Shown: one piece after another, positions 1 to 64,000 of the stretch | How the letters are laid out: each line of letters begins with the position of its first letter | Numbering within the stretch: position 1 is the first letter of the stretch | Assembly (NCBI GenBank): GCA_018656555.1 | Contig: JABHZQ010000023.1 | Span: forward strand, 2,875 to 66,874 | DNA: 64,000 bases | Source of the DNA: an archaeon | GTDB lineage: Archaea > Nanobdellota > Nanobdellia > SCGC-AAA011-G17 > GW2011-AR17 | Direction of reading: 5' to 3' | Notes under the pieces: model-generated | What the model was told of the DNA's origin: nothing | The model's input: the letters and a program-made list of their open reading frames with translations, nothing else | Database searches by the model: none | Made by a program: the position numbers and the translations under genes

Positions 1-4
1 AAGG

Positions 5-174
5 TTTTTCCTGATTCTAGAACTTTTATTTCCATATAACATATATTTTTCAAGCACCCTTTTTAAACCTTTCGATTTAGACAAAAACTTAACATTGGAA
101 AAGATGAGCCCCTGCATTAACTTTTTGATAAGAACTAAGCAAAATACACTCCATATTAACCATTTCTACCTTCC
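5..174. repeat. ~170-bp direct repeat (copy 1), about 90% identical to 2460..2632; it carries a relic of the last ~27 codons of the GT-C gene 3' end (…CILLSSYQKVNAGAHLFQC*)
   Basis: Hand alignment of positions 5–174 against 2460–2632. The minus-strand translation of copy 1 reproduces the C-terminus of the 2545..4239 protein. Confidence 0.6.
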
Positions 175-249
175 CCTAATTATTCAAATCTATAAAGCAA
201 AGAACCTTATTACAAGACATAAAACTCTTTTTTAAGACTGAGAGGTAAT

Positions 250-1221
250 CTACCAATAAGAGCTATCTTTTTTTAAGAAATATTTAATAAAACCCAATAT
301 TAAGCCATAAATCCAAATTATATTTCTAACAAAAATAAACAATCCAGACAAAACTGCAAATTTAAAATTAATTTCTTTCTTAATATATGATAAAAAACCA
401 AAATTAATACCCATAATCATCAAAAACAAGAGCAATGAAACTATCAAAAAATAAGAAATGAAAATACCAGTCAACAAAGATAACACTAACAACCCAGTTA
501 AAGTCAACTGTGCCACAATATTAAATCTACTAAAACTCACCTTCTCTTTCATCATATTGGGTTTTGATAAATAACTTCTAATCATAGATACAGCCCAGGA
601 TATTTGTTGTTTAAAATATGGTTTAAATTCAGACCTAAAATCATGCAAAACCCCATTATTTTTAAACCAATAAATTTTACCAATTTTTGATAATTTAGAA
701 GCAAACTCCATATCCTCATTTACCATTATGGGAGGAAATCCATTTACTTTAATAAATGCATTTTTTCTACAGGCTAGATTACTTGATGAACAGCTATTTA
801 AAAATTTTGGAGAGTTCCTCTGAAAATATAATATATCATAATGCTGAAACAAACACATAAATTTTTTCTTTACAGAACCTGAATAAGGTCCTGTTACAGC
901 CACCACATCTTTGTTATTTTTTAAATAATCATAAAACTTCTTAAGCCATTCTTCTGGAACAACACAATCAGAATCAACAAATGCCAAAATATCACCTTTT
1001 GCAATTTTAGCACCGTTATTTCTAGTAATAGCTGGTCCAGAATTAGTTTCATTCCTTATTACTGTAACATTAAATTTTTTTGCTATTTCTACAGAATTAT
1101 CTTTGCTTTGATCATCCACTATAATAACCTCAAAATCTTTAAAATTAGAATTAAATATACTTTTTAGACATCTTTCTAGTGTTTTAGAAGAATTATATAT
1201 TGGAATAATGACTGAGATCAT
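250..1221 (-). CDS. Family 2 glycosyltransferase (GT-A) with C-terminal TM segments
   Basis: Starts with an IIPIYN…(~25 aa)…VIIVDDQSKDNS…DSD layout typical of GT2. An ATGA stop/start overlap at 1218-1221 with the upstream radical SAM suggests the start is at the Met at 1221 rather than 1242. Confidence 0.7.
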   Translation of the reverse strand: MISVIIPIYNSSKTLERCLKSIFNSNFKDFEVIIVDDQSKDNSVEIAKKFNVTVIRNETNSGPAITRNNGAKIAKGDILAFVDSDCVVPEEWLKKFYDYLKNNKDVVAVTGPYSGSVKKKFMCLFQHYDILYFQRNSPKFLNSCSSSNLACRKNAFIKVNGFPPIMVNEDMEFASKLSKIGKIYWFKNNGVLHDFRSEFKPYFKQQISWAVSMIRSYLSKPNMMKEKVSFSRFNIVAQLTLTGLLVLSLLTGIFISYFLIVSLLLFLMIMGINFGFLSYIKKEINFKFAVLSGLFIFVRNIIWIYGLILGFIKYFLKKDSSYW

Positions 1222-2300
1222 TTTTTTAATAAAACTCCACACATTTTTTTCTTTGAAAAGGCAATATTACATAAAGTTGCACACTCAAAACTACATCTAC
1301 ACTTTGATTTTTCAATAAATGATAAAATTTCTTTACTTTTCTTTCTTTTTAAGATTTTATTAATATCATAATCAAATTCTCGCAAACTACCCATATTAAA
1401 AGATTTATTCTTATAAAGGTAGGATATCATTTCACAAAGTGGTACATTTCCTTCTTCATCAATCGTTATCATTTTTTTTCCAGCAACACAAGGCAGTATA
1501 AATTCATTAGTTTCTATAACTTTATTATTTATCTTATACATTTCTCTAACTATCTTATTGTATATTCCAAACAAATCTTTTCTCTTATTTTTTTGTTTTG
1601 TTTGCAAATAACTGTAAACTTTAAAATAATCTTCTGGAGTTACCTCTTTAGAAGAAGAATCTCTTGAATCTCCCCTTACAAAAGTTATTGTTTGGTCATT
1701 TACATTTAAGTTTTCTGATACATAATCTATTATTTTATATATAGAATTTTTATTTAGTTTTGAAAATGTTGTTGCTATGTTGATGGCTAAATCTTTGTTT
1801 TTAATCTTATGTAAAAGCTTGTATGTTTCTAATGCATTATTAAATATGCCTTTTACACATCTTATTTCATCATGTTTTTCTCCTATAGCATCTAATGAAA
1901 TCCCTATCTTGACATTAATATTAGGACATTTTTCAAATATTCTACTTATAATCTCATGAGTTCTTTCTGGAAATCCACCATTAGTTGTTATGTTAACAAC
2001 TCTTGTTCCTGAATTTTTATAAAATAAATAAACTATTTCTGCTAAATCCTCTCTTACAAAAGGTTCTCCCCCTCCAATACTTATATAAAATAAATTTTTG
2101 AATTTTTTAGATATTTTTTCATATTCTTTTATTGTTAATTCTTTTTCTTTTGAAGCACCATCAATACTTTTCCAATAAAAACACATTTTGCATCTAGCAT
2201 TACATCTAGCTGTAACAAACAAGATTAAATAACTTGGTTTTTTACTGAAATAAGATCTAGTTAGTTTTACTAAATTATCAGTTTTGCTTAGTATATTCAT
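1218..2300 (-). CDS. Radical SAM/SPASM-domain enzyme (paralog family member 1)
   Basis: N-terminal CNARCKMC (Cx3Cx2C) motif and GGGEP motif, with a C-terminal Cys cluster (CRCSFECATLC). It is a paralog of 14356..15420. Confidence 0.75.
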   Translation of the reverse strand: MNILSKTDNLVKLTRSYFSKKPSYLILFVTARCNARCKMCFYWKSIDGASKEKELTIKEYEKISKKFKNLFYISIGGGEPFVREDLAEIVYLFYKNSGTRVVNITTNGGFPERTHEIISRIFEKCPNINVKIGISLDAIGEKHDEIRCVKGIFNNALETYKLLHKIKNKDLAINIATTFSKLNKNSIYKIIDYVSENLNVNDQTITFVRGDSRDSSSKEVTPEDYFKVYSYLQTKQKNKRKDLFGIYNKIVREMYKINNKVIETNEFILPCVAGKKMITIDEEGNVPLCEMISYLYKNKSFNMGSLREFDYDINKILKRKKSKEILSFIEKSKCRCSFECATLCNIAFSKKKMCGVLLKK

Positions 2301-2459
2301 TATTAATGCCCTTTATCCTTGTAGAAATAGACATTATTTTTAAAGTTTATCTTTCTTTGGCACAGGATAAAAAGTTAGTGATTTTGAATTTTGAAGATTT
2401 AATTCCATTAATTTTTGATGATTTCTTCCTTAAAAGAAAAAAATCTCAAATATAAAATG

Positions 2460-2632
2460 TTTTTCCTGATTCTAGAATTTTTATTTCCATTATAACCCAT
2501 ATTTTTCAAGCTCACTTTTTAAACCCTTAGATTTAGACTAAAACTTAACATTGGAAAAGATGGGCCTCTGCATTAACTTTTTGATAAGAACTAAGCAAAA
2601 TACACTCATTATTAACCATTTCCACCATTCCA
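2460..2632. repeat. ~170-bp direct repeat (copy 2), covering the 3' end of the GT-C gene and its downstream region
   Basis: See copy 1. Confidence 0.6.
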
Positions 2633-4239
2633 ACTCTCAAATCCCTATCTTGATGACCTAATAATAACCACAATCTTTCACCTTCAGAAGAAGAAACAAC
2701 CTCTAACAAATCAGGATCATATCCAATTTCAGGATCACCTATAAAAAATCTATCAGTTATATTATCTTTATAATAATAAGAAAAAGCCCAATTTACTCCC
2801 CTATAGACATAAGTAAAATCATTATCTTGTTTGTTCTCTACATAATAATTAACAACTGGCTGCATCTCTTCTATTTCTAAAGGCATCAAAAAATGAAATG
2901 AAAAAGCAAATATTAAAGGAATTAAAATAATAAACAAATAAACAAATCGCTTTATTATTCTATTTCTTATCAACCAATTAACAATAAAATAAATTCCAAC
3001 ACTAACAAAAACAAAAATAAGAGGTATCAAAAATAAATCAGCTCTTACTCCTCCAAAGGGAAATTTATTAAGTAAAGCAGCAAACAACACAAAAGGAAGA
3101 GGAATAACAAAATACCACCCCATCCCTAAAAATTTACCATATTTTCTTGTAAAGATAACCAGTAAAATCCCCAATAAAAATAATAAAAACATAAAACCAG
3201 ATAATTTAAACAAATAAGGGAAAAAAGAATAACTCTTACTTAAAACAAAAGTTATTATCCCTCCAAAAGAAAGATCTGCAATAAAATAGTCTTCCCAATA
3301 ATTAACCAAAGAAACAGCCAGATTAGGAGTTATTACAAATAGATAGAGTAGAATAAATTCCAATAAAAGAATACCATCATAAAATAATAGACCAATTTTA
3401 GCTTTAAACTTTCTTGAGAATAATAACCTAAAATTTACTGCAGGTAAAACAAAAATTAGAGCATATGAAAACCCCAACCCGACTAAAGAAGAAACAATCA
3501 ATAATAACCAATTCTTAAAATTAGTTCTCTCAATTAATTGTTCAGTTAAAAAAAACAATAATAAAACAAAAAAAACATCCCCAATATAAGGTTTTAATTC
3601 CTGTGAATATCTCAAAATCAAGGGATTAAATGCAAAAAAAGAAAAAACCAGTAATTGTATCACCTTATTTTTTGTAAACTTCTTCATTAACAAATAAATT
3701 AAAGCCATAGACCCCAATCCAAACAAAAAAGGTAAGAATCGAAAAACTAATTCATTCTCACCAAACCAATCAATAAAGGCCCTAATAACTAATAAAAATA
3801 AAGGAGGAGTAGATTGTGGTGGAAAATCATAAAATAACATGTTAGATATAGTTGGCTCTAAAATAGAACTAGCAACCCAAGCCTCATCCCCATGCAAACT
3901 ATGTGCACCAAGATTATGAAAAATCAAAAAACCAGCAAGAACAAAAAGAATAATAAAAATAGTACTAAAACTAACTTTTTTCAAAAAATTAAAAACTTTA
4001 GTTATAAACAATAGCATAACTAAGAAAAAAACAATAAAAAAACCACAAACAATTTTAAAAATCTCAAAGTTTCTTTCTGAACAAGTATCACAAACTCCAT
4101 CTACAGTAAACCCATTAGCAAAACTTAACAAAAAATCAGTGGGGATTGTTAAAAAAAACAATAATCCCAAAATTACTAAAATAAAGATTAAAAACAAGAA
4201 GATTTTAGCATTTTTTGTTTCTTTTACTGTAAATTTCAT
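2545..4239 (-). CDS. Polytopic membrane glycosyltransferase of the GT-C superfamily (ArnT/PMT/GT39-GT83-like)
   Basis: More than 10 predicted TM helices and a GDEAW (DE) motif in the first extracytoplasmic loop. It sits in a glycosylation gene context. Confidence 0.5.
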   Translation of the reverse strand: MKFTVKETKNAKIFLFLIFILVILGLLFFLTIPTDFLLSFANGFTVDGVCDTCSERNFEIFKIVCGFFIVFFLVMLLFITKVFNFLKKVSFSTIFIILFVLAGFLIFHNLGAHSLHGDEAWVASSILEPTISNMLFYDFPPQSTPPLFLLVIRAFIDWFGENELVFRFLPFLFGLGSMALIYLLMKKFTKNKVIQLLVFSFFAFNPLILRYSQELKPYIGDVFFVLLLFFLTEQLIERTNFKNWLLLIVSSLVGLGFSYALIFVLPAVNFRLLFSRKFKAKIGLLFYDGILLLEFILLYLFVITPNLAVSLVNYWEDYFIADLSFGGIITFVLSKSYSFFPYLFKLSGFMFLLFLLGILLVIFTRKYGKFLGMGWYFVIPLPFVLFAALLNKFPFGGVRADLFLIPLIFVFVSVGIYFIVNWLIRNRIIKRFVYLFIILIPLIFAFSFHFLMPLEIEEMQPVVNYYVENKQDNDFTYVYRGVNWAFSYYYKDNITDRFFIGDPEIGYDPDLLEVVSSSEGERLWLLLGHQDRDLRVGMVEMVNNECILLSSYQKVNAEAHLFQC

Positions 4240-4340
4240 ATTTGGGCAGACACAAAGTTACAGCTTATAAGCTTTACTTACTTTAAATCCAAACTTCCAT
4301 AAAAGATATAAATGACTTAAATGAACAGTTAGCTATTAAA

Positions 4341-5444
4341 ATGAAAAGTTTAGAACATTATTTACAACACTTTAAGTTTGTAATAAAAAAGCCAAGGGTA
4401 ATACCTCGGATAATAAAAAACTATTATCTAGTTAAAATTCTAAAGAAAAATAGATTAAGAACGATTGATTGGGCTATAACCTACCACTGCAACTCCTGTT
4501 GTAAAATGTGTTCTGCTAAGTTATTAATGACAAATCCCAAGAAAAAAGGTAAATCCTATCTTTCTCCTGATGAAATGATTAATACTTGGAATCAAGCAGT
4601 AAAATTAGGAGCAATTCATGTCAATCTTACTGGGGGTGAACCCACCCTTAGAAAAGATGAAGAACTTATAAAAATTATAAAAGGAATCAATAAACAAGGA
4701 GCCTTAATTTCTATGGTTACAAACTCCATACGTATGGATTATGAAAGACTTAAGAAATTCAAAGATGCAGGTTTAGACACTCTTCAACTTTCACTTGAAA
4801 GCATGAATCCAAAAGTCCATGATGATATAAGAAGATCTCCTGGAAACTGGGAAAAACTTATGCAAGTATTCAAATGGGCAAAAAAATTAAACCTTATAAT
4901 CTGCTTAAGTGCTGTAATTACAAAAGATAATTTTGATGAAATTAAAAAAATTGAAAATTTTGCAAAAAAAGAAAAAGTCTTTCTCCTATTAAATCCAATA
5001 TCTGCTTCTGGAGAAAAAATACAAGATAGATCTCTTAACTTAACTGAAGATTATAAAGATAAATACTACAAATTCTTATACAGCAATAGCCTACTAAGGG
5101 CAGATACTGTTTTCAATTTCAGAGGAGGTAGAGGCTGTCCCGCAGGAGTAGAAAGAATAGAAATAAGTGCATATGGGGATGTAATGACTTGTCCACATGT
5201 ACAAGTACATTATGGTAATGTCTTAGAAGAACCACTTAACACTATCTACAAAAGAATTAGCCAATTCCCTTATTTAAAAAACTTTGAAAAAGACTGCAGA
5301 CATGTATTCAATAAAGAATATATTAAAAAAATTATGGACCCAATTAAAGATTGTAAAGAATTGCCGATCTCAATATATGATCATCCAGTTGCTAATGAAC
5401 CAGAAATAAAAGACTATCTAAAAAATGAACTATACAAGAGGTAA
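4341..5444 (+). CDS. Radical SAM/SPASM-domain enzyme (paralog family member 2)
   Basis: CNSCCKMC (Cx3Cx2C) motif, a GGEPTL glycine-rich motif, and C-terminal CPAG…CPH cysteines. Confidence 0.7.
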   Translation: MKSLEHYLQHFKFVIKKPRVIPRIIKNYYLVKILKKNRLRTIDWAITYHCNSCCKMCSAKLLMTNPKKKGKSYLSPDEMINTWNQAVKLGAIHVNLTGGEPTLRKDEELIKIIKGINKQGALISMVTNSIRMDYERLKKFKDAGLDTLQLSLESMNPKVHDDIRRSPGNWEKLMQVFKWAKKLNLIICLSAVITKDNFDEIKKIENFAKKEKVFLLLNPISASGEKIQDRSLNLTEDYKDKYYKFLYSNSLLRADTVFNFRGGRGCPAGVERIEISAYGDVMTCPHVQVHYGNVLEEPLNTIYKRISQFPYLKNFEKDCRHVFNKEYIKKIMDPIKDCKELPISIYDHPVANEPEIKDYLKNELYKR

Positions 5445-6006
5445 GGGAATTTTAGAAAACTTTCTAGCTAAAAAAAGAGCCAAAATAACTCAAAAACATA
5501 TTAAAAAACAACACAGAAAAGGAAGAATTCTAGATATTGGTTGTGGACAGATCCCATTCTTTTTAATAAACACAAAATTTAATGAAAAATTTGGACTTGA
5601 TCAGATTGAATCAAAATCAAATAATATTCCAATAAAAAAGTTTGATATTAACAAAGAATCCCTACTTCCTTTTGAAACAAATTATTTTGACACAATTACC
5701 ATGTTAGCTGTATTTGAACATATTGAACCAGAAAAATTAGTTAATTTAATGCAAGAAATAAACAGAATACTCAAACCCCGAGGAAGATTTATTCTCACTA
5801 CGCCTTGCACCTGGACAGATAAACTTCTAAGAATAATGGCAAAACTAAATCTAGTCAGTAAAAGTGAAATAGAAGAACATAAGGATGCATATTCTCACAA
5901 ACAAATAAAATCCATACTAATCAAAGGAAATTTCAAGAAAGAAAGAATAAAAACTGGATACTTTGAATTTTTCTTAAATAATTGGGCATATGCTGACAAA
6001 GTCTAA
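5425..6006 (+). CDS. Class I SAM-dependent methyltransferase
   Basis: LDIGCGQ SAM-binding motif I, plus RGRFILTTP (post-motif II). Confidence 0.6.
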   Translation: MNYTRGKGILENFLAKKRAKITQKHIKKQHRKGRILDIGCGQIPFFLINTKFNEKFGLDQIESKSNNIPIKKFDINKESLLPFETNYFDTITMLAVFEHIEPEKLVNLMQEINRILKPRGRFILTTPCTWTDKLLRIMAKLNLVSKSEIEEHKDAYSHKQIKSILIKGNFKKERIKTGYFEFFLNNWAYADKV

Positions 6007-6704
6007 TTAACAATCCTATATTTTAACAAATACCATAAAGCCTTCATTCCATCCTTCCAGGTTATTTTCTTCCCCTCATCAAAATCTCTACATTTATACC
6101 AAATTGGAACTTCAACAATTTTGTAACCTCTTTTAATTACTTTCGCAGTAATCTCCGGCTCAAAATCAAATCTTTGTGATTTCAAATTAGGCTTAATTTC
6201 ATCAATTACCTCTCTTTTGAAAACCTTATAACAAGTTTCCATATCTGTAATTTTCCTCAAATAAAGAACAGAAGTCATAAAAGTTAAAAATTGATTACCA
6301 ATATAATAAAGCTTATATTTCTCCCTCTTAAGTTTAACCCTTTTTCCTAAAAATCTAGATCCATAAACAACTTTAGTTTTTCCCTTTAGAATAGGATCTA
6401 ACAAAGAAACATAATCATTTGGATCATATTCCAAATCTGCATCTTGAATTATAATAATATCTCCAGTAACATGTTCAAAGCCAGATCTCAAAGCTCTTCC
6501 TTTCCCACAATTCTTCTTATGATAAATTACCTTATATTCACTCTCTAAATCTTTTAAGATATCTCTTGAACCATCAGTACTATAATCATCAACAAGTATA
6601 ATCTCTTTCTCTATATCACCCAAATCAACACTATTTACAGCATCTAAAACAGAAATAATTGTTTTCTTTTCATTATAAATAGGTATAATAATAGACAGTT
6701 TCAT
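6003..6704 (-). CDS. GT2 glycosyltransferase, dolichyl-phosphate sugar synthase (Dpm1)-like
   Basis: LSIIIPIYNE…ILVDDYSTDGS…QDADL, the classic DPM1/AglD-like N-terminal architecture. Confidence 0.7.
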   Translation of the reverse strand: MKLSIIIPIYNEKKTIISVLDAVNSVDLGDIEKEIILVDDYSTDGSRDILKDLESEYKVIYHKKNCGKGRALRSGFEHVTGDIIIIQDADLEYDPNDYVSLLDPILKGKTKVVYGSRFLGKRVKLKREKYKLYYIGNQFLTFMTSVLYLRKITDMETCYKVFKREVIDEIKPNLKSQRFDFEPEITAKVIKRGYKIVEVPIWYKCRDFDEGKKITWKDGMKALWYLLKYRIVN

Positions 6705-6785
6705 AGAAAGAATGATTAAAAAATATGTTTATATAGTTTTTGCATGTTCATTAGACTATATCGTTTTAGAATTTTTAAAAAATCA

Positions 6786-7901
6786 TTATTTTCTAAGCCA
6801 AGTCTGAACCTTATTCACAACAACTCTCAAAAAACCACCTTTAAACTCAACAGCCCCATAAGGACATAGCTCATGGCAACAATGACAACCAATACATTTT
6901 TTATGATTAATTTTTAATCTTTTACCATTATCATCTATTGCATTAACTGGACAAGATTTATAACATATTTTACATCTCTTACATTTATCTACATCAATAT
7001 TCAATTCAAGCTCATATAAACTTCTTCTAATAAATTTTGGAAGATAGTATGAAAAATTTTTAGCGAAAATAGGTTTTTTACAACTCCTATTTAATCCCTT
7101 ATCCCCTAAAATAACTAAATCATCAGGTTTCACCAAATCTAAGGCATATCTATTTGTAAGAACCTCTCCAGGCTTAAAACCAATAATTCTAGAAGCTTCC
7201 ATATCTAAAGCAACTGCATTTTCAGAAGCCAATACAACCCCGAACCATTTAGGATCACCAATATTCGGACCATTACCTTCCATACCCAAAACTCCATCCA
7301 TAATACTCAAATTAGGTTTTACAATATCATGTAAATCCAAAAGCATCTTAGCAAATATTTCTGCATTTTCACACTTTTTGTGCATTCTAGCCTTACCTGT
7401 TCCAGGTATACAACCAAATAAATTTTTTACAGCCCCAGTATATTGTGTAAATGTGTGTGTTTTCAATTTAGGAAGATTTATTATCAAATCAACTTCTTTC
7501 AACAACTTAGGAATAAAAATTCCATTCAAAAGTTTTGAATCTGAATCTATCTTTTCTAACTCTTGGGAATCAAAACTCATAACCTTTACATTATCAAATT
7601 CTTTTTCTATAGGTTTTATCTCTGAAATTTCCAATGCCTTTTTAGTATATCCCCCAAGATCAGTACCTGATGAATCACAAATATAAATTAATGTATCTTT
7701 ATCAAATAGTTCACATACAGCCCTTATAAAATCGGGATGAGTTGTTACAGCTTGTTCAGGCCTATATGGTCCCAAAACATTAGGTTTAATTAAAACTTTT
7801 TTTGCTTCTAAACTTATTCCTAACTGTTCTACAGCCAGAGCTACAGCCTTCTTAATATTTTTATAAGATTCACATTTAATTACAGATACTTTTATTTTCA
7901 T
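6786..7901 (-). CDS. DUF362-family protein fused to a 2x[4Fe-4S] ferredoxin domain
   Basis: C-terminal CKRCKICYKSCP…CIGCHCCHELCP dicluster motifs. The start is probably the Met at 7901, just after the upstream stop at 7903. Confidence 0.55.
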   Translation of the reverse strand: MKIKVSVIKCESYKNIKKAVALAVEQLGISLEAKKVLIKPNVLGPYRPEQAVTTHPDFIRAVCELFDKDTLIYICDSSGTDLGGYTKKALEISEIKPIEKEFDNVKVMSFDSQELEKIDSDSKLLNGIFIPKLLKEVDLIINLPKLKTHTFTQYTGAVKNLFGCIPGTGKARMHKKCENAEIFAKMLLDLHDIVKPNLSIMDGVLGMEGNGPNIGDPKWFGVVLASENAVALDMEASRIIGFKPGEVLTNRYALDLVKPDDLVILGDKGLNRSCKKPIFAKNFSYYLPKFIRRSLYELELNIDVDKCKRCKICYKSCPVNAIDDNGKRLKINHKKCIGCHCCHELCPYGAVEFKGGFLRVVVNKVQTWLRK

Positions 7902-7902
7902 T

Positions 7903-9084
7903 CTAAATGGGTCCATACAATGGACAATACCTACAGATCTTTATATCTTTAAACTTTTTAATATATATCTTAGAGAATTTACTATATCTAGCAGAGTTAA
8001 GTATTTCTTTAAGTGAATTTTTCCTAATATTTCCAAAACTATATCTTAACAAATCACAAGGATAAACATGACCATAACAATCAATAGTACAAAATTTATA
8101 AGGAGTTATACAAAACTTGTCCTCCCTTCTAATTGCCTTATCAACATCAACCATTTCTTTAGTAAAAAACTGGCCCCTAACTACAATTCCATACTCTTTT
8201 GCCTTCTTTAATATCTCTTTTCTTTTTTTATCCAAAAGAAATTTATCTTTAGCTGCCAAACTAGATGGAACCATAAATTCAAGTGAACCCACTTTTTCTT
8301 TGAAAAGATCATCAGTTTGCTCTTTTGTATCTTCACTATAAGTACTCATCATATAATAACTAACTTCCTTTATTCCTACCTCATTAGCTATATCCATAAT
8401 CTTATCAAGATATTCTACATTTGGAACACTAATCGTAACACAAATACTTTTATGGATTTTATTTTCCTTATCATACTTTTGTATAAGTTTTATTGCATTA
8501 ATTTGTTTTTCAAAAGCATCCTTATGGCCCCTAATATGATCATTAATCTTTTTAGGCCCATCAATTGAAAATCCTATTGTTGTAAGACCAGATTCTCCAA
8601 TTTCTTTTGCAATTTCAGGAGTCATCAAAATCCCATTAGTTATAATATTAGTTTTCATTCCTAATAAAGAAGCCAACTTAATCAATTCTGGTGCTCTTCT
8701 ATAAGCTAGAGTCTCTCCACCCAATAGCTGCACAGCATTACAATTCATCTTTTTTAACTGTCTAAGCAAATCCTCAAACTCCCCATGTTTTAATTTATTC
8801 TCTTTTATTTCACATCCATTCATCATTGAATTAATACGCCAGAAATTACAAGTTATACATTTAGAAGGACAAGCTTGAGTAAGTTCAATTTTAGCACTAA
8901 CAATACTTTTAAGTTTTGGTTCATGATAAAAATTTAACTTATTTCCTAATTTAGAAAGAAAAACATGAAATCTTAACAAAACATAATCTTTAGCCAATTT
9001 AGGATTTTGTTTAGCTCCACGAAGCATACAATATGCCTTAATCGCCCTTCTACTTACATAATTCTTAATTCCGCCTTTAGCCAT
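7903..9084 (-). CDS. Radical SAM/SPASM-domain enzyme (paralog family member 3)
   Basis: CPSKCITCNFW (Cx3Cx2C) motif, LLGGETL, and C-terminal CTIDCYGHVYPCD…CRYC cysteines. Confidence 0.7.
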   Translation of the reverse strand: MAKGGIKNYVSRRAIKAYCMLRGAKQNPKLAKDYVLLRFHVFLSKLGNKLNFYHEPKLKSIVSAKIELTQACPSKCITCNFWRINSMMNGCEIKENKLKHGEFEDLLRQLKKMNCNAVQLLGGETLAYRRAPELIKLASLLGMKTNIITNGILMTPEIAKEIGESGLTTIGFSIDGPKKINDHIRGHKDAFEKQINAIKLIQKYDKENKIHKSICVTISVPNVEYLDKIMDIANEVGIKEVSYYMMSTYSEDTKEQTDDLFKEKVGSLEFMVPSSLAAKDKFLLDKKRKEILKKAKEYGIVVRGQFFTKEMVDVDKAIRREDKFCITPYKFCTIDCYGHVYPCDLLRYSFGNIRKNSLKEILNSARYSKFSKIYIKKFKDIKICRYCPLYGPI

Positions 9085-9157
9085 ATTATCTTAAAATCAG
9101 TAAATTTGCTTTATATAAATGTTATGCAAAGAAAAGATTTGCCTTATAAATACATAT

Positions 9158-9784
9158 TCACTTGTTAGCTTTTCTTTTCAAATACCAACAACCAACATCA
9201 ATATATTTTGTTAAAGAAGTATGAAACCAGAACTCTTGTTTCAATGGAAACTGATACTTATACATTTTCTCGATCTTAAAGTTATTTTCTCCAACAAATT
9301 TCCTCACAAACTCCCTAGTACTTAACTTATGAAAACTATAGATCTTTTTGGCCAAATCCATAGCCTTAATCAAAAATAATTTATCAACATGAGTTTCCTT
9401 TGTACCAAAGGGAGGATTCTGTATAACCAAATCAACCTGCTTATCAAAATCTTTTATATCTAAATTAAAAAAATCAGCATTTACTTTTTTTCCAATTAAA
9501 CTCTCTACCTTTCTCCTATTTTTCTTAGCCAAACTCATGGCTTCTTTATCCAACTCAACAAAATGAACCTTCTTAGCACCTAGAACTAAAGCTCCCAATC
9601 CAAATATCCCTGGTCCAGAACCTAAATCTGCAATAACCTTGTCTTTAATATTTTTATCAATATGAGCATTCCACAAAGCATCAGCAGCAATAGTTGCATC
9701 TGTTGCATACTGTTCTAATTTAACTTTAGGATTCTCAAAACGCTTAAGCTTAGATAAAAGTATTTCCAACTCTTTTTTATTCAT
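9158..9784 (-). CDS. Small SAM-dependent methyltransferase with an NPPF catalytic motif (METTL5 / COG2263 / HemK-like family)
   Basis: DLGSGPGIFG motif I and VIQNPPFG motif IV. Confidence 0.6.
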   Translation of the reverse strand: MNKKELEILLSKLKRFENPKVKLEQYATDATIAADALWNAHIDKNIKDKVIADLGSGPGIFGLGALVLGAKKVHFVELDKEAMSLAKKNRRKVESLIGKKVNADFFNLDIKDFDKQVDLVIQNPPFGTKETHVDKLFLIKAMDLAKKIYSFHKLSTREFVRKFVGENNFKIEKMYKYQFPLKQEFWFHTSLTKYIDVGCWYLKRKANK

Positions 9785-9819
9785 AAAAAATTATAGAACT
9801 CTTCTATTTAAATAACTTA

Positions 9820-10311
9820 TCACTTTTTCAAATCTAATAAATCACCAATTGTCAATCCACCATCTCTCAAATTAAATTCTTTCATATCTTCCTCTTTAAC
9901 CTCTTCTGTTTTCTTTTCAACTAACTTAATACTAAAAAACTGTTCAAACTTTTTTGCTAATTTTAAAGTGGGTTCCAAATTCCCACTCTCAACTTTCTGA
10001 ACAACTGATTCTCTTTCAGCAATAGCTTTAGCAACTTGTTCCTGTTTCATTCCCATCCTTTCTCTTGCTTTCCTAATCTTAACCCCATAACCAGAAACAA
10101 TACTTTCCATTGCCCTATTTACAAAAACTGGTTTTTTCTTATTTTCAAAAGAAACTCTCTGGGCCCTAACATTCCGACTTGGAGCTCTCTTTATCTCAAT
10201 AGCTTCACCAAATTTAGAACATTTATCACAAACCTTAAGGATACTCCCTTCTACAATAGCCTCGGAAACTCTTGCTTCTTGACCACACATCTCACAGTTT
10301 GCCATGTACAA
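9820..10311 (-). CDS. mbf1: Multiprotein-bridging factor 1 (archaeal MBF1: N-terminal zinc ribbon plus C-terminal XRE-type HTH)
   Basis: CEMCG…CDKC zinc ribbon and an HTH segment (QEQVAKAIAERESVVQKVESG). This is an archaeal/eukaryotic marker. Confidence 0.7.
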   Translation of the reverse strand: MYMANCEMCGQEARVSEAIVEGSILKVCDKCSKFGEAIEIKRAPSRNVRAQRVSFENKKKPVFVNRAMESIVSGYGVKIRKARERMGMKQEQVAKAIAERESVVQKVESGNLEPTLKLAKKFEQFFSIKLVEKKTEEVKEEDMKEFNLRDGGLTIGDLLDLKK

Positions 10312-10399
10312 TAAGGTATAAAACAGAATATTTAAACTTTTTTAATATATAATATAGTTTTTCATAAACCTTTTAAAAAATCTATAAAAGAGAAACACT

Positions 10400-11404
10400 A
10401 TGAATATTGTGATTTTTGCCTGTTTTTTGGTAAGTTTTGTAGTTACCCTAGTAAGTACACCCTATTGGATCAAAATAGCCCATAAAATAGGGATAGTGGC
10501 TGTTGACATGCATAAAGTTGACAAAAAAAAGAAAGTTGCCGAATTAGGGGGCATAGTTGTAGTATTTGGATTTATAATGGGAGTACTGCTATACATAGCA
10601 TTAGACACTTTTTACATTGAAAGCACCAACCTTGCAAACCTAGAAAGGGATGTACAAATCCTTGCTTGTCTTACAACAATTCTAATAATCTCAATAATTG
10701 GCCTAGTAGATGATATCCTTGGTTGGAAAATAGGATTAAGACAATACCAAAAACCAATCCTAGTACTATTAGCAACAATTCCTATGGTAGTAGTGAATGC
10801 AGGACATTCAATTACTACAATTCCATTTGTTGGAAGTATAGACATTGGAATTCTCTATGCATTACTTGTTGTACCCTTAGCAATAACTGGAGCAGCAAAT
10901 GGTTTCAATATGATCGCAGGCTATAATGGACTAGAAGCTGGTATGGGTATGATCATGCTAACCTTCCTAAGTTACATGGCTTGGTTGAATAATTACGGCT
11001 GGGTTGCAGTATTGGGTCTATGTATGGTTGCAAGTCTATTTGCATTTTACATTTTCAACAAATATCCATCAAAAATATTTCCAGGAGACACCGTTACTTA
11101 TACTGTGGGTGCCTTAATTGCTATAATGGCAATAATGGGAAACATAGAAAAGATTGCACTAATCATTTTCATTCCTTATTTCATAGAATTAATCCTCAAA
11201 CTAAGAGGCAAATTACAAAAAGAAAGTTTTGCAACAGTTAAAAAAGATGGATCCTTAGAAGTAAAAGGAATCTATGGATTAGAACACCTAGTTACACACA
11301 TTAGAACTAAATTGGGGAGAAAAACTTATGAGAAAGATGTAGTATTCTCACTCTACTTAATACAAGGATTTTTCATTGTTATTGCCTGTCTTGCAGTCCT
11401 ATAA
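10400..11404 (+). CDS. UDP-GlcNAc:dolichyl-phosphate GlcNAc-1-phosphate transferase (GPT/MraY/WecA family, AglH-like)
   Basis: Polytopic membrane protein with GLVDDI and NGFNMIAGYNGLEAG motifs typical of GT4-family polyprenyl-phosphate HexNAc-1-P transferases. Confidence 0.7.
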   Translation: MNIVIFACFLVSFVVTLVSTPYWIKIAHKIGIVAVDMHKVDKKKKVAELGGIVVVFGFIMGVLLYIALDTFYIESTNLANLERDVQILACLTTILIISIIGLVDDILGWKIGLRQYQKPILVLLATIPMVVVNAGHSITTIPFVGSIDIGILYALLVVPLAITGAANGFNMIAGYNGLEAGMGMIMLTFLSYMAWLNNYGWVAVLGLCMVASLFAFYIFNKYPSKIFPGDTVTYTVGALIAIMAIMGNIEKIALIIFIPYFIELILKLRGKLQKESFATVKKDGSLEVKGIYGLEHLVTHIRTKLGRKTYEKDVVFSLYLIQGFFIVIACLAVL

Positions 11405-11449
11405 CAGTCCTCCAATAAGTTTATTAATGAATTAAAATTTAACGAGAAG

Positions 11450-12643
11450 ATGGAAGGATTGGCTATAAATGGGGGGAAACCTATAAGAGATGACTTTCTT
11501 GTATTTTCAGCTCCAAAAATTTATGATGCAGAAATAAATGAGCTAATTCAAACTCTAAAAAGTGGATGGATTGGAACTGGTCCAAAAGTAAAGAGATTTG
11601 AAGAAGAATTTGCTTCATACAAAGGAGTTAATCATGCTCTAGCACTCAACTCTTGTACAGCTGGTCTTTCTCTAGGTTTAAGTATTCTCAATATTGGCCC
11701 AGGTGATGAAGTAATCACAACTCCAATGACTTTTGCTGCAACAGCTAATGTAATTGTTCATCAAGGTGCAAAACCAGTCTTTGTAGATATTGAAGAAGAT
11801 ACTCACAACATTGATCCTGAAAAAATAAAAGCAGCAATAACTGAAAAAACAAAAGCAATCATGCCAGTTCATATTGCAGGACACTCTTGTCAAATGGATC
11901 ATATAATGGAAATTGCAAACAATCACAATTTATTTGTTATAGAAGATTGTGCTCATGCTGTTGAAACAGAATTCAAAGGAAAAAAAGCAGGAGTAATTGG
12001 TGATTTGGGAGTATTCAGTTTCTATCCAAACAAAAACATGACAACTGGTGAAGGTGGAATGCTAATCACAAACAATGAAGATCTAATAGACAAGGCAAGA
12101 ATCCAAAGTTTACATGGTATGGACAAAGATGCATGGAAAAGGTTCTCAGCTTCTGGATTCAAACCATATGACATTGTATACCCTGGATACAAATACAACA
12201 TGACAGACATACAAGCATCCTTGGGGCTACATCAATTAAAAAGAGTAGAAAATAATCTATTAATCAGAGATAAAATATACAAACAATTTAATCAAGCATT
12301 CTCAAACATAGAAGAAATTGAAATTCCTCAAGAAAAAGGAGAGATAAGACATGCTAGACATCTCTATAGAATCCTAATCAAACCAGAAAAACTAAATTGT
12401 AATAGAAATGAATTCATCCAGATTCTACAAAAAGAAAACATTGGCTCTGGAATTCACTATCCTGCTCTACACACAAGCATATATTATAAAAAACAATTCA
12501 ACTATCAAGAAGGAATGTTTCCAATAACTGAAAAAGTAGGAGAAAATACAATTTCATTACCTCTATCTCCCTACATGAATGAAAAAGATGTTAATGATAC
12601 AATTATCGCAGTTGAAAAAGTTATTAGGAATCTAAGAAAATGA
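11450..12643 (+). CDS. DegT/DnrJ/EryC1/StrS-family PLP-dependent sugar aminotransferase
   Basis: N-terminal INGGKPIRD…FS…P…E…L…GW…GP signature and overall length. Confidence 0.8.
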   Translation: MEGLAINGGKPIRDDFLVFSAPKIYDAEINELIQTLKSGWIGTGPKVKRFEEEFASYKGVNHALALNSCTAGLSLGLSILNIGPGDEVITTPMTFAATANVIVHQGAKPVFVDIEEDTHNIDPEKIKAAITEKTKAIMPVHIAGHSCQMDHIMEIANNHNLFVIEDCAHAVETEFKGKKAGVIGDLGVFSFYPNKNMTTGEGGMLITNNEDLIDKARIQSLHGMDKDAWKRFSASGFKPYDIVYPGYKYNMTDIQASLGLHQLKRVENNLLIRDKIYKQFNQAFSNIEEIEIPQEKGEIRHARHLYRILIKPEKLNCNRNEFIQILQKENIGSGIHYPALHTSIYYKKQFNYQEGMFPITEKVGENTISLPLSPYMNEKDVNDTIIAVEKVIRNLRK

Positions 12644-13365
12644 CAATAGATCTAAGTCTTGTACTTGCAAGCTACAATTCAGGAAAGTTCCTAGGGAAAT
12701 CCCTAAAAGAAATAGAAGAAGTTATGGATAAATCAAACCTAACTTACGAAATCATATATGTAGATGATTCTAGCAAAGATGACAGTCAAGAAACAATAAA
12801 GAACATTTGTAAAAAAGATCCAGAAAAATTAAGATATGTATTTCATGAAAAAAACAAAGGAAGAGGTGCTGCAATAAAAACAGGTATTAAAGCAGCAAAA
12901 GGAGAAGTAATCGGCTACATTGATCCAGACCTAGAAACTCCTGCATATTATATTCCCATTCTAACAAAAGAAGTAAAAAAAGGCTATGACATTGTTACCG
13001 GCCTAAGAATCTACACATTAGATCCAATTTGGATGCACAGAACAATTGCATCAGTAGGTTACAGATACTTAGTTAGAATTATGATAAAAATGAAGTTCAA
13101 AGATAGTGAATCAGGATGTAAATTCTTCAACAGAGAAAAAATACTTAAAATTCTTCCTTACACTCCATCTGATGGATGGTTCTGGGACACTGAAATAATG
13201 ATGGAACCCTATTTCAAAGGTTACAAAATAAAAGAAATGCCTACTCTATTCCTAAGAAGAATTGATGAAAAAGGATCAACACTAAAACTATTCAAAGATT
13301 CAAAAGATTATTTTCTTCAACTATTAAAATATAGAAAGAGGTTGAAAAAGCGAGGTCTCCTATAA
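12640..13365 (+). CDS. GT2 glycosyltransferase (Dpm1-like)
   Basis: LSLVLASYN…IIYVDDSSKDDS…DPDL. An ATGA overlap with the upstream gene suggests an operon. Confidence 0.7.
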   Translation: MTIDLSLVLASYNSGKFLGKSLKEIEEVMDKSNLTYEIIYVDDSSKDDSQETIKNICKKDPEKLRYVFHEKNKGRGAAIKTGIKAAKGEVIGYIDPDLETPAYYIPILTKEVKKGYDIVTGLRIYTLDPIWMHRTIASVGYRYLVRIMIKMKFKDSESGCKFFNREKILKILPYTPSDGWFWDTEIMMEPYFKGYKIKEMPTLFLRRIDEKGSTLKLFKDSKDYFLQLLKYRKRLKKRGLL

Positions 13366-14372
13366 TGGCCATAACCATAATCATTCCACTCTATAATGCT
13401 GAAAAAACAATAAGAAAATGCCTTAATTCTATTTTTGAATCAGAATTTGATAATAAATTTGAAGTTATTGTAGTCAATGATGGTACAAAAGATAATTCCT
13501 TAGATATTGTAAAGGAATTTGATGTAAAAATAATAAACCAACCTAATAAAGGTGCTGCAGCTGCAAAGAACAATGGAGCACATAATGCAGAAACAGATCT
13601 AATCATGTTCCTAGACTCTGATGTTATCTTATACAAAGATACATTACAAAAAATATACAACCATCTAATCAAAGAAGATGTAGACTATGTTTCAGTTAGG
13701 TATTCTAAAAAACCAGCAAACAACAAATGGATACACAAATACAAAGCCCTAGCTGATTACTGCTACACCTATGAATTCATATTTACCAAAGAACAAAAAT
13801 CAAAACCAATAAAACAAGTTGTCCTTACTGGTGGTTTAGAAGGATATAAGAAAAAAGTATTTGAAGAACTTGGAGGTTTTGACAATAAAATCAAAGGGGC
13901 AGATGTAGAAGAAGAAAAGCTAATATCCAAACTATTCAAAAAATACCACATGCTCTCTGATGGAAACATTAAAACAAAACATCACTTTCCAAACTTTAAA
14001 TCACTAGTAAAGGCCTATTACTCTAGAACAAAAAACTCAATGGAATTAATAGAAGAGAATGATTACTCTCAGCCATATTTGAAAAAAAATCTAATTAGAA
14101 CCTTTCTAGGTGGATTAACAACCTCAGCCCTAGTTATCTCATTAATACTCTTTTTTACTCTTAACTTAATCTTCCCATTTTACATAACAGGAGGAATATT
14201 CCTAATCTTCATTCTGAAACATTTAAAAATGTATATAATTGCATTAAAAGAATATAATGTATTATTTTCAATATATTCACTAATCATGAGCCTATTTTTT
14301 GCAAATGTAATTTGTTTTGCAGGATTTATAGGTGTAATCAAAAACAAACTAAAAAATGAAAAAATTAGTTAA
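13365..14372 (+). CDS. GT2 glycosyltransferase with C-terminal TM helices (paralog of 250..1221)
   Basis: ITIIIPLYNAEKTI…VIVVNDGTKDNS…DSD. Confidence 0.7.
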   Translation: MAITIIIPLYNAEKTIRKCLNSIFESEFDNKFEVIVVNDGTKDNSLDIVKEFDVKIINQPNKGAAAAKNNGAHNAETDLIMFLDSDVILYKDTLQKIYNHLIKEDVDYVSVRYSKKPANNKWIHKYKALADYCYTYEFIFTKEQKSKPIKQVVLTGGLEGYKKKVFEELGGFDNKIKGADVEEEKLISKLFKKYHMLSDGNIKTKHHFPNFKSLVKAYYSRTKNSMELIEENDYSQPYLKKNLIRTFLGGLTTSALVISLILFFTLNLIFPFYITGGIFLIFILKHLKMYIIALKEYNVLFSIYSLIMSLFFANVICFAGFIGVIKNKLKNEKIS

Positions 14373-15420
14373 ACTAACCAAAAACATATTTGTAACTCAA
14401 ACACCCATTTATGTAGTCTTCTTTGTCACATCAGTATGTAATGCTAAATGTAAGATGTGTTTCAACTGGCAGAACATAGAAGCCCATAAAACCGATTTAG
14501 ATTTAGAAGAAGTAAAAAAAGTATTTAGTAATTTCTCAGAAATCCAACAATTAACATTAAGTGGAGGAGAACCTTTCTTAAGAAATGATCTTCCAGAAAT
14601 GTTAGAATATGTTTCCATAAAAAATCAAGTTCAAAGAATAACAATACCTACAAATGCATTATTAACTGATAAAATAATAGATACTACATCTAAAATACTA
14701 AACAAAATTAAAAAATCAACACAATTAAACATAAGCCTTTCAATTGAAGGTATCGACGATAAACATGATGAAGTATTTCAAGTTCCTGGTGCTTTTGAAA
14801 AGACAAAAAAAACTTATGAGAAATTACAACCTCTTTTGGAGATTCACAAAAATCTAAGCCTAGAAATAGCTATATGTTGTAGTAAATTCAATAAAGATCA
14901 TATTAAAGATACAATTAAGTATTGTAATGAAAAATTCCCTAGTTGTGCTATTTCCATAGTATTAGCAAGAGGAGATACAAGGGATGACTCATCTAAAGAT
15001 GTGACTATAGAAGAATATCAAGATATTATTAATTTCTATAACAAATTTAAGAAAGAAGAATCAGGAAAGGAAAAGTTTGGAAAAGTCTACAATGCTTTAG
15101 GTCAAATAGTAAACAATCAAGTAATTGAAGTAATGAAAACAGAAGAAATGCCAAACAAATGCTATGCTGGATCCAATATGATTGTAATCCAAAACAATGG
15201 AGATGTATTCCCTTGTGAGTACTTGAATAAAAAATTAGGCAATTTAAGAGAATTCCACTATGATATCAAACAAATTCTTAGTATGCAAGAAGCAAAAGAA
15301 GCTAGAAAGCATATCAAAGATAAAAAATGCTATTGTACATGGGAATGTGCTCTTTCTAATAACCTTGTAAGTAATCCCTTGAAATACCCTTCAATTCTTA
15401 AAGAAATGATAAAAGATTAA
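14356..15420 (+). CDS. Radical SAM/SPASM-domain enzyme (paralog family member 4; closest to 1218..2300)
   Basis: CNAKCKMCFNW and SGGEPFLR motifs, with C-terminal CEY…CYCTWEC cysteines. Confidence 0.7.
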   Translation: MKKLVKLTKNIFVTQTPIYVVFFVTSVCNAKCKMCFNWQNIEAHKTDLDLEEVKKVFSNFSEIQQLTLSGGEPFLRNDLPEMLEYVSIKNQVQRITIPTNALLTDKIIDTTSKILNKIKKSTQLNISLSIEGIDDKHDEVFQVPGAFEKTKKTYEKLQPLLEIHKNLSLEIAICCSKFNKDHIKDTIKYCNEKFPSCAISIVLARGDTRDDSSKDVTIEEYQDIINFYNKFKKEESGKEKFGKVYNALGQIVNNQVIEVMKTEEMPNKCYAGSNMIVIQNNGDVFPCEYLNKKLGNLREFHYDIKQILSMQEAKEARKHIKDKKCYCTWECALSNNLVSNPLKYPSILKEMIKD

Positions 15421-15692
15421 TATTTTAACACAGAATTTCTAGGCCACTCTGCGTGTCCATCCGAATATCCTAACTCACCTACAATTCTAGAAGCAGACTG
15501 TCCAGGCATAACATATACTGCTTCCCAATCAGATAAAGCATCTCTCCAAACAACTATTTCTTCAGCACCAGTTTGTAAACCTCTTCTGACTTCATTTCTA
15601 GCTCTATTTTCACCTAAACGAAAAGTTAAAGATCTTACAACATCCAAATTTCCCTCAACCATTCTATCAAGTTCTTCATTAGTAAAAACCAT
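15417..15692 (-). CDS. Hypothetical protein (91 aa); locally GC-richer than its surroundings
   Basis: ORF only; I recognise no motif. Confidence 0.25.
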   Translation of the reverse strand: MVFTNEELDRMVEGNLDVVRSLTFRLGENRARNEVRRGLQTGAEEIVVWRDALSDWEAVYVMPGQSASRIVGELGYSDGHAEWPRNSVLKY

Positions 15693-15799
15693 AAAACTCC
15701 TATTATCATATTCATTAAAAACTAAATGAAACCCAACTAACTATCTAAATTCCCTATTAACAGAAAATATTATAAATCTATAATTATTTCCAAATAATA

Positions 15800-16585
15800 A
15801 TGAAGGCAATAAAAAATCTTCTAATGATTGTAAACTATCAAACAGTTATAGTTACAGCATTAGCTATACTATCCACATTTCTTTGTGTTAAGTTTGAGTT
15901 ATTTGCTAATTTTCCAATGACTGTTGTTGCAACAGCAGTTATCTTTCCTATTGTCTTCTCAATTGGAGGAGCATACAAAAGAAGAGAAAATGCTCTAAAG
16001 GAGTATGGTAGTCTAAAAAGCCATGGTAGAGCAATATTCTTTGCAAGTAGAGACTGGTTAGATAATACTGATATCAAATTACAAAGCTCATTAAGAGACA
16101 AATTAAAAGACTTATTAGTTGATGCTAGAGATCTTTTCAAAGAACCACTTAAGAAAATGGAAAAGAACGAGAAAAAAGTTTACAGAGATTTCTCAGATCT
16201 TTCATTAATAATTAAAGAATTCAAAAAAAGAGGATTAAGCAATGGTGAGGTTTCAAGAAGCAATCAATACCTGTCTAAAATGCTTGTTGCTTTTGAAAAC
16301 ATTAAACACATCTATGAGTACAGAACTCCAAAAACCCTAAGAACTTACAGTAAAGTATTCATATTTTTATTACCAATCCTATATGGTCCTTATTTTGCAC
16401 ATATTTCATTAGATTTCTCATCACAATTAACTTATATTATACCTGCACTATTCAGTGTAGTACTAGTAAGCTTAGATAATATCCAAGATCAACTAGAAAA
16501 TCCATTTGACCAACTTGGAGAAGATGATGTTATTCTAAATGCAGAAAAGTTTGCTAAGAATTTAACATTAGAATCTAAGAAATAA
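15800..16585 (+). CDS. Membrane protein, possibly bestrophin/UPF0187-like
   Basis: Three or four N-terminal TM helices followed by a charged domain. The family call is from weak recollection. Confidence 0.4.
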   Translation: MKAIKNLLMIVNYQTVIVTALAILSTFLCVKFELFANFPMTVVATAVIFPIVFSIGGAYKRRENALKEYGSLKSHGRAIFFASRDWLDNTDIKLQSSLRDKLKDLLVDARDLFKEPLKKMEKNEKKVYRDFSDLSLIIKEFKKRGLSNGEVSRSNQYLSKMLVAFENIKHIYEYRTPKTLRTYSKVFIFLLPILYGPYFAHISLDFSSQLTYIIPALFSVVLVSLDNIQDQLENPFDQLGEDDVILNAEKFAKNLTLESKK

Positions 16586-16964
16586 GATTTTCATCTAAAA
16601 ACTTCTTTAATGCAACTAAATCCCTTTTTTCACTATCATAATATAAAGTATTAATTCCAACAGATTGAGCACTTTTCACAGCTTCTAAATTATGCTCAAA
16701 ATAAACAACCCCTTCAGCCTTTAAACCATTATGCTTAAGCATTATCCCATAATACTTAGGATCAGTCTTCTCTGGATTATGTCCCAAAGTAAAAACCTTA
16801 TATGGCATCTTATCCAATCCATACTTTTCTATCTGTTCATCACTTGCACTAGTTAGAATAACTTTCTTATTAGGATACTTCTCAAGCAAATCATACATCT
16901 CTTGAAAGATTCCTTCACCTTTAATCACAAAGGCACCAATTGCATCAACTAATATTGTTTTCAT
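16575..16964 (-). CDS. Small HAD-like hydrolase-fold protein
   Basis: ILVDAIG N-terminus and overall pattern. Weak. Confidence 0.35.
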   Translation of the reverse strand: MKTILVDAIGAFVIKGEGIFQEMYDLLEKYPNKKVILTSASDEQIEKYGLDKMPYKVFTLGHNPEKTDPKYYGIMLKHNGLKAEGVVYFEHNLEAVKSAQSVGINTLYYDSEKRDLVALKKFLDENLIS

Positions 16965-17005
16965 AAATTAAGAATAATTAAGAAATATATAAAGATTTTC
17001 AATAT

Positions 17006-17413
17006 CTAAGCTGTCCTCTTAGAAAACCTTGCAACACGATCTGCCAAATGTTCTTTAAATCTTCCCCTTATTATGCCTTCTTCTTCATCAGTAACAGGTA
17101 TAAATCTCTCTTCAGAAATTCCGTGCTCTCCACACTCCTCAAAATAAGAATCAGCAACAAAATCAGGAACTTTAAAGTAAACCCTAACTATCTCTCTCTT
17201 TCCTGTATGAATATGAACAGCTCTAGATAATTCCACACCAAAATCTAAAGGATCTGGTTTTCCAGTAGCTGTAATCTCAAAATCACTTTTTCCTTTCAGC
17301 CTATCAGGACCAATCCCTACATACACTACTCCCCCATTATCTCTATAGTTTCCAGGTTCACAAAATAAATGTTCACGCTTAACAACATAAATATCTACCA
17401 TAATTAGAAACAA
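17006..17413 (-). CDS. Hypothetical protein (135 aa)
   Basis: ORF with protein-like composition. No motif recognised. Confidence 0.35.
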   Translation of the reverse strand: MFLIMVDIYVVKREHLFCEPGNYRDNGGVVYVGIGPDRLKGKSDFEITATGKPDPLDFGVELSRAVHIHTGKREIVRVYFKVPDFVADSYFEECGEHGISEERFIPVTDEEEGIIRGRFKEHLADRVARFSKRTA

Positions 17414-17458
17414 AAAATTCTAACTTATAAATTTTTATATTCTAGAATAAAATCCGCC

Positions 17459-17480
17459 GAGGCTGGGCGAAAACCTTTGA
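17459..17480. repeat. att-like direct repeat: copy of the 3' end of the tRNA at 26044-26065 (cgccgaggctggg, exact 13-mer; about 20 nt similar)
   Basis: 17459 cgccgaggctgggcgaaaacc versus 26044 cgccgaggctgggattcgaaccc. Confidence 0.6.
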
Positions 17481-17568
17481 TTCATAGGCCCTGATTCCAG
17501 AGTCTTATGTAATACTTAAGCTTATATATTATGACATGTCGTCGGGGTTTATATGTTTTTCGCTGCCT

Positions 17569-19047
17569 TTATACTAACATTAGGAATAGAGATATAGGAA
17601 TTTTGACATAATTCCTATGTAGACCTAACTCATTCTTACTTATTAATACTCCTCCTTTGAAAGAACCAAATCCAACAAAATCAGATCCCCTAATTTGTGA
17701 TTGATATTTTACTTCAAAAGGATAAACCTTATCATCAAAAAGGATCACAAAGTCAATTTCTTTTTTCTTTTTTGTTTCAAAGTAACAAACATGATCTTTT
17801 GGATCAAATAGATCCTTGGGATTTAAACTAAAAACCAGCCTACATAAATGATTGTATACAACACTTTCAACTAATTTACTTTTTACTTCTAAATCTAATA
17901 AATTAGCTTTTGCATTAGTAAAATAATCCTTTTTCCCATTGGACCACCCATGTAGAGCATGAAATATAAAAGGATCTTGGATGTAAAGTTTTTTTGAAAA
18001 AGGACGAATTTTTTTATCAACTGAACATCTATAAACTTTATTTAGTGTATATAGATCTTCAAGTGCTTCAATATAATCATGTGCAGTATTATGAGAACTT
18101 ATGATTGTATTTTGAGTAAAACTTTTCCAACTAATGGGGGTAGATAGTGTTTTAAATACTTCCCTAATAAGTTGTTTAAAATATTCTTCTTTATATTTAT
18201 ATTTCCTCAATGAACCAATAACTGCCGTAATATAAACATTAAATAAATTTGTACTAATTTCTTTTTTTGTTTGATATTCATTTATTACTGAAGGTAAGCC
18301 TCCTGTTAAAAGATAAATCTCAAAAAGAGAATCTAATTCTTTTTTATAGATCATTAGCTTTTCTATGTCCTTATCAATTTTACCCTCGAAAAGATCCAAT
18401 ATCTTTTTTTGTCTATCTTTAATTTTAACAATACCCAAATCAAATTTTATCTTCTTAAAATCTGGCCATAAAAGTTCTACAAATTCTGAGAATTTCATAG
18501 GTAACAAAATTTTATCTAAAGGATCATTATCTTTTCCTCCTCTTCTACCTGGCATCAGTTCAGTTGAGTGCTTCAAATCCATAGCATGAGATCCTGTTAC
18601 AATAATAGAACAATTCTCAAAATCCCCTTTATTTGCAAAGTATATTAATTCTTTAGACCAATTTTTAACAGAACAAATTTCATCTAGAAAGATATATTTT
18701 CGATCTTTTTTTGTTTTTGATCTCCAACTTAAATATGTTTGAATTATCTGATTCATTTCATCTGAGTTTCTTTCTAAACTCCAAAAGAAAATATTTTCTG
18801 GATCTACTTTTTTATTTAATAAAAGATCTTTGATAATTAATTTAATTAACGTTGTTTTTCCTACTTGTCTTGGACCTCTAACTGTATAGATCACATCTTG
18901 GTCTAAATGAATAAAGTGTTTTATACTTGGATTCCATTTGAACTTTAATTGATTTAACTTTTTGAGCTTATGATCTTCAAGGATCTTATTTTTATCAGCC
19001 CACCAAGGATTTTGTTCAGATAATTGACTAATATCAAATGTAACCAT
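17569..19047 (-). CDS. AAA+ superfamily ATPase, COG1373 / DUF4143 type
   Basis: RGPRQVGKTTL Walker A signature of this family, with Walker B hhhhDE (IFLDEI). Confidence 0.7.
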   Translation of the reverse strand: MVTFDISQLSEQNPWWADKNKILEDHKLKKLNQLKFKWNPSIKHFIHLDQDVIYTVRGPRQVGKTTLIKLIIKDLLLNKKVDPENIFFWSLERNSDEMNQIIQTYLSWRSKTKKDRKYIFLDEICSVKNWSKELIYFANKGDFENCSIIVTGSHAMDLKHSTELMPGRRGGKDNDPLDKILLPMKFSEFVELLWPDFKKIKFDLGIVKIKDRQKKILDLFEGKIDKDIEKLMIYKKELDSLFEIYLLTGGLPSVINEYQTKKEISTNLFNVYITAVIGSLRKYKYKEEYFKQLIREVFKTLSTPISWKSFTQNTIISSHNTAHDYIEALEDLYTLNKVYRCSVDKKIRPFSKKLYIQDPFIFHALHGWSNGKKDYFTNAKANLLDLEVKSKLVESVVYNHLCRLVFSLNPKDLFDPKDHVCYFETKKKKEIDFVILFDDKVYPFEVKYQSQIRGSDFVGFGSFKGGVLISKNELGLHRNYVKIPISLFLMLV

Positions 19048-19082
19048 TATTTCTATAATTCTCTTTAAGTATTTAAGCTTTT

Positions 19083-19202
19083 TGACAGCTTATTTATAAA
19101 TGACGCCCACACAAAATGACAAGTAGTTTATAAAGAGAGCTATGGTTTATTGACAGCTTATTTATAAAGGAAGACAAAAATACTGACAACTTGTTTATAA
19201 AC
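19083..19202. repeat. Three iteron-like direct repeats TGACA(G/A)CTT(A/G)TTTATAAA at 19083, 19151 and 19184
   Basis: Read directly. Two copies are exact 18-mers and the third has 2 mismatches. Confidence 0.6.
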
Positions 19203-19405
19203 AGCCTGTACTTTGCATTTACAATAGATAAATCATCCATTCTAAGTACAAAATGGAACTAATCTAATGTTCATTAATATTAACAACTTGTTAATTTAAT
19301 GGAACAACTATTATGTACTAGATGTTAAAGAATCCTTAATTTTTAATACATAATAAACTAAATGTTCATCTCAGATGAATATTGCCTTTAGAATAACATG
19401 AAAAT

Positions 19406-19858
19406 TTGTATTTTGCAAATAATGGTGTTAACATCCAAGTCTTATTTCTTAAGATATGGCTGTTAAATCCTCTTTTGGAAGTTTCAGCAATATTTTTAAA
19501 GGAGCCTATAAAACCTCTTTTTATGTTAAACAATATTATATTTGAACATAGACCTACATTTAGTACAAAACAAAGAATAAGATTAGCTAAGGTCTTGGCT
19601 GAATGTCCTATAGAAATAACTTCTGTGGGTGGAGGACTTCCAGATATTCTATTAAGGGAAGGTCCAAATAGAGACAGTGCCAGAGGGAGAAGAGCATTTC
19701 AAAATTATGAATTATATCCTTTAGGGTTACAAGAATGTGAGGTTAGTATAGTAGAACCAAATGAATTTGGTGATGATATAGAGTTATCACAAAATGTTAT
19801 TGGTTTTTATTTTGCTCTAGAAAGACGTCCTAGACTTTATCATTTTTATGTAAAGTGA
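19406..19858 (+). CDS. Hypothetical protein
   Basis: ORF only. Confidence 0.3.
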   Translation: MYFANNGVNIQVLFLKIWLLNPLLEVSAIFLKEPIKPLFMLNNIIFEHRPTFSTKQRIRLAKVLAECPIEITSVGGGLPDILLREGPNRDSARGRRAFQNYELYPLGLQECEVSIVEPNEFGDDIELSQNVIGFYFALERRPRLYHFYVK

Positions 19859-19902
19859 AAATTGAGCGAACTCCCCCTACAGTAATCTATAATTTTCTTC
19901 TA

Positions 19903-20169
19903 CTACTTGAATCTACCAAATCTAAATAACATTGGTGGGGCTTTCCCTTCTTTTTTGAGTTTTTGGATAAATCGTTCTATTTGTTCATATCTATAAAATA
20001 AAAGCATTTCATAGAAGAACTTACTCTTCCTGTCGCATAAATCCGTAAACTCGTCTAGAAGTTCTTTCTTGAAACGAATAACATTCCAAGCCCTGTCTGA
20101 TTCACTGTAGTAAATCTTTCCTGCAATAGTCTTGTTTTCATTAACAGACTGTATGTATTGAGGCATCAT
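19903..20169 (-). CDS. Hypothetical small protein (88 aa)
   Basis: ORF only. Confidence 0.3.
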   Translation of the reverse strand: MMPQYIQSVNENKTIAGKIYYSESDRAWNVIRFKKELLDEFTDLCDRKSKFFYEMLLFYRYEQIERFIQKLKKEGKAPPMLFRFGRFK

Positions 20170-20589
20170 GATTTTTACACCTCTCTTTTATATGTTTTAA
20201 TTTAGTATGTTATAACATCTATTTATATTGGTGCCTTGTACTTTTGGTACTTGCCTTATAGTGCCTTTTAGTCTTTGTATTTGGTTAATTTGGCTATATC
20301 TAAGGGGTAGGAGGGTTGTATTGGTGTTTTGAGTGTTTTTGTTTAAGTTGTCAGTACTACTATTTAGTGGGAAAGTTTATATATGAGTTGTTTAGGGTTT
20401 TTATATAGCTTTGACGGTAAAAATGGCAAAAAAATGGCATTATACAAATAAAGGAACTGGTGCAATCTCATTATATGGAGATGGAATTACAGATTTTTGG
20501 GAGATGCTAGCAGATGATAATGAAATGAGAGAATTTCAAAATTTTTTAGGAATGTTTCAAGATCCATTTAGAGTTAGAGCTGAATTTTT

Positions 20590-21831
20590 TCAGAAACTTG
20601 AAGAGATGGTTAGAGGAAAAGATGTTGTTGAAATAGGTCCTGGACAAAATCCTCTTAGATCTTTATTTGAATTTGATCCTAGATCGTATACTTGTGTTGA
20701 AGTTACTGGAACTCCAGCTGATGATTTACCTAGAGTTGTTCGATATGAAGAGGATGATGGGCTTTCATATTTACAAGGAATAAATAGTCCAGTTTCAGTA
20801 GTTTCTATTTCTAGGTCTTGATCTATAAAGTTGAATGTTTGTGGTAATTGGAAGGTATTAAAGTGGTTGTATAATGTTAGGATTGGATTGTTTATACTGC
20901 TTACAATAAATCCTAATTCCTCTTCAACTATGATGTTGTTGATGAATTCGCTATCTTCTTCATTTGCTCTAATTGTTAAGATATAGTAAGGTTGGTATGT
21001 AAAGTTGAAATCATAGTAGTAATTTCTTAGGTTATATTCTGAGTTTTGAAATTCTAAATCTAAAGCTGTGTAGTTTTCTGCTAGGATGTATCCATGGTAA
21101 GAATTATATAATTCATCTAAAAGGATTATTTCTCCTAAAGGTTTTTCATTGTAGTAATATAAATCTAGTTCATCTTCTAGAGTTATTACACTAGTTTGAG
21201 AATTTGAATGTGAATATTGGCAAGATGTTGGGCAGTATTCTCCAATGTTACAATGTCCTTGGTGCCCTTGATAGTGTTTTACTCTTACTTCTACTGTTAT
21301 TGTTAGTTCTGTTGTGAATAATGAATCTTGGTTTATTGTGTATTCTTGTAAGAGATCGTTTCCTATTAGGTTGTTATTTTGGTAAATGTTTAAATGTTCT
21401 GTTTGTTCAGAAATGGAGTAGGTTGTTCTACAATCATTACCCTGTATTCCCGAAGGTAGTTCGATATCATAGTTGTAAGCTGTTAATATTTCTCCTTGTT
21501 CTTGAGAGTAGAGATTATTGTCTATTAATATAGAAGGCATTGCTGTGATTATTTTCATCCATGCATTTTTTACATGCATTGAACTGATTGTTTGAATATC
21601 TTCTGGTGGATCTGTAAATTCTATGTTTGTGTTGTAATTGTATGTAAATTCATAATCTGGAAATTCTGTTGAAATGATTGCATTATATAATTCTTCTTTT
21701 TCTTCTGGTGTTAATTCTAGATCATTTTGTATTACTAAACATGATTCTTGTTCTGGAATTGATTCACAAGGGAAAGCTGTCGCTAGAGGGAGTACTAGTA
21801 GTAGAAATAGAGTTAATACTAGTTTTTTCAT
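20590..21831 (-). CDS. Secreted hypothetical protein with an N-terminal signal peptide (MKKLVLTLFLLLVLPLATA)
   Basis: Signal peptide plus a Cys-containing extracellular-type composition. Its C-terminal ~75 codons overlap the opposite-strand ORF 20411..20821, so the true 3' end is uncertain. Confidence 0.45.
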   Translation of the reverse strand: MKKLVLTLFLLLVLPLATAFPCESIPEQESCLVIQNDLELTPEEKEELYNAIISTEFPDYEFTYNYNTNIEFTDPPEDIQTISSMHVKNAWMKIITAMPSILIDNNLYSQEQGEILTAYNYDIELPSGIQGNDCRTTYSISEQTEHLNIYQNNNLIGNDLLQEYTINQDSLFTTELTITVEVRVKHYQGHQGHCNIGEYCPTSCQYSHSNSQTSVITLEDELDLYYYNEKPLGEIILLDELYNSYHGYILAENYTALDLEFQNSEYNLRNYYYDFNFTYQPYYILTIRANEEDSEFINNIIVEEELGFIVSSINNPILTLYNHFNTFQLPQTFNFIDQDLEIETTETGLFIPCKYESPSSSSYRTTLGKSSAGVPVTSTQVYDLGSNSNKDLRGFCPGPISTTSFPLTISSSF

Positions 21832-21875
21832 TGTTTTTACCTCCAGAAAGCTTTTTAAGAATAAACAAATTCTCT

Positions 21876-22487
21876 ATGTTTATGAGACTAATTTTTATTA
21901 GACATGGTGAAACACAAATTAATGTAGAAGGAAAAATGCATATCAAGGGCAGTTCCTCAGAGTTAACCAAAATAGGAATTAATCAAATACTAAGTACAAT
22001 TGCATTTTTAAATAAAAATAACGTGGAAAAAGTTTATTCCTCGCCTACAAAAAGAACTTACCAATCTGCAAAATTAATCTCAGAAAAACTAAATATTTCA
22101 CTTGATGTTCTTGATGATCTAAAAGAAAGAGATTGGGGTAATTGGGAGACTAAAACTTGGAATGAAATAAGTATAGTGTTGGATAAAATGAGTTTAAATG
22201 AAAGATATGAATTTATTCCACCTCATGGTGAATCTTGGAAACAGATGGAAGAGAGATTAAAAGTTACTCTAAAAAAAGTGACAGATGGTTCTGAGAAATG
22301 TGTTTGTATTGTTACACATATGGGGGCTTTAAGGGGCTTAATTCCAATCTTGAAAAATCAGGATAAATCAGTTAGCTTGAATTTTAGTTTTGATAATGGT
22401 TCTATAACTATTTTTGATTTCAAAGATAACAAGTACAGAGAAATTATAATAAATGACACTTCTCACTTAAATAATAGTAAACACTAG
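21876..22487 (+). CDS. Histidine phosphatase superfamily protein (phosphoglycerate-mutase-like)
   Basis: LIFIRHGETQ catalytic RHG motif right after the Met at 21876. The longer ORF from 21678 overlaps the divergent upstream gene and is unlikely. Confidence 0.65.
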   Translation: MFMRLIFIRHGETQINVEGKMHIKGSSSELTKIGINQILSTIAFLNKNNVEKVYSSPTKRTYQSAKLISEKLNISLDVLDDLKERDWGNWETKTWNEISIVLDKMSLNERYEFIPPHGESWKQMEERLKVTLKKVTDGSEKCVCIVTHMGALRGLIPILKNQDKSVSLNFSFDNGSITIFDFKDNKYREIIINDTSHLNNSKH

Positions 22488-22570
22488 TCATCGGAGACAT
22501 TACCTCAAAACTACCTCATAAGTATAGTTTTTGCCTTATACTCACTCACATATTAAAAAAAGAAAAAAAA

Positions 22571-22906
22571 TTATTGAACTAGGAAGTTTACGATCAATGG
22601 TGCTATCCAGATTAGAATTAAACCAGCAACTACATACATAATCATACTTTTTGCTTGTTCTCTTTTACCTGGATCCGAGCCTGAAGTCATAAAGGTGATT
22701 CCTGCTACAACTAATACAACTGCGGCAATTGCGGTTGCAATGTATTTAATAAAGTTGTAAATACTCATCACTGGCTCAAGGATTTCATCGAAAGCTGCTT
22801 CATCAGCTGCATCTAATGGTTGATTAAGATCAATAGCTGCACTAACTAGAGGTGTCAGGCTTATTAACAACACAAATGCCAATAGCAACAGGTTCTTTAC
22901 CTTCAT
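22571..22906 (-). CDS. Small secreted two-helix membrane protein resembling TrbC/VirB2-type pilins
   Basis: Signal peptide (…LVSA|AIDL), then two hydrophobic helices separated by a short polar loop (…VVAGITFMTSGSDPGKREQAKSMIMYVVAGLILIW…). A GGAGG-like SD sequence lies upstream. Confidence 0.35.
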   Translation of the reverse strand: MKVKNLLLLAFVLLISLTPLVSAAIDLNQPLDAADEAAFDEILEPVMSIYNFIKYIATAIAAVVLVVAGITFMTSGSDPGKREQAKSMIMYVVAGLILIWIAPLIVNFLVQ

Positions 22907-23204
22907 TTTCTTCCTCCTGTACCTCTTTCCTTAGTTTTTTCATGAGTTTTCTCAACATTTTTTCCTCCTAAATTGTTTGTAATTGGTTTAATTGAATTTG
23001 CTTATAATATTTCAGAGAAAAAAGTTCGAAGTTTTTTAGTAAAAGTTTTAGAAGATTTTTATCTGAGTATTTATATACTGTTTTTGCAAAACTATTTTTT
23101 ATGAATTGGCAAAAACAACAAAGGATTATTGAAATTCGTCAAAACATGCGTAAACAAATTGAAGTTATTTTAAATAATGCTGAAAATCAGATAAAGGAGT
23201 TAGA

Positions 23205-23375
23205 ATGCAACGATTTCAATCTTTAAGGTATATGCAAAAAACTAGAACGGTTTGTGTTCGTATTTCCCAAGCTGAAGAAATCATGTTAAAGGCTGAAGCT
23301 AAAAGAATTGGTAAACCTGTTACTTCTTTGATTAGAGATGGTTATTTGGGTAAGGTTGAGAGGATGTTGGTTTAA
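23205..23375 (+). CDS. Ribbon-helix-helix (CopG/MobC-like) DNA-binding mini-protein, 56 aa; not in the ORF track because it is under 60 aa
   Basis: MQRFQSLRYMQKTRTVCVRISQAEEIMLKAEAKRIGKPVTSLIRDGYLGKVERMLV, a beta-strand-helix-helix pattern. An AGGAG SD sequence sits 5 nt upstream. Confidence 0.5.
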   Translation: MQRFQSLRYMQKTRTVCVRISQAEEIMLKAEAKRIGKPVTSLIRDGYLGKVERMLV

Positions 23376-24112
23376 AGTTTAGACTGTTTCCATAACTCAT
23401 CAAAAAATTGAGTATATGATTTTCCAAGTTCTTCAGATTCAATAACTACAATAAAGGGTTCTTCTTTCCAACTCATTAAAGCAATTAAATTATTAGAGAC
23501 AACTGTACCAATTGGAATCTTTTGGTCTGTAAATTTTATTTTAACTAACTTATAACTAGTTGATTTTATAAATTTCTTAATTCTTTCATTAGCAATAACT
23601 CTAACTTCAATTCCTAGCTCTTTTCTAATTAGATCCTGTTTTTGAATAAATTTCTTAACTTCTTCTCTTTCCCAATCATCTTCAAAAGAAAAAACCTTGA
23701 AAATTTTATCTTCTTTTAGAAGTCTATGATTAAATTCCTCATAAAATGTCTTTATTCCTCCTATTCCAGTTAAAACTCTTGCATTAGGTGTTTTGCTTAA
23801 TTCTAATATACTTAATTTCTTGATTTCTTTCTTTACTTCTTCTTTTTGTTCATCTATTTCAATTTTCTTCTCTTCCAAATAAGTCAGTAATCTTTCAGGA
23901 TTGTTAGCTATAAAATACTGAGTTTTGTCTTTTGTAACTTTGGAAATTAGTCCTTTTTCTAAGAGTTTCTCTAATATTGGATATGTTTTTGATGGAGTAA
24001 CTTTGGACTTTTTACTAATAGGACCAATAGTGGCTTCTTTTAGGATAATGAGACTTCTATATACTTTAATTTCTCCTTCTGTAAATCCCAACTTTCTTAA
24101 TGTGTTAATCAT
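23372..24112 (-). CDS. TrmB-family transcriptional regulator (N-terminal wHTH)
   Basis: LGFTEGEIKVYRSLIILKEATIGPISKKSKV…LEKLLEKGLISKV matches the TrmB wHTH consensus. Confidence 0.6.
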   Translation of the reverse strand: MINTLRKLGFTEGEIKVYRSLIILKEATIGPISKKSKVTPSKTYPILEKLLEKGLISKVTKDKTQYFIANNPERLLTYLEEKKIEIDEQKEEVKKEIKKLSILELSKTPNARVLTGIGGIKTFYEEFNHRLLKEDKIFKVFSFEDDWEREEVKKFIQKQDLIRKELGIEVRVIANERIKKFIKSTSYKLVKIKFTDQKIPIGTVVSNNLIALMSWKEEPFIVVIESEELGKSYTQFFDELWKQSKL

Positions 24113-24147
24113 ATCCTCTTAGGGAGGAAACAACCCTTATATATCTT

Positions 24148-24645
24148 TTGTTTTTCTGTTTTTTTATGAAAAATACAAAGTTAAATCTAATAAAGATAGG
24201 ATGTCTTTCAGCTGTCATAACTGGAGTTGCTGGAGGTCTTGGTTTAATTGGCAACTCATTAGTAGAAGAGTGGGTAGAAAGAAAAAGCAATCCCATCGAT
24301 CCTTCTAGAATTGTTGGAAATTATAATCCCCAAGTTGTTGTACATCCTATAACTGGTGATGAATATAGAATTGTAGATGATGAACTTTATGGATGTTATG
24401 GAGATGTTATCAAATCTGTTCAGTATAATTGTATATTGCATGGTGGAAGGCAAGGACATACTATTACTTGTCTTTATGATGGAGCCAGCCAGGTTGAGGT
24501 TAATTTTTATAACTCTCAAGTATCTAGAGTATTTCCTCAGTTAACTCTTTCAGGATATATTGATGATACAGAATTAGAGAGTTATGTTGATACTTTTGAA
24601 AGAGATTTGGCTCTTTTGGTTGAAGCAGATTTGGCTACTTATTAA
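24148..24645 (+). CDS. Hypothetical membrane-anchored/secreted protein
   Basis: N-terminal TM helix; no motif recognised. Confidence 0.35.
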   Translation: MFFCFFMKNTKLNLIKIGCLSAVITGVAGGLGLIGNSLVEEWVERKSNPIDPSRIVGNYNPQVVVHPITGDEYRIVDDELYGCYGDVIKSVQYNCILHGGRQGHTITCLYDGASQVEVNFYNSQVSRVFPQLTLSGYIDDTELESYVDTFERDLALLVEADLATY

Positions 24646-24660
24646 TAAAAAAAAGAAAAA

Positions 24661-25917
24661 TTAAACCTTAACTTTCATCATATCATTCAACCTCTTCTCC
24701 ATGACATGCAATCTATCAAGCAACTGATCATTCTGTAACAAATCATGCTTCTCTGCAATCTCCTTGATCTTCTCTCTTTTCATTGGTCTCTTACAATTTG
24801 AACAAAACTCCATTGTAAACCCATTTTTTGAACCACAAAAAGTACAAACCTTAAACTGAGGTTGAAATCTCTTCTCCCTAGCACTCTGAGGATCAACTAA
24901 CCCCCTTTTAACCAACTCAATACGCAAAGCATCTTCTTGGGTACTCATATCATATACTTTAAGTTGCTTAGTAGAAGTCCATCTAGCTGCATGTTGTATC
25001 TGTGTATCACTATCTCCTCTTAACCTTCTATAAGTGATTCCATTTCTCTTAAGAGAATAACAAGTAATTGACTTATTAATCCCTAATGCATTACATGCAA
25101 CTTTCAATCTTTTATTCACATTGTTGTTCGTCATCTGCTTTAAATTCCCATGATTGCTTTCATTAACAAAGAAATAAGCATCTGGATTATGTTTCAAAGG
25201 GTGTTTCTCAAACCATTTCATAATATAAGGATATGAATCAATACTTTGTAAGAAACCAGTTCCTTCTTTTCCATGCTCAGAGATCCAAATCTTTGCATAA
25301 TTGTCATAAAACTCATAATCCTTAACCTTAGTAAACAATATCTCTTGTGGTCTTCCTAAAGATTCAAAAGCTAAAGTTAAATAAGCTTGAATCTTGGGGT
25401 CTTTGTTAAAGTATGCAACTATTTTCTCAAACTCTTCTAAGTTAAACCTTTCATTCCTTAACTTCTCTTTACTTTTGTCAATTCTAGAACTAATATGCCT
25501 TACTGCATAAGGAGTTAATGTTTCATCAATTCTATCTCTAGAATCTTTTTCAGGAAACAACATTCTCCAAATAACTTTCATATCCTTAATAAAATCCTTT
25601 TTACTTTCAACAGATTTGTACCTTTTATGCATAAAAGCAACAATTCCATTAATATCATCTCTATCACATTCTGCTAGATCTTTATCTGTTGCAGTACAAA
25701 GTACTCTCAAATTAAAAAAAATCTTATTTCTTCTAATATAGCTCAGGTCTTTTGCCTCAAATCCATTAATCAATTTCTTGAAATACTTCAAGTTCTTTTT
25801 ATTTTTACAGTAATACTTTCTTTTACCACCTTTCTTTGGTTTACATGTTTGTTTTTCCATGTCAGCAATGAAATTTTCATATTTTCTCCTGCTTCCATAG
25901 ATATCATCTTCAGTCAT
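24661..25917 (-). CDS. Integrase / tyrosine-recombinase-like protein with a C-terminal zinc ribbon
   Basis: Position next to the tRNA; candidate catalytic region …SLKRNGITYRRLRG…HAARWTS…KVYDMS (R…HxxR…Y); CTFCGS…CSNCKRP zinc ribbon. Confidence 0.5.
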   Translation of the reverse strand: MTEDDIYGSRRKYENFIADMEKQTCKPKKGGKRKYYCKNKKNLKYFKKLINGFEAKDLSYIRRNKIFFNLRVLCTATDKDLAECDRDDINGIVAFMHKRYKSVESKKDFIKDMKVIWRMLFPEKDSRDRIDETLTPYAVRHISSRIDKSKEKLRNERFNLEEFEKIVAYFNKDPKIQAYLTLAFESLGRPQEILFTKVKDYEFYDNYAKIWISEHGKEGTGFLQSIDSYPYIMKWFEKHPLKHNPDAYFFVNESNHGNLKQMTNNNVNKRLKVACNALGINKSITCYSLKRNGITYRRLRGDSDTQIQHAARWTSTKQLKVYDMSTQEDALRIELVKRGLVDPQSAREKRFQPQFKVCTFCGSKNGFTMEFCSNCKRPMKREKIKEIAEKHDLLQNDQLLDRLHVMEKRLNDMMKVKV

Positions 25918-26043
25918 TTTACACCTCCTAGTATTACAAAACTCTATATAAAAGTGAGTATATCATGGGCGTGTGAATCAAAAGCACATGCCCCTGAAAA
26001 ATCACTTAGGGCCTAGGATTCGGGACTGTGAATAGAAGGATTA

Positions 26044-26141
26044 CGCCGAGGCTGGGATTCGAACCCAGATATCCAGAAGGAAACAGGCTTTCTAGGATAT
26101 ACTCTCAAGGCCTGCGCGGTACCAGATTGCGCCACCTCGGC
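26044..26141 (-). tRNA. tRNA, ~98 nt, class II-like or intron-containing; anticodon probably UGA (Ser), assignment uncertain
   Basis: 5'-GCCGAGG acceptor stem; T arm CTGGGTTCGAATCCCAG; acceptor 3' strand CCTCGGC plus discriminator G. An anticodon stem CAGGC/GCCTG encloses 21 nt, i.e. a loop of CTTGAGA plus a ~14-nt insert. Confidence 0.75.
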
Positions 26142-26178
26142 ATTAGTTATTAGAAAAAAGGGGCATTTAAAAACTTTA

Positions 26179-26337
26179 TTATTTTTTAAACCGAGGAATA
26201 TTATCTTCTAATGGATACTCCTTGCCACATCTCCAGCAAGCTAGATTCTCTTTTGCTGAATCATACTTCAAACTATTCTGACAAGAAGGACATCTTAACA
26301 TATTTAGTAACTGTTCTGAAATCTCCATACTATTCAT
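26179..26337 (-). CDS. Trm112-like small zinc-finger protein (methyltransferase activator family), 52 aa; not in the ORF track
   Basis: MNSMEISEQLLNMLRCPSCQNSLKYDSAKENLACWRCGKEYPLEDNIPRFKK matches the Trm112/DUF343 pattern (CPxC…C…C…YPIxDGIP). Confidence 0.5.
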   Translation of the reverse strand: MNSMEISEQLLNMLRCPSCQNSLKYDSAKENLACWRCGKEYPLEDNIPRFKK

Positions 26338-26362
26338 ATACCTCAATTTTATTTAAACTTTA

Positions 26363-27055
26363 TTATTTCTTAATCTGACTCCAAGGAATAGGTCTATCAA
26401 TAAGATGCTTACATTTAATTGTTGTATCACAAAATGCCTCAATCTTCTTAGCATGACAATCTACAAAGAAAAATCTATCATCAAAGTGTTTATTCTCTGA
26501 TCTAAACTCTATCTCCTTCAAAATATCTCTATGGATTAACAAACAACCTAAACCAGCAGAAACAACAGGATACAAACCAGGATCATTCCACAACTCTTCC
26601 TCCTCTAAAGGATACATAGTTAAAGACTCAGGATCTTTTAACTTATACACCAAAGGAATTAACTTTATTGTACCATCCTCAAATCTATTATTAGCAAAGT
26701 AAACCCCTGTAATTAACTTCTTTCCATGTTGCAACATCCTTTCTATCAAATCAGCAGGAGGAATCACATCTTGTTCTAAAGATAAGAAATACTCATAATC
26801 TCCCTCTAACACCTCTTTCCTTAACAAATTCCTAGAAGCAATTATCCTATCTACAGCCCCTTCAAACCAAGGCCCTTTTACAACAGAAATATCAAAAGTT
26901 TTTATTAAATTAAAATATTCATCATTTTTTGAATTCTCAACTATTAGAATTTTTTTATTAGGATAAGTCAACTTTTTTAGACCAGCCATATACTCAGTTA
27001 GACAATAATCTTTATGATGTGATGTTGGACATCCCACTAATATTTTTGGTCTCAT
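26363..27055 (-). CDS. Tandem paralog 3 of 3: divergent GT-A-like (GT2-like) putative glycosyltransferase
   Basis: Shared motifs KILVGCPTS…LTYPN…ILIVENS…SRNLLRKEVLE…YEYFLSLEQDVIPP…GCLLIH…CKHLI. The start is probably the Met at 27055 (MRPKILVGCPT). Confidence 0.45.
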   Translation of the reverse strand: MRPKILVGCPTSHHKDYCLTEYMAGLKKLTYPNKKILIVENSKNDEYFNLIKTFDISVVKGPWFEGAVDRIIASRNLLRKEVLEGDYEYFLSLEQDVIPPADLIERMLQHGKKLITGVYFANNRFEDGTIKLIPLVYKLKDPESLTMYPLEEEELWNDPGLYPVVSAGLGCLLIHRDILKEIEFRSENKHFDDRFFFVDCHAKKIEAFCDTTIKCKHLIDRPIPWSQIKK

Positions 27056-27765
27056 TTTTTTATCCCTTCCCATCCTCCCCCTTTTATCAAGTGTTTGCAT
27101 TTTAAGGAAGTATCTGCAAATATTTTATTACCTTCATTAAATGTGTCCTGACAGAACCACATATCGTCGAAGCCATTATCGTTTTTATCATATCTAAACT
27201 TGATGTTTTTAAGTATTTCCTTATGTATTAATAGACAACCTAAACCACAAGCACCCACCTCCATTAAAGAACCACCTTCAATCTCTTCAAAAGAAAGTGC
27301 CTTTACCCTATCTTCCCTAACCCTTTTCCATAAAAGAGGTCTTAATTGATTCTTTCCATTAATCATTTGAAAATTATAATACACTCCAGTAACCAATTTC
27401 TTACCTGATTTTAACATTCTTTCAATAATATCTTTTGGAGGTATTACATCCTGTTCTAAAGACAAGAAATAATCATATTTTTCTAACACTTCTTTCCTTA
27501 AAATATTCCTTGAATTAATAATTCTCTCTCTTGCACTATCTGAATACACATCCTTCACTGCTGGAAGACCGGACTCTTTTATCAAACCAATATAATCATT
27601 ATTTTCACTATTATCGACGATAAGAATATCATAATTAGGATAAGTCAACTCTTTTAATCTGCTCGCATACCTACCTAAACAATACCTTTTATGTACCGAG
27701 GTTGGACAACCCACTAATACTTTTGGATTTCCTTCCAACTTTTGTTCTTGATCAGATGTTTGCAT
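27052..27765 (-). CDS. Tandem paralog 2 of 3: divergent GT-A-like putative glycosyltransferase
   Basis: Same motif set (KVLVGCPTS…ILIVDNS…LEQDVIPP…CKHLI). Confidence 0.45.
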   Translation of the reverse strand: MQTSDQEQKLEGNPKVLVGCPTSVHKRYCLGRYASRLKELTYPNYDILIVDNSENNDYIGLIKESGLPAVKDVYSDSARERIINSRNILRKEVLEKYDYFLSLEQDVIPPKDIIERMLKSGKKLVTGVYYNFQMINGKNQLRPLLWKRVREDRVKALSFEEIEGGSLMEVGACGLGCLLIHKEILKNIKFRYDKNDNGFDDMWFCQDTFNEGNKIFADTSLKCKHLIKGGGWEGIKK

Positions 27766-28379
27766 TTTATTGAAGTATCCACATATAAGGAAATACCTCT
27801 TTCTTTTAAATCATTTGAAAAAAACATATCATCAAAGCACTTTTTATCTTCTTCATATCTAAATTCTATTTCTTTTAACACATCTTTATGAATCAAAAGA
27901 CAACTTAAACTTACAGTTCTCACTTTTTCCAACCTTGGAGGATCAAGCTCTTCAGGATTTAAGAACCTCAACTTATCTCTACTTTCTTTCCAAACCATCG
28001 GAAGCAATTTCCTTTTATAACTATTAAACACAACAGCAGATACAACCTTTTTCTCATGGGCTAACATTCTTTCAATCACATCTTTAGGTGGGATTACATC
28101 CTGTTCTAAAGATAAGAAATAATCATATTTCTCTAACACCTCTTTCCTTAAGATATTCCTAGAATTAACAATTCTCTTAATTGCCGGTTCCAAATACCCC
28201 GCTCTAACTACATTAATATTTATTTTCTTATAATATTCTTCATCTTTAGAATTATCAACAAGCAAAATATCAAAATTTGGGTAAGTTAATTCCTTAATTC
28301 CTTGTAAATACTCTTGTAAACAGTACCCATAAATATCACAAGTTGGACAACCAACTAAAACTTTAGGCTTTTGAGACAT
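27714..28379 (-). CDS. Tandem paralog 1 of 3: divergent GT-A-like putative glycosyltransferase
   Basis: Same motif set. The start is probably the Met at 28379 (MSQKPKVLVGCPT). Confidence 0.45.
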   Translation of the reverse strand: MSQKPKVLVGCPTCDIYGYCLQEYLQGIKELTYPNFDILLVDNSKDEEYYKKININVVRAGYLEPAIKRIVNSRNILRKEVLEKYDYFLSLEQDVIPPKDVIERMLAHEKKVVSAVVFNSYKRKLLPMVWKESRDKLRFLNPEELDPPRLEKVRTVSLSCLLIHKDVLKEIEFRYEEDKKCFDDMFFSNDLKERGISLYVDTSIKCKHLIKNKSWKEIQKY

Positions 28380-28944
28380 AGACACGATATCCACCCTTCT
28401 TTGCTATTGTTTTTAAATTTCCAAATACACTTTCCATATATTCACTTAATGATCCTCCTCCTTTATTATGCCGCGCCACCACCTGTAGTGTTCCATCTTT
28501 CAATAAAAAATCCTTAGAATCTTTTATCATAGCATAACATATCTTTTTCCCTGCAGCCTGAGGTGGATTAAATAAAATAACATCAAACTTTTCCTTTATC
28601 TTTTCAAAAGCATTTCCATGTAAAACTTTTATTGTTCTAATCTTCCTTGTATTCATCTTAGCTAATTTCACAGCTCTTTTATTAACATCAGTAAGAATTA
28701 CTTTATTCTTTGTTTTAGTCGCTGCAACCCTTCCAACTATACCAATACCACAACCCAAATCCAATACCTTATCATCTTCATTTATTTCCATATAATTTAC
28801 TAAAACCTTAGTACCATAATCTACTTTTTTCTTTGAAAAAACACCCGAAGAAGTAAAAAAAGTATATTCTTTTTTAGCTAGAATAACCGTTATAGTTTTT
28901 AGTTTAAGTTCTGATTCTTGATTTTCTGAAAAATAGTGTTTCAT
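28363..28944 (-). CDS. SAM-dependent methyltransferase (methyltransferase small domain, RsmC/METTL-like)
   Basis: LDLGCGIGIVG motif I; VILFNPPQ motif IV. Confidence 0.6.
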   Translation of the reverse strand: MKHYFSENQESELKLKTITVILAKKEYTFFTSSGVFSKKKVDYGTKVLVNYMEINEDDKVLDLGCGIGIVGRVAATKTKNKVILTDVNKRAVKLAKMNTRKIRTIKVLHGNAFEKIKEKFDVILFNPPQAAGKKICYAMIKDSKDFLLKDGTLQVVARHNKGGGSLSEYMESVFGNLKTIAKKGGYRVYVSKA

Positions 28945-29543
28945 TCCATAATCCCTAATAGGTGATATGCTAATCTATCTGCTGCCCTTATTAGTTCATC
29001 CTCATCAGTACCTTCTACAATTATACAAAATCCATCAGCATAAACTTGAGTTGTTTCACCAAGAGTCACAAAGATAACTGTATTAGCATCATTTGCATGC
29101 CCACACTGCACAACAGTCTTGTTCTCATATTCTTCAGATACTGTAGTATAAGTAGGTAGATTATAGATTAATTCATTATCTAATATGTTCATTAATTCAT
29201 ACACAGCCACCACAGTTTTTCCTTTCAAATCTTGATAAGGATCTATTGTTATGTAAACTGCTTCATCATTTGCTATTCTTTGAGCTAAATTACCACTTAA
29301 AGGAATATCTTCAACAGATGCAGGATCTGTTCTCATAGTTAAAATGTACTCTTGTTCATCTCCTTCAAAATAAACAGGTATTTTTGTTTCAGATTCACTT
29401 AATATTGTCACATCAAACACAGTATTACCATTAGAATATGAATAATAATCACTTGTTGGAGAATAGGCATATATGCCAACTCCAGCTATCCCTAAGATAA
29501 TAACTAATCCAAGGATGATATAGGTCATTTGTGTTTTAGCCAT
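28941..29543 (-). CDS. Membrane-anchored extracellular hypothetical protein
   Basis: N-terminal signal anchor (TYIILGLVIILGIAGVGIYAY). Confidence 0.4.
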   Translation of the reverse strand: MAKTQMTYIILGLVIILGIAGVGIYAYSPTSDYYSYSNGNTVFDVTILSESETKIPVYFEGDEQEYILTMRTDPASVEDIPLSGNLAQRIANDEAVYITIDPYQDLKGKTVVAVYELMNILDNELIYNLPTYTTVSEEYENKTVVQCGHANDANTVIFVTLGETTQVYADGFCIIVEGTDEDELIRAADRLAYHLLGIME

Positions 29544-30114
29544 ATTGATCTAGAATTAATTTATCTGTAACTTTTAATAAATCTTTCCCTTGTATAGTAA
29601 GACAATTGTCATCTAAAGATAATATTGTTTCATTATCTTCTTTAAATATAATCACACCAATTGATTCTGTAGCATCTTCACAGGTTTTAATGGGTAATGT
29701 TGAACACAGTTCATTATCCTCATAACAAGCTTCTGTTGTCCAAGTACTTAATTCTATATTATTATAGAAGTCATATACTGCATTTCTATAATTATCTTCA
29801 GGATTTAGAGATATATACATCTTAGATAGACTAGTTAATGAGCCTAGGCTAATCTCTTCTATTTCTAGTTCCTTTAGTTCCTCAGGATTTGATAGTACTA
29901 CTACCTGTTCTCCCTCTTCTGTATAAGCTAAAAACCCAGATTCTGTAGCAACAAAGGTTAAACCATTATATTCTACCTGTTCTGGTTCATCAGAATTTAA
30001 ATTAACCACACTTAAAACCATCAGCATTATGATAAAAATACCCACCAAATAAGTATAAAGCTCCTTTCTTTTGAATATTGATTTTCTCTTACCAAAATAA
30101 GTTCTTCTTTTCAT
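29536..30114 (-). CDS. Membrane-anchored extracellular hypothetical protein
   Basis: N-terminal basic stretch plus a TM helix; Cys-containing ectodomain. Confidence 0.4.
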   Translation of the reverse strand: MKRRTYFGKRKSIFKRKELYTYLVGIFIIMLMVLSVVNLNSDEPEQVEYNGLTFVATESGFLAYTEEGEQVVVLSNPEELKELEIEEISLGSLTSLSKMYISLNPEDNYRNAVYDFYNNIELSTWTTEACYEDNELCSTLPIKTCEDATESIGVIIFKEDNETILSLDDNCLTIQGKDLLKVTDKLILDQYG

Positions 30115-30189
30115 TGTTATATAGAATTATTTTTGTTATTAAAAAAGTTTTTGTTTTTTAAAATAATAAAAAAAGAAAAAAAGTGAGGT

Positions 30190-32505
30190 TTATTCCTCAG
30201 CTTCTGCTTCTGCTTCTTCTTCAGCTTCTTCTTCAGCTTCTGCTTCTTCTTCAGCTTCTTCTTCAGCTTCTTCTTCAGCTTCTTCTTCTGGTACTGCACC
30301 TACTTCAATATCTTCTAGGCTTGTTCCTGTTACAAGAACTTCTGTACCTGTCAGAGTGTAGTCGGCGTAGTTAGCAACAGCTCTAGATGCTCTTCTTGTG
30401 TCGTCTGCAGTTGTACCTGCAATCAACATAGCTACATTATCACCATTGTCTGCTAACTTAACTAGAGCTTCACCTTCTTCGAATGACCAACCATCACAGG
30501 TTACATCGAATAGATCTTCTACTAGATCGTTTGCACATGGACCTCCAACAAGGATAAGTTGGTAGTCGCTAGCTGTGGAAACTTCTGAAGCTAGTTTTGT
30601 AGCTGGTGTAATTTCTGCTACTATAGAACTTGTTGCGCCACTTGAAACAGTTGTTGATGTTCCCTGAACAACAATATTTGCCTTAACTTGGTCATTTGGT
30701 ACTTGCATTAAAACCTTGTCATCTTGTCCATTAGATTTTGGAGTTAACAACTTAATTCCATAGATAGTCCTATGGTCTTCATCTTTTGTACCGTATGTTG
30801 TTGTTCCGTGTAGAACTTCACTTGCTTCTTCACTATCTGCTGATACACCTAAAGAAGAGATACCAGTTGCTGCTACAGTTGTCCAGTATAGAGTCATATC
30901 ATCTCTTCCTGAAGCTAACTCAGTTGTAGAGTCTCCAACAACATCCACTAATAGACCTAAATGGTTGTTTGAGTCACTCCCATTAGTTGTAACTACAATA
31001 TTTGTATCTTTTGTATTTTCGTAGTTAACCCTAAAGATCTCATGAGTTTCGTTTGCAGTCAATGCACCCCAGTACTTTGTTTTAGAACCATCTTTATAGA
31101 ATACATCTATTATATTACTTCTTGCTCTAGTAACAGAATTGTTCAATGTACTCACAGAGTTGTTAAAATACAACCAGATTTCTGATGTTCTTTTATCAAC
31201 TGTTTGGTTCAGAGTAATAAACCCAGTACTTCCGAAGTTTGCGAAACTTAATTCTAAACCTTCTGATGCACTTGACTCAACATGTATAGCGTCCAAACTT
31301 GTGTAGATGAAGCCTGCTGGATCTAATTCATCGTATCTTTCGAATTTTAGGTCCATATAGTCATCATCAGATACTGTTAGACTATCGAAACAAACTTGTA
31401 CATAATCATTTGGTAGATCTATACATTCACCAGCTGTTGCAGGGTTATCATTTGGATTTGTCCAGTAAAACTCATTCTCGATACCTAATGTTTGAGCGGT
31501 TCCTTGAGTTTGTAAACCAGATATTGTCCATACCCAATTTGGATCAGATGTATCTTCACCAATGTATGCATCACCAGATTCATAAGATTCTGAAGACTCA
31601 GCACCAATGATTAATACTGCAGAAGATTCTGTCCTTTCAGTTCTACTAAAAGTTGAGTCAACTGTAATTTCAACACCATTTACATTTTGAGTTGCAGCAG
31701 AGTTAATAATTTCAGTTTCACCATCAACAGATACTACTACAGATGAGGATCCAGCCTCAGTCAGTGTAACAGTTTTGTCTACGCCTTCAACATCAACAGT
31801 TACAGACTCATCAACCATTAAGTAGTGTTCTTCACCAACATATGCGGTAAACTTTGAACCGGATGTGTCAATACTTGTGATCTTCAAATTATCACCTAAG
31901 AAATCTAATTCTAATGGTTGTGTTGTACTTGCATCTGATAGGTTGATAGTTTCATCAAATTTATACATAAATTTAATTCTATCTTTTCCTGGAATTTCTA
32001 AGTATACACCTGTATTGTAGTCATCTTCAGAACCGTTAATGGATGTAACGATAACTGGACCACCATTAACGAACTGAAGTTCTTCAGCTGTATCATAGTT
32101 TGTTCCTTGGAAACTGATTTCCCCATCAAAGAAATTGTCTACATCATCGTCTTGCAATGATGAATCAAAGAAACTACTTGCAGTCAAGTAAGTTGCTAAT
32201 GGGACTTGTTCAGTTTTACCACCTTCTACAGTTACAGATGATGAACTTGTTGATTCAACAGCTGTTCTAGATTCATACTGTAGGTTTGTAGCAATATCTA
32301 CCATACCAAGTGTGTCTGCAGCAGTCGCTAAATCTCCAACAACTAAAGCTGTTGAATCGTCGTAGGTACCATCTACAACATACGGGCTCGGATAGTCTCC
32401 TAAGTCCGCCGCTAGTGCTCCTGTTAATGTTGCTCCTGCCATTGCAACTCCTGTTCCAATCGCAGCAACCTTTTTCAATGTTTTCAATACGAATTTTTCT
32501 TGCAT
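30190..32505 (-). CDS. S-layer-like surface protein (771 aa) with a C-terminal (EEEA)n acidic tail
   Basis: N-terminus MQEKFVLKTLKKVAAIGTGVAMAGATLTGALAA resembles methanogen/archaeal S-layer leader regions. Ser/Thr/Asp-rich body; C-terminal EEEAEEEAEEEAEEEAEAEEEAEEEAEAEAEE. Confidence 0.55.
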   Translation of the reverse strand: MQEKFVLKTLKKVAAIGTGVAMAGATLTGALAADLGDYPSPYVVDGTYDDSTALVVGDLATAADTLGMVDIATNLQYESRTAVESTSSSSVTVEGGKTEQVPLATYLTASSFFDSSLQDDDVDNFFDGEISFQGTNYDTAEELQFVNGGPVIVTSINGSEDDYNTGVYLEIPGKDRIKFMYKFDETINLSDASTTQPLELDFLGDNLKITSIDTSGSKFTAYVGEEHYLMVDESVTVDVEGVDKTVTLTEAGSSSVVVSVDGETEIINSAATQNVNGVEITVDSTFSRTERTESSAVLIIGAESSESYESGDAYIGEDTSDPNWVWTISGLQTQGTAQTLGIENEFYWTNPNDNPATAGECIDLPNDYVQVCFDSLTVSDDDYMDLKFERYDELDPAGFIYTSLDAIHVESSASEGLELSFANFGSTGFITLNQTVDKRTSEIWLYFNNSVSTLNNSVTRARSNIIDVFYKDGSKTKYWGALTANETHEIFRVNYENTKDTNIVVTTNGSDSNNHLGLLVDVVGDSTTELASGRDDMTLYWTTVAATGISSLGVSADSEEASEVLHGTTTYGTKDEDHRTIYGIKLLTPKSNGQDDKVLMQVPNDQVKANIVVQGTSTTVSSGATSSIVAEITPATKLASEVSTASDYQLILVGGPCANDLVEDLFDVTCDGWSFEEGEALVKLADNGDNVAMLIAGTTADDTRRASRAVANYADYTLTGTEVLVTGTSLEDIEVGAVPEEEAEEEAEEEAEEEAEAEEEAEEEAEAEAEE
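30196..30291. repeat. Tandem 12-nt repeat (gcttcttcttca)n encoding the (EEEA)n tail
   Basis: Read directly. Confidence 0.8.
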
Positions 32506-32812
32506 TTACACAACACCTCCCTGTGTGTAATAATATTACTGTTCGGATTTTTCATCACTTTTTATACCAAAGTCACTATAGATTAATAATCCTGATTTAT
32601 AGTACTCTAACACCCGGGAGGCCTTTATAAACTTTTGTGTCATTTACTAGAGAAAAAGAGGCTAATTCCTGCGAATTCAGCGACGATAAAGCTTAATTTT
32701 GATGTTTGATGTTTTGGAGGTAAACAATAAGTGTTACCACTCTAAAATAATTTGACTAGTTGTACCTTATACTCCTGAAATATTATAGAATTAGGTACAT
32801 TTATGTTACTAT

Positions 32813-33238
32813 CTAAGGGTTGCAATACCATAATTTTACCTTCTTTCCAGAGATTGTAGCATCGTCTGGTATTATGTCTCCAATACACTCTTCTGTGTAA
32901 AGAGTATTGTCAATATAAAACATATAAACTCCTTCTTCCCAACCATAAGTATTTGTTATCAAAGCCATCTGTTCTTGCATCAACTCACAAGCATCTTGAC
33001 CACACTCAAAACCACCACTCATACAAGTCTTAATTACATCATCCATTTGAGTACTTTCACATACTGTTTGTAGACGGATAACGTCGAGCATGTTGGATAC
33101 TTCTAAATGCATTTCAGTCTCTTGTATTGAACTTGTACCTGAATCATCAGGCATAAATTTGATATAAAAAATTATTCCCATTATGATTAATAAGATAATA
33201 ACCATAAATCCAAGTATTTCCATTTGACCTTTTTTCAT
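32813..33238 (-). CDS. Pilin-like protein with an archaeal class III (prepilin-type) signal peptide
   Basis: MKKGQ|MEILGFMVIILLIIMGIIFYI, a KGQ motif followed by a hydrophobic helix. Confidence 0.5.
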   Translation of the reverse strand: MKKGQMEILGFMVIILLIIMGIIFYIKFMPDDSGTSSIQETEMHLEVSNMLDVIRLQTVCESTQMDDVIKTCMSGGFECGQDACELMQEQMALITNTYGWEEGVYMFYIDNTLYTEECIGDIIPDDATISGKKVKLWYCNP

Positions 33239-33750
33239 TGCAGTATCTCGATTGTTAGTTTACCCAATTGATATTCTCCTGTTGTAGGTATATACAAAGT
33301 TACAGGAGTTGAAATGGGTATTGAAGTTGTATAATCATCTTGCGGCTCATAAAACATATACTCATTACAATTAGGATAGTTATCTAAAGTACAGTTTGTT
33401 TCCACTATACCTTCAGGCAAAAGTTGCGTGAAATAGACCTTTTGTGAGCAAATAGTGCTAAAATACGACCCATATTCTCTTCCTGGATCAAAAACCATCA
33501 ACTTTGCAGTGTCTATACAATTCTCTTGTTTATTGTTAATACTACACTGTACTTCAGGCATATTAGCAATATAAGATAAAAGAACATAGTTAGACACAAT
33601 ACAAACATCTTCTATTGTTTCTTGTCCTGCTGAATAAGACACCTTAAAATAAAACACAAGCCCCAATACTAATATTATCATAAATACCATAACTACCACA
33701 ATAGTCTCCATCATTCCAACTTGAGCCTTAGAAAATCTCAGGACACTCAC
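33235..33750 (-). CDS. Pilin-like protein with a class III signal peptide (weaker match)
   Basis: MSVLRFSKAQVGMMETIVVVMVFMIILVLGLVF. Confidence 0.4.
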   Translation of the reverse strand: MSVLRFSKAQVGMMETIVVVMVFMIILVLGLVFYFKVSYSAGQETIEDVCIVSNYVLLSYIANMPEVQCSINNKQENCIDTAKLMVFDPGREYGSYFSTICSQKVYFTQLLPEGIVETNCTLDNYPNCNEYMFYEPQDDYTTSIPISTPVTLYIPTTGEYQLGKLTIEILQ

Positions 33751-34729
33751 CTCCCAAGTTCTTATTTGCAGCTTCTATTGTATTTACATAGCTTTGATAG
33801 GTCATAGCTGTATCTGTATTACCAATATAACCCTTATAATTATTCAAACTAGTTTTTACTGAAGTATAATCACAATTAGGTAGCCTAGTAGATATAAATT
33901 TAGACTTTTCATAATACAAATTAGTTATTGAATTTAACTTAGACAAAGCTAATTCCATATTATAATCATATTCATCTTTATTTTCTGAAATAAAAGCACC
34001 AACTAACATCTCCTTAGTCAAATATATAGAAGACCCATCTACAAATTCTATTTCACCATAATTAAATTCTTCTTCATCAGTATAAGTTACTTCAATTATA
34101 TCATAATTTTCAAAATAAGATTCTGGATTAATATTTGATTCTGTTAAAAATATAAATCTAACCTTTTCATAATTTTTTGTCAAGGTTGCAAGAGAGTCAA
34201 GATTAGAACTTAAATCTGATTCATCTATCAATTGATAATCAAAGTTTGAAGGCATTGACGCATATCCTTCAGTTAGTTCTTCTGCAAACTCTTCATTAGT
34301 TGGATTCTTTTGATTGTAAACTAAAACATAATAAGTTCTTTTGTCGTCGAAGTAAAAGAAATTTACAGTTTTATAAGGGAGTTCAAATGTTTTTGTTGCT
34401 ATATATATTTCTCTCCCTTCAATCTTAAGAGGTGAAAATATCACCTTATTCATCTGTTTCCCAATACTTAAACTCTCAGGTGTAATAACTCCTTTACTAA
34501 TATACAATTCTAAATCCCTACTGTAATCTAATGTGTCTTGTGCATTTAATGAAACAGAAAGAGCAGTTAACTCATCACTAATTGCATTAGTTAGTTCTGC
34601 ATCTGATTTACTTCCAGATACAGTCATATACTTATACGCAAAGCCAATAAAAAATATAAGAAACATGGAACCAATTATGATTCCAAAGATATACTTAAAT
34701 GCCTCACCTGTTTGTCCTTTACGTTTCAT
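33728..34729 (-). CDS. Pilin-like protein (333 aa) with a class III signal peptide
   Basis: MKRKGQ|TGEAFKYIFGIIIGSMFLIFFIGF. Confidence 0.5.
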   Translation of the reverse strand: MKRKGQTGEAFKYIFGIIIGSMFLIFFIGFAYKYMTVSGSKSDAELTNAISDELTALSVSLNAQDTLDYSRDLELYISKGVITPESLSIGKQMNKVIFSPLKIEGREIYIATKTFELPYKTVNFFYFDDKRTYYVLVYNQKNPTNEEFAEELTEGYASMPSNFDYQLIDESDLSSNLDSLATLTKNYEKVRFIFLTESNINPESYFENYDIIEVTYTDEEEFNYGEIEFVDGSSIYLTKEMLVGAFISENKDEYDYNMELALSKLNSITNLYYEKSKFISTRLPNCDYTSVKTSLNNYKGYIGNTDTAMTYQSYVNTIEAANKNLGGECPEIF

Positions 34730-35216
34730 AGTAAGTTATAGAAACTGAATCTACCTCATTCCTTAACAATCCCTGTTTTCCATTAGTTATACACTGAGGA
34801 TTACCCTCTACAGGTATTAATTTTTCAACACTAAAGTAATTTGTTTCATACTCTGGTGGATAAAGATAAACATTTCTTGAAGAAACAACCACTGCTTCTA
34901 TATACTCATTCATTTCTGCAGGACAGGGTAACCCATTATCCAAAACACAATTATAATTCTCATTCCCATTGTAAAAACAAACATATTCAACCAATCCTGG
35001 CAGATCCATTGTATATTTTTTCGTTGCACCTTCATCATACTTAGAAAAAGTTTCTACTTCATTCTGCATATCAGTTACTTTATCTGCTAGTTGAGCATAA
35101 TCAGCTTGTGTATTAAGATCTAAAACTATTTTTATACCCCAAAAAAGCACTAATGCTCCTATGATCAATGCAAAGATTAGTACTAATGGTAAACCCATAA
35201 CTTGTCCTTTTTTCAT
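34719..35216 (-). CDS. Pilin-like protein with a class III signal peptide
   Basis: MKKGQ|VMGLPLVLIFALIIGALVLFWGI. Confidence 0.5.
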   Translation of the reverse strand: MKKGQVMGLPLVLIFALIIGALVLFWGIKIVLDLNTQADYAQLADKVTDMQNEVETFSKYDEGATKKYTMDLPGLVEYVCFYNGNENYNCVLDNGLPCPAEMNEYIEAVVVSSRNVYLYPPEYETNYFSVEKLIPVEGNPQCITNGKQGLLRNEVDSVSITYYET

Positions 35217-35219
35217 TTT

Positions 35220-38200
35220 TTAACTCCACAAAGATATATCTAATAAGTAAGATCCTTGATTTCCATAAATATCTTCACATATAATATAATACATAGGGAA
35301 TCCCAAACTTGGAGAATGTGTTGGTGTTTGTGTTCCCATTGGTGTACCATCACCAAATTCAAACTCTTCTGAAGCAAACTCACAAGTCGCATCCTCATTA
35401 AACTCTATTACAAGTTCATAGAATACTTCATCTACATATATAGATGTTATTTGAGGTATTGAATCATCATACTCTACAGTAATCTCACTTGATGTTGCAT
35501 TTTGATTACCTGCCACATCCTGACAAGTCACATAAAGAGTATAATCTCCTGTAAATAAATTAAGTTCTTGGGAATGTGATGTTGAATTTGTATCTAAAAA
35601 CTCAGTCATTGCACTATACTCATTAGTATCAGTACTAAACGCACAAGTTGAAACTCCATTATCAGCTCCAGCACTGGTTTTTACTTCTATTTCTAAGGTT
35701 GTATTATACACCTCTCCTTCTGGAGACATAGAGTCAATAACTAATGTATCCTCTGATGACTTTGTTGAATACTTATAGCTCTCCTCATTTGTATTTCCAG
35801 TACTATCTTGACACCTAAAGTAGAAATAATTAATTTCATCTGAACTTATTCCAGTTAGTGTTCCAGTACAAGGATAGGTTCCATAATATATTGATGATGC
35901 TTGGAATCCACTAGTTGTACAAATCATTTCATTGTCCATTATAGTATAATCAGTATCCTCTGTACTCCACTTACAAGTTGCTGGTTCATCAGTGTAAACA
36001 GATAACATTGTTTCATTCACACCATAAGCAACATATAATCCCTCATCTAGTGAAGTGAAAACTACTGTAGGAGGAGTTAGATCTGGAGTTGTATCAACTT
36101 GGAACCTTACAAAGTAATCTCTTTCATTTGCATTACCATTGTAATCAATACACTTTACATAAATAGTGTAAATTCCTTCTGTTAAAGCAATAACTTCTTC
36201 ATCTGTTACTTCATCTCCTAAAGATAATAGTAAAGCATGATTGTATAAGTATAAATCAGTACCAAAATCATAATTCATCTCTTCATAAGCTATTCCTGGT
36301 TCTGTTGCATATTTACACAATGCTGGTTCATCTGTTTCCAAACCAATTTGAACAGGTGTAAATGCAGGTATTAATTCATTTATTTCTAATCCTGGATTAC
36401 CTTCCTCATATGTTTCCCTAAAAGTATAAGCCTCTGAAAATAATTCTGTATTTGGAGTTACATCTGGACTGTTTACATCATTTGCATATACAGATACACA
36501 AGATTCATTTCCAGATCCTTCATTGATTACTTGGCAAGAAGCACCTAATGCTCTACATCTATATTCTGAACAAGGTTTCTCATCAGTATTACATAATTCA
36601 CAATCATCTCCTCCAGAAGGTGGTTGCCATCTTCCACAAGTTGCTTCATAATTTACAGTAGTTTCATTATCAAAACCATATTCTACAAATAAGTAAACTG
36701 TAAATGCTGTTGTCAAAACATTTGAAACTCTTGTAACAGTTTTTGCTCCTTGAGCTTCTTGCATAGTTGTTCCAAGTTCTGCTTGATAAGGATCATCTGA
36801 ATTAGCCATAGCAGCAGTCTCCTTTGCACTTACCTTTCCAACCGGCCTTCCAATCAAACCAACAATAGGCATTGCTCCCTGTAAAAAACATCCAGCTCCA
36901 GATGCAAAATCTAAATTAGATTGTTTTTGTGCAGATGTACCAATAGCACCAGCCAAAGTATCACACTCACCTTGTTGATCAGAACTTAAATTTGCATAAT
37001 TACCACAATCTTTTTCATAACTTGTTAAATCTGTGGTGGTTGTTGCATCTCCAGTTATAGAATCTATTCCAGTAACTCTTCCACCAAGTGCACCTAAAGC
37101 ACTACCTCCTCCTCCAACCAAACCACCAAGTGATTGTAAAATATTATTTGCATTTGCACTATCCATACCTTGCATTATTTGGGCTTCTTTTGCTTTTGAA
37201 CAGGCAACTGTTTGAGATACCGCCCCAACACTTCCAGAAATTATTGCTCCAACAAAAGCTGGATTTGAATACCAATATCTTGAATTTGCTCCATAGTATT
37301 TAATCTCTCCACCCCCCACATTAATCAAATAATCCCAATCTCCAATATCTTTTGATTCCAACTCATCATAATCAAAGAAAAATACTTCATCAAATGCATT
37401 ACTTGTAAATCCATCATAAGATGCCACACCATTCCAATTATAATAAGCACCACAATCTCCTTGTGCCTTACATAAAATATTTTGCTTTACAAACCAATCC
37501 CTCTCAGTACATCCCATAGGAGTTTCCATAACTAAATTCCAATTATCAGCATTAGTCTTTCCACCAAAAATCTTTTTCCATCCACCAATTCTCCAAGTTG
37601 CTTCACAAGTTCTTGTTGCTTCTGAACATACTTCATCTGTTGAAGCTGTACTTGCATCTCCATCATCTGCCCAGAACTGTTGACCCGGTGGAACTTGAGG
37701 TACACATACCCCTCCAACTGTTGTTTCCACTTCTAGATCTTCAGCCTCTTGTTGAGCACTAGTCAATGGAATATTAGATCCTCTATCCACTCTCTCTACT
37801 TCTCCTTCCAACCAAAAACAATCTCTATAATCTTCATCCTCACAACACTCTCTTACTGCTTCTTCATTAGAAACAGAATTAGCAATAATTCCTGAAGTAT
37901 CACCTACTTCTTCTTCAACATAATTACAATCATAACAATCTTCCCATCTATTATCTCTACAAGCTGCTTCTATATAATCTCCAGAATCAGATAAATGTAA
38001 TGCTTCAAGAGTTCCAAAGATCTCTGCAGATAGAACACCATGAATACAAATATCCTCTCTAAAATCAGTACAAGGTTCAGGAACCTCTTCTCCATTAATA
38101 CACAACTGCCTAAAATGTCTTGAACCAACAGTATCCTGTGCTTCTCCAGTAAAGGAATCATACAAACACCAAGACTCTCCATTTAATTTATCTCCACCAG

Positions 38201-39110
38201 CACCAGGAGAAACCTCATCATCATAAGTATCATAACAATTTAAATCAATACAAGTAAAATCTCCCTTTTCCATAACATGATCTTTATCTGTTCCACAAAC
38301 ACTTCCAGCTGCATAATCACAATTTCCACAATTTTTATCATAAGGTCCTGTAATTGTACAAGACTCTTCTTCATCTTTTATGTAACCACTATTATAACTT
38401 GAAGTTATATCTGAAGAATAGATATTTTCTCTATTCCCACAAGAATCATGCCAATAAACCTTTCCTTCGTAACAACCAGTATGTTGTTGTTTTGCACAGT
38501 CTGCTGAAAGTAAATCATTTGAACATAACATTCCAGCATTAAAACCTTCTTCTGTAAAGTTTGATCCAACAGATGGTTCATTAGATGCAGTAGGACAATT
38601 GTCTCTTGTTGTAAAAGTATAATCTTCTCCATTAGCACAACATCCCCATTCAGAATTTTTAACAGAATTAAGACAAGCATATTCAGTTGCATAGGATTCA
38701 TCAAAATCCATATTAACCTCTTCATACTGTGATGCTATCTCTTTACATTTAACTTCAGTAACAAAGAAAGCTTGATCTGCAATCACACAACAACCTTGAG
38801 TACATTGATCTATTTCACAATTCATTGAATCCACCCAAGCACTACCTTCTTCTACTTCACACCTTGATTTTGCAGTATTTTTAAAACAAGAACCAGAATC
38901 AGAAGAATAACAACAACCAATTTGACAATAAGAAGTTTGTTCACAAGTTGCATATGCTGATTGATAATTTAGATTACATTCTGATTCATCTGCGTACCTA
39001 CAATACTCGCCATCATTAGTAACCTCACAACATGCATTTGAAGCTGAGACAAAATTAATTAGAAGAATTATTACTATACTAAAAATTAATATTATATTAC
39101 CTCTTTTCAA
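35220..39110 (-). CDS. Giant cysteine-rich secreted surface protein, paralog D (1296 aa)
   Basis: N-terminus MKRG|NIILIFSIVIILLI is signal or class-III-like. Shares modules with the other three giants: CCE…C…YC.GCC repeats; a GESWCLYDS…RH(F/Y)R…C core; DCGAYYNWNG; CELCN. C-terminal repeated ~100-aa modules carry a C.D..GN.N motif. Confidence 0.7.
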   Translation of the reverse strand: MKRGNIILIFSIVIILLINFVSASNACCEVTNDGEYCRYADESECNLNYQSAYATCEQTSYCQIGCCYSSDSGSCFKNTAKSRCEVEEGSAWVDSMNCEIDQCTQGCCVIADQAFFVTEVKCKEIASQYEEVNMDFDESYATEYACLNSVKNSEWGCCANGEDYTFTTRDNCPTASNEPSVGSNFTEEGFNAGMLCSNDLLSADCAKQQHTGCYEGKVYWHDSCGNRENIYSSDITSSYNSGYIKDEEESCTITGPYDKNCGNCDYAAGSVCGTDKDHVMEKGDFTCIDLNCYDTYDDEVSPGAGGDKLNGESWCLYDSFTGEAQDTVGSRHFRQLCINGEEVPEPCTDFREDICIHGVLSAEIFGTLEALHLSDSGDYIEAACRDNRWEDCYDCNYVEEEVGDTSGIIANSVSNEEAVRECCEDEDYRDCFWLEGEVERVDRGSNIPLTSAQQEAEDLEVETTVGGVCVPQVPPGQQFWADDGDASTASTDEVCSEATRTCEATWRIGGWKKIFGGKTNADNWNLVMETPMGCTERDWFVKQNILCKAQGDCGAYYNWNGVASYDGFTSNAFDEVFFFDYDELESKDIGDWDYLINVGGGEIKYYGANSRYWYSNPAFVGAIISGSVGAVSQTVACSKAKEAQIMQGMDSANANNILQSLGGLVGGGGSALGALGGRVTGIDSITGDATTTTDLTSYEKDCGNYANLSSDQQGECDTLAGAIGTSAQKQSNLDFASGAGCFLQGAMPIVGLIGRPVGKVSAKETAAMANSDDPYQAELGTTMQEAQGAKTVTRVSNVLTTAFTVYLFVEYGFDNETTVNYEATCGRWQPPSGGDDCELCNTDEKPCSEYRCRALGASCQVINEGSGNESCVSVYANDVNSPDVTPNTELFSEAYTFRETYEEGNPGLEINELIPAFTPVQIGLETDEPALCKYATEPGIAYEEMNYDFGTDLYLYNHALLLSLGDEVTDEEVIALTEGIYTIYVKCIDYNGNANERDYFVRFQVDTTPDLTPPTVVFTSLDEGLYVAYGVNETMLSVYTDEPATCKWSTEDTDYTIMDNEMICTTSGFQASSIYYGTYPCTGTLTGISSDEINYFYFRCQDSTGNTNEESYKYSTKSSEDTLVIDSMSPEGEVYNTTLEIEVKTSAGADNGVSTCAFSTDTNEYSAMTEFLDTNSTSHSQELNLFTGDYTLYVTCQDVAGNQNATSSEITVEYDDSIPQITSIYVDEVFYELVIEFNEDATCEFASEEFEFGDGTPMGTQTPTHSPSLGFPMYYIICEDIYGNQGSYLLDISLWS

Positions 39111-39158
39111 ACTAATTAATTAAATCTTTTTAATATTTATAAAGATTTTCTTTTAGAA

Positions 39159-39926
39159 CTATACTAATTCCTCACCTTCTATCGCAAATTGGAAAATAAA
39201 ATCTCCTTCTCTCAATTTAAGTTGATAGATTTTATCGGGGTAAGGCCTGTACTTGTAAATTGTATATCTACTTAATTTTTGCAACATATAGACCAATTGA
39301 TCAAACTCTCCTAATGATGCTTCTTCATTTACAACATCCATTGCAACATCATACAATTCACCTAAAGGATAATCAAAAGAAACTGAAAACTCATCTTCTT
39401 TCAATGTTGATTCATCTTTTGAAATTTCAACAGGATAATCTAAAGTCAAATCTACATTGTATGGAAGTATCTCAACCTCCAAAGTCCATTCATTTGCAAT
39501 TGATGAAATATCGTCGCTGTAATCATAAACATTAATGCAAGTTTCTAAAGCAGAAGTTATTGTTTCTTCAAGCTCTTCTTCCATATGCGCAACAGTCAAC
39601 ATTCTATTTGAACATGTTGCAGAATTTATTTGATTATAACATAAATAACTTACAGCTGAATCATTATATAATCTATAAGAAGTTTCAGGAGTTGCAAGGT
39701 AACCACCCTGTAATGCAATTTGTACAATATAATCCTCCCCCACATCCTCTAAACAATCAGTTATATGGTTATCAACATCATTCATTTGATCTTGAGCAGA
39801 ACCCCCTCCAAGAAGCGGAGGAATAATCTTTGTTTGTGTTCCCACAATGTACAAAGCTATAATTACTACAACAACAATACCTATTATTATAAAAACAGTT
39901 GCCTGACCTCTTTTATCCATTATCAT
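39159..39926 (-). CDS. Pilin-like protein (255 aa) with a class III signal peptide
   Basis: MIMDKRGQ|ATVFIIIGIVVVVIIALYIVG. Confidence 0.5.
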   Translation of the reverse strand: MIMDKRGQATVFIIIGIVVVVIIALYIVGTQTKIIPPLLGGGSAQDQMNDVDNHITDCLEDVGEDYIVQIALQGGYLATPETSYRLYNDSAVSYLCYNQINSATCSNRMLTVAHMEEELEETITSALETCINVYDYSDDISSIANEWTLEVEILPYNVDLTLDYPVEISKDESTLKEDEFSVSFDYPLGELYDVAMDVVNEEASLGEFDQLVYMLQKLSRYTIYKYRPYPDKIYQLKLREGDFIFQFAIEGEELV

Positions 39927-39958
39927 TTTTTATAGTTTTTTAGTATATAAATGTTTTG

Positions 39959-42900
39959 TTATATTTCTATTGTAAATGAACCTTGGTTACCAAATTCATC
40001 TTCACATATTATATAATAAGTTTGTATATCTGTAAGTGCAATTGTTCCTGATGTAGCAGTACCTTCACCAAAAGCAAAAGGCTCATATAAATATTCACAA
40101 GTTGCAATTTCATCAGTTTCAAATACTAATGAATTAAATGCTTCATCAACATAAACATTTCCAAGTCCTGGCGCATTTGTATCAATATCAACTGTAAATG
40201 AAATAGTTGTTGAATTTTGATTACCTGCAACATCTTGACATAAAATATCATAAGAGTAAGCATTTGTACTTAAATCTTCTAATAATTGTTCGTGATAAGA
40301 TGCATTAGTTGTAAAAAATTCTATTGCATCATAACTACATACTGCTTTTCCATCTTCAGCACCAACTGAAGTCTCAACTTGTAATGCAACATCATTATAA
40401 TACACTGTTCCATTAGGTGAGGTTCTATCTATATTCAATGGTTCTGTTCCTTTTAATACATAAGCATAATTCTGTGAATTAATATTTCCAGCCATATCTT
40501 TACAAGCAAAATAAAAGTAATTCTCACCTAACTCCGTTACATTAAGAACAGCAGCCTTATAATTTTCATAATAAGCTGACTGTGTTGCAATAGATCCAGT
40601 CCCATAGATAAAGTAATTTTCCATTAAATCAAATTCTTGATCTGAGTAAGACCATCTACACTCTTGAGTTGGTTCATTTAGATAGATTGTTACAACAGGT
40701 GTGCTTACATCAGCAGCAATATAACTTCCAGATGCAATATCTGTTGATTCAATCATTGGAGCCTGTACATCCTCTCCAGCAGTAGTTGTTACCTTCATTA
40801 CAAATGCATTTATGTTCCAATTTCCTACTGGATCCTGACACCTTATGTAATAATTAAATTCTTCATCAGGAGTTAAGACTCTTGTTTGATTATGATTTTT
40901 TGAATAGTATGAATCGGGGAACATCTCTGTCATCTCATCAAAAGATTCTATTGGTTCAGTATCAATCCTACATTGAGACAATTCATCAGTTATTATCCCA
41001 TAATTAAATTGAGTATAAGGTTGAACTCCAGTTACAGATACTCCATTTGTTCCATCTAAATTATAAGTATAATCATATTTTAGAAATATATCTTCATCTA
41101 TTTCTATAATTGGATGATTAACATCATTAATGTGTGCATTAAAACACTTCTCTCTTTCAGTTCCAGCATTTTCACTTATATAATCACAAGCAGCACCTAA
41201 GGATTTACATTTATACTCGGTACACTCATATCCAGCAAGTACATCTCCAGAACCATCATCTAAAGCAAGACCTCCTTCTGAAACGGGCAAGTCACATAAT
41301 TCACAAAAATCTCCCCCACTAGGTGGAATCCAAGATTCACAATTTGCAGATACTGTAATTGTTTCTGATTTTCCGCCACCAGTTAAAAATTGAACTATTA
41401 AAACCACAACTGCAGCAACTGCAGCAACTACTGCACCAACAGGTCCAGATACTGCACCAACAAGTGCTAAAATTGCAAAAATTGCACCAAATGCACCAAC
41501 CACCACAGTAAGTATAGTTGCAGGGGTTTTAAAATCAGACAACCATTCAGTAGCCATTCCTATTTCTGCTTGGTTTTCTAAAGCTTCTGAAATTCCAAGT
41601 AACCCACCATGAACACCATAAGCATTTCTTAAATTCAAACCAGGAGTTTCATCAATATAATATGAAGCCCTATCCAAATCAGTTCCTGCACCATGATCTT
41701 CACCATAACCAGAATACCATTTAGCCATATCCATCCCTAAATATAATACACAACTTGTCTCATCAATTTCATTACAAGCACCCTTACAAAGACCACCACT
41801 TCCACTAAACAAACCATAATCTTCATCCCCATATTCATCATGACAATCCCAATCATAACCTACTTTATTTTTATGATTTAAAGCACCAAAAAGTTCAGCT
41901 AAAGTAACAGTCATATAAAAACCATCATTAGATTCTTGTTCTAAAATATTAAAATTAGCACCACAATCTCCAGCCATTGAACACCACTTAGAAGCATTAA
42001 CCATCCACATATCAGACAAACATTCACAATTTTCAACACATTTCCAATTTTCTGCTGTCTGACTCTGTTGAGTCAAAGTAACATCACAAGTTAAAGTTTT
42101 TTCACTACAAGTTGTTGAAGTTTCTGATTCCCCCCAAAACTGATTACCTTTTGGAACAGTAGAAACATTAGTGCTAATTGCACTATCATAAATATTATTA
42201 TCCTTACAAGCAGCTGCAGTCACAATACTCTCATCCCCACCATATGGAACTTGAATACAAATCTCCTCTCTATAATCCCTACAAGGTTCTACTATCTCCT
42301 CTCCAAAATAACAATAAGATCTATAATGTTGAGAACCAGGCCTATCTAAATAAGCACCAGCAGGAGACTCATATAAACACCAAGACTCACCATGATATCT
42401 TTGTCCCCCCATTTTCCTTTCATCATGTTTGTTAACATCTTTCTCAGTACCTAAATTATCTATATTCCCCGGATCACCCAAATTATAATAATAACTTCCA
42501 TCCCAAGTGTAATAACCATCATCTCTTTTCTCATCACAATTTACTGTTTTACAATAAGCATTATCTTCATCATCATAACCACACCAAGTCCCTTTTGTAT
42601 AATCACATTCTCCATTTATCCCTGCAGTATTTCCATCAGAATCTCTATCAGAAGAATCAACCACAGTCTCTTGATTACCACAAGAATCAAACCAATAAAC
42701 ATCTTCATCAACACACTTCATCTCAAAATGTTCAATACAACCACACAAGTTCAAATCACTACACAATCTTTCTTTATAGAAACCAGTCCCTCCCTCCAAA
42801 TCAATCTCTGGAGTTTCACACATATCTTTTGTATCATAAACACAAGACTCATCTGATACACAACAACCCTTATCTGAAGCAGTACAAAGATCAACACAAG

Positions 42901-43378
42901 AATATTCATCTTCTACTTCAGCAAACTCTGCATCCACTTCAGGATAATCTGCATCTATGTATTCACAATGGGCAGAAGTAGTATAAGAACAAATAGAATT
43001 TGCAATATTACAACAATTCTTCTGACATTGAGCCAAATTACATTCAGCATCTTCATACCAAGCATAACCTTCAGTATTTTCACAAACAGTTTTAGGAACA
43101 TTTTTAGAACACTTACCTATTTCAGAAATACAACAACCACCTTTACAATAAGAAGTCTGCTCACAAGTAACTGCAGAAGAAGAATAAGAAGCATCACATT
43201 GATCTTGTGTAGTATAAATACAAGATAAATCAGAAGTTGTTTTTTCACAACAATAATTTGTTTCAGTAATAACCTCTTCCTCAGCTGTAACTAACTCAAT
43301 ATTATAAACTGTAAAAATAGAAGCTATAATTATAAGAGTCATAAATAATGCCTTTGTTTTGAGAAAATCACCTCTCAT
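39959..43378 (-). CDS. Giant cysteine-rich secreted surface protein, paralog C (1139 aa) with an internal Gly/Ala/Val-rich hydrophobic hairpin
   Basis: N-terminus identical to paralog B (MRGDFLKTKALFMTLIIIASIFTVYNIELVTAEEE). Contains GESWCLYESPAGAYLDRPGSQHYRSYCYFGEE, ENCECLSDMWMVNASKWCSMAGDCGANFNILE, CELCDLP and ECTEYKCKSLGAAC motifs, plus an internal ~46-aa hydrophobic stretch. Confidence 0.7.
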   Translation of the reverse strand: MRGDFLKTKALFMTLIIIASIFTVYNIELVTAEEEVITETNYCCEKTTSDLSCIYTTQDQCDASYSSSAVTCEQTSYCKGGCCISEIGKCSKNVPKTVCENTEGYAWYEDAECNLAQCQKNCCNIANSICSYTTSAHCEYIDADYPEVDAEFAEVEDEYSCVDLCTASDKGCCVSDESCVYDTKDMCETPEIDLEGGTGFYKERLCSDLNLCGCIEHFEMKCVDEDVYWFDSCGNQETVVDSSDRDSDGNTAGINGECDYTKGTWCGYDDEDNAYCKTVNCDEKRDDGYYTWDGSYYYNLGDPGNIDNLGTEKDVNKHDERKMGGQRYHGESWCLYESPAGAYLDRPGSQHYRSYCYFGEEIVEPCRDYREEICIQVPYGGDESIVTAAACKDNNIYDSAISTNVSTVPKGNQFWGESETSTTCSEKTLTCDVTLTQQSQTAENWKCVENCECLSDMWMVNASKWCSMAGDCGANFNILEQESNDGFYMTVTLAELFGALNHKNKVGYDWDCHDEYGDEDYGLFSGSGGLCKGACNEIDETSCVLYLGMDMAKWYSGYGEDHGAGTDLDRASYYIDETPGLNLRNAYGVHGGLLGISEALENQAEIGMATEWLSDFKTPATILTVVVGAFGAIFAILALVGAVSGPVGAVVAAVAAVVVLIVQFLTGGGKSETITVSANCESWIPPSGGDFCELCDLPVSEGGLALDDGSGDVLAGYECTEYKCKSLGAACDYISENAGTEREKCFNAHINDVNHPIIEIDEDIFLKYDYTYNLDGTNGVSVTGVQPYTQFNYGIITDELSQCRIDTEPIESFDEMTEMFPDSYYSKNHNQTRVLTPDEEFNYYIRCQDPVGNWNINAFVMKVTTTAGEDVQAPMIESTDIASGSYIAADVSTPVVTIYLNEPTQECRWSYSDQEFDLMENYFIYGTGSIATQSAYYENYKAAVLNVTELGENYFYFACKDMAGNINSQNYAYVLKGTEPLNIDRTSPNGTVYYNDVALQVETSVGAEDGKAVCSYDAIEFFTTNASYHEQLLEDLSTNAYSYDILCQDVAGNQNSTTISFTVDIDTNAPGLGNVYVDEAFNSLVFETDEIATCEYLYEPFAFGEGTATSGTIALTDIQTYYIICEDEFGNQGSFTIEI

Positions 43379-43395
43379 TATAATATCAAATAATT

Positions 43396-43408
43396 TAATT
43401 ATTTAAAA
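43396..43408 (-). promoter_or_regulatory. Archaeal TATA-like box (TTTAAATA), about 20-30 bp upstream of the paralog C start. The same sequence recurs upstream of paralog B at ~46917-46929.
   Basis: The minus-strand reading of 43379-43410 is atttttaaataattaaattatttgatattata followed by ATG. The same 32 bp precede the gene at 46900. Confidence 0.35.
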
Positions 43409-46400
43409 ATCTTCTCCTTGCTCTTCTTGCTCTACTTCAATAGTATAAGAACCTTGATTCCCAAACACATCCTCACAAATTATATAATAAACTGATTCAG
43501 TTGCTGCAAAATAATAAGTATTTTCATCTAGTGTGCTTGTAGAAAATCCTGAACCATATTCAAATTCAAGTACATCATACTCACAGTAAGAAGTTTCATC
43601 TAATGAAAAATAAAGATTTACTCCTGATTGATATACTTCTGTTAATTCTGGTGCACTCATATCAATATCAACAATAAATGAAATAGTTGTTGAGTTTTGA
43701 TTACCTGCAACATCTTGACATAAAATATTATAATCATACTGACCTGCAGAAAGATCTTCTAATAATTGTTCGTGATAAGATGCATTACTTGCAAAAAATT
43801 CAATTCCATCATAATAACATACAGACTTTCCAGCCTCAGCACCAACAGAAGTCTCAACTTGTAATGCAACATCATTATAGTATATTGTTCCTTCTGGTGA
43901 AGTTCTATCAATATTCAAAGGCTCTGTTCCTTTTAACACAAAAGGATAAGTTTGTGTATTTGTATTATTATTATAATCCATACAAGAGAAGTAATATTGA
44001 TTATCTCCAATATTTGTAACATTCAATGCAGCCAAACAAGTATTAGCTGAATATACACTTTGAGAATAAACATTCCCAGAGCATAATGTATAATAATTCA
44101 TTAATTCATAATCTTGATCATAAAAAGACCATTTACACTGTGCAGGTTCATTAATATAAACATTTACAAGAGCATAATCTGTATTTGCAGCAATATAAGT
44201 TCCAGACGCAACATCAGTTGTTTCAATTACAGGAGTTTGTACATCCTCTCCAGGTTCAGTTTGTATTTTAAATTGATAAGGTGCTACAGTTGGATTGCCT
44301 GCTGCATCCTGACATTGGATATAATAAGTAAACTCTTCATCAGGTGTTAAGATTCTTGTTTGATTATGAGTTCTATCATAATAAGAGAATGGGAAAAATT
44401 CTGTCATCTCTTCATAAATAGGTAAAGGTTCTGTTGAAATCTTACATTGAGCTAATTCATTAGTCTCAATACCAAAATGAAATTGAGTATAAGGTGCTAT
44501 TCCAGTAACTGAAACCCCATTATTACCTTCTTGAGTATAGGAATAGCCATGTTCAATAAATAACTCCTCATTCAAAGTCATTTCTGGTGCATCAACTTCA
44601 TCTATAACATTATTAAAACATTTTTCTCTATCTGTTCCTAAATTTTCTGAAATAAACCCACATCCAACTCCTAAAGATTTACATTTATACTCAGTACATT
44701 CAAATCCAGGCAAAACCTTTCCAGAACCATCATCTATTGCTAACCCTCCTTGTGAAATAGGCAAATCACATAATTCACATAAATTTCCACCAGGCAAAGG
44801 CACCCAAGGTTCACAATTAGAAGAAACAATTACTGTTTGAGTATCACCTCCAGTAGAAAACAAATAGATTAATGCTGCTATTGATATTACTACTATAGCT
44901 ACAATCCATCCAACCACTGGAACAGAACTACTTGCTCCAGCAACAACTCCCAAAGCAGCAACAACTGCAACTGCAGCTTCAATTGCAGCTGTTATAACTA
45001 CAGTCACAATAATTCCTACAACTGCTCCCACCCCTAGAGCTACAAGCGCTGCTGTTAATCCATCTGATTGATAATCAGACAACCAATCTGCAGCTACTCC
45101 AGTTTCTAATTGATCAGCCATGGCTTTAGAAATACCAAGCAACCCACCATGAACACCATAAGCATTTTTTAAAGTATAAGAAGGATTATCATATTCAAAA
45201 TAACCTAACCTTTCACCCATTAAAACTTCTTCATTTGGTGCATCATAGACATTGTCATCTACACCAGTATACCAACTAGCCCTATACATCGAATCATAAA
45301 ATACACACCGATCATTATCAATTGGATCTCCCCCCTCTGCACAAACATTTTCAGATCCTTCTGTTGGGCACATATCATCAACCCCATAATCTTCTTCATG
45401 CCACCTATAATGACAATCCCAATTATAAGCAATCATAGTTTTATCTTGACCAGTCTTAAGATAATCTTGAGCTCTAGTCATATAAAAACCATCATTAGAA
45501 TACTGTTCTAAAATATTAAAATTAGCACCACAATCCCCTCCACTAGAACACCACTTTGAAGCATTAACCATCCAAACATCTGCTAAACAATCACAATTTT
45601 CAACACATCTCCATTGATTTGCTGCCCAATTTTTTTTACTAAAAGTTACTTGACACTCTAAACTTTTAGCAGTACAAGTAGTTAAAGCAGAATCCCCTGC
45701 CCAAAATTGATTTCCCTTTGGTACAGTAGAAATATTAGTATTCAATGGACTATCATAAATGTTATTATCTACACAAGCAGCCCCAGTTGCTTGTCCTGCC
45801 TCCCCTTGAAGATTTGTTGGATCATAAGGAGATTGAATACAAATCTCCTCTCTATAATCCCTACAAGTATCTATATATTCTTCACCAAAATAACAATAAG
45901 ATCTATAATGTTGAGAACCAGGCCTATCAAAATAAGCACCAGCAGGAGACTCATATAAACACCAAGACTCACCATGATATCTTTGCCCCCCCAACCTTCC
46001 ATCATGCTTATTTATTTTTTTCTCTCCTAAATTATCTAAATCTCCAGGAGCATTAATATTATAATGATAAATTCCATCAAAAGTATAAGTTCCATCTTCT
46101 CTTTTGTTTAAACAATCTGTAGTTTCACAAACTGCATTACCTCCACTATCATGACCACACCAAGTTCCAGCCTGGTAATCACAATCTTCAGCAACAGTCT
46201 CTTGATTACCACAAGTATCAAACCAATAAACATCATCCATCACACATTCTTTTCTATCCTTTGATTCACAATTACAAATATCAATCTCACTACAAAGAGT
46301 TTCCTTATAGAAACCATAACCAGTATCTATATCAATATCTGGTTCATCACACATCTCTCTTGTATCATATATACAAGATTCATCAGTTACACAACATCCT

Positions 46401-46900
46401 TGATCAGATGCAGTACACTGACTAGTACATGCATATTCATAATCCACTACAACAAACTCAGGATCTATTTCTGGATAATCATCACCAATATAATCACAAT
46501 TAGCTTCTGTTGTATAAGAACAAATAGAATTTGCAATATTACAACAATTCTTTCCACATTCAGGAATATCACACTCTGCATTATCATGCCAAGTATATCC
46601 TTCTGTACTTTCACAAACATATTTTGGTACATTCTTAGAACATTTTCCAGAATCAGAGATACAACAACCACCTTTACAATAAGTAGTTAGTTCACAAGAA
46701 GTTTGCGAAGAAAGATGAGCAGTATCACACTGGTCTTGAGTAGTATACAAACAATTTAACCCAGATAAAGTTTCCTCACAACAATACATAGGTTGTTCTT
46801 CTTCAGCTGTAACCAACTCAATATTATAAACTGTAAAAATAGAAGCTATAATTATAAGAGTCATAAATAATGCTTTTGTTTTGAGAAAATCACCTCTCAT
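43403..46900 (-). CDS. Giant cysteine-rich secreted surface protein, paralog B (1165 aa) with an internal hydrophobic multi-helix segment
   Basis: Same motif set as paralog C. Internal ~68-aa hydrophobic segment (LTAALVALGVGAVVGIIVTVVITAAIEAAVAVVAALGVVAGASSSVPVVGWIVAIVVISIAALIYLF). Confidence 0.7.
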   Translation of the reverse strand: MRGDFLKTKALFMTLIIIASIFTVYNIELVTAEEEQPMYCCEETLSGLNCLYTTQDQCDTAHLSSQTSCELTTYCKGGCCISDSGKCSKNVPKYVCESTEGYTWHDNAECDIPECGKNCCNIANSICSYTTEANCDYIGDDYPEIDPEFVVVDYEYACTSQCTASDQGCCVTDESCIYDTREMCDEPDIDIDTGYGFYKETLCSEIDICNCESKDRKECVMDDVYWFDTCGNQETVAEDCDYQAGTWCGHDSGGNAVCETTDCLNKREDGTYTFDGIYHYNINAPGDLDNLGEKKINKHDGRLGGQRYHGESWCLYESPAGAYFDRPGSQHYRSYCYFGEEYIDTCRDYREEICIQSPYDPTNLQGEAGQATGAACVDNNIYDSPLNTNISTVPKGNQFWAGDSALTTCTAKSLECQVTFSKKNWAANQWRCVENCDCLADVWMVNASKWCSSGGDCGANFNILEQYSNDGFYMTRAQDYLKTGQDKTMIAYNWDCHYRWHEEDYGVDDMCPTEGSENVCAEGGDPIDNDRCVFYDSMYRASWYTGVDDNVYDAPNEEVLMGERLGYFEYDNPSYTLKNAYGVHGGLLGISKAMADQLETGVAADWLSDYQSDGLTAALVALGVGAVVGIIVTVVITAAIEAAVAVVAALGVVAGASSSVPVVGWIVAIVVISIAALIYLFSTGGDTQTVIVSSNCEPWVPLPGGNLCELCDLPISQGGLAIDDGSGKVLPGFECTEYKCKSLGVGCGFISENLGTDREKCFNNVIDEVDAPEMTLNEELFIEHGYSYTQEGNNGVSVTGIAPYTQFHFGIETNELAQCKISTEPLPIYEEMTEFFPFSYYDRTHNQTRILTPDEEFTYYIQCQDAAGNPTVAPYQFKIQTEPGEDVQTPVIETTDVASGTYIAANTDYALVNVYINEPAQCKWSFYDQDYELMNYYTLCSGNVYSQSVYSANTCLAALNVTNIGDNQYYFSCMDYNNNTNTQTYPFVLKGTEPLNIDRTSPEGTIYYNDVALQVETSVGAEAGKSVCYYDGIEFFASNASYHEQLLEDLSAGQYDYNILCQDVAGNQNSTTISFIVDIDMSAPELTEVYQSGVNLYFSLDETSYCEYDVLEFEYGSGFSTSTLDENTYYFAATESVYYIICEDVFGNQGSYTIEVEQEEQGEDF

Positions 46901-46938
46901 TATAATATCAAATAATTTAATTATTTAAAAAACTAACT

Positions 46939-49900
46939 CTATAGAATATAATCTAAACTTACTATCAAAGGAGAATTTTGGTTACCAAATTCATCTTCAC
47001 ATATAACATAATACTCACTAATTCCTGGAGATACTGAAAAAGTATGATCTGTTGTTTCTGATCCAGTTGTTTCAAAACCAGAACCAAAAGTAAAAGATGA
47101 AACCTCATATTCACAAGTTGTTTCCTCATTTGTGATTATATAAACCATATTACTCAAATAAAATAAACTATCTACTTCTGGAGGATATTCATCAACATCC
47201 ATTGTAAAAGAAATTTGTGTTTCATTTCTATTTCCTGCAACATCTTCACAATAAATATCATAAACATAATCTCCTTCAGTCAATGTTTGTGATTGTACCC
47301 AAAGAGTATCTGAATCTTGTGATTCTGACATTTGATCATAAGTATATTGATTTGATTGTTTATAGTAACACACAGACTTTCCAGCCTCAGCACCTGCTTG
47401 AGTTCTTACTTGTAAATCTATCTCTTTGTAAGACACTATTCCTTCTGGTGATGTTTGTGTAATCAACAAAGGATCTGATTTTGTTACAGTCCATGGTGAA
47501 GATGAAGACATTACATTACCATATTGATCTTGACATAGGAAATAAAAATTATTAGGGCCATCAGTTATTGAAATTTCATCTCTACAATAATAATCTCCCT
47601 GAATAATATTTGCTGATGGAGAAATACAAGTATCCATATCATTTTCCATTAAATCAAAATTATCACTCTCTAAACTACTATACTTACAAGTTGCAGGAAC
47701 ATCAGTATAAGTCTGTAAGGTTATTGTTTCTGCAGTTGAAGGAGCATATTGCTCACTTGCAGGATCAAAATGGATATATGTTCCAGGGTAAGTAGTTGGA
47801 TCCTGTTCTGAAGCTTTCAACCCTATCTCAAAAATTCCATCATCAGTTTTTCCACAAATATCCTCACACCACACATAAAAACTTTTTTCTTCTCCATTAG
47901 AAAAAACATAACTAATATTATGCTTAAACTCATAAGCATCAACAGCCCAATCTGGAACCTCATAAACTCCAGGATTCATAAATAAGTTATATCTCTCTTC
48001 TGGATCAGTATAAGCTGCTGCCAATTGTCCAAGAGTAGAAACTCCCTCATGTTGATCTAAAATTTCTTGTACTCTCCAATCCTCAACAAATTTACACCTA
48101 GAGACAATGTTTGTTTCAACTCCAAAAGAAACCTTATAACCTGGAGGTATATTAGTTGCATCATAACCAGGATTATTAGTTGTTCTTTTCTGAATTTCAA
48201 TTGTTAATGGTGAAGTTGCAGTTGAATCAATTAAAGCATCATCATATTGAGAAATCTGTACAGACTCATTCAAGATACATTCCTCAGAAACACAAGAAGG
48301 ATGATTAATAGATCCTCTATTCCCTTCAATAAACTTACAATAAGATCCTAAACTTGTACATTTTGAAGCAGTACATGCTGCACCATCTATCCTCTTTCCA
48401 TCCTTACTAAACCACAATCCCCCTTCTTCAGAAGGCAAGTCACACAAATGGCAATTATCTCCATTATCTTGAGGTTCCCAAGCTTCACACCAATGTACAG
48501 ATCTTGCAGCCTTTTTATTATCACCTTCATGAATATTATCTTCCCACTCATACTCATAAAAAGTAAGTGGATTTGAATACTGACTAGCATAATCAAAACC
48601 AAAAGAAGTTGCTCTTAAAGATCTTGTATTCATAACCCAAGGTTTGATACTCTTCAGCTGATTATATAGTAATTCCTCTTTTGAAACTTTATAGGCATCT
48701 TCAGTACAGACATAACTAGTTTCTATTGCATCAGTATAATAATCCAGATAGTCGTCATCATAATCTGAACTTGACGAATAATCATAAATATAATCATACA
48801 TACAACCATCTATAGCACCCACTTCTTGTTTTGCTGAATGAACTTCACCTCCAAGATATGATTTTCCATCCTGCTCATAAGGCCTTTGTATATCATTTGA
48901 AGTTACAAGACCATAAGCTGCCATATTCTCTTTAGCAGAACTCCCTTCAACATAATTCAATCCCAAATTCTTAGATAATCTATCTACTCCACCAGTAGTA
49001 TAACAATTATATGCACTATACATATACAATCTACTCAAAGGTAAAAAAGAAGGAAACATAAAATCAGATAAAAAATTATCATTCACAGTATTTATTTCAA
49101 GATCCCCCTCATTCTTCAAAATAGGAACATAATATCTTCTAATATTAGCTGCTGAAGCTTTCATACAAGCTGAAGCACCAGGAATTCTACTAGAATGATA
49201 TAAAGAATAAAAAGAAGTTCCTTGAAGATATGATTCTGCTTGAGAACAATGATCATCTTCTAAGTCAAAACATTCACCCAAACCCAGACTAGCATCACTA
49301 TTCTCTCCTGCAATTTCTTCTTGGTTATAAGTTATATCAAATGAATCTGGCTGTCCTTCCTCTCCCAATATATTCAAATTAATCCCACAATCTCCTCTTG
49401 AACTACAATAATCCATTGAAGTTGCTATAAACTCAGATCTTAAACCAATTGCATTAGTAATTAACTCATAACCTTCTTCATCACTCCCCCCTCCTTGATC
49501 CCAAAAACCATAATCAATTGTAAAGGTAGCAGCATGACAATAATCATCAGCAGTGGTTGTCCAATCCTCTCTATACGTTCCCAAAGGGACTGTAGAAACT
49601 CCATACAAATATGTCCAATCTTCAGTAGATTTAATCGGCTGATTTATCTCACCATAAAACTCACCAAACCTATTATCATAGTTTATAGACCATTCAGACC
49701 AACTATCTTTTGCATCATTATAATCTGGTGTTGTAGAACAACTTCCAGAAGTAGAACACCATTTTCCAGAATGGTAAGGATAAGTATAATATTCTTCAAA
49801 ATTATTAGAAATACATTTGGCATCAGGATTCCCATTTTCATCAAAACTCATTGCACAATATTCTTCTCTTAAATCTCCACAATTTTCCCAAACCTCTTCT

Positions 49901-50919
49901 CCATCTACACAATAAGCCCTATAATGTTGTGTTCCAATTCTATCTCTAAAACTTCCAGTAGGTCCCTCATATACACACCAAGAATCTAAATTATTTCTTG
50001 TTTTACCCAATTCAAAAATTTCAAAATCTCCTTTTTTATTATTGTAAACAGTATAAGAATTTAACATCTCAAAATCAGCAGAATCTTGAAGTTCTTGAGT
50101 TATAGTATCTCCAACTTTAAATTCAAAAGTATCACTACAAGCAGTTGATCTACATGTAGCTTCCAAATCCTCATTAACATAACAAGCTTGACTAGGATAA
50201 CTACAAGAGTCACCAGTTAACATTATATCTCCACAAGTATTAGTCTCATAAAATTCATGATCTATTGTACAATCTTCTTGAGTGTAAACACAATTACAAG
50301 AAGCAGTATAAGTTCCTGATTCTAATTCTTTTTGAATATCAGCACAACTCTTTCCTTCATAATAACCATATCCGGTAGCTGTGTCTGTAGAAAGAGAACC
50401 TCTTTCCATCAAACATTCATCCCCAGTTAAATAAGTACATCCAGTTTCAGAAACACAACAACCCATTGCATCAAGATTATTATACAAATTACAAGCTTCC
50501 TCAGTTGTTACACCATTATTCCAAACTGGAGTCTCTTCATAAGCATCATAAGTTGCATAACAATTAGGTTCTGTAGTAAATGAATATTCATTTCCAAATT
50601 GGCAACAACCTTTTGAACAAGCAGTAGTAGTACATTCTTCATCACTAGACCAAGTACCTCCTGCTTGAGTACAAGTATAATCAGGAACACCTTTAGAACA
50701 AACACCATCAGCAGAAACACAACAACCAATTGCACAAACAGTAGTTTCATTACAAGGAGAAGAATAAAATTCATCTGGAGCAGAACTACAAGCACCATCA
50801 TCAGTATAAACACAATACATACCTGTTGTCTTTTCCTTACAACAACCATCAACTGCCATAACAAAAGGAACTATAAGTAAAATAAATACTAGAATAATCA
50901 ACCCCTTTTCTAATTTCAT
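46939..50919 (-). CDS. Giant cysteine-rich secreted surface protein, paralog A (1326 aa)
   Basis: Signal peptide MKLEKGLIILVFILLIVPFVMA. GCC Cys modules, a DSWCVYEGPTGSFRDRIGTQHYRAYC core, CHLCDLP, and the C-terminal C.D..GN.N modules (YCEDVAGNRNETQISF; YYVICEDEFGNQNS). Confidence 0.7.
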   Translation of the reverse strand: MKLEKGLIILVFILLIVPFVMAVDGCCKEKTTGMYCVYTDDGACSSAPDEFYSSPCNETTVCAIGCCVSADGVCSKGVPDYTCTQAGGTWSSDEECTTTACSKGCCQFGNEYSFTTEPNCYATYDAYEETPVWNNGVTTEEACNLYNNLDAMGCCVSETGCTYLTGDECLMERGSLSTDTATGYGYYEGKSCADIQKELESGTYTASCNCVYTQEDCTIDHEFYETNTCGDIMLTGDSCSYPSQACYVNEDLEATCRSTACSDTFEFKVGDTITQELQDSADFEMLNSYTVYNNKKGDFEIFELGKTRNNLDSWCVYEGPTGSFRDRIGTQHYRAYCVDGEEVWENCGDLREEYCAMSFDENGNPDAKCISNNFEEYYTYPYHSGKWCSTSGSCSTTPDYNDAKDSWSEWSINYDNRFGEFYGEINQPIKSTEDWTYLYGVSTVPLGTYREDWTTTADDYCHAATFTIDYGFWDQGGGSDEEGYELITNAIGLRSEFIATSMDYCSSRGDCGINLNILGEEGQPDSFDITYNQEEIAGENSDASLGLGECFDLEDDHCSQAESYLQGTSFYSLYHSSRIPGASACMKASAANIRRYYVPILKNEGDLEINTVNDNFLSDFMFPSFLPLSRLYMYSAYNCYTTGGVDRLSKNLGLNYVEGSSAKENMAAYGLVTSNDIQRPYEQDGKSYLGGEVHSAKQEVGAIDGCMYDYIYDYSSSSDYDDDYLDYYTDAIETSYVCTEDAYKVSKEELLYNQLKSIKPWVMNTRSLRATSFGFDYASQYSNPLTFYEYEWEDNIHEGDNKKAARSVHWCEAWEPQDNGDNCHLCDLPSEEGGLWFSKDGKRIDGAACTASKCTSLGSYCKFIEGNRGSINHPSCVSEECILNESVQISQYDDALIDSTATSPLTIEIQKRTTNNPGYDATNIPPGYKVSFGVETNIVSRCKFVEDWRVQEILDQHEGVSTLGQLAAAYTDPEERYNLFMNPGVYEVPDWAVDAYEFKHNISYVFSNGEEKSFYVWCEDICGKTDDGIFEIGLKASEQDPTTYPGTYIHFDPASEQYAPSTAETITLQTYTDVPATCKYSSLESDNFDLMENDMDTCISPSANIIQGDYYCRDEISITDGPNNFYFLCQDQYGNVMSSSSPWTVTKSDPLLITQTSPEGIVSYKEIDLQVRTQAGAEAGKSVCYYKQSNQYTYDQMSESQDSDTLWVQSQTLTEGDYVYDIYCEDVAGNRNETQISFTMDVDEYPPEVDSLFYLSNMVYIITNEETTCEYEVSSFTFGSGFETTGSETTDHTFSVSPGISEYYVICEDEFGNQNSPLIVSLDYIL

Positions 50920-50992
50920 TATAAATGTTTATAATTTATTATTTTAAATAGTTTTTGGAAAGTTTTAATAATAAAAAAGGTATTGAAGTATT

Positions 50993-51577
50993 ATGAAAAA
51001 GTGGGTGCATAAGGTAGAGGTTATTGTAGATTGGATAATTCCCTTTGCAGTTCTAATCCTATTAGGAGTTATTATTGTTGAACTATTCTTCCATGATTTT
51101 GCAGAAACTTATCATTTAGCCATTACAATAATTGATGCAACAGTAATTGGAATATTTGTTATTGATCTAATTTTCAAATGGATCAGAATTAGACATATTA
51201 AACCATTCATAAAAGAATGTTGGTTAGATATTATTGCAGTATTTCCATTTTTCTTAGTTTTTAGAGTAGTTGAAAGATTTTTAATCTTACTAGAATTATC
51301 TGGAGATATTAAACAATTCCAAATGCTATTTCATGAAGGTTTAGAATTAAGAAAAAGTGGATCTAGTATCTTAAAGGAAGGTGGAAAGATTGTCCAAGAA
51401 GCTGAAAAAGCTGGAAAGTTAAGTAGAGTACAACAGATAGTAAGATATATTAAACCCATTCAAAGAAGTCCAAGATTACTAAAGGCACTACCATTTTTTG
51501 AAAAACCCTCAGGAAAACATCACATTCACAAATCAATCTTAAATAAAAAGAAATGGTGGGGGTTCTGGAAGAAATGA
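50993..51577 (+). CDS. Hypothetical membrane protein (ion-transport-like TM region)
   Basis: Three or four TM helices. No pore signature seen. Confidence 0.35.
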   Translation: MKKWVHKVEVIVDWIIPFAVLILLGVIIVELFFHDFAETYHLAITIIDATVIGIFVIDLIFKWIRIRHIKPFIKECWLDIIAVFPFFLVFRVVERFLILLELSGDIKQFQMLFHEGLELRKSGSSILKEGGKIVQEAEKAGKLSRVQQIVRYIKPIQRSPRLLKALPFFEKPSGKHHIHKSILNKKKWWGFWKK

Positions 51578-52281
51578 TCTGGAAATTTCTACTCCGAATG
51601 GGTGGATTCTTTGTTTTTGGTATTTCTATTCTCTTATTTGTAGTGGGATTATTCTTAGTTAACTTTCAAAGTAACCTAGAAAACTTTGATGGGATAGTCA
51701 ATAAATCTGTTGATAATTTCTTTGATGATAACAGAGAAGAGATTTTAGTAAATTTTGGTGTTGATTATGAAGATGAATGTGAAAATGGATTAATTTCAGC
51801 AGAAGATTGTGAAATGATGGATGTAATGATAGATGATGCCTTTATTTTAGCAAAAGAAGAATCTAAAGAAAGCATGAGTGTTTTATTTGAAGAGATAGGA
51901 TTTGAAGCCTATGATACTGACAGATTATTTGCTATTTCAATAATATTCTTTGTTATTGCTTTTTTCTTAGTATTCTATGGACATAGAAAAAGTTTTGTTA
52001 GAACATTTAGAGGATTTTCAATTCAAACTGGACTCTCCTTTTTACTACTATACATAGCCCTATCTGAATTGGTAAAAATGAAAATATCTGATTTATACTC
52101 AATGATAAACATGCCTATGGAAATGTCTGAATTAGCAATAGATCTTGTTCAGGTTTTAGTTGCAGAATTAATTTTTTATCCCATCCAACAAATGTTATTA
52201 CCTTTCTTAATAATCTCAATTAGTGGTTTTATTTTGTTTGTGATGTTTTTGATTTTAGCTTGGCAACATGTTGAAACTTAA
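51553..52281 (+). CDS. Hypothetical membrane protein
   Basis: N-terminal and C-terminal TM helices with an acidic central region. Confidence 0.35.
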   Translation: MVGVLEEMIWKFLLRMGGFFVFGISILLFVVGLFLVNFQSNLENFDGIVNKSVDNFFDDNREEILVNFGVDYEDECENGLISAEDCEMMDVMIDDAFILAKEESKESMSVLFEEIGFEAYDTDRLFAISIIFFVIAFFLVFYGHRKSFVRTFRGFSIQTGLSFLLLYIALSELVKMKISDLYSMINMPMEMSELAIDLVQVLVAELIFYPIQQMLLPFLIISISGFILFVMFLILAWQHVET

Positions 52282-53425
52282 CTTTATTTTTATGTATTAA
52301 GGGTTTTGTCATTATTGGTAACACCTTAAAAGGATCTCTATTTGTTTCTAAAGTAATATCTATTATTTCCTTAATAGTAGAATTATTCATATCTTTTGCC
52401 ATATTATTTAGAAGATTATTTCTAGTAATCCCCATCTTATACTGATTTACTAGTTTTTGAGTATTAAAAGAAATTATTCCAAAGTTTTTATCTATCTTCC
52501 CCACTGGAGTTTTACTCAACTCTCTTGTAAACTTAACAAATTCCCTTTCTTGTTCTCTATCAGTCTTAAACTTCTTATTAATATCATAAAATACTGGAGA
52601 CCAAGCTATTATAATCACAATTAATAGTAATAAGTAAAAATAAAAAGGTGCATCAAAAGTTGCAAAGTCAAATAAAAAGAAAAAACAAACAACCATTAAT
52701 ACCAAAGATATAATTACAAAAATTAAATATTTAATTTTAAACTTCAAAGAGAAAAAAATAGCTTTTGTTTCTCGCCATAGATTTTTTACCACTCTTCTTT
52801 TATGTTCTCTTAATGTAGATTCTGCTTTTTCCTTAAGATAAGCTAAAGTCTGTTGAGGATTATTTATCCTTTTTGCAAGATTTTGTAAAAACACTCTATA
52901 CCTATCAGAAGGAGTTAGTTGTGAAGTTTCTAATAAAGCTTCAGCCAAAGATGTTTTCTTTAACTGAGTAAAATTAATTATCCTTAATGCTTCTATCTTA
53001 GAATCTCTTGATTTCAATAAAGGTTTAAATAAATCAAGTTTAGTCAAACCAATTTCTGATAATGCAGCTAAAAGAGAGATTGTAAAGGGAAGATTTCTCT
53101 CAATTCTATTTCTTTTTTCATTAGCTTTTAGTTTCGGTACAATTAAGAATAACAATACTGAAATTATTACCATTACTGCAGTAATCATCAAAGGATAAAA
53201 CATTACATAGGCATATAATAAGATCACAGAAAGTGCAGAACCTATAGCTAATATCAAAAAAGTAGTCAAATACATTATACTAAGATAAGTAATTGATAAT
53301 ACTGGCATTCCAGAATAAACTATATTTTTCTGTAAATTATTATAAAATTTAGGAAATATTTTTATTGTAAAGTTAGTTAAAGGTTCAAAAGCCAAATTAG
53401 CTATTTTTACATATATTCCTTTCAT
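52229..53425 (-). CDS. Polytopic membrane protein with FlaJ/TadC/PilC (T2SS-F)-like topology; candidate filament-assembly platform
   Basis: TM block, cytoplasmic domain, second TM block, cytoplasmic domain. Translationally coupled (ATGA at 53422-53425) to the upstream FlaI-like gene in the order ATPase→membrane protein, as in flaI-flaJ / pilB-pilC. Confidence 0.4.
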   Translation of the reverse strand: MKGIYVKIANLAFEPLTNFTIKIFPKFYNNLQKNIVYSGMPVLSITYLSIMYLTTFLILAIGSALSVILLYAYVMFYPLMITAVMVIISVLLFLIVPKLKANEKRNRIERNLPFTISLLAALSEIGLTKLDLFKPLLKSRDSKIEALRIINFTQLKKTSLAEALLETSQLTPSDRYRVFLQNLAKRINNPQQTLAYLKEKAESTLREHKRRVVKNLWRETKAIFFSLKFKIKYLIFVIISLVLMVVCFFFLFDFATFDAPFYFYLLLLIVIIIAWSPVFYDINKKFKTDREQEREFVKFTRELSKTPVGKIDKNFGIISFNTQKLVNQYKMGITRNNLLNNMAKDMNNSTIKEIIDITLETNRDPFKVLPIMTKPLIHKNKVKFQHVAKLKSKTSQTK

Positions 53426-54573
53426 ATTAATCCTGCTCTTTTTAGGACAGCAGTTCTATCTTTATAATAAACATTTATTACCTGTCTAAAATCTTTTAGA
53501 TTTAGCTTATTATGGGTTAACACAAGTAACAGTTTAGTTCTTAACTTTAACTCATCATTTAATGTTTGAGTATTAAGAAATAGACTTTCTTTAGGATTTT
53601 GATAAAATTTATCACCCTTTTTTACAAATATTTCTTTCCCCTTCTCTTTTATCTTATATATAGTCTTATTCTCCACGTAAAAAACAAAGAAATTTTGTTC
53701 ATCTACAGTTTTAGACACCAATATAGGAGACCCATTGCCCAAGTAAGGAATATCTTTTATCAAAGCAAACTCTTCATTAGCTGCAGTATCAGAAAAAATA
53801 TACTCACAATTTTTATTTAAAGTAATATTTGTTTCATTAGTTAACACTCTTGAATTTGAGGGTAAAAAGATATTAGCAGTAGATAGTAAATTATCAGTTA
53901 ACATAATCGGTTTCCTATTCTCAATCAACATCCATAGAAAAGCAAGCATTTCTGGAGAAGCATTTTTATTCAATAAAAGTGAAATTGGATTCTTATCCTC
54001 TGTTTTCTTTGTAATTGTTATTGAGTTTTCTGTTCTCTCCACCACTATCCCTTTATTATCTTCTTCTACTATTGCTAACTTTTTACCTATCTTCTGAAAC
54101 CCATCTTCAGCCAATTGTATATTAGTTGTCAAGGTACCATATAAAACATGATTAATCATTGTAGGACCAGTTTTTTTACACACTATCTTCTGAATCATAG
54201 GATCTTCCATTAAAGGTTCTATTCTCCAAAGACCCAAAAACTCAATATATATCAAATAGAATATCTTTTGGTATTCTTCCTGTGTTGTTTTAATATGAAG
54301 TTCATCTTTTATTTTATCTATTGCTTCTTTTAGGTTGATTAATCTATTTTCAGCATAGATACTGAAATTCATCTGTTCAACCAACCCATTCTTTATTTTA
54401 TTATATTTTTCTTGATCCTCTGCAGTTAATTGAGGTTCAGTAACTTGGTATATATTTTGATAAATTCTAGCTGTAACAAAATTACTAAAAATCTCATAAG
54501 AAACCTGATTATTTTCTAGTTTTTCTGGCAAATGAGGTATTCTTTTGCTAGTTAAGAATGCTATACTCTCCAT
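53422..54573 (-). CDS. FlaI/PilB/VirB11-family secretion-ATPase homolog with degenerate Walker A, Asp-box and Walker B motifs (predicted catalytically inactive)
   Basis: NASPEMLAFLWMLIENRKPIML resembles the conserved ISPEMAA(F/Y)LWLAIE… segment that precedes Walker A in archaeal FlaI. The expected GxTGSGKTT is replaced by TDNLLSTAN. SRVLTNETNITL aligns to the ERIVTIEDTPEL Asp box, and PILVSKTVDEQ aligns to Walker B IIVGEVRGEE. The alignment is from memory and not computed. Confidence 0.4.
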   Translation of the reverse strand: MESIAFLTSKRIPHLPEKLENNQVSYEIFSNFVTARIYQNIYQVTEPQLTAEDQEKYNKIKNGLVEQMNFSIYAENRLINLKEAIDKIKDELHIKTTQEEYQKIFYLIYIEFLGLWRIEPLMEDPMIQKIVCKKTGPTMINHVLYGTLTTNIQLAEDGFQKIGKKLAIVEEDNKGIVVERTENSITITKKTEDKNPISLLLNKNASPEMLAFLWMLIENRKPIMLTDNLLSTANIFLPSNSRVLTNETNITLNKNCEYIFSDTAANEEFALIKDIPYLGNGSPILVSKTVDEQNFFVFYVENKTIYKIKEKGKEIFVKKGDKFYQNPKESLFLNTQTLNDELKLRTKLLLVLTHNKLNLKDFRQVINVYYKDRTAVLKRAGLI

Positions 54574-54661
54574 TTTTAGAATTCAGGGAGTTTTAGCTTA
54601 TATATATTTCGTCTTTTAGAATTCCAAAAAATATTTAAAGCCTATAAAAATTAGTCTCTGA

Positions 54662-57319
54662 ATGGATGGATTGCCTGAAAGTAATACTGAAGAGGTTTCT
54701 AGTGAGAAAGATATCTTACAAAAAAGAAAAGAACAGCTTCTAGCTAAATTTAAAGGCAATAAAAACTGGCTGGCTTATATCATTTTAATTGTTATTGTTT
54801 ACTTGGGATACTTTCTAAGAACTAGAAATCTAGCCTATTTAACAGATATAACAACTGGAAAATATATTCCATTAGCATTAGATCCATTTGCTTTTTTAAG
54901 ATATGTAGAATATCTAGTTGAAAATGGCTCTTGGATGACTTTTGATGCTCTTCGTTATTATCCTTGGGGATATGGTTTAACAAACGAGTTTAAGTTTTTG
55001 AGTTATCTAATTACCTATATGTATAAGATTTGGAGTTTTTTTGTACCTTCTATCACACTCGAGTATGTCCATGTTATGTACCCAGTTGTTTGTTTCATGA
55101 TTGCTATAGTATTCTTTTACTTATTTGTAAGAGATGTATTTGATTGGAGAGTTGGATTATTAGCTTCTGCATTCTTAACTGTCTTACCTGCCTATCTATA
55201 TAGAACAATGGCTGGATTTGCAGATAAAGAAAGTGCAGCTATGATGTTTATGTTTATTGGTTTGTACTTCTTTGTTAGGTATGTTAAAACCAAGAAATTA
55301 ACAAGCAAACTAATCCTTGCTGCAATTTCAGGTATCTCTATTGGTTTTATGGGTTTGATTTGGGGAGGAGTTAGTTTCATGTTTTTGGCAGTTGGAGGAT
55401 ATATTCTCTTAAATGTATTCTTTAACAATTTTAGTAAATCTGACTTTTATGGAATATTTGCATTTATAGCTGCTCTAGCCTTAACAATGTGGGTAGGTTA
55501 TCCAGAAAAATATTCAATTATTAACTTACTAACTTCAGATACTTCTGGAATTATGTTTTTAGCTTTTGCAGTTGCTCTAGTAAACTACATTGTTTTCCAA
55601 AAAGATCTATTAAAATTAAAATCTAAACTAAAATTTATCAACTTGCCACCAGGTGTTACCTCTTTAATTTTTATTGTTATCCTAGTATTCATTGCAGGTA
55701 TCTCTGCTTATGGTCTTGAATTTATCACAGGAAGAATATCTGGTTTATGGAGTACCATGATCAATACTCCTTCATCCAGATGGATTCTAACTGTTGCTGA
55801 ATCTCATCAACCTTACTTTATTGATGTAATCAATCAATTCAATTGGAAGTTTGTTGTTTTATTCTTCGCGGGTGCTACATTCCTATTCTATAGTATTGTA
55901 AGACATCTAAAAGAAAAATATTATCTAACTGGTGGATTTTTAGCTTTTATCTTATTATTTTCATTTAGCAGATATAAACAAACCTCTGTTCTAGATGGAG
56001 AAACAAATCTAGCTCTTGCTTTATACGCTGGATCTTTAGCCATATTTGTAATTGGATTAGCTTACTATTATTTATACTCTTACTACAAAGATAAAGAAAC
56101 TTATCTTCAATTTAATAATTTTGATAAATCATTTGTATTAATCTTAGTTGTATTCTTTTTCCTACTTATTGGAGCTAGAACAGCGATTAGGTTATTATTT
56201 TCATTTGCACCAATTGCTGCTATTCTAAGTGCATTTGCAGTATTCTTTATTATTGACAAATCAAAAGTGTTCAAGGACAATATTTATAGAATTGGAACAA
56301 TTGCAGTGATTGCAGCTTTAGCAATATTTATGTTATTCAGTTTTTACAATACTACATTAAGTCAAGCTAAATATACTGGCCCTAGTTATAATCAACAGTG
56401 GCAAGTCGGAATGGATTGGGTTAGAGATAGTACTCCTACAGATGCAGTATTTGCACACTGGTGGGATTATGGTTACTGGGTGCAATATGGTGGAGAAAGA
56501 GCTACACTATCTGATGGAGGAAATGCTTTAGGAGATATTAACCATTTTGTTGGAAGACATCTATTAACTGCTGAAGATGAAAATGAAGCCCTAGAATACT
56601 TAGCTGCTAGAAACACAACTCATGTCTTAATGATAAGTGATGAAATAGGAAAATATGGTGCTTACTCTTCAATTGGTGCTGATGAAAATTATGATAGATA
56701 CTCTTGGATTAATACTTACTCTTTAGATTATGATCAAATGCAAGAAACAAGAAATGGAACTATTTTCACATATGTTGGGGGTACTGTTTTAGATGAAGAT
56801 GTAATCTATCAAGATCAAGTTTACCCTGCTATGAGTGCAGGAATTGCAGGATTTGTTATTCCTACAATAGTTGAAAATAATGGTACAGAAGTAACCTATG
56901 AGCAACCTACTGCAGTGATCTCTTACCAAGGTCAACAAGTTGGTATGCCTTTGAAATGTATATACATAGAATACAGTAGTGAATATATCGAGTTTGATAC
57001 TGATGGAGAATATTTAGATGCTTGTTTACATTTAATACCTACATATAGTGGAGAGGATTATAATCCTATTGGAGCTGGACTCTACCTTTCACCTAGAGTT
57101 TCTAAGGGATTATTTGGAAGACTTTATTTAATGGAGTTAGAGGAGGAGTTTCCACACTTTGAATTAGCTTATACTGATGAGAGCAGCATGCCTCTTTCTA
57201 TATACAATGGACAATTAATTGGACCACTTAAAATTTGGGAAGTAACCTATCCAGATGATTTAGTTATTCCTCAAGAATATTTTGGTACAGAAGCTGATCC
57301 TAGTGTAATTATGGTTTAA
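54662..57319 (+). CDS. aglB: Oligosaccharyltransferase AglB (STT3 family), 885 aa
   Basis: 13-TM N-terminal domain with the catalytic WWDYGYW (WWDYG) motif, followed by a C-terminal soluble domain. Confidence 0.85.
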   Translation: MDGLPESNTEEVSSEKDILQKRKEQLLAKFKGNKNWLAYIILIVIVYLGYFLRTRNLAYLTDITTGKYIPLALDPFAFLRYVEYLVENGSWMTFDALRYYPWGYGLTNEFKFLSYLITYMYKIWSFFVPSITLEYVHVMYPVVCFMIAIVFFYLFVRDVFDWRVGLLASAFLTVLPAYLYRTMAGFADKESAAMMFMFIGLYFFVRYVKTKKLTSKLILAAISGISIGFMGLIWGGVSFMFLAVGGYILLNVFFNNFSKSDFYGIFAFIAALALTMWVGYPEKYSIINLLTSDTSGIMFLAFAVALVNYIVFQKDLLKLKSKLKFINLPPGVTSLIFIVILVFIAGISAYGLEFITGRISGLWSTMINTPSSRWILTVAESHQPYFIDVINQFNWKFVVLFFAGATFLFYSIVRHLKEKYYLTGGFLAFILLFSFSRYKQTSVLDGETNLALALYAGSLAIFVIGLAYYYLYSYYKDKETYLQFNNFDKSFVLILVVFFFLLIGARTAIRLLFSFAPIAAILSAFAVFFIIDKSKVFKDNIYRIGTIAVIAALAIFMLFSFYNTTLSQAKYTGPSYNQQWQVGMDWVRDSTPTDAVFAHWWDYGYWVQYGGERATLSDGGNALGDINHFVGRHLLTAEDENEALEYLAARNTTHVLMISDEIGKYGAYSSIGADENYDRYSWINTYSLDYDQMQETRNGTIFTYVGGTVLDEDVIYQDQVYPAMSAGIAGFVIPTIVENNGTEVTYEQPTAVISYQGQQVGMPLKCIYIEYSSEYIEFDTDGEYLDACLHLIPTYSGEDYNPIGAGLYLSPRVSKGLFGRLYLMELEEEFPHFELAYTDESSMPLSIYNGQLIGPLKIWEVTYPDDLVIPQEYFGTEADPSVIMV

Positions 57320-57320
57320 A

Positions 57321-58322
57321 ATGAAAAAACTATCTATGAGTACAAAAGCATTTAGTAATATATTATTATGTAAGGGCTTAGGTTTTCAAAGACCTACCCA
57401 AGTTAGCTTTGCTATTACTAATAGATGTAACTTAAAATGTAGTTATTGTTATGGTGACTATTCTTGTAGAAAAGACAAAGATTTTACTTTAGATCAATTA
57501 AAATCTATATTCTTTGATCTAAAAAAAATGGGTATGACTCAGATATTCTTAACTGGTGGTGAACCCCTTCTGAGAAAAGATATTGACAAAATTGTAGACT
57601 ATCTAAAAGAACTAAATATAGATATTGGAATTGTTACTAATGCTATACTTGCACCCCTTCACTTAAAGACCTTAAAAAAAGTAGATCGAGTCTTAGTTAG
57701 CTTAGATGGAAATAAGAAAAAAAATGACCTAAACCGAGGTGAAGGTACACATAACAAAATATTAAAATCCCTAGAATTAATGCATAAAGAAGGAATAAAA
57801 TTCTCCTTAAAAATTGTATTTAACAAAAACAGCTATGATCAATTAAATTATATCCTAAAATTAGCTGAAAAATACAAAACAGATGTAGAAACCATAATAC
57901 CTTATGAAAACTTTGGAGATAAATCACTCTATCTTACTGAAACACAAAAGAAAAAGTTACTAACAAAAATTATGAAATATGTAAAAGAAGGTAAGAGAAT
58001 AAAATTTAGTCATGTTACTCACAAAATGTCTACAGATGTTTTCTTAAAACATAATAAAAGTATTATCAATGAAGATAATAAAAAATACCCGTCTTGTGTA
58101 GCTGGAAAGCTTTATTTGTTCATTGATGCTAATGGTGATGTCTATCCCTGTAATCAATTAATTGGATCTTTTAAACCCTATAATATTCATGACGATGGTC
58201 TGAAGAGCGCAATTAAACACACATTAACTAGAAAGTGTAAAATTTGTTGCATACCTTTTTTAAATGAAAAAAGATTTTTGAATTCACTTCAACCAGAGGT
58301 AGTATTATCTAAATTAAAATGA
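57321..58322 (+). CDS. Radical SAM/SPASM-domain enzyme (paralog family member 5), starting 2 nt after the aglB stop
   Basis: CNLKCSYCYG (Cx3Cx2C), LTGGEPLLR, and C-terminal CVAG…CNQL…CKICC cysteines. Confidence 0.7.
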   Translation: MKKLSMSTKAFSNILLCKGLGFQRPTQVSFAITNRCNLKCSYCYGDYSCRKDKDFTLDQLKSIFFDLKKMGMTQIFLTGGEPLLRKDIDKIVDYLKELNIDIGIVTNAILAPLHLKTLKKVDRVLVSLDGNKKKNDLNRGEGTHNKILKSLELMHKEGIKFSLKIVFNKNSYDQLNYILKLAEKYKTDVETIIPYENFGDKSLYLTETQKKKLLTKIMKYVKEGKRIKFSHVTHKMSTDVFLKHNKSIINEDNKKYPSCVAGKLYLFIDANGDVYPCNQLIGSFKPYNIHDDGLKSAIKHTLTRKCKICCIPFLNEKRFLNSLQPEVVLSKLK

Positions 58323-59092
58323 AAACAATTGTAATTACTGGAGCTTCAGAAGGTATTGGTAGAAAGTTAGCATTTAGATTAGCTAGTAAGAATGTTAATC
58401 TAGTCTTAGGATCTAGAAGCCTAGATAAATTAGAATCAATTTGTGAAAAATTAAAACATAGATGTAATAGTTGTTTAGCTTTAAAGTTAGATCTCGCTGA
58501 GGATAAAACGATTATTAACTTTTTTAAAACTGTTAAAAAGAAATATAAAACTGTAGATGTTTTAGTAAACAATGCAGGAATAGGATATTATTCTCAAGTT
58601 AAAGATTTAGATATGAAAAAAAGTAGATATCTATTTGAAGTCAATTTCTTTGGATTAGTCCTTTGTACAAGAGAATGTTTAAAATTAATGAAAAAAGACT
58701 CTAAAATTCTTAATGTTACTTCAGAAGTTTCTTATAGGGGAATGCCCGTAATGTCTATCTACTGTGCTTCAAAAGCAGCAGTGAAATCTTTTTCAGAAAG
58801 TTTAAGAGTTGAAGTCAAAGATAGAGGCATAGAGGTTTTAATTATCTATCCAGGATATATAAGTACAGATTTCCATAAGACTACTAACGAAATATCAAAT
58901 TTAAAAAGACCAATATACAAAGGTAGAAGTCCTGAAGATCTTGCTATTTACATGGAAAGAATGATTAAACATAATAAAAAAGAAGGATTACCTTTCTTTG
59001 AAGGTAAGGTTTTAAGACTATTAGCTGCTCTTGCTCCTTGGGCTCTAGATTACATATTTCATAAAAAACACAAAAAAGAACTTAATTCTTAA
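58319..59092 (+). CDS. Short-chain dehydrogenase/reductase (SDR)
   Basis: TGASEGIGRKLA (TGxxxGIG) motif, NNAG, and a YCASK catalytic Y…K. The ATGA-type overlap with the radical SAM suggests an operon. Confidence 0.75.
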   Translation: MKTIVITGASEGIGRKLAFRLASKNVNLVLGSRSLDKLESICEKLKHRCNSCLALKLDLAEDKTIINFFKTVKKKYKTVDVLVNNAGIGYYSQVKDLDMKKSRYLFEVNFFGLVLCTRECLKLMKKDSKILNVTSEVSYRGMPVMSIYCASKAAVKSFSESLRVEVKDRGIEVLIIYPGYISTDFHKTTNEISNLKRPIYKGRSPEDLAIYMERMIKHNKKEGLPFFEGKVLRLLAALAPWALDYIFHKKHKKELNS

Positions 59093-59957
59093 TTTTCTCT
59101 GTAATGAAACTCAAATAAAACAAGAACAAATACAAAAATAAGAATATTGCAACTAAAGGAAATCTTATTGTTTTTAGACCATGAACAAGTACATTCTTAC
59201 TAGACCACAATCTAGTCTTAATAAAACTCCCTGCAGGACTTGAATTCTTCTTCTTAAAATAATAAGCTCCTTTCCCTCTAATCCACACCCACTTCAAAAA
59301 AGACTTAAAACTATCTCTTGCAGGATGATAGATAAACACATTTTTATTATAAATTATTTTATAATCATTATTTATTATATTCAATCCCATTATTGTATCT
59401 TCACCAAACTGAACAGGCATGCTTGTGTCAAACAATCCAACCTTATCTAAAACCTTCTTAGGAATTACACAATTACAAGTTACTAACTGTCTTGTCTCAC
59501 CATTAGCCTTTACTGGCCAAATCTTTTCAAACCCAATTGAAGCACCAGCAGGGAATCCCAAATCAGATATAGACTCTCCTACTGCAGTAGAACTTAACAT
59601 ATGTGCTCTTCCTTGAAGAATCTTATTCTCATTATCTTTATGGCTATAGAAATCATCTATCAATTCCAACCAATTCTCAGGAACAATACAATCTGAATCT
59701 GTAAATATAATATATTCTCCCTCTGCTTTCCCTATTCCAATATTTCTAGCAGTTGCAGGTCCAGCATTCTTAGGGGCTCTTATTAGTCTTACTTTACCTC
59801 TTGCTATTTCTGCCAACTCTTTATACACTTCTAAAGGAGAATAATCATCTACAATTATTGCTTCATGTTCTACTTTCTGTTTCCCCAAACTATCAATAAG
59901 TTTTTTAGCCCTTTTTACATCATTGTAATGAGGGATAATAATGGTATATTTACTCAT
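59082..59957 (-). CDS. GT2 glycosyltransferase
   Basis: YTIIIPHYND…AIIVDDYSP…DSD. Confidence 0.7.
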   Translation of the reverse strand: MSKYTIIIPHYNDVKRAKKLIDSLGKQKVEHEAIIVDDYSPLEVYKELAEIARGKVRLIRAPKNAGPATARNIGIGKAEGEYIIFTDSDCIVPENWLELIDDFYSHKDNENKILQGRAHMLSSTAVGESISDLGFPAGASIGFEKIWPVKANGETRQLVTCNCVIPKKVLDKVGLFDTSMPVQFGEDTIMGLNIINNDYKIIYNKNVFIYHPARDSFKSFLKWVWIRGKGAYYFKKKNSSPAGSFIKTRLWSSKNVLVHGLKTIRFPLVAIFLFLYLFLFYLSFITEKIKN

Positions 59958-59989
59958 ATTTCTAGGATTTTTTCCTTGTTTTTTAAAGA

Positions 59990-61132
59990 TTGTGTTATAG
60001 TACTATAGAAAGCTATATTAATAAAATTGGATTTTTACAGGGCATGAGAAGGCATATATCCAAGAGGATTGTAATACATGTAGGCTTTAGCTGTAATGAA
60101 AGATGTGTATTCTGTTATTATAGAGATTCTCTAGCAAGAGGAGATGTAAAAGACCTTACTCTAGAACAAATAAAAAAGAGATTAAGAATTGGAAGGAAAT
60201 TTGGTAAAAATGAAGTAGATCTTAGTGGTGGAGAACCTACAATAAGAAAAGATATTTTTGAAATAATTAGATATGCTAAAAAGATAGGCTACAAAACAGT
60301 ATCAATCATAACAAATGGTTTAATGCTAGCTAAAAAAGAATTCTGTGAAAAACTAGTAGATGCTGGTTTAAACGATATCCTCTTCTCATTACATGGTCCA
60401 GACAAAGAAATGCATGACTACCTAACCTCTGTTAAGGGAAGTTATGATAAACTAATGAAAGGAATGGATTATATGTCAGAATTAGGTATCAACCTAAGAA
60501 TAAACACAGTTATCAGTAACCTAAACTACAAACAATTAGACAAATACTTCCTACTTGTAAAGAAATTCAATCCTAATGCCATCAACTTACTCATATTCAA
60601 TCCAGCTGAAGAGGCGATTAACTATAAAACTGATGATGTTACCGTCGAGAATTATAGTTTAATAGGTGAAGAACTGGTTAAAGCCCTAGACAAACACAGT
60701 AAGAATTTTAATAAAATAAATATTAGATTTCTACCTTTCTGTTTAGTAAAAGGCCATGAAGATAAAATAAAAACAATGTGGCAAAAAATCTACGAAAGAG
60801 AAGAATGGGATCCCTTTCTATTCATGAGATTCAGAAAAAATGATTGGTATGCTTACAGTTTTCCTTTTGCTGGTTTTTTCATTGCCCTATTCAAATACAA
60901 ATACTACAAAGTTCCTTACACAGGAAAAAAGAGTTTCTACACTTATTTCTGTGAATTAATACAAAGTGCAAGGATCTACTACAACAAAAGACATGCACCA
61001 GGATGTAAAAACTGTTCTCTAAAAGAAATCTGTCCTGGACTACCTAAAGCTTATATTAAAAAATTCAAAAAAGCTGAAGTTTTCCCTTATGAAGGAAAGA
61101 AAATAACTGATCCTAGTCATTTCGATGAATAA
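59990..61132 (+). CDS. Radical SAM/SPASM-domain enzyme (paralog family member 6)
   Basis: CNERCVFCYY (Cx3Cx2C), SGGEPTIR, and C-terminal CPGL cysteines. Confidence 0.65.
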   Translation: MCYSTIESYINKIGFLQGMRRHISKRIVIHVGFSCNERCVFCYYRDSLARGDVKDLTLEQIKKRLRIGRKFGKNEVDLSGGEPTIRKDIFEIIRYAKKIGYKTVSIITNGLMLAKKEFCEKLVDAGLNDILFSLHGPDKEMHDYLTSVKGSYDKLMKGMDYMSELGINLRINTVISNLNYKQLDKYFLLVKKFNPNAINLLIFNPAEEAINYKTDDVTVENYSLIGEELVKALDKHSKNFNKINIRFLPFCLVKGHEDKIKTMWQKIYEREEWDPFLFMRFRKNDWYAYSFPFAGFFIALFKYKYYKVPYTGKKSFYTYFCELIQSARIYYNKRHAPGCKNCSLKEICPGLPKAYIKKFKKAEVFPYEGKKITDPSHFDE

Positions 61133-62012
61133 TTCCAAAGAATCCAGCAAACAATACTTCTGCAATAACATACCAAAGTCTTGAAACTAAAGAAAGTAAG
61201 ATTGCCATTGGTGCACCTACAAAAGGACTTAACAAAAGTACTAAAGCACCCTCTCTAACACCTACACCACCAGGTGCTACTATAGCCAAAACTCCAGCAA
61301 CAGTACTTATTCCAACAATTCCAGGTAAAACATAAATTATATCATAAGGCAAAGGAGTTATAGATCTAAACAAGAAATATATTGCCATAGCATCAATAAG
61401 CCATCTTCCCAAATGCATAACAAGTATTTCTAAAATATCCCTATAATGTAAGTCTAATTTTATTGGTTTTCTTTTAATAAGTTTCAATCCAAAATTTAAT
61501 ATTCTTTTAAACAAACTAGGTATTAATAACACCAAGATTACAGGTATTAAAGACATAGAAATAATTATCAACCACAAAGGTATATTATCAAAAAAGAATA
61601 TTGCAGGTATAAATAGTATAATTCCACTTACAACCAATAATGCAACTTCAAGTATAATACTAGTAATAATAATCTTTTTATCTACTCCTTCCTTACCACC
61701 TAAATAGATTCTTCCCACTAGAAGCATAACTTTCCCAGGTACATATCTTCCCAAAATAGAAGCAAAATAAACCTTATTAGCTTTGTAAAAAGGCAAAGGA
61801 GATTTCAACTTCTTCAAAATAACTCTCCAAACATTGGCCAACATTAAATAATCCAAAAACAATAATACAAAAGAGATTACAAGAAATACTGGATTAAATA
61901 CAATAGAACTCCAATCTATTTGATTATAATGTAATAGAAAATACCAAACCAAGAAGAAGATTATAACTGCTGCCAAAGACCACTTTAAAATATGTTCCAA
62001 ATACTTCTTCAT
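61113..62012 (-). CDS. Flippase-like / lysylphosphatidylglycerol-synthase-TM-domain (UPF0104) membrane protein
   Basis: Eight TM helices and a GG…GVREG C-terminal motif typical of this family. Weak. Confidence 0.4.
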   Translation of the reverse strand: MKKYLEHILKWSLAAVIIFFLVWYFLLHYNQIDWSSIVFNPVFLVISFVLLFLDYLMLANVWRVILKKLKSPLPFYKANKVYFASILGRYVPGKVMLLVGRIYLGGKEGVDKKIIITSIILEVALLVVSGIILFIPAIFFFDNIPLWLIIISMSLIPVILVLLIPSLFKRILNFGLKLIKRKPIKLDLHYRDILEILVMHLGRWLIDAMAIYFLFRSITPLPYDIIYVLPGIVGISTVAGVLAIVAPGGVGVREGALVLLLSPFVGAPMAILLSLVSRLWYVIAEVLFAGFFGIIHRND

Positions 62013-62044
62013 TTTAATTATATTCTTATTTGATTTTAAAAACT

Positions 62045-63562
62045 TTATGCTTTGTCTCTAAAAATTAAGATAATTGGCTGAGTTTGTTCTGCATCCAGGA
62101 AATAAGCTTGCACTAATTCCAAACTATCTTCATTCTCTACAATATAATCGGAATTACAAGCATAACTATAAAAATCAAAAACAATGTATTCTGCATCATA
62201 AATTTCTCTTGCCTCATCAAAACTTGATATATTTTGATAACTAAACCCTATAGCATCTCTTTCAGAATAATATAATAAAGGAACAGACTGCGAACAAGCC
62301 AATACAACATCCCCATATTCAGTATTTTCCTTCAGCCACTCACCAGCCTCTCGTTCATAATAAAAAGATTGACTCTTCTGTTCAATAGAATCATTAGCAT
62401 AAGCAACACCTGCTCCTGCACCCCAAATTAACAAAATAGCAATAACAACAATACCTGTCTCTTTGTTATATTTCTTTACAGAATTATACAAAACCATTGC
62501 CCCTAATCCTACTATTACACTTATTGCTGGAAATGCTGGAAACCCCAACCTAGGTTCATACATATACCCTTGTGTTGCAATTAAAGTCCCAACTATTAAC
62601 AATTGAGTTAAAGCCCACAATATGATAAAATAATCCTTCTTCAATTTACTCGACTTATCCTTCCAGATTAAATCAAATCCTAATGCTACCTTGAAAAAAT
62701 AACTTAAACCAATTATTGCCAATATCAAAAATCCCCACTTGAGTAAACTCGGCATCTGTGTAAAGAAAATAAACAAATCAGACATAACCTCACCAATAGG
62801 CCTCTGCCAATCAGGTACAAAATCATCAGTAGGTGTCACATCCTCTATCTGATGTCCTATCCTAGGATATATAGAATCATATACAACATAGTTCCTTATG
62901 AAAAATGGTGTTGCAGCTATTAAAATAATTGCAATAAATATCCAAAACTTCTTATTTTTCAAAAACTTAAGTTTCTCAGTAGTAAGTAAAAACAATGCAA
63001 TAAATGGAATTATAAATCCAACAGCCTCATAAATAAATATTCCAGAACCAATCAATACCCCAGAAACAATCAGATACTTCGTCTTCTTCTGTACATATCC
63101 TTTGTAAAAACATAAAGCAGCCCCAATCCAAAATACCAACCCTATCACACCCATAGAGATTCTTGCTGTCCAAAAAATATGCAACCAATAACTTGACATT
63201 ACTAAAGCAGCTATCAAACCTACTTGCTTACTATAAAACTCCTTACCAACCAAATAAGTTAAGTAAATCCCACCAACTGAAAATAAAATCTCAATAAACC
63301 TAATTATTGACTCTCCTCCACCCAACCAATATATTGGACCATACAAAACAGCAATCCCCCAAGCTCTCCAAGGTGGTGCTTGATTTGGAGTACCCAAAGC
63401 CCAACTCTTTGCTATAGATAAATAATCAGCCTCATCCCACCAAAGTGCTTGATTCTGATATTTTAAGAAAAAGAATAACCTAACAGCAAAAGCTAGTATC
63501 AAAATTCCAAGTAAATAGTATTTTCCATAAACATCAAAATGGCCCTTAGACTCCCCTTCCAT
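62045..63562 (-). CDS. GT-C superfamily membrane glycosyltransferase (ArnT/PMT-like)
   Basis: ALWWDEADY (DE motif) in the first loop, more than 10 TM helices, and a soluble C-terminal domain. Confidence 0.5.
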   Translation of the reverse strand: MEGESKGHFDVYGKYYLLGILILAFAVRLFFFLKYQNQALWWDEADYLSIAKSWALGTPNQAPPWRAWGIAVLYGPIYWLGGGESIIRFIEILFSVGGIYLTYLVGKEFYSKQVGLIAALVMSSYWLHIFWTARISMGVIGLVFWIGAALCFYKGYVQKKTKYLIVSGVLIGSGIFIYEAVGFIIPFIALFLLTTEKLKFLKNKKFWIFIAIILIAATPFFIRNYVVYDSIYPRIGHQIEDVTPTDDFVPDWQRPIGEVMSDLFIFFTQMPSLLKWGFLILAIIGLSYFFKVALGFDLIWKDKSSKLKKDYFIILWALTQLLIVGTLIATQGYMYEPRLGFPAFPAISVIVGLGAMVLYNSVKKYNKETGIVVIAILLIWGAGAGVAYANDSIEQKSQSFYYEREAGEWLKENTEYGDVVLACSQSVPLLYYSERDAIGFSYQNISSFDEAREIYDAEYIVFDFYSYACNSDYIVENEDSLELVQAYFLDAEQTQPIILIFRDKA

Positions 63563-63597
63563 ACCCCAAGAAATAGTTTATTTATTTAAAAAGATAA

Positions 63598-64000
63598 TCA
63601 TTTTGTACTCTCTACTCTCACCCAAACCTCTTCAAACTTCTTCTGTTTCAAATTAATGTCTTGATAAATCTTAAACCAAAGATATAATCTACACATATAC
63701 AACCACAAAGTCCAAATTACTTCTTTTGGAGTTCTTGGATAAGTCAAAGGCTTATACCATCCTTCTGCAATCTCTTTCCAAAAAGACCTCATTCTTTTTC
63801 TTTGAGGAAAATATTGTTTTAATTGGTTATATCCTCCAGCAGATCTCTTTTTCTGTATTATCCAATCCTTAAAGTTGGTAGGATATTTCACATAAACTTT
63901 TGCCTCTGGTGCATATCCAATCTTATATCCTTTCTCATGAATCATATGAGTCATAACAGCATCATCAGATAGAGCATCTTCAGGTAAACTATCTAATACA
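63598..64000 (-). CDS. GT2 glycosyltransferase, C-terminal part only; the ORF stays open to the window edge
   Basis: …LPEDALSDDAVMTHMIHEKGYKIGYAPEAKVYV…QKKRSAGG resembles the C-terminal catalytic region of processive GT2 enzymes (a Q..RW-like motif). No stop codon between 63955 and 64000 in frame. Confidence 0.5.
   Translation of the reverse strand, partial: VLDSLPEDALSDDAVMTHMIHEKGYKIGYAPEAKVYVKYPTNFKDWIIQKKRSAGGYNQLKQYFPQRKRMRSFWKEIAEGWYKPLTYPRTPKEVIWTLWLYMCRLYLWFKIYQDINLKQKKFEEVWVRVESTK

Follow-up and report, generated by a model that had tools for sequence, protein, structure and literature searches.

Two of four giant proteins encoded in a 64,000-nucleotide stretch of archaeal DNA (the window) carry in mid-chain a long hydrophobic segment, which probably forms a constitutive transmembrane (TM) helical hairpin that anchors a giant surface protein in the membrane of the producing cell, with both halves of the protein outside. 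The four paralogs, designated A to D, and the duplicated 5' end of two of them are as follows.

46939..50919, minus strand: paralog A, 1,326 aa, non-TM giant; region equivalent to the segment acidic and aromatic
43403..46900, minus strand: paralog B, 1,165 aa, duplicate of the TM-type giant, sharing about 60% identity with C
39959..43378, minus strand: paralog C, 1,139 aa, TM-type giant (ORF; AlphaFold2 mean pLDDT 83)
35220..39110, minus strand: paralog D, 1,296 aa, non-TM-type giant, third gene of a conserved operon
43275..43412, minus strand: 5' end of C (leader and signal-peptide codons), 97% identical to 46797-46934 of B

The first 35 aa of B are those of C, and the two genes are a local duplication of one gene, the first giant of the operon. 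Paralog C is ordered as signal peptide, Cys-rich N-terminal half, predicted TM hairpin, Cys-knot and four Ig-like domains.

The minus-strand translation of 41395-41545 is WLSDFKTPATILTVVVGAFGAIFAILALVGAVSGPVGAVVAAVAAVVVLI, corresponding to aa 612-661 of the 1,139-aa ORF at 39959-43378. An uncharged hydrophobic run covers aa 618-665 of C, and the 45 residues from aa 618 are the longest stretch of this protein free of D, E, K, R, N, Q and H. The 40-aa Kyte-Doolittle mean peaks at 2.55, compared to 0.87 ± 0.21 in shuffles of the same protein, none of which (0 of 5,000) reached this value. In B, the 67 residues from L615 to F681 are interrupted only by E641, and the peak of 2.45 was also matched by 0 of 5,000 shuffles. 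These values confirm the long hydrophobic runs that a first-pass annotation had reported in both proteins, and the positions given there (41395-41545 in C and about 44871-45060 in B) fit the DNA comparison, since B and C can be aligned throughout except at 41390-41527 (C) and 44864-45067 (B), a gap that brackets the segment. TM calls were made with our own Kyte-Doolittle and Hessa-sum scripts. The summed apparent free energy was negative in two non-overlapping 19-aa windows of both proteins, those of B being -2.0 at 618-636 and -2.8 at 663-681. The predicted elements are listed below.

41450..41521, minus strand: C predicted TM helix 1, A620-V643, ATILTVVVGAFGAIFAILALVGAV, running out to in; Hessa sum -2.9 at 622-640, Kyte-Doolittle 2.8
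41441..41449, minus strand: C tight turn S644-G645-P646, read from the sequence and predicted to lie on the cytoplasmic side
41384..41440, minus strand: C predicted TM helix 2, V647-L665, running in to out; Hessa sum -0.9 at 647-665, AlphaFold2 helix 648-665
44858..45058, minus strand: B hydrophobic region L615-F681 (Kyte-Doolittle, Hessa)

Both C and B contain two insertable segments of at least about 19 residues, separated in C by the short turn SGP. In B, which is 98% identical to the metagenomic ortholog P0001, the region consists of TM1 (approximately L615-I640), a hydrophobic loop (E641-P661) and TM2 (V662-F681) with a PVVGWIVA motif. The helices would thus be joined by a tight turn in C but by a longer uncharged loop in B. 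Helix 2 of C is followed by TGGGKSE and then by a beta-strand that reaches the invariant Cys680. The DNA of the hydrophobic region contains short tandem repeats.

In paralogs A and D, no internal window reaches a Kyte-Doolittle mean of 1.6, and the lowest Hessa sums are +8.5 (A) and +5.1 (D). The segment separates two paralog classes, the TM-type B and C and the non-TM A and D, as the first-pass annotation had proposed. Its statement that A and D lack the segment applies to A, which has nothing comparable, but has to be qualified for D, which keeps a degenerate version that is not TM-grade.

36639..37277, minus strand: D aa 612-825, G/A-rich counterpart of the hydrophobic region by position, best Hessa sums +5.1 to +5.8

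Of four weakly hydrophobic stretches in this part of D, none is TM-grade; D-type relatives conserve two of them, GAGCFLQGAMPIVGL and VSNVLTTAFTVYLFVEYGFDNETT.

In the AlphaFold2 model of C, residues 608-667 have a pLDDT below 50 and are packed into neither half of the protein, whereas the two halves are modelled at 85-95. The segment is thus outside any soluble folded domain. This agrees with the membrane-grade character first attributed to it and gives next to no credence to the idea that it is a buried element of the hydrophobic core, or a mere low-complexity linker that makes no membrane contact. Such a role would account for the hypervariable length of the region, for the tandem repeats in its DNA and for the non-TM, G/A-rich equivalent in D. 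However, the segment is unpacked between flanks that score above 85-90, and it includes a conserved 20-residue helix, 85-100% hydrophobic, of fixed register and with a negative insertion free energy. The first-pass annotation had itself considered a linker present in diverged form in A and D; D does contain the G/A-rich equivalent at aa 612-825, but the fixed hydrophobic helix is not linker-like.

The C-terminal half of C is made of four tandem Ig-like domains, as judged from fold matches. When the full model of C was compared with the PDB by Foldseek, only tandem Ig-like or similar beta-sandwich arrays were found among the matches listed, and the N-terminal half had no match at E ≤ 0.001 in the PDB or BFVD. 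Pfam and NCBIfam scans of the four giants gave only sub-threshold or marginal Ig-like matches (Big_13, Y_Y_Y, DUF4625), and a profile search against all PDB sequences gave chance-level matches only (AopB, E = 0.45; a KIAA0319-like Ig domain, E = 0.33). Two features of the C-terminal half are conserved.

41144..41341, minus strand: C membrane-proximal Cys domain, C680-C745 (C..W.P..GG..C..C ... C.EYKCKSLG..C), directly after TM helix 2
40883..40891, minus strand: C sequon N830-Q-T, first Ig-like domain

Seven Cys of the C680-C745 domain are invariant across 65 homologs. The column of N830 holds an N-x-S/T sequon in 88% of these homologs; B and C have 7 sequons each, an overall density that is uninformative. 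In all 65 homologs the Cys count of the C-terminal half is odd, and 35 Cys are conserved in the N-terminal half; these numbers are compatible with a disulfide between the halves.

In order to survey the family, we fetched 203 full-length members, computed finer alignment statistics on 65 homologs and examined 78 loci for synteny. The family comprises 1,546 clusters at 50% identity and corresponds to no Pfam family beyond weak Ig-like matches. All relatives came from Woesearchaeota, Pacearchaeota or Nanoarchaeia genomes, and our literature searches returned no description of the giant-protein family or of its operon. Equivalent segments do occur in related sequences: among the 203 full-length relatives, the segment was TM-grade in 121 (about 60%), weak in 42 and missing in 40, and its position was always between 0.36 and 0.69 of the protein length. 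Because it occupies the same place family-wide, we rejected a recent insertion. Rather than the modular insertion into two of four paralogs that had been suggested initially, the segment is an old, position-fixed hallmark of the lineage of the operon's first giant, of which B and C are duplicates. A viral or proviral origin was also rejected, since a scan of IMG/VR viral contigs retrieved no relatives.

Neither the length nor the register of the last helix varies: it spans -33 to -14 relative to the invariant Cys680, and these positions are ~85-100% hydrophobic or small in the 65 homologs and are followed by GG[EDK]T. The upstream part of the segment varies from 33 to 160 aa among relatives and is nearly uncharged (K+R 1.2%, D+E 2.5%). 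The segment is rich in G, A and S (A 19%, G 14%), and the i,i+4 spacing is overrepresented for Gly and small residues (z 2.9 and 3.8), a pattern that packed TM helices would show. At a Hessa cut-off of +1.0, 36/65 homologs showed two clear TM windows and 28/65 showed one; as the first helix is marginal in many relatives, the even number of helices is something we infer. Compared to the closest ortholog, the segment is 62% identical, versus 85% and 94% for its flanks, which makes it the fastest-evolving part of the protein. Its substitutions replace one hydrophobic residue with another, a kind of rapid change that is typical of lipid-facing anchors, and the ortholog has a 3-aa insertion exactly at the S644-G645-P646 turn of C.

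A TM-grade window in the last 45 aa was present in 0/203 relatives, and the C-termini of A to D are hydrophilic. With no TM-grade C-terminus in the family, the mid-protein segment is the only possible anchor besides the signal peptide. No positive-inside signal was detected around the hairpin: the short stretch after the last helix is equally basic and acidic, and the loop is nearly uncharged, so the positive-inside rule cannot orient it. Sequence comparison nevertheless suggests that both halves are most likely outside, as in A and D one signal peptide precedes both halves and no TM segment is present. The N-terminal signal peptide, the conserved sequon of the C-terminal half together with the AglB/STT3 encoded in the window, and Cys counts that would allow a disulfide between the halves all point the same way. 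Furthermore, the D-type gene is split in loci L057, L062, L065 and L073, where the genes for the C-terminal half encode a hydrophobic N-terminus of their own, preceded by KRG in three of the four loci; this half thus appears to be exported on its own. An odd number of TM helices, which would leave the C-terminal half in the cytoplasm, was rejected as unlikely, since this same half appears to be exported in A, D and the split genes and contains Ig-like domains with a conserved sequon. With both flanks most likely outside, the both-ends-out hairpin put forward in the first-pass annotation appears to be the right topology.

We propose the following route to this topology. The N-terminal signal peptide would bring the Cys-rich N-terminal half, about 580 aa long, into Sec export, helix 1 would act as a stop-transfer sequence, and helix 2, as an internal signal-anchor, would restart export so that the C-terminal half, with the Cys-knot and the four Ig-like domains, also reaches the outside. 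Both ends would then be out, with the membrane-proximal Cys domain ~13 residues above the bilayer. The family is uncharacterised, and it probably combines an unusual topology with an ordinary mechanism.

Helix 2 could instead be an internal signal peptide cut by signal peptidase after the small residues of the conserved x-G-G | E/D/K-T motif, in which case the Cys-knot/Ig module would be freed and the N-terminal half would stay anchored by the hairpin, the pattern of bunyavirus, flavivirus and alphavirus glycoprotein precursors. Positions -12 and -11 relative to Cys680 are Gly in 60-65% of homologs and position -13 is S, G or T; the small residues near the GG motif fit the -3/-1 rule. In addition, natural gene fission has occurred at exactly this region in the four loci with split genes, which implies that the halves can work as separate exported polypeptides. 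Still, we regard this polyprotein-like cleavage as improbable. The hydrophobic core of helix 2 is ~20 residues long, and cores of this length are usually uncleaved anchors rather than cleaved signals. A and D retain covalently joined halves and have no such site, and the odd Cys counts in both halves equally fit a covalently linked pair.

The first-pass annotation had also compared the segment to a fusion loop, a fusogen or a pore former, and we evaluated whether it might insert into the membrane of a host cell as a fusion-loop-like or translocator-like element. Its Gly/Ala-rich hydrophobic makeup resembles viral fusion peptides and the hairpins of type III secretion system (T3SS) translocators, the AopB match (E = 0.45) in the profile search lies over the segment, and DPANN archaea are mostly host-attached. 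However, this match is at chance level and confined to a compositionally biased stretch. Neither the unmatched N-terminal half, for which no solved or viral predicted structure was retrieved at E ≤ 0.001, nor the Ig-like C-terminal half has the fold of a fusogen, and no fusogen or pore former was among the listed PDB matches of the whole model. Features of class I fusion proteins are missing, as the model is beta-rich, no long helices follow the segment, and none of the 203 relatives has a C-terminal TM helix. Nor does the protein fit the class II fusogens and fusexins (HAP2, Fsx1, flavivirus E), which are recognized by a three-domain beta fold, fusion loops at the tip of domain II and a C-terminal TM helix. 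T3SS translocators (IpaB/YopB/AopB), which depend on a dedicated chaperone and T3SS export, are matched only by the AopB sequence, in an archaeal genome, and no secretion-system genes were present in the 10-kb flanks of related loci. The second, C-terminal anchor that fusogens need to draw two membranes together is absent. Moreover, no other part of the protein is as poorly conserved as the segment, the opposite of the pattern in functional fusion peptides. Helices this hydrophobic on the Hessa/von Heijne translocon scale would stop transfer during Sec export, and TM-grade helices behind a Sec signal peptide should therefore stay in the producer's membrane. Taken with the lack of relatives in viral contigs, this makes insertion into a host membrane very unlikely, and the fusion-loop comparison is not retained.

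The anchor proposed for B and C belongs to a conserved gene order: a TM giant, a ~255-aa pilin-like protein, a non-TM giant, four small pilin-like proteins and an S-layer protein. We found this order in dozens of the 78 loci, across Woesearchaeota and Pacearchaeota. The neighbours in the window are as follows.

39159..39926, minus strand: 255-aa pilin-like protein (MIMDKRGQATVFIIIGIVVVV...), always between the two giants
32813..35216, minus strand: four genes for small pilin-like proteins of 165, 333, 171 and 141 aa, in all of which a [KR][GA]Q motif precedes a hydrophobic N-terminus
30190..32505, minus strand: S-layer-like protein, 771 aa, last gene of the operon (Pfam S_layer_C, E 2.6e-11)

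The five small proteins carry KRGQ, KKGQ, RKGQ or SKAQ, with a hydrophobic stretch next, and the [KR][GA]Q motif was found in 113/318 ORFs of the operon zones, compared to 24/1051 ORFs elsewhere. These small neighbours of the giants fit the predicted class III signal-peptide pattern of archaeal type IV pilin-like proteins, in which a short basic N-terminus and a [KR]-[GA] cleavage motif precede about 20 hydrophobic residues. No significant Pfam or NCBIfam family match was obtained for them, and one showed a weak N-terminal match to BasB (E 0.0025). The S-layer-like protein has an acidic poly(EEEA) tail and no TM segment, and its gene is syntenic in L001, L003 and many more loci. AglB/STT3 is encoded within the window, and a glycosylation island is also nearby. 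None of the other large operon-associated parts, namely A, D and the S-layer protein, carries its own anchor. As the hairpin marks the first giant of the operon, synteny suggests that the TM-type giant is probably the membrane-attached subunit of an envelope assembly.

Several known systems share some of these features. Archaeal S-layer anchors and stalks (Sulfolobales SlaB) and C-terminally anchored S-layer glycoproteins are, like the giants, large Ig-rich extracellular proteins, probably glycosylated; here too a protein encoded beside an S-layer gene, with AglB and a glycosylation island near, would supply membrane attachment. In known S-layer anchors, attachment is through one C-terminal TM helix or through a lipid (PGF-CTERM), whereas the TM-type giants would use a hairpin of two helices placed centrally, between two large ectodomains. 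We found no sequence or fold relationship between the two, and the hydrophilic C-termini of A to D, together with the lack of a TM-grade window in the last 45 aa of all 203 relatives, fit neither the PGF-CTERM/archaeosortase nor the C-terminal-TM type of S-layer attachment. The linear architecture proposed for the TM-type giants is the same as in the bunyavirus Gn-Gc, flavivirus E-NS1 and alphavirus p62-6K-E1 precursors, namely, a signal peptide, an ectodomain, a stop-transfer helix, a short cytoplasmic turn, a re-initiating signal helix and a second ectodomain. In the viral proteins, signal peptidase cuts the chain, and class II fusogens that have an additional anchor at the C-terminus are among them, whereas the giants have no fusogen fold, downstream anchor or relatives in viral contigs. 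Minor-pilin operons of bacterial type IV pili that include a large non-pilin adhesin (fimU-pilVWXY1E) and the archaeal bindosome (BasABC) likewise combine several small pilin-like proteins with very large extracellular proteins. In contrast, the present operon contains no assembly ATPase or platform gene, the giants are unrelated to PilY1, and one of them would be an integral membrane protein by virtue of its central hairpin. Viral fusion peptides and IpaB/YopB/AopB also present a Gly/Ala-rich hydrophobic hairpin in a large extracellular protein. These spare the producer's membrane through moderate hydrophobicity or through chaperones and non-Sec secretion, and they are strongly conserved in sequence, whereas the TM-type giants combine TM-grade helices and a Sec-type signal peptide with a segment that varies more than any other part of the protein.

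Both Woesearchaeota and Pacearchaeota are abundant; our literature searches found no cultured member of either group and nothing on their envelope or host contact. The analysis defines a large unannotated family within an eight-gene envelope operon conserved across the lineage, in which exactly one subunit type appears to be membrane-integral, through an unusual central hairpin. It offers a concrete start for understanding how these cells build and anchor their surface, and it removes a tempting but unsupported reading as an "archaeal fusogen."

The hairpins might also be a pore element rather than only an anchor, oligomerizing in the producer's membrane by small-xxx-small (glycine-zipper) contacts to form a channel or portal under an extracellular structure built by the operon. 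The G/A/S-rich composition (A 19%, G 14%), the specific i,i+4 enrichment, the near absence of charge over up to 160 residues and the five pilin-like proteins of the operon are in line with this, and other DPANN archaea have been reported to possess portals of unknown composition embedded in the envelope (PMC11420986). We nevertheless give a pore only a small chance, as ordinary TM helix pairs often contain small-xxx-small motifs, which could equally pack the two helices of a single hairpin, and the poor sequence conservation of the region is unusual for a channel lining. More broadly, the operon might build an envelope-spanning attachment or conduit structure in which the Gly-rich hairpins of the TM giant oligomerize as a basal membrane portal, a proposal that we hold to be a long shot. 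If true, this portal would be a molecular candidate for the host-contact organelles seen by cryo-electron tomography in other DPANN archaea, the proteins of which are unknown (PMC11420986). Finally, the related locus L001 has an A-like 1,324-aa gene upstream.

The window encodes four giant cysteine-rich paralogs:
46939-50919, minus strand, paralog A, 1326 aa
43403-46900, minus strand, paralog B, 1165 aa
39959-43378, minus strand, paralog C, 1139 aa
35220-39110, minus strand, paralog D, 1296 aa

Each contains 62 to 66 Cys and starts with a hydrophobic leader ending in a V-x-A type motif. In C, the minus-strand translation of 41395-41545 gives WLSDFKTPATILTVVVGAFGAIFAILALVGAVSGPVGAVVAAVAAVVVLI (aa 612-661); the hydrophobic run extends over about aa 618-665, and its longest stretch free of D, E, K, R, N, Q, and H is 45 residues. 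In C, the highest Kyte-Doolittle mean over 40 aa was 2.55, versus 0.87 ± 0.21 for shuffled sequences, and none of 5,000 shuffles scored as high. The equivalent run in B, L615-F681, comprises 67 residues interrupted solely by E641, with shuffle statistics as for C. The hydrophobicity of A and D was below their own shuffle means, and no window in either protein reached a Kyte-Doolittle value of 1.6. Translocon free energies were obtained by summing over 19 residues the values reportedly given in the insertion scale of Hessa et al. 2005, a crude estimate that ignores position dependence. With this sum, B and C each showed two nonoverlapping favorable windows, and the best windows of D and A were at +5 and +8.5, respectively. 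B and C, which are ∼60% identical as proteins, could be aligned at the DNA level over their full length except for 41390-41527 (C) and 44864-45067 (B), exactly the hydrophobic segment. Together, the shuffle statistics, the insertion windows, and this alignment gap confirm the segment that the first-pass annotation had described in C, as well as its counterpart in B.

The segment had been proposed to be a modular insertion in two of the four paralogs. A search with C returned 245 relatives, for which every source name given was a "hypothetical protein" from a Woesearchaeota, Nanoarchaeota, or unclassified archaeal MAG. Among the best 120 of the 245, relatives of ∼1000 to 1250 aa mostly contain internal hydrophobic segments (one to four), which immediately precede a conserved C..W.P..GG..C..C motif, and a second class of ∼1250 to 1380 aa mostly has none. 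A profile of the N-terminal halves of A to D recovered 1,546 clusters at 50% identity (E ≤ 1e-3), 203 members of which served as a full-length sample. The internal window was TM-grade in 121 of these 203 (median length, 1134 aa), weak in 42, and absent in 40 (median length, 1279 aa). It was always positioned at 0.36 to 0.69 of the protein length, and a TM-grade window within the last 45 residues was found in none of the 203. Scanning one genome per GTDB species yielded 502 stretches encoding relatives, whose named sources are all Woesearchaeota, Pacearchaeota, or Nanoarchaeia MAGs, except two labeled "bacterium." The segment is therefore a family hallmark, kept at one mid-protein place across relatives. 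The TM-type gene is present twice, as B and C, and A is an additional upstream non-TM copy, like one also present in the related locus L001.

A and D had both been described as lacking the segment; this holds for A, but D carries a diverged form, degenerate and not TM-grade. Its positional equivalent (D aa 612-825) contains four weakly hydrophobic G/A-rich stretches (Hessa sum, +5). Two of these, GAGCFLQGAMPIVGL and VSNVLTTAFTVYLFVEYGFDNETT, recur in conserved form in D-type relatives, and VSNVLTTAFTVYLFVEYGFDNETT sits where the last TM helix would be. Across loci, the second giant grades from "none" through "weak" to occasionally TM-grade. The degenerate counterpart in D favors an origin by divergence from one ancestral region over the module insertion first proposed.

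In an alignment of 65 TM-type proteins, the distance from the YGVxGG motif to the invariant Cys680 (C numbering) is highly variable, from 102 to 210 aa. When the sequences are right-aligned, positions −33 to −14 from Cys680 are ∼85 to 100% hydrophobic or small in all 65, and they appear to form a fixed 20-residue helix, often P-V-V-G-W-I-V-A..., after which comes G-G-[E/D/K]-T and then a beta-strand (T-x-T-V-T) leading into the Cys domain. The whole hydrophobic core spans 33 to 160 aa (median, 77) in these homologs and consists of 19% A, 14% G, 13% V, 11% I, and 10% L, with 1.2% K+R and 2.5% D+E. Gly (z = 2.9) and small residues (z = 3.8) are enriched at i,i+4 spacing relative to shuffles, the z values being somewhat inflated by the relatedness of the sequences; this enrichment is the signature of helical small-xxx-small packing. 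That such glycine-rich hairpins oligomerize into a portal seems improbable to us. An AlphaFold2 model of C, built from the 65-sequence alignment (mean pLDDT, 83), is confident at ∼40-520 and 668-1139, and the pLDDT is below 50 at 608-667, where a helix is modeled at 648-665. Lying between two confident halves, the segment is thus no buried core strand or helix of either, in agreement with its first description as a membrane hairpin. Foldseek top matches of the full model in the PDB were all tandem Ig-like or similar beta-sandwich arrays, including titin, RTX adhesin repeats, GhpA, and cell adhesion molecules, and correspond to the four C-terminal Ig-like domains of C.

In A and D, a single signal peptide precedes the two halves and no TM segment is present, from which we infer that each half is an extracytoplasmic module. 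Four Pacearchaeota-like loci have a D-type gene that is divided in two at the segment region:
L057, 8829-10376 and 12972-15368, split D-type giant
L062, 10175-14142, split D-type giant
L065, 13984-18576, split D-type giant
L073, 11215-16963, split D-type giant

There, the gene for the N-terminal half encodes a signal peptide of its own, and the gene for the C-terminal half starts with a hydrophobic N terminus of its own, preceded in three of the four by KRG (class III/pilin-like). G/A-rich hydrophobic stretches come next, and the Cys domain follows these in L065, where the inspected stretch extends that far; in three of the four loci, the two half-genes are separated by other small ORFs. With its own N terminus, the C-terminal half is probably exportable independently. 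These natural fissions also make conceivable a cleavage by signal peptidase after the GG motif, in a polyprotein-like arrangement, but the 20-residue length of the helix speaks against such processing, which we consider unlikely. A sequon of the C-terminal half (N830 in C) is kept in 88% of the 65 homologs, and an AglB-containing glycosylation island is adjacent. The Cys count of this half (680-1139) is odd in 65/65 TM-type homologs (17 in 61/65), seven invariant Cys being located within the membrane-proximal cluster (C680-C745); in the N-terminal half, 35 Cys are conserved. The odd count suggests that one Cys is unpaired within the C-terminal half; a single disulfide joining the two halves would account for it, and other possibilities are a metal site or a disulfide bond with another subunit.

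From the layout of A and D, the split genes, the conserved sequon, and the odd Cys counts, we infer that an even number of membrane crossings is required. Helix 1 would cross from outside to inside and, after a turn, which is SGP in C and a longer uncharged stretch elsewhere, helix 2 would cross back. Many relatives have a marginal first helix, a +1.0 cutoff giving two windows in 36 of the 65 homologs and one in 28, and the positive-inside rule provided no orientation for the hairpin. Helices of negative insertion free energy in a Sec substrate would cause stop-transfer and then reinitiation, and the hairpin is accordingly expected in the membrane of the producing cell.

It is mainly this stop-transfer behavior that leads us to prefer an anchor in the cell's own membrane over insertion into a host membrane as a fusion or translocator element, the idea first put forward. 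Apart from a resemblance in composition and a chance-level match to AopB (E = 0.45), nothing favors host insertion, and we regard it as very improbable. Fusion peptides are among the most conserved parts of fusogens, and the segment shows the opposite pattern. C and B are 60% identical in the N-terminal half and 61% in the C-terminal half but 36% in the segment; the corresponding values between C and its closest ortholog (L005, a Woesearchaeota MAG) are 85% (aligned part), 94%, and 62%, with a 3-aa indel in the turn and hydrophobic-for-hydrophobic substitutions. Selection appears to act on hydrophobicity and not on a specific sequence, as is usual for lipid-facing anchors. In the segment-coding DNA, short tandem repeats (period, about 6 to 21 bp; 41407-41486 in C, 44962-44991 in B) suggest slippage as a source of the length variation. 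Separately, the 5' ends of C (43275-43412) and B (46797-46934) are 97% identical over 138 nt, comprising ∼34 nt upstream and the signal-peptide codons (35 identical aa), versus 71 to 83% in the remaining gene, which suggests that leader and signal peptide were homogenized by gene conversion or recombination.

Downstream of C lie, in order, genes for a 255-aa protein, D, proteins of 165, 333, 171, and 141 aa, and an S-layer protein:
30190-32505, S_layer_C protein (domain match)

All five small proteins have a short basic start, a [KR][GA]Q motif, and ∼20 hydrophobic residues, apparently the archaeal class III (pilin-like) signal pattern. Distant relatives share this gene order, and in a census of 78 loci a module recurs that consists of a TM-type giant, a pilin-like protein of ∼255 aa, a non-TM or weak giant of ∼1200 to 1400 aa, proteins of ∼165, ∼325, ∼175, and ∼145 aa, and an S-layer protein of ∼760 aa. 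In operon zones, 113 of 318 ORFs carry the pilin-like motif, versus 24 of 1,051 elsewhere. The operon is preceded by RNA polymerase subunit L, TFS, and PCNA (Pfam) in two loci (L002 and L003) and, judged by matching ORF sizes, follows apparent housekeeping genes in many others, which points to a core rather than a mobile operon. No relatives were found on IMG/VR viral contigs. Residues 17-46 of the 171-aa pilin-like protein (33235-33750) weakly match NCBIfam BasB, of Sulfolobus bindosome assembly (E = 0.0025, far below the family cutoff), which may reflect a class III signal or pilin-like helix and does not count as evidence for membership. At its end, the S_layer_C-family protein has an acidic poly(EEEA) tail of ∼35 residues, and it has no TM or PGF-CTERM anchor.

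The TM-type giant is the only large protein of the operon predicted to be integral to the membrane, the non-TM giants and the S-layer protein having no anchor; our interpretation is therefore that the hairpin attaches a surface assembly to the membrane. On synteny only, the TM-type giant may associate with the other operon products. The Cys-knot domain would stand off the bilayer by ∼13 residues, and both the N-terminal Cys-rich half and the four Ig-like domains would point away from the cell. As a mechanism, a TM hairpin anchor is ordinary; the architecture is unusual in that a single central hairpin, and never a terminal anchor, carries two large ectodomains, in a large and lineage-specific family whose N-terminal fold had no match in anything searched and whose giants are embedded in a conserved pilin-like/S-layer operon. 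Full-text literature searches found no paper describing the giant-protein family or the operon. There is a small chance that it belongs to a novel DPANN machine of the envelope or for host contact; host-contact organelles have been seen by cryo-ET in other DPANN archaea, their component proteins being unknown (PMC11420986).

The window also encodes AglB/STT3, many GT2 and GT4 glycosyltransferases, PMT_2 proteins, and radical-SAM/SPASM enzymes, and is archaeal envelope territory. Radical-SAM genes, several with SPASM, are unusually dense at 250-15420 and 57321-63562:
1218-2300, radical-SAM gene
4341-5444, radical-SAM gene
7903-9084, radical-SAM gene
14356-15420, radical-SAM gene
57321-58322, radical-SAM gene
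59990-61132, radical-SAM gene

GT2/GT4 glycosyltransferases, methyltransferases, a DegT aminotransferase, and AglB/STT3 are encoded among them, a mixture that suggests an elaborate pathway for glycans or modified sugars. An AAA_14/DUF4143 ATPase (17569-19047), a TrmB-type regulator (23372-24112), and a phage-integrase-family ORF (24661-25917) separate the glycosylation island from the envelope operon, and 17569-25917 may be the remnant of an integrated element. Beside paralog A, a 194-aa ORF (50993-51577) shows a partial match to Pfam Ion_trans (voltage-sensor-like; E = 3.3e-4) that falls short of the gathering score.

What the first reader, a model, noticed from the sequence alone, without database searches (positions are those of the whole stretch)
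52229..54573. FlaI/PilB-like pseudo-ATPase translationally coupled to a FlaJ/TadC-like membrane protein, beside the pilin/giant-protein array
The 383-aa protein keeps the FlaI-type pre-Walker-A segment (SPEMLAFLWMLIENRKPIML). It has lost the P-loop lysine (GSGKTT → LLSTAN) and the catalytic acidic residues (Asp box E-D → E-T; Walker B GEVRGEE → SKTVDEQ), and it lacks the C-terminal His-box region.

It overlaps a polytopic FlaJ/TadC-like gene by ATGA, in the canonical ATPase→platform order. The resulting pair looks like a filament-assembly core whose ATPase is predicted to be dead.

That implies one of two things. Either there is a regulatory or scaffolding pseudo-enzyme that works with an ATPase encoded elsewhere, or there is an assembly mechanism that does not need this ATPase's activity. 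In both cases it links the giant-protein locus to type-IV-filament machinery.
Basis: partly seen in the sequence, partly recalled or inferred. Interest (0 to 1): 0.65.

Follow-up and report, generated by a model that had tools for sequence, protein, structure and literature searches.

The report
Dead pilus ATPase pair beside AglB
An uncultivated DPANN (Woesearchaeota-type) archaeon keeps, under purifying selection, a type-IV-pilus ATPase that has lost its ATP-binding loop and a shortened membrane partner, and this pair almost always sits next to the N-glycosylation enzyme AglB, which suggests a pilus motor core reused for a job that needs no motor.

Summary
Genes at 53422-54573(-) (383 aa) and 52229-53425(-) (398 aa) overlap by ATGA.

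The 383-aa protein is a real homologue of archaeal FlaI/GspE secretion ATPases:
- family profile vs PDB 2OAP, E=6e-21
- AlphaFold model vs 2OAP/FlaI by Foldseek, E=1e-20 to 1e-17

The Arg of TIRKF, the Walker B Glu and the His box are also gone, and about 135 aa of the catalytic core are reduced to about 50.

The 398-aa protein is a shortened FlaJ/TadC (T2SSF) relative with no trailing transmembrane segment.

This is not decay. The dead family is monophyletic (100/100 NJ bootstrap), has about 10 clusters at 50% identity, dN/dS of 0.056, and a conserved BRE/TATA promoter.

New here: the constant neighbour is AglB, not the giant proteins. AglB lies divergent and adjacent in 18 of 20 P-loop-less loci with enough upstream sequence, and in none of the roughly 135 intact-ATPase loci.

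My best reading is a non-catalytic membrane scaffold co-regulated with N-glycosylation, but that function is inferred. I could not test whether the same genome encodes an intact paralogue. I found no prior description. I rate it a new variant of a known kind, of moderate interest.

The parts
53422..54573 (-). 383-aa non-catalytic FlaI/GspE-type protein. The N-terminal domain, hinge, pre-Walker-A helix and C-terminal helices are kept. The P-loop is deleted and the catalytic core is shrunk.
   Evidence: ORF. BLASTP to intact T2SSE proteins P0008/P0009, E=4e-20 and 7e-20. Profile vs PDB 2OAP E=6.3e-21 and FlaI 4IHQ E=4.8e-4. NCBIfam FlaI model E=3.7e-13, 49 bits against a cutoff of 550. AF2 model pLDDT 84.8, pTM 0.81. 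Foldseek 2OAP 1.3e-20, FlaI 1.6e-18. Pfam T2SSE hits 0 of 15 family members.
53872..53958 (-). Codons 206-234: the conserved pre-Walker-A helix SPEMLAFLWMLIENRKPIML, then the site of the 7-residue P-loop deletion (T226/D227), then LLSTAN, the remnant of the helix that follows the P-loop.
   Evidence: Alignments. The same deletion is present in all 24 P-loop-less loci and absent from the roughly 135 intact loci. This is the most conserved segment of the dead family.
52229..53425 (-). 398-aa shortened FlaJ/TadC (T2SSF)-type membrane protein. It has two TM hairpins, each followed by a cytoplasmic helical domain, and no TM segment after the second domain.
   Evidence: NCBIfam ArlJ/FlaJ E=1.8e-13, 50 bits against a cutoff of 550, residues 47-209. 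hhalign: N half vs a 456-aa T2SSF protein, 95%, E=1.7e-8; C half vs the N part of a 279-aa T2SSF protein, 98%, E=3.4e-14. Homologue in L013 passes Pfam T2SSF with 33.8 bits against 25.2, and 3 of 8 members pass. JGI names the identical protein 'archaellum biogenesis protein FlaJ (TadC family)'. Hydrophobic segments. The family ends in register. AF2 pLDDT 67.5, and the top PDB fold hits are EpsF, PilC and OutF cytoplasmic domains at a weak E of about 1.
53422..53425 (-). ATGA overlap: the stop codon of the ATPase homologue and the start codon of the platform gene.
   Evidence: Sequence read. The same 4-nt overlap occurs in L001, L004, L006 and the contigs of P0004 and P0005. Distant members have a gap of about 100 nt instead.
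54574..54661 (.). 88-bp divergent intergenic region with two conserved BRE/TATA-like boxes. One (GAAATATATATAAGC) lies about 27 nt before the ATPase-homologue ATG. The other (TTTAAATATTTTTTGG, read on the other strand) lies before aglB.
   Evidence: Alignment of nine lineages shows invariant TTTA.ATA.TTT and AAA..TAT.TAA blocks in an otherwise diverged spacer of 80-88 nt. The promoter interpretation is inferred from the archaeal BRE/TATA consensus.
54662..57319 (+). AglB/STT3 oligosaccharyltransferase (885 aa, WWDYG motif present), divergently transcribed. It is the near-invariant neighbour of the dead pair.
   Evidence: Pfam STT3 4.2e-16 and STT3-PglB_core 3.2e-8. Adjacent and divergent in L001, L004, L005, L006, L008-L013, L092-L094, L096-L100 and the P0005 contig. 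Absent from all intact-ATPase loci.
50993..52281 (+). Two small polytopic membrane proteins (194 aa and 242 aa), convergent with the pair. The 242-aa gene overlaps the 3' end of the platform gene by 53 nt. They are conserved only in the closer lineages.
   Evidence: ORFs. Homologues in L001, L004, L006 and L007. Weak Ion_trans hit for the 194-aa protein, E=3.3e-4, below the cutoff.
32813..50919 (-). Context array. It holds four giant Cys-rich secreted proteins (1296, 1139, 1165 and 1326 aa). It also holds five small ORFs with pilin-like N-termini ([KR]G/AQ followed by a hydrophobic helix) at 32813-33238, 33235-33750, 33728-34729, 34719-35216 and 39159-39926.
   Evidence: Translations. N-termini and hydrophobic segments. 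Only faint Big_13 hits. 62-66 Cys per giant protein. The association with the pair is limited to the window's subclade.

Best explanation
Shown:
- The two genes encode a reduced derivative of the core of an archaeal type-IV-filament machine.
- The FlaI/GspE-type protein keeps its N-terminal domain, hinge, pre-Walker-A helix, a skeletal beta-sheet and the C-terminal helices.
- It has lost the P-loop (7-aa deletion), the TIRKF arginine, the Walker B glutamate and the His box, so it cannot bind or hydrolyse ATP in the canonical way.
- Its partner looks like a collapsed fusion of the two T2SSF genes that follow intact ATPases in related DPANN genomes. It retains four TM helices and two cytoplasmic domains.
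- The loss happened once, in an ancestor of a Woesearchaeota clade. Both genes have since been kept under purifying selection with their own conserved promoter.
- The pair is almost always back to back with aglB, at the edge of an N-glycosylation gene cluster.

Inferred:
- The two proteins form a stable, ATP-independent complex at the membrane. The dead ATPase docks on the cytoplasmic domains of its dedicated platform, as FlaI does on FlaJ.
- This complex acts as a scaffold or adaptor in envelope biogenesis and is co-regulated with AglB. It is not a filament-assembly motor.
- Any filament assembly from the nearby pilin-like genes would need an intact ATPase encoded elsewhere in the genome.
For: Homology and fold.

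Loss of every catalytic motif, shared by the whole family.

Single origin: shared indels, plus NJ monophyly at 100/100.

Functional maintenance:
- dN/dS of 0.056 for the ATPase homologue and 0.11 for the platform, window vs L006
- about 10 clusters at 50% identity, spanning 28-57% identity to the query
- conserved BRE/TATA boxes
- the same protein assembled on at least 22 contigs from different samples

Dedicated partner: the platform gene lies immediately downstream in every locus with enough sequence, with an ATGA overlap in the close clade.

Platform identity and reduction.

What stays most conserved is the hinge plus pre-Walker-A helix and the C-terminal helices. The remnant of the catalytic domain is the least conserved, as expected if interactions rather than catalysis are selected.

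AglB linkage: AglB is adjacent in 18 of 20 P-loop-less loci with enough upstream sequence. It is adjacent in 0 of the roughly 135 intact-ATPase loci, although the downstream flanks have been rearranged.

No other ATPase-like sequence exists in the 64-kb window.
Against: - No experiment and no complex model supports the proposed docking or scaffold role.
- The family is monophyletic, so the AglB adjacency could be inherited from one ancestor without a functional link. The many loci are not independent events.
- One lineage (L007/L095) keeps the pair without an adjacent AglB.
- The neighbouring giant and pilin-like proteins are depleted, not enriched, in N-X-S/T sequons: O/E 0.33-0.74 for the giants and 0 sequons in three of the five pilin-like ORFs. 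They do not look like preferred AglB substrates.
- I could not determine whether the same genome has an intact FlaI-like paralogue that might form mixed rings with this protein.
- The platform model has only moderate confidence (pLDDT 67.5).
Confidence: 0.5

Rival explanations
1. A regulatory or structural subunit of an active motor. The dead protein joins mixed hexamers with, or competes against, an intact FlaI/PilB-type ATPase encoded elsewhere in the genome. It would tune or anchor assembly of filaments made from the nearby pilin-like proteins. The AglB adjacency would be incidental.
For: The N-terminal domain and the inter-domain helix, which form subunit contacts in FlaI/GspE rings, are retained and are the most conserved parts. 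Five pilin-like ORFs lie in the window with no intact ATPase nearby, so an ATPase must act in trans if they are assembled. Intact FlaI-like ATPases are widespread in Woesearchaeota and Pacearchaeota.
Against: The dead protein has its own dedicated, co-evolving and (in the close clade) translationally coupled platform, rather than sitting next to an active ATPase. It lacks the arginine that would complement a neighbour's active site. Pilin-like genes are absent from the flanks of the distant members. No intact ATPase on the listed hits shares a contig with the pair (contig lengths compared). This last point is weak, because the hit list is truncated.
Confidence: 0.3
2. A module dedicated to the giant-protein and pilin array. 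The pair would help export, anchor or display the giant Cys-rich proteins, and the link to AglB would be only inherited synteny.
For: In the window, L004 and the contigs of P0004 and P0005, the pair lies 1.3-1.5 kb from the first giant gene, with the same two small membrane genes in between.
Against: Distant members of the same family (L007, L009-L013) have no giant proteins or pilins downstream. They have OapABC, SUF, archease or RtcB-type genes instead. The giants carry Sec-type signal peptides, not pilin-type ones.
Confidence: 0.12
3. A decaying relic of a type IV pilus operon, that is, a pseudogene that still has an open frame.
For: Large internal deletions and faster evolution than intact relatives: mean within-family distance 1.18 against 0.65.
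Against: dN/dS is 0.056 at dS 0.63. Open frames of similar length occur in about 24 loci spanning 28-93% identity, all with the same indels. The promoter is conserved, and so is the partner gene.
Confidence: 0.02
4. Still an active NTPase that binds nucleotide in a non-canonical way.
For: None directly. A reduced beta-sheet core is still predicted.
Against: There is no P-loop or GK[ST] anywhere in the protein. The Arg finger, Walker B Glu and His box are all lost, and the remnant is the least conserved region.
Confidence: 0.03

Closest known systems
Archaeal secretion ATPases FlaI/ArlI (Sulfolobus acidocaldarius, PDB 4IHQ/4II7) and GspE of Archaeoglobus fulgidus (PDB 2OAP)
   Same: Same two-domain fold and the same archaeal branch. 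These are the best sequence-profile and structural matches. The N-terminal domain, the GL..IEPL..DP motif, the pre-Walker-A helix and the C-terminal YY.(N/D)...VLK.(A/F)G(I/L) tail are shared. The gene sits upstream of a FlaJ/TadC-type gene.
   Different: The P-loop is deleted. The TIRKF Arg, the second Asp-box acid, the Walker B Glu and the His box are lost. The protein is about 125 aa shorter. It fails Pfam T2SSE and the NCBIfam FlaI cutoff. No FlaH, FlaX or archaellin genes are nearby.
Intact FlaI-like ATPase plus two T2SSF genes of DPANN type IV pilus loci (for example L002 with P0008, L014, L025)
   Same: These are the closest intact relatives, at 25-30% identity. The gene order ATPase then T2SSF is the same. 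The platform's N half matches the 450-aa T2SSF gene and its C half matches the 280-aa T2SSF gene.
   Different: Those loci have an intact GGT(A/G)SGKT P-loop, two separate T2SSF genes, often pilin genes upstream, and never AglB within the fetched flanks. Here there is one fused and truncated platform gene, a dead ATPase and an adjacent AglB.
FlaH/ArlH of the archaellum motor, a RecA/KaiC-like ATP-binding protein that does not act as the motor ATPase (from my own knowledge and PMC5019145)
   Same: A precedent for a non-motor member of an ATPase fold serving as a structural or regulatory part of a type-IV-filament machine.
   Different: It is a different fold family. FlaH still has a Walker A motif and binds ATP, and it works alongside active FlaI in the same operon. 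Here the FlaI homologue itself is the dead component.
Paralogous PilB/PilC pairs of Haloferax volcanii (PMC6491452) and paralogous ATPase/tadC operons of euryarchaea (PMC4858521)
   Same: Duplicated ATPase and platform pairs that co-evolve as dedicated partners and can sit apart from pilin genes.
   Different: Those paralogues are catalytically intact. The 2016 census of archaeal type IV pilus systems does not mention inactivated ATPases or AglB/STT3 neighbours.

Membership tests
Secretion ATPase superfamily (PilB/GspE/FlaI/VirB11; Pfam T2SSE PF00437) | Two-domain fold: N-terminal PAS-like domain plus RecA-like C-terminal domain | tested here: met
   AF2 model pLDDT 84.8. Foldseek hits: 2OAP 1.3e-20, FlaI 1.6e-18, CpaF 2e-11, VirB11 9e-6. 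The C-terminal domain is present only as a reduced sheet plus the terminal helices.
Secretion ATPase superfamily (PilB/GspE/FlaI/VirB11; Pfam T2SSE PF00437) | Walker A P-loop GxxxxGK[ST] | tested here: not met
   7-residue deletion at the P-loop position. No GK[ST] in the protein. The same holds in all 24 family loci.
Secretion ATPase superfamily (PilB/GspE/FlaI/VirB11; Pfam T2SSE PF00437) | Asp box, Walker B (hhhhGE) and His box | tested here: not met
   SIEDT becomes TNETN. The Walker B Glu position is variable (D/N/Q/W). The His box lies in a 19-27-aa deletion.
Secretion ATPase superfamily (PilB/GspE/FlaI/VirB11; Pfam T2SSE PF00437) | Passes the curated profile thresholds | tested here: not met
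   No Pfam T2SSE hit at E<=1, and 0 of 15 family members hit. NCBIfam FlaI gives 49 bits against a cutoff of 550.
Secretion ATPase superfamily (PilB/GspE/FlaI/VirB11; Pfam T2SSE PF00437) | ATP hydrolysis and hexamer formation | not testable with these tools
   Needs biochemistry, or multimer modelling that was not available.
Platform proteins FlaJ/TadC/PilC/GspF (Pfam T2SSF PF00482) | T2SSF helical cytoplasmic domain recognisable by profile | tested here: inconclusive
   The window protein itself gets no Pfam T2SSF hit. NCBIfam ArlJ/FlaJ gives E=1.8e-13 but below the cutoff. hhalign to two Pfam-positive T2SSF proteins gives 95% and 98%. 3 of 8 family members pass Pfam T2SSF. Fold hits to EpsF, PilC and OutF domains are weak, E about 1. 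Superfamily membership is well supported, but the protein fails the curated thresholds on its own.
Platform proteins FlaJ/TadC/PilC/GspF (Pfam T2SSF PF00482) | Two repeats, each a cytoplasmic domain followed by transmembrane helices | tested here: not met
   The second cytoplasmic domain ends the protein. No hydrophobic segment follows residue 284. The whole family ends in register. Only residues 3-135 of the 279-aa T2SSF relative are covered.
Platform proteins FlaJ/TadC/PilC/GspF (Pfam T2SSF PF00482) | Encoded next to its cognate ATPase gene | tested here: met
   Immediately downstream in every locus with enough sequence.
Archaellum (arl/fla) operon | FlaH, FlaF/G, FlaC/D/E or FlaX, and archaellin genes accompany FlaI and FlaJ | tested here: not met
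   None were found among the window ORFs scanned with Pfam and NCBIfam, or in related loci.
Archaeal type IV pilus locus | Pilins with class III signal peptides and a prepilin peptidase | tested here: inconclusive
   Five ORFs have [KR]G/AQ plus a hydrophobic N-terminus. They get no significant pilin profile hits; the best is a weak BasB match at E=0.0025. No prepilin peptidase was found in the window. Distant members of the pair lack such ORFs nearby.

The most novel reading that the evidence does not exclude
The dead FlaI-like protein and its truncated FlaJ-like partner have been taken over by the N-glycosylation pathway. They would form an ATP-independent accessory complex of the oligosaccharyltransferase AglB. 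It might hold membrane-anchored substrates (class-III-signal-peptide or other envelope proteins) at the glycosylation site, position AglB at that site, or handle the lipid-linked glycan. That would be a function no type-IV-filament core component is known to have.
Probability: 0.2. Interest if true: 0.8.

Novelty: new variant of a known kind. Interest (0 to 1): 0.55.

Why it matters
Type-IV-filament machines (pili, archaella, type II secretion) are defined by a hexameric ATPase that drives a polytopic platform protein. This locus shows a lineage in which that exact pair has been kept for a long evolutionary time after the ATPase lost everything needed for catalysis, and after the platform lost part of its membrane domain.

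That gives a natural separation-of-function case. It shows which parts of FlaI/GspE are worth keeping when only interactions matter: the N-terminal domain, the hinge helix and the C-terminal helices.

The tight, lineage-wide pairing with AglB, which was never seen for intact ATPases, points to an unrecognised link between pilus-type machinery and N-glycosylation, or envelope assembly more broadly, in DPANN archaea. The surface biology of these archaea is central to their symbiotic lifestyle and is largely unknown.

There is also a practical point for annotation. These proteins are labelled 'hypothetical', or in one source 'FlaJ', which could lead to false inference of pili or motility.

Tried and rejected
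Domain scans of the two proteins alone:
- Pfam found neither T2SSE nor T2SSF. Homologue-based profiles, NCBIfam and structure comparison overturned that.
- The weak MFS_1, Claudin and DUF2207_C hits for the membrane protein are below cutoff, cover only hydrophobic helices and were discarded.
- The profile of the membrane family against PDB sequences gave only a spurious HIT-protein match.

Searches for an intact ATPase:
- None in the window, by Pfam on essentially all ORFs of at least 100 aa or by tblastn with five intact ATPases.
- Comparing contig lengths found no intact ATPase on a carrier contig, but the hit list is truncated, so this says little.

Other tests:
- A test of whether neighbouring surface proteins are sequon-rich AglB substrates showed they are depleted instead.
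- P0135 (455 aa, P-loop intact, partly reduced core) was examined as a possible intermediate. Its short contigs show neither AglB nor a platform gene, so it was set aside.
- Pseudogene decay was rejected on dN/dS and family breadth.
- A mobile-element origin was considered because of the integrase at 24661-25917. It was rejected because the pair sits in a conserved chromosomal context 27 kb away.

Literature searches found no description of a P-loop-less FlaI/PilB homologue or of an AglB-linked pilus core.

Technical failures:
- The first tree script timed out.

Full report
**1. What is at the coordinates**

The window has about 30% G+C. It encodes an S-layer protein, an AglB/STT3 oligosaccharyltransferase, many glycosyltransferases and radical-SAM/SPASM enzymes.

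The identical membrane protein is deposited as 'HOD38_01245 [archaeon]'. The nearest genome representative, at 93% identity, is a 'Candidatus Woesearchaeota archaeon' MAG. The organism is therefore an uncultivated DPANN archaeon.

They overlap by ATGA.

**2. The 383-aa protein is a FlaI/GspE homologue without a catalytic site**

Pfam alone finds nothing. A database search returns seven close relatives of 365-387 aa with no Pfam domain. It also returns intact 506-522-aa T2SSE proteins at E of about 3e-12.

BLASTP aligns residues 12-253 with residues 25-309 of an intact protein (E=4e-20). The last 78 residues align with that protein's C-terminal tail.

Further evidence of homology:

| Test | Result |
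|---|---|
| Family profile vs PDB 2OAP (A. fulgidus GspE) | E=6.3e-21 |
| Family profile vs FlaI (4IHQ/4II7) | E=4.8e-4 |
| NCBIfam FlaI model | E=3.7e-13, 49 bits, cutoff 550 |
| AlphaFold2 model | pLDDT 84.8, pTM 0.81 |
| Foldseek vs 2OAP | 1.3e-20 |
| Foldseek vs FlaI | 1.6e-18 |
| Foldseek vs CpaF, PilB, VirB11, PilT | progressively weaker |

The alignments show what is missing:
- The seven residues that hold GxxxxGK[ST] are deleted.
- The Arg of the TIRKF motif is replaced.
- The second Asp-box acid is replaced (SIEDT becomes TNETN).
- A 34-aa segment is deleted.
- The Walker B Glu position is variable.
- The His box lies in a further deletion.

In total about 135 residues of the core are reduced to about 50. 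The protein contains no GK[ST] anywhere.

**3. The 398-aa protein is a reduced FlaJ/TadC-type platform**

- It matches the NCBIfam ArlJ/FlaJ model (E=1.8e-13, residues 47-209, below the cutoff).
- One source names the identical protein FlaJ.
- Profile-profile comparison shows two halves. The N half corresponds to the second T2SSF repeat of a 456-aa T2SSF protein (95%). The C half corresponds to the first 135 residues of a 279-aa T2SSF protein (98%). Those are the two platform genes that follow an intact ATPase in a related DPANN locus.
- A 32%-identical family member passes Pfam T2SSF outright, and 3 of 8 members do.
- The protein has hydrophobic segments only at residues 40-103 and 222-284.
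- The whole family ends in register after the second cytoplasmic domain, with no trailing TM helix.
- The structure model has moderate confidence (pLDDT 67.5). Its best PDB matches are the cytoplasmic domains of EpsF, PilC and OutF, with weak statistics.

The partner is therefore also a cut-down version, consistent with a fusion and truncation of the usual two T2SSF genes.

**4. It is a maintained family, not a wreck**

- An exhaustive profile search of 1.84 billion cluster representatives found 802 relatives at E<=1e-3. About ten representatives, of 375-427 aa, match over the full length. All of them lack the P-loop and share the same deletions.
- Scans of GTDB genomes and JGI metagenomes added loci L006-L013 and L091-L101, all without a P-loop. 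About 135 other fetched loci have an intact GGT(A/G)SGKT.
- In a neighbour-joining tree of 74 proteins the dead family is monophyletic in 100 of 100 bootstraps. It evolves faster than its intact relatives: mean distance 1.18 against 0.65.
- For the one comparison that is not saturated (window vs L006, dS about 0.6), dN/dS is 0.056 for the ATPase homologue and 0.11 for the platform.
- Within the family, the hinge plus pre-Walker-A helix, the GL..IEPL..DP motif and the C-terminal helices are the most conserved parts. The remnant of the catalytic domain is the least conserved.

**5. The invariant neighbour is AglB, not the giant proteins**

AglB lies immediately upstream and divergent, 80-88 nt away, in 18 of the 20 P-loop-less loci that have enough upstream sequence: L001, L004-L006, L008-L013, L092-L094, L096-L100 and the window. 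The JGI contig of P0005 shows the same arrangement. The two loci without it, L007 and L095, belong to one lineage.

AglB is absent from the flanks of every intact-ATPase locus: none among loci L014-L085 and none of 69 among loci L102-L170.

The short spacer contains two blocks that are invariant across nine lineages. They read as back-to-back BRE/TATA promoters about 25-30 nt from each start codon. The promoter reading is an inference from the archaeal consensus.

Beyond AglB lie other glycosylation genes, also recurrent: a Glycos_transf_4 enzyme, GT2, LPG_synthase_TM and PMT_2.

On the other side nothing is constant:
- The window's subclade has two small membrane genes and then giant Cys-rich proteins.
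- More distant members have OapABC, SUF, archease or RtcB-type genes.

These loci descend from one ancestor, so they are not independent observations. Retention of the trio while both outer flanks were reshuffled, at 29-34% protein identity, is the pattern usually taken to indicate functional coupling. That is general knowledge of prokaryotic gene-order decay, and it is an inference here.

**6. How it most likely works**

Shown: a catalytically void FlaI-type protein and a dedicated, truncated platform have been co-inherited and selected, with their own promoter shared with aglB.

Inferred:
- The two proteins form a stable membrane complex.
- The complex serves as a scaffold or adaptor in envelope biogenesis rather than as a motor.
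- Any assembly of the five pilin-like ORFs in the window must use an ATPase encoded elsewhere, because the window holds no other ATPase-like sequence.

I put about 0.5 on this overall reading and about 0.2 on the stronger version, in which the complex works directly with AglB.

Against the stronger version, the neighbouring giant and pilin-like proteins are depleted in N-X-S/T sequons.

The main rival, at about 0.3, is a regulatory or structural subunit of an active motor encoded elsewhere. I could not test this because only 64 kb of the genome was available to me and the collection scans could not be restricted to one genome.

**7. Comparison with what is known, and novelty**

The fold and lineage are those of FlaI/GspE, and the partner belongs to the T2SSF superfamily. 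Neither protein meets the defining catalytic or architectural features of those families, nor the curated profile thresholds (see the membership table). No archaellum genes accompany them.

FlaH is a precedent for a non-motor ATPase-fold component, but it is a different family and still binds ATP.

The 2016 census of archaeal type IV pilus systems does not mention inactivated ATPases or AglB neighbours. Seven further full-text searches found no description.

I classify it as a new variant of a known kind. It is of moderate interest, and of higher interest if the AglB link proves functional.

Noticed in passing
Loci L016, L024, L049, L054, L063, L102, L117, L123, L124, L149, L169 (intact ATPase ORFs of about 960-1510 aa): Several intact FlaI-like ATPases of related DPANN archaea are about twice the normal length or more. 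Their sequence breaks off inside the P-loop ('GSGKC...') or straight after the Asp box ('SIEDS...'). This looks like intein insertion at catalytic motifs.
   Followed up: no
window 22571-22906(-), 23372-24112(-), 24661-25917(-): There is a VirB2/TrbC-type type IV secretion pilin (Pfam T4SS_pilin 3.2e-16). It lies near a TrmB-family regulator and a tyrosine recombinase (Phage_integrase 2.6e-8). This may be a remnant or part of an integrated conjugative element.
   Followed up: no
window 35220-50919(-): Four giant secreted proteins (1139-1326 aa) each have 62-66 cysteines, concentrated in an N-terminal CC-rich region, and Ig-like C-terminal parts. Two of them (1139 and 1165 aa) have an internal hydrophobic block at about residues 612-687. 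All are depleted in N-glycosylation sequons, O/E 0.33-0.74.
   Followed up: partly
window 50993-51577(+): This 194-aa membrane protein has a weak, sub-threshold Ion_trans (voltage-sensor or channel-like) match at E=3.3e-4. It is the best-conserved gene of the neighbourhood, 71% identical to its L004 counterpart against 54% for the ATPase homologue.
   Followed up: no
L007 6782-8205, L010 18455-19860, L013 12812-14256: In distant carriers the AglB, dead-ATPase and platform trio lies within a few kb of origin-associated protein genes (an OapA-like GTPase, OapB and OapC). The trio may therefore sit near the replication origin in those genomes.
   Followed up: no
window 26363-28394(-): Three tandem, mutually overlapping paralogous genes (226-245 aa) have weak GT2/Anp1-like glycosyltransferase similarity and near-identical internal motifs (for example 'YFLSLEQDVIPP'). 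This looks like a recent local triplication inside the glycosylation island.
   Followed up: no
P0135 (455 aa; loci L086, L087): This relative keeps a Walker A motif (GPAKSGKS) and an Asp box (SVEDN). It has a shortened core and the same C-terminal tail, so it may be intermediate between intact and dead forms. Its short contigs show neither AglB nor a platform gene.
   Followed up: partly
window 1218-2300, 4341-5444, 7903-9084, 14356-15420, 57321-58322, 59990-61132: Six radical-SAM genes, four of them with SPASM domains, are scattered through the glycosylation island. That is an unusually high density and hints at unusual sugar or peptide modification chemistry.
   Followed up: no

What the first reader, a model, noticed from the sequence alone, without database searches (positions are those of the whole stretch)
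54662..59092. An aglB–radical SAM–SDR operon
The oligosaccharyltransferase AglB ends at 57319. A radical SAM/SPASM gene starts at 57321, 2 nt later. An SDR gene then starts with a 4-nt overlap at 58319.

Co-transcription of the OST with a radical SAM enzyme and an oxidoreductase points to a dedicated sugar-tailoring step tied directly to transfer of the glycan to protein. One possibility is generation of a keto or modified sugar on the lipid-linked oligosaccharide. This arrangement is not part of any described Agl cluster that I know.
Basis: partly seen in the sequence, partly recalled or inferred. Interest (0 to 1): 0.6.

Follow-up and report, generated by a model that had tools for sequence, protein, structure and literature searches.

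The report
Lineage-specific radical-SAM glycosylation island beside aglB
In this marine Woesearchaeon (DPANN archaeon), the protein-glycosylating enzyme AglB is followed by a radical SAM gene and a reductase gene, but that adjacency is recent and found in one lineage only; the pair really belongs to a small movable sugar-tailoring cassette, one of several radical-SAM-rich glycosylation loci in this genome.

Summary
No promoter or terminator signal separates them, so co-transcription is likely. Tight spacing is the rule here, though: 19 of 37 co-directional gene pairs in the window overlap or lie within 5 nt.

The aglB-rSAM-SDR arrangement is not conserved. I recovered 80 Woesearchaeal aglB loci, 71 with enough downstream sequence to judge. 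Only a 93%-identical relative shares the arrangement. The next closest (56%) couples aglB to a PMT_2 glycosyltransferase, and the others carry varied glycosylation genes.

The conserved partners of rSAM1-SDR are a second radical SAM (rSAM2) and a GT2, arranged rSAM2-rSAM1-SDR-GT2 in relatives. A GT2-rSAM2-LPG_synthase_TM triad also occurs elsewhere without aglB. Distant homologues of both radical SAMs sit in bacterial glycan clusters. rSAM1 has a single 4-Cys auxiliary-cluster motif (twitch-like, not full SPASM) and is not specifically BtrN-like.

Sugar tailoring is supported. A dedicated OST-coupled step is not. The window holds six radical SAM genes, each beside a glycosyltransferase or methyltransferase gene. 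I rate this a new variant of the known aglB-centred glycosylation island, of moderate interest.

The parts
54574..54661 (+). Divergent intergenic region upstream of aglB. It carries an A/T-rich TATA-like element (AAAAAATATTTAAAG, about 54626-54640) roughly 25 nt before the ATG. It is probably the promoter of the aglB-rSAM1-SDR unit and may give a leaderless mRNA.
   Evidence: Sequence read directly. The inference is from general archaeal promoter architecture and has not been tested.
54662..57319 (+). aglB: STT3-family oligosaccharyltransferase, 885 aa.
   Evidence: Pfam STT3 59.9 bits and STT3-PglB_core 34.6 bits. The WWDYGYW motif is present. It aligns to human STT3A across LDPF/FDPY, AGFADKE/AGSYDNE and WWDYGY. 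80 Woesearchaeal orthologues share 35-93% identity. It is the only STT3 gene in the window.
57321..58322 (+). rSAM1: radical SAM enzyme, 333 aa. It has CxxxCxxC (C36, C40, C43) plus four invariant C-terminal Cys (C259, C277, C306, C309), consistent with one auxiliary [4Fe-4S] cluster of twitch type.
   Evidence: Pfam Radical_SAM 91 bits. Alignment A1. AlphaFold model with pLDDT 91.9. Foldseek top hits are SuiB, BlsE, SkfB, CteB, anSME, MoaA and viperin. No NCBIfam cut-off is passed.
58319..59092 (+). Classical SDR, 257 aa, with TGASEGIG, Ser/YxxxK and an Arg in 'GSRS' after strand 2 (NADP(H)-type by rule of thumb). Its start overlaps the rSAM1 stop (ATGA). It is the conserved partner of rSAM1.
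   Evidence: Pfam adh_short 174.5 bits. The best NCBIfam hit, PRK06181, scores 176.6 against a cut-off of 215. The rSAM1-SDR pair is conserved in L006, L013, L014 and L022 at 55-80% SDR identity.
59082..59957 (-). GT2 glycosyltransferase, 291 aa, with a DSD motif and a hydrophobic C-terminal segment. It converges on the SDR gene with an 11-nt overlap.
   Evidence: Pfam Glycos_transf_2 82.3 bits. The best NCBIfam hits, MftF (92.5/280) and EpsD, fall below cut-off. Homologues follow the SDR in L013 (37%) and precede rSAM2 in L178 (53%).
60044..61132 (+). rSAM2: second radical SAM, 362 aa from ATG 60044 (a TTG at 59990 would give 380 aa). It has CxxxCxxC plus invariant C233, C321, C324 and C330. 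Its C-terminal domain has no structural match.
   Evidence: Pfam Radical_SAM 106.6 bits. Gene callers use the 362-aa start. Alignment A2. AlphaFold pLDDT 87.9. The best Foldseek hit is BlsE over the core only, 228 columns.
61113..62012 (-). LPG_synthase_TM family membrane protein (MprF-TM / AglD-C-terminal / HpnL superfamily), 299 aa. A candidate flippase-like component.
   Evidence: Pfam PF03706 65.6 bits against a cut-off of 33.4. HpnL scores only 15 bits against 195.65. A 40%-identical homologue occupies the same position in L178.
62045..63562 (-). PMT_2-family GT-C glycosyltransferase, 505 aa, lying upstream of the LPG_synthase_TM gene on the same strand with a 32-nt gap.
   Evidence: Pfam PMT_2 57.2 bits against a cut-off of 26.1. 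PMT_2 homologues lie within 10 kb of aglB in many relatives and overlap aglB in L015.

Best explanation
The finding is the left edge of a lineage-specific glycosylation island in a marine Woesearchaeon (DPANN).

Shown:
- aglB encodes the N-oligosaccharyltransferase.
- The rSAM1-SDR pair is a conserved two-enzyme unit. Its conserved genomic partners are a second radical SAM (rSAM2) and a GT2, not aglB.
- GT2-rSAM2-LPG_synthase_TM forms a core triad that also occurs elsewhere without aglB.
- Both radical SAM families recur in glycan biosynthesis clusters of other archaea and bacteria.

Inferred:
- The cassette builds and tailors one unusual sugar on the cytoplasmic face, as a nucleotide sugar or on a lipid carrier. 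The GT2 attaches it, the two radical SAMs and the NADP(H)-type SDR modify it, the LPG_synthase_TM protein helps move it across the membrane, and the PMT_2 GT-C enzyme transfers it outside the cell to a glycan or protein. This would parallel the Haloferax AglD/AglR/AglS branch and bacterial ArnC/ArnT.
- The most likely chemistry for rSAM1+SDR is radical hydrogen abstraction on a sugar hydroxyl-bearing carbon to give a keto (or keto-deoxy) intermediate, which the SDR then reduces. The net result would be deoxygenation or epimerisation, as in AprD4/AprD3. I hold this specific chemistry at only about 25%.
- In this lineage the pair has landed 1 nt after aglB and is probably co-transcribed with it. 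That is a recent arrangement, not a conserved coupling to the transfer step.
For: - ORFs and junctions. Domain identities.
- Organism: record titles of 80 aglB loci name Woesearchaeota/Nanoarchaeota.
- aglB census: only L022 (93% identity, identical junction) has rSAM1-SDR after aglB. L015 (56%) has PMT_2 overlapping aglB by 11 nt. Elsewhere the next gene is Glycos_transf_4 (16 loci), a PTPS_related membrane protein (11), PMT_2 (6), a methyltransferase (5), GT2 (4), Epimerase_2 (4), and so on.
- rSAM1 relatives: L013 and L014 (60-61%) read rSAM2-rSAM1-SDR(-GT2) on one strand. L006 (57%) has rSAM1-SDR behind a non-coding A/T-rich gap.
- Triad: L178 has GT2(-)/rSAM2(+)/LPG_synthase_TM(-) at 53/68/40% identity in the same layout. 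It lacks aglB, rSAM1 and SDR, and sits next to a sequon-rich surface protein.
- Distant homologues in glycan clusters: L010, L175 (Kuenenia), L176, L177 and L181 contain GT1/GT2/GT4, NTP_transferase, epimerase/dehydratase, Bac_transf, Wzx-like and PMT_2 genes.
- Auxiliary-cluster cysteines.
- Structure: BlsE, a sugar-acid decarboxylase, is among the best matches for both radical SAMs.
- No TATA-like box or T-run in the 3' end of aglB.
- Known analogies: AglD/AglR/AglS and the aglB-centred agl cluster (PMC3871713); AprD4/AprD3 (PMC5461906).
Against: - There is no biochemical or transcript evidence.
- None of the six accessory proteins reaches a curated NCBIfam cut-off, so substrates are unknown.
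- The GT2 is not recognisably a polyprenol-phosphate sugar synthase: ArnC scores 12 bits, and GtrB in PDB scores 22 bits.
- The closest structural neighbours of rSAM1 include several peptide- or protein-modifying enzymes (SuiB, SkfB, CteB, anSME).
- Only five loci outside this population show the rSAM1 subfamily at >=46% identity, and most contigs are short, so module conservation rests on few observations.
- At 45% identity, rSAM2 (L179) has no glycosylation neighbours.
Confidence: 0.6

Rival explanations
1. aglB-rSAM-SDR is a dedicated operon in which the radical SAM and SDR modify the lipid-linked oligosaccharide immediately before, or in concert with, its transfer by AglB.
For: There is a 1-nt gap and an ATGA overlap, with no promoter or terminator signal between the genes. 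The same arrangement occurs in L022.
Against: L022 is 93% identical, so it is the same population. Of the 71 aglB loci with downstream sequence, the 70 more distant ones all lack the arrangement. The closest rSAM1 relatives have rSAM2 or a promoter-like gap upstream instead. Tight spacing is the genomic norm, at 19 of 37 pairs.
Confidence: 0.1
2. The GT2-rSAM2-LPG_synthase_TM core, with rSAM1-SDR, remodels a membrane glycolipid head group rather than a protein glycan. The analogies are hopanoid HpnI (GT2)/HpnJ (radical SAM)/HpnL (LPG_synthase_TM family), which make a cyclitol ether, and calditol synthase in Sulfolobus.
For: The triad has the same three protein classes and is conserved as a unit in L178. 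HpnL belongs to the same InterPro family as AglD/MprF-TM (bioRxiv 10.1101/2025.07.29.667474). The SDR's best curated match and its hydrophobic C-terminus would suit a lipophilic substrate.
Against: HpnL scores 15 bits against a cut-off of 195.65. HpnJ and HpnI are not among the reported hits, and rSAM2 lacks the N-terminal extension of HpnJ-type enzymes. The triad neighbours a GT-C enzyme and aglB here and a sequon-rich surface protein in L178. My recollection of calditol synthase was not tested.
Confidence: 0.15
3. The radical SAMs are peptide or protein maturases (RiPP-like or anSME-like), and the GT2 glycosylates the modified peptide, as in mycofactocin (MftC/MftF) or glycocin systems.
For: The best NCBIfam hits for rSAM1 include the peptide maturases WgkB, StsB and MftC. 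The best hit for the GT2 is MftF. Foldseek top hits include SuiB, SkfB, CteB and anSME.
Against: All scores are far below cut-off (for example MftC 88/265 and MftF 92.5/280). The cluster has no room for a precursor-peptide gene, since the gaps are <=90 nt. rSAM1 has only a 20-residue N-terminal helix before the barrel and no RRE-like domain. Homologues sit among nucleotide-sugar and GT genes.
Confidence: 0.05
4. rSAM1-SDR process the polyprenol/dolichol carrier lipid itself, for example by redox tailoring of a scavenged isoprenoid, so that AglB has a usable carrier.
For: The pair is adjacent to aglB. The SDR is of a type often active on lipophilic alcohols and has a hydrophobic C-terminal tail. 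DPANN archaea generally lack lipid synthesis (background knowledge, not tested here).
Against: The pair travels with GT2 and rSAM2, not with aglB. Distant homologues lie among nucleotide-sugar enzymes in bacteria that make their own carriers. No other aglB locus carries the pair.
Confidence: 0.05

Closest known systems
aglB-centred agl gene islands of Archaea (e.g. Haloferax volcanii HVO_1517-HVO_1531; PMC3871713)
   Same: The oligosaccharyltransferase gene is embedded among glycosyltransferases, sugar-modifying enzymes and flippase-like genes. Island content varies between close relatives (PMC11407970), as seen here across 80 Woesearchaeal loci.
   Different: No described Agl pathway contains radical SAM enzymes. 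This island has at least two in the window and a B12-type one just beyond its end. The organism is an uncultured DPANN archaeon.
Haloferax AglD / AglR / AglS branch, and bacterial ArnC / ArnE-F / ArnT. A single sugar is loaded on a polyprenol phosphate, flipped, and transferred outside by a GT-C enzyme.
   Same: The window has the same parts list: a GT2, an LPG_synthase_TM domain (the family that InterPro names after AglD) and a PMT_2 GT-C enzyme, all adjacent. The pathway logic is described in PMC3871713.
   Different: The GT2 and the TM protein are separate genes. The GT2 is not detectably ArnC/GtrB/DPM1-like. Two radical SAMs and an SDR are interposed. No orthology to AglD, AglR or AglS was tested.
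AprD4 / AprD3 (radical SAM diol dehydratase plus NADPH-dependent reductase; C3' deoxygenation of aminoglycosides; PMC5461906)
   Same: A radical SAM enzyme is genetically paired with an NAD(P)H-type reductase in a carbohydrate pathway. The pair here is translationally coupled and conserved in five loci.
   Different: Homology to AprD4 or AprD3 was not tested. The substrate and reaction here are unknown. The resemblance is one of pathway logic only.
BtrN (twitch-domain radical SAM dehydrogenase of 2-deoxy-scyllo-inosamine)
   Same: rSAM1 has a radical SAM core plus four C-terminal cysteines in a C-x17-C ... C-x2-C pattern, compatible with one fully ligated auxiliary cluster. That BtrN has this pattern is my recollection, not a test.
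   Different: BtrN is absent from the phmmer hits against PDB at E<=1e-3 and from the top 50 Foldseek matches. SuiB, BlsE, SkfB, CteB, anSME, MoaA and viperin are all closer.
BlsE (cytosylglucuronate decarboxylase, radical SAM acting on a sugar acid)
   Same: It is the best or near-best structural match for both radical SAMs (rSAM1 TM 0.69/0.70; rSAM2 rank 1). It is also the best PDB sequence match for rSAM2, at 67 bits.
   Different: Sequence identity is 16-22%. The NCBIfam BlsE model scores 81 bits against a cut-off of 400. The C-terminal 130 residues of rSAM2 are unmatched.
Hopanoid side-chain genes HpnI / HpnJ / HpnL
   Same: The trio is GT2 + radical SAM + LPG_synthase_TM-family membrane protein.
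   Different: HpnL scores 15 bits against a cut-off of 195.65. There are no HpnI or HpnJ hits, and the host is an archaeon without hopanoid genes in view.

Membership tests
STT3/AglB oligosaccharyltransferase | STT3 N-terminal membrane domain and STT3/PglB/AglB core domain above Pfam gathering scores | tested here: met
   PF02516 scores 59.9 bits (cut-off 24.5). PF21436 scores 34.6 bits (cut-off 23).
STT3/AglB oligosaccharyltransferase | WWDYG catalytic motif and conserved acidic residues in the first external loops | tested here: met
   HWWDYGYW is present. LDPF and AGFADKE align with FDPY and AGSYDNE of human STT3A.
STT3/AglB oligosaccharyltransferase | Membership of the archaeosortase-A-associated subfamily TIGR04154 | tested here: not met
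   129.3 bits against a cut-off of 450.
STT3/AglB oligosaccharyltransferase | Transfer of a lipid-linked glycan to Asn in N-x-S/T | not testable with these tools
   This requires biochemistry or glycoproteomics.
Radical SAM superfamily | CxxxCxxC cluster motif and a Radical_SAM domain above the gathering score | tested here: met
   rSAM1 has C36/C40/C43 and scores 91 bits. rSAM2 has C17/C21/C24 and scores 106.6 bits.
   There is no PF13186 hit at E<=1e-3 for rSAM1 or rSAM2. Only four C-terminal Cys are invariant in each family. A weak SPASM hit is on record only for the 46% homologue P0005.
Twitch-type radical SAM (one auxiliary cluster) | Abridged SPASM fold with one auxiliary [4Fe-4S] cluster | tested here: inconclusive
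   The four invariant Cys lie around a predicted beta-hairpin and helix. Structural neighbours are SPASM/twitch enzymes. No cluster can be modelled or measured here.
BtrN-like sugar dehydrogenase | Specific sequence or structural relatedness to BtrN | tested here: not met
   BtrN is absent from the PDB phmmer hits and from the top 50 Foldseek hits.
AprD4/AprD3-type deoxygenation pair | A radical SAM genetically coupled to an NAD(P)H reductase | tested here: met
   ATGA overlap. The pair is conserved in L006, L013, L014 and L022.
AprD4/AprD3-type deoxygenation pair | Homology to AprD4/AprD3 and diol-dehydratase activity | not tested
   No AprD4 or AprD3 sequence or structure was available to compare. 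Activity needs an assay.
AglD/AglR/AglS-like (ArnC/ArnT-like) lipid-phosphate sugar branch | GT2, LPG_synthase_TM (AglD-family TM) domain and PMT_2 GT-C encoded together | tested here: met
   PF00535 82.3 bits, PF03706 65.6 bits and PF13231 57.2 bits, in adjacent genes.
AglD/AglR/AglS-like (ArnC/ArnT-like) lipid-phosphate sugar branch | The GT2 is a polyprenol-phosphate sugar synthase (DPM1/ArnC/GtrB type) | tested here: inconclusive
   ArnC model: 12 bits against 529. GtrB in PDB: 22 bits. The best hits are MftF and EpsD, both below cut-off.
Hopanoid HpnI/HpnJ/HpnL side-chain module | Matches to the HpnL, HpnJ and HpnI models at curated scores | tested here: not met
   HpnL scores 15 bits against 195.65. 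No HpnI or HpnJ appears among the families shown for the GT2 or the radical SAMs (all 25 for the GT2; the best 25 of 68-84 for each radical SAM).
Mycofactocin system (MftC/MftF) | MftC and MftF at curated scores, plus a precursor peptide gene | tested here: not met
   MftC scores 88.3 against 265. MftF scores 92.5 against 280. There is no space for a small ORF in the cluster.

The most novel reading that the evidence does not exclude
A portable cassette (GT2 + radical SAM + AglD-family membrane protein, optionally with a radical SAM/SDR pair) brings radical chemistry into archaeal surface-protein glycosylation. It would produce an unusual deoxy, branched or carbocyclic sugar on a lipid carrier. 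A GT-C enzyme would then add that sugar outside the cell to glycans installed by AglB. This would be the first radical-SAM-dependent step in any protein N- or O-glycosylation pathway, and a source of strain-level surface diversity in host-dependent DPANN archaea. The window has six radical SAM genes next to glycosyltransferase or methyltransferase genes.
Probability: 0.3. Interest if true: 0.65.

Novelty: new variant of a known kind. Interest (0 to 1): 0.4.

Why it matters
Archaeal N-glycans are chemically very diverse, yet every pathway worked out so far uses conventional sugar enzymes. This Woesearchaeal window places six mutually divergent radical SAM genes directly against glycosyltransferase or methyltransferase genes. 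That hints at radical-based sugar tailoring in the surface glycans of an uncultured, host-dependent archaeon, and related radical SAMs occur in bacterial glycan clusters. If confirmed, it would add a new enzymatic class to protein glycosylation. It would also give candidates (rSAM1+SDR, rSAM2) for unusual sugar chemistry that can be expressed and assayed. The narrower claim, a conserved aglB-rSAM-SDR operon coupling tailoring to transfer, does not hold, which saves effort on that model.

Tried and rejected
Only about 7 of 80 loci were in-family, and none had aglB. It added little.
2. The sigma-70 promoter and intrinsic-terminator scan returned 48 sites against 49.3 expected and 0 terminators. 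It is uninformative for an archaeon, so I replaced it with a direct search for TATA-like boxes and T-runs.
4. BtrN-like assignment: rejected as a specific claim.
5. RiPP or mycofactocin-like reading: rejected for lack of a precursor ORF, lack of an RRE domain and sub-threshold scores.
6. Hopanoid-like Hpn membership: rejected.
7. 'Insertion between aglB and PMT_2' relative to L015: not claimed, because the two PMT_2 proteins are only 32% identical against 56% for AglB.
8. Sequon enrichment in the window's giant secreted proteins as indirect support for heavy N-glycosylation: not seen. They have 0.3-0.6 sequons per 100 aa against 0.8-1.0 expected.
9. The Kuenenia S-layer O-glycan paper (PMC5088730) was checked as a possible link to the Kuenenia homologue cluster. 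It does not mention radical SAM genes.
10. Whether radical SAM genes are enriched near aglB: 15 of 80 loci have one within 10 kb, but I had no background rate, so I make no claim.

Full report
**Observation.**
The three ORFs exist exactly as described: 54662-57319 (885 aa), 57321-58322 (333 aa) and 58319-59092 (257 aa), all on the + strand. The sequence shows aglB's TAA at 57317-57319, a single A, then ATG at 57321. An ATGA is shared by the radical SAM stop and the SDR start.

Pfam identifies STT3 plus the STT3/PglB/AglB core, Radical_SAM, and adh_short. AglB carries WWDYGYW and aligns with human STT3A across the conserved acidic loop motifs. It is the only STT3 gene in the window.

The 'SPASM' label is not borne out. 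There is no PF13186 match, and only four C-terminal cysteines are invariant across 24 family members: C259, C277, C306 and C309. That fits one auxiliary cluster of twitch type.

The tight junctions are typical of this compact genome. Of 37 co-directional neighbouring ORF pairs in the window, 19 overlap or lie within 5 nt.

**Organism and wider locus.**
The exact rSAM1 protein occurs on marine contigs from Saanich Inlet and Line P at 200 m. A scan of species-representative genomes with AglB returned 80 orthologous loci at 35-93% identity. Most are titled Woesearchaeota, Nanoarchaeota or Nanoarchaeia (a few 'archaeon' or 'Methanosarcinales'). The window is about 30% G+C.

The finding is only the left edge of a larger block:
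- GT2, 59082-59957 (-)
- a second radical SAM, rSAM2, 60044-61132 (+)
- an LPG_synthase_TM-family membrane protein, 61113-62012 (-)
- a PMT_2 GT-C glycosyltransferase, 62045-63562 (-)

In the 93%-identical relative L022 the island continues past the window's right end with a GT2, a B12-binding radical SAM and a GT4.

**Is aglB-rSAM-SDR conserved?**
It is not. Of the 80 aglB loci, 71 have at least 1.2 kb of downstream sequence. Only L022, which shares the identical 1-nt junction, has rSAM1-SDR after aglB.

In the next closest relative, L015 (56% AglB identity), aglB overlaps a PMT_2 gene by 11 nt. Elsewhere the immediately downstream gene is one of the following:

| Downstream gene | Loci |
|---|---|
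| Glycos_transf_4 (AglH-like phosphosugar transferase) | 16 |
| PTPS_related membrane protein | 11 |
| PMT_2 | 6 |
| Methyltransferase | 5 |
| GT2 | 4 |
| UDP-GlcNAc 2-epimerase | 4 |
| Wzx-like flippase | 2 |
| NAD-dependent epimerase | 2 |
| Unrelated radical SAM with an N-terminal extension | 1 on the same strand (L083), 1 convergent (L053) |

So aglB sits in a variable glycosylation island, as is known for other archaea (PMC3871713; PMC11407970).

**What rSAM1-SDR actually travels with.**
The closest rSAM1 relatives outside the population are few: 57-61% identity in three clusters and 46% in one.
- L013 and L014 read rSAM2-like, then rSAM1-like, then SDR, then (in L013) GT2, all on one strand. 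Identities to the window's genes are 49% (rSAM2), 60-61% (rSAM1), 55-57% (SDR) and 37% (GT2).
- In L006, rSAM1-SDR keep their 4-nt overlap. They are preceded by at least 20 nt of non-coding A/T-rich sequence with stops in all frames, and followed by unrelated genes.

rSAM2 has more relatives.
- In L178 (68% identity), the GT2(-)/rSAM2(+)/LPG_synthase_TM(-) triad is preserved in the same layout at 53/68/40% identity. It has no aglB, rSAM1, SDR or PMT_2 nearby. It sits beside an NAD-dependent epimerase and an 800-aa protein with a signal peptide and a C-terminal anchor that is crowded with N-x-S/T sequons.
- In L181 (50%), rSAM2 lies between GT4 genes, with a sulfotransferase, a Wzx-like flippase and a pyruvyl transferase nearby.
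- At 45% identity (L179) the glycosylation context is gone.

**Distant homologues.**
rSAM1 homologues at 31-35% identity occur in bacteria, including Kuenenia, a deltaproteobacterium and others. They lie in large glycan clusters that contain GT1/GT2/GT4, NTP_transferase, epimerase/dehydratase, Bac_transf, PMT_2, methyltransferases and several further radical SAMs. This supports a carbohydrate substrate rather than a peptide.

**Protein-level clues.**
- rSAM1 folds confidently (pLDDT 91.9). Its nearest solved structures are SuiB, BlsE (TM 0.69/0.70), SkfB, CteB, anSME, MoaA and viperin. BtrN appears neither there nor in the PDB sequence search, so the 'BtrN-like dehydrogenase' idea has no specific support.
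- rSAM2 has pLDDT 87.9 and invariant C233, C321, C324 and C330. It matches BlsE best, but only over the core barrel. Its C-terminal ~130 residues have no structural counterpart.
- The SDR is a complete classical SDR (TGxxxGIG, Ser, YxxxK). An Arg after strand 2 usually signals NADP(H), suggesting a reductase role. This is read from the sequence and is an inference.
- None of the six accessory proteins reaches any curated NCBIfam cut-off.

**Mechanistic reading.**
*Shown:* the gene content, the order, the conservation pattern and the cluster contexts.

*Inferred:*
- The cassette assembles and tailors a sugar at the cytoplasmic face. The LPG_synthase_TM protein, whose family InterPro names after AglD, helps present it outside. 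The PMT_2 GT-C enzyme transfers it to a glycan or protein. This parallels Haloferax AglD/AglR/AglS.
- For rSAM1+SDR I favour radical oxidation or dehydration of a sugar carbon followed by NADPH-dependent reduction, by analogy with AprD4/AprD3. That is pathway logic, not demonstrated homology, and I hold it at about 25%.
- aglB-rSAM1-SDR are probably one transcript here. There is a TATA-like element upstream of aglB, and no TATA-like box or T-run in aglB's last 180 nt. The census shows this linkage to be recent.

**A broader pattern.**
The left end of the window (250-15420) is a second glycosylation region with GT2 x4, PMT_2, Glycos_transf_4, a DegT aminotransferase, methyltransferases and four more radical SAM genes. 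All six radical SAMs in the window are mutually divergent, at 22-37% identity. Each touches a glycosyltransferase or methyltransferase gene. Radical SAM enzymes are therefore a general feature of this organism's glycan genes, not something tied to aglB.

**Novelty.**
The aglB-centred, strain-variable glycosylation island is a known kind. The radical SAM content is not part of any described Agl pathway that I could find, and the enzymes fall outside all curated families. I classify this as a new variant of a known kind and give it moderate interest (0.4). The most novel reading still open is radical-SAM-dependent sugar tailoring in archaeal surface glycosylation, carried on a portable cassette. 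I put that at about 0.3.

Noticed in passing
window 250-15420: This is a second, larger glycosylation region. It contains four GT2 genes, a PMT_2, a Glycos_transf_4 (AglH-like), a DegT aminotransferase, two methyltransferases, a DUF362+ferredoxin protein and four more radical SAM genes (1218-2300, 4341-5444, 7903-9084, 14356-15420). Several of these overlap a GT or MT gene. All six radical SAMs in the window are only 22-37% identical to each other.
   Followed up: partly
L022 7507-10921 (beyond the window's right end in the 93%-identical relative); window 63598-63954: The aglB island continues with a Glyco_transf_21-like GT2, a B12-binding radical SAM and a GT4. The window's last ORF (63598-63954, -) is probably the truncated start of that continuation.
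   Followed up: partly
L178 8583-10985: An 800-aa protein with a signal peptide and a C-terminal membrane anchor is densely packed with N-x-S/T sequons. It lies directly beside the conserved GT2-rSAM2-LPG_synthase_TM triad and is a candidate glycoprotein substrate.
   Followed up: no
window 35220-50919 (-): Four tandem genes encode paralogous secreted proteins of 1139-1326 aa, interrupted only by a 255-aa ORF (39159-39926). They have signal peptides and a conserved C-terminal motif YYIICED.FGNQ.S, with no Pfam match for the one tested. Sequons are not enriched: 0.3-0.6 per 100 aa against 0.8-1.0 expected.
   Followed up: partly
window 30190-32505 (-): A 771-aa protein matches the S_layer_C family and has an acidic Glu/Ala-repeat C-terminus. 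It is the likely S-layer protein and a probable AglB substrate.
   Followed up: no
window 24661-25917 (-) and 26044-26141 (-): A phage-integrase-family gene lies next to a 98-nt tRNA that Rfam detects (46.9 bits) but ARAGORN misses. This may be an intron-containing tRNA used as an integration site.
   Followed up: no
window 52229-54573 (-): Two genes are transcribed divergently from aglB across an 88-nt gap. They give weak, sub-threshold matches to the archaellum/type IV pilus assembly proteins ArlJ/FlaJ (50 bits) and FlaI (49 bits). Pilins and archaellins are classic AglB substrates.
   Followed up: no
L067 10001-15380: One Woesearchaeal genome carries two aglB paralogues in tandem, at 47% and 42% identity to the query.
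   Followed up: no
L176 7901-11081: Three tandem paralogues of the rSAM1 family (29-33% identity to rSAM1) sit in a deltaproteobacterial glycan cluster. They are followed by two GT2 genes and a B12 radical SAM.
   Followed up: no
L022 2228-2998: In the near-identical relative, the SDR is only 80% identical to the window's SDR, whereas its neighbours are 93-96% identical. This suggests locally faster divergence or a recombination patch.
   Followed up: no
L010 11542-11664: A 40-aa ORF lies between radical SAM genes in a bacterial multi-rSAM/GT2/PMT_2 cluster. It could be a precursor peptide or a spurious gene call.
   Followed up: no
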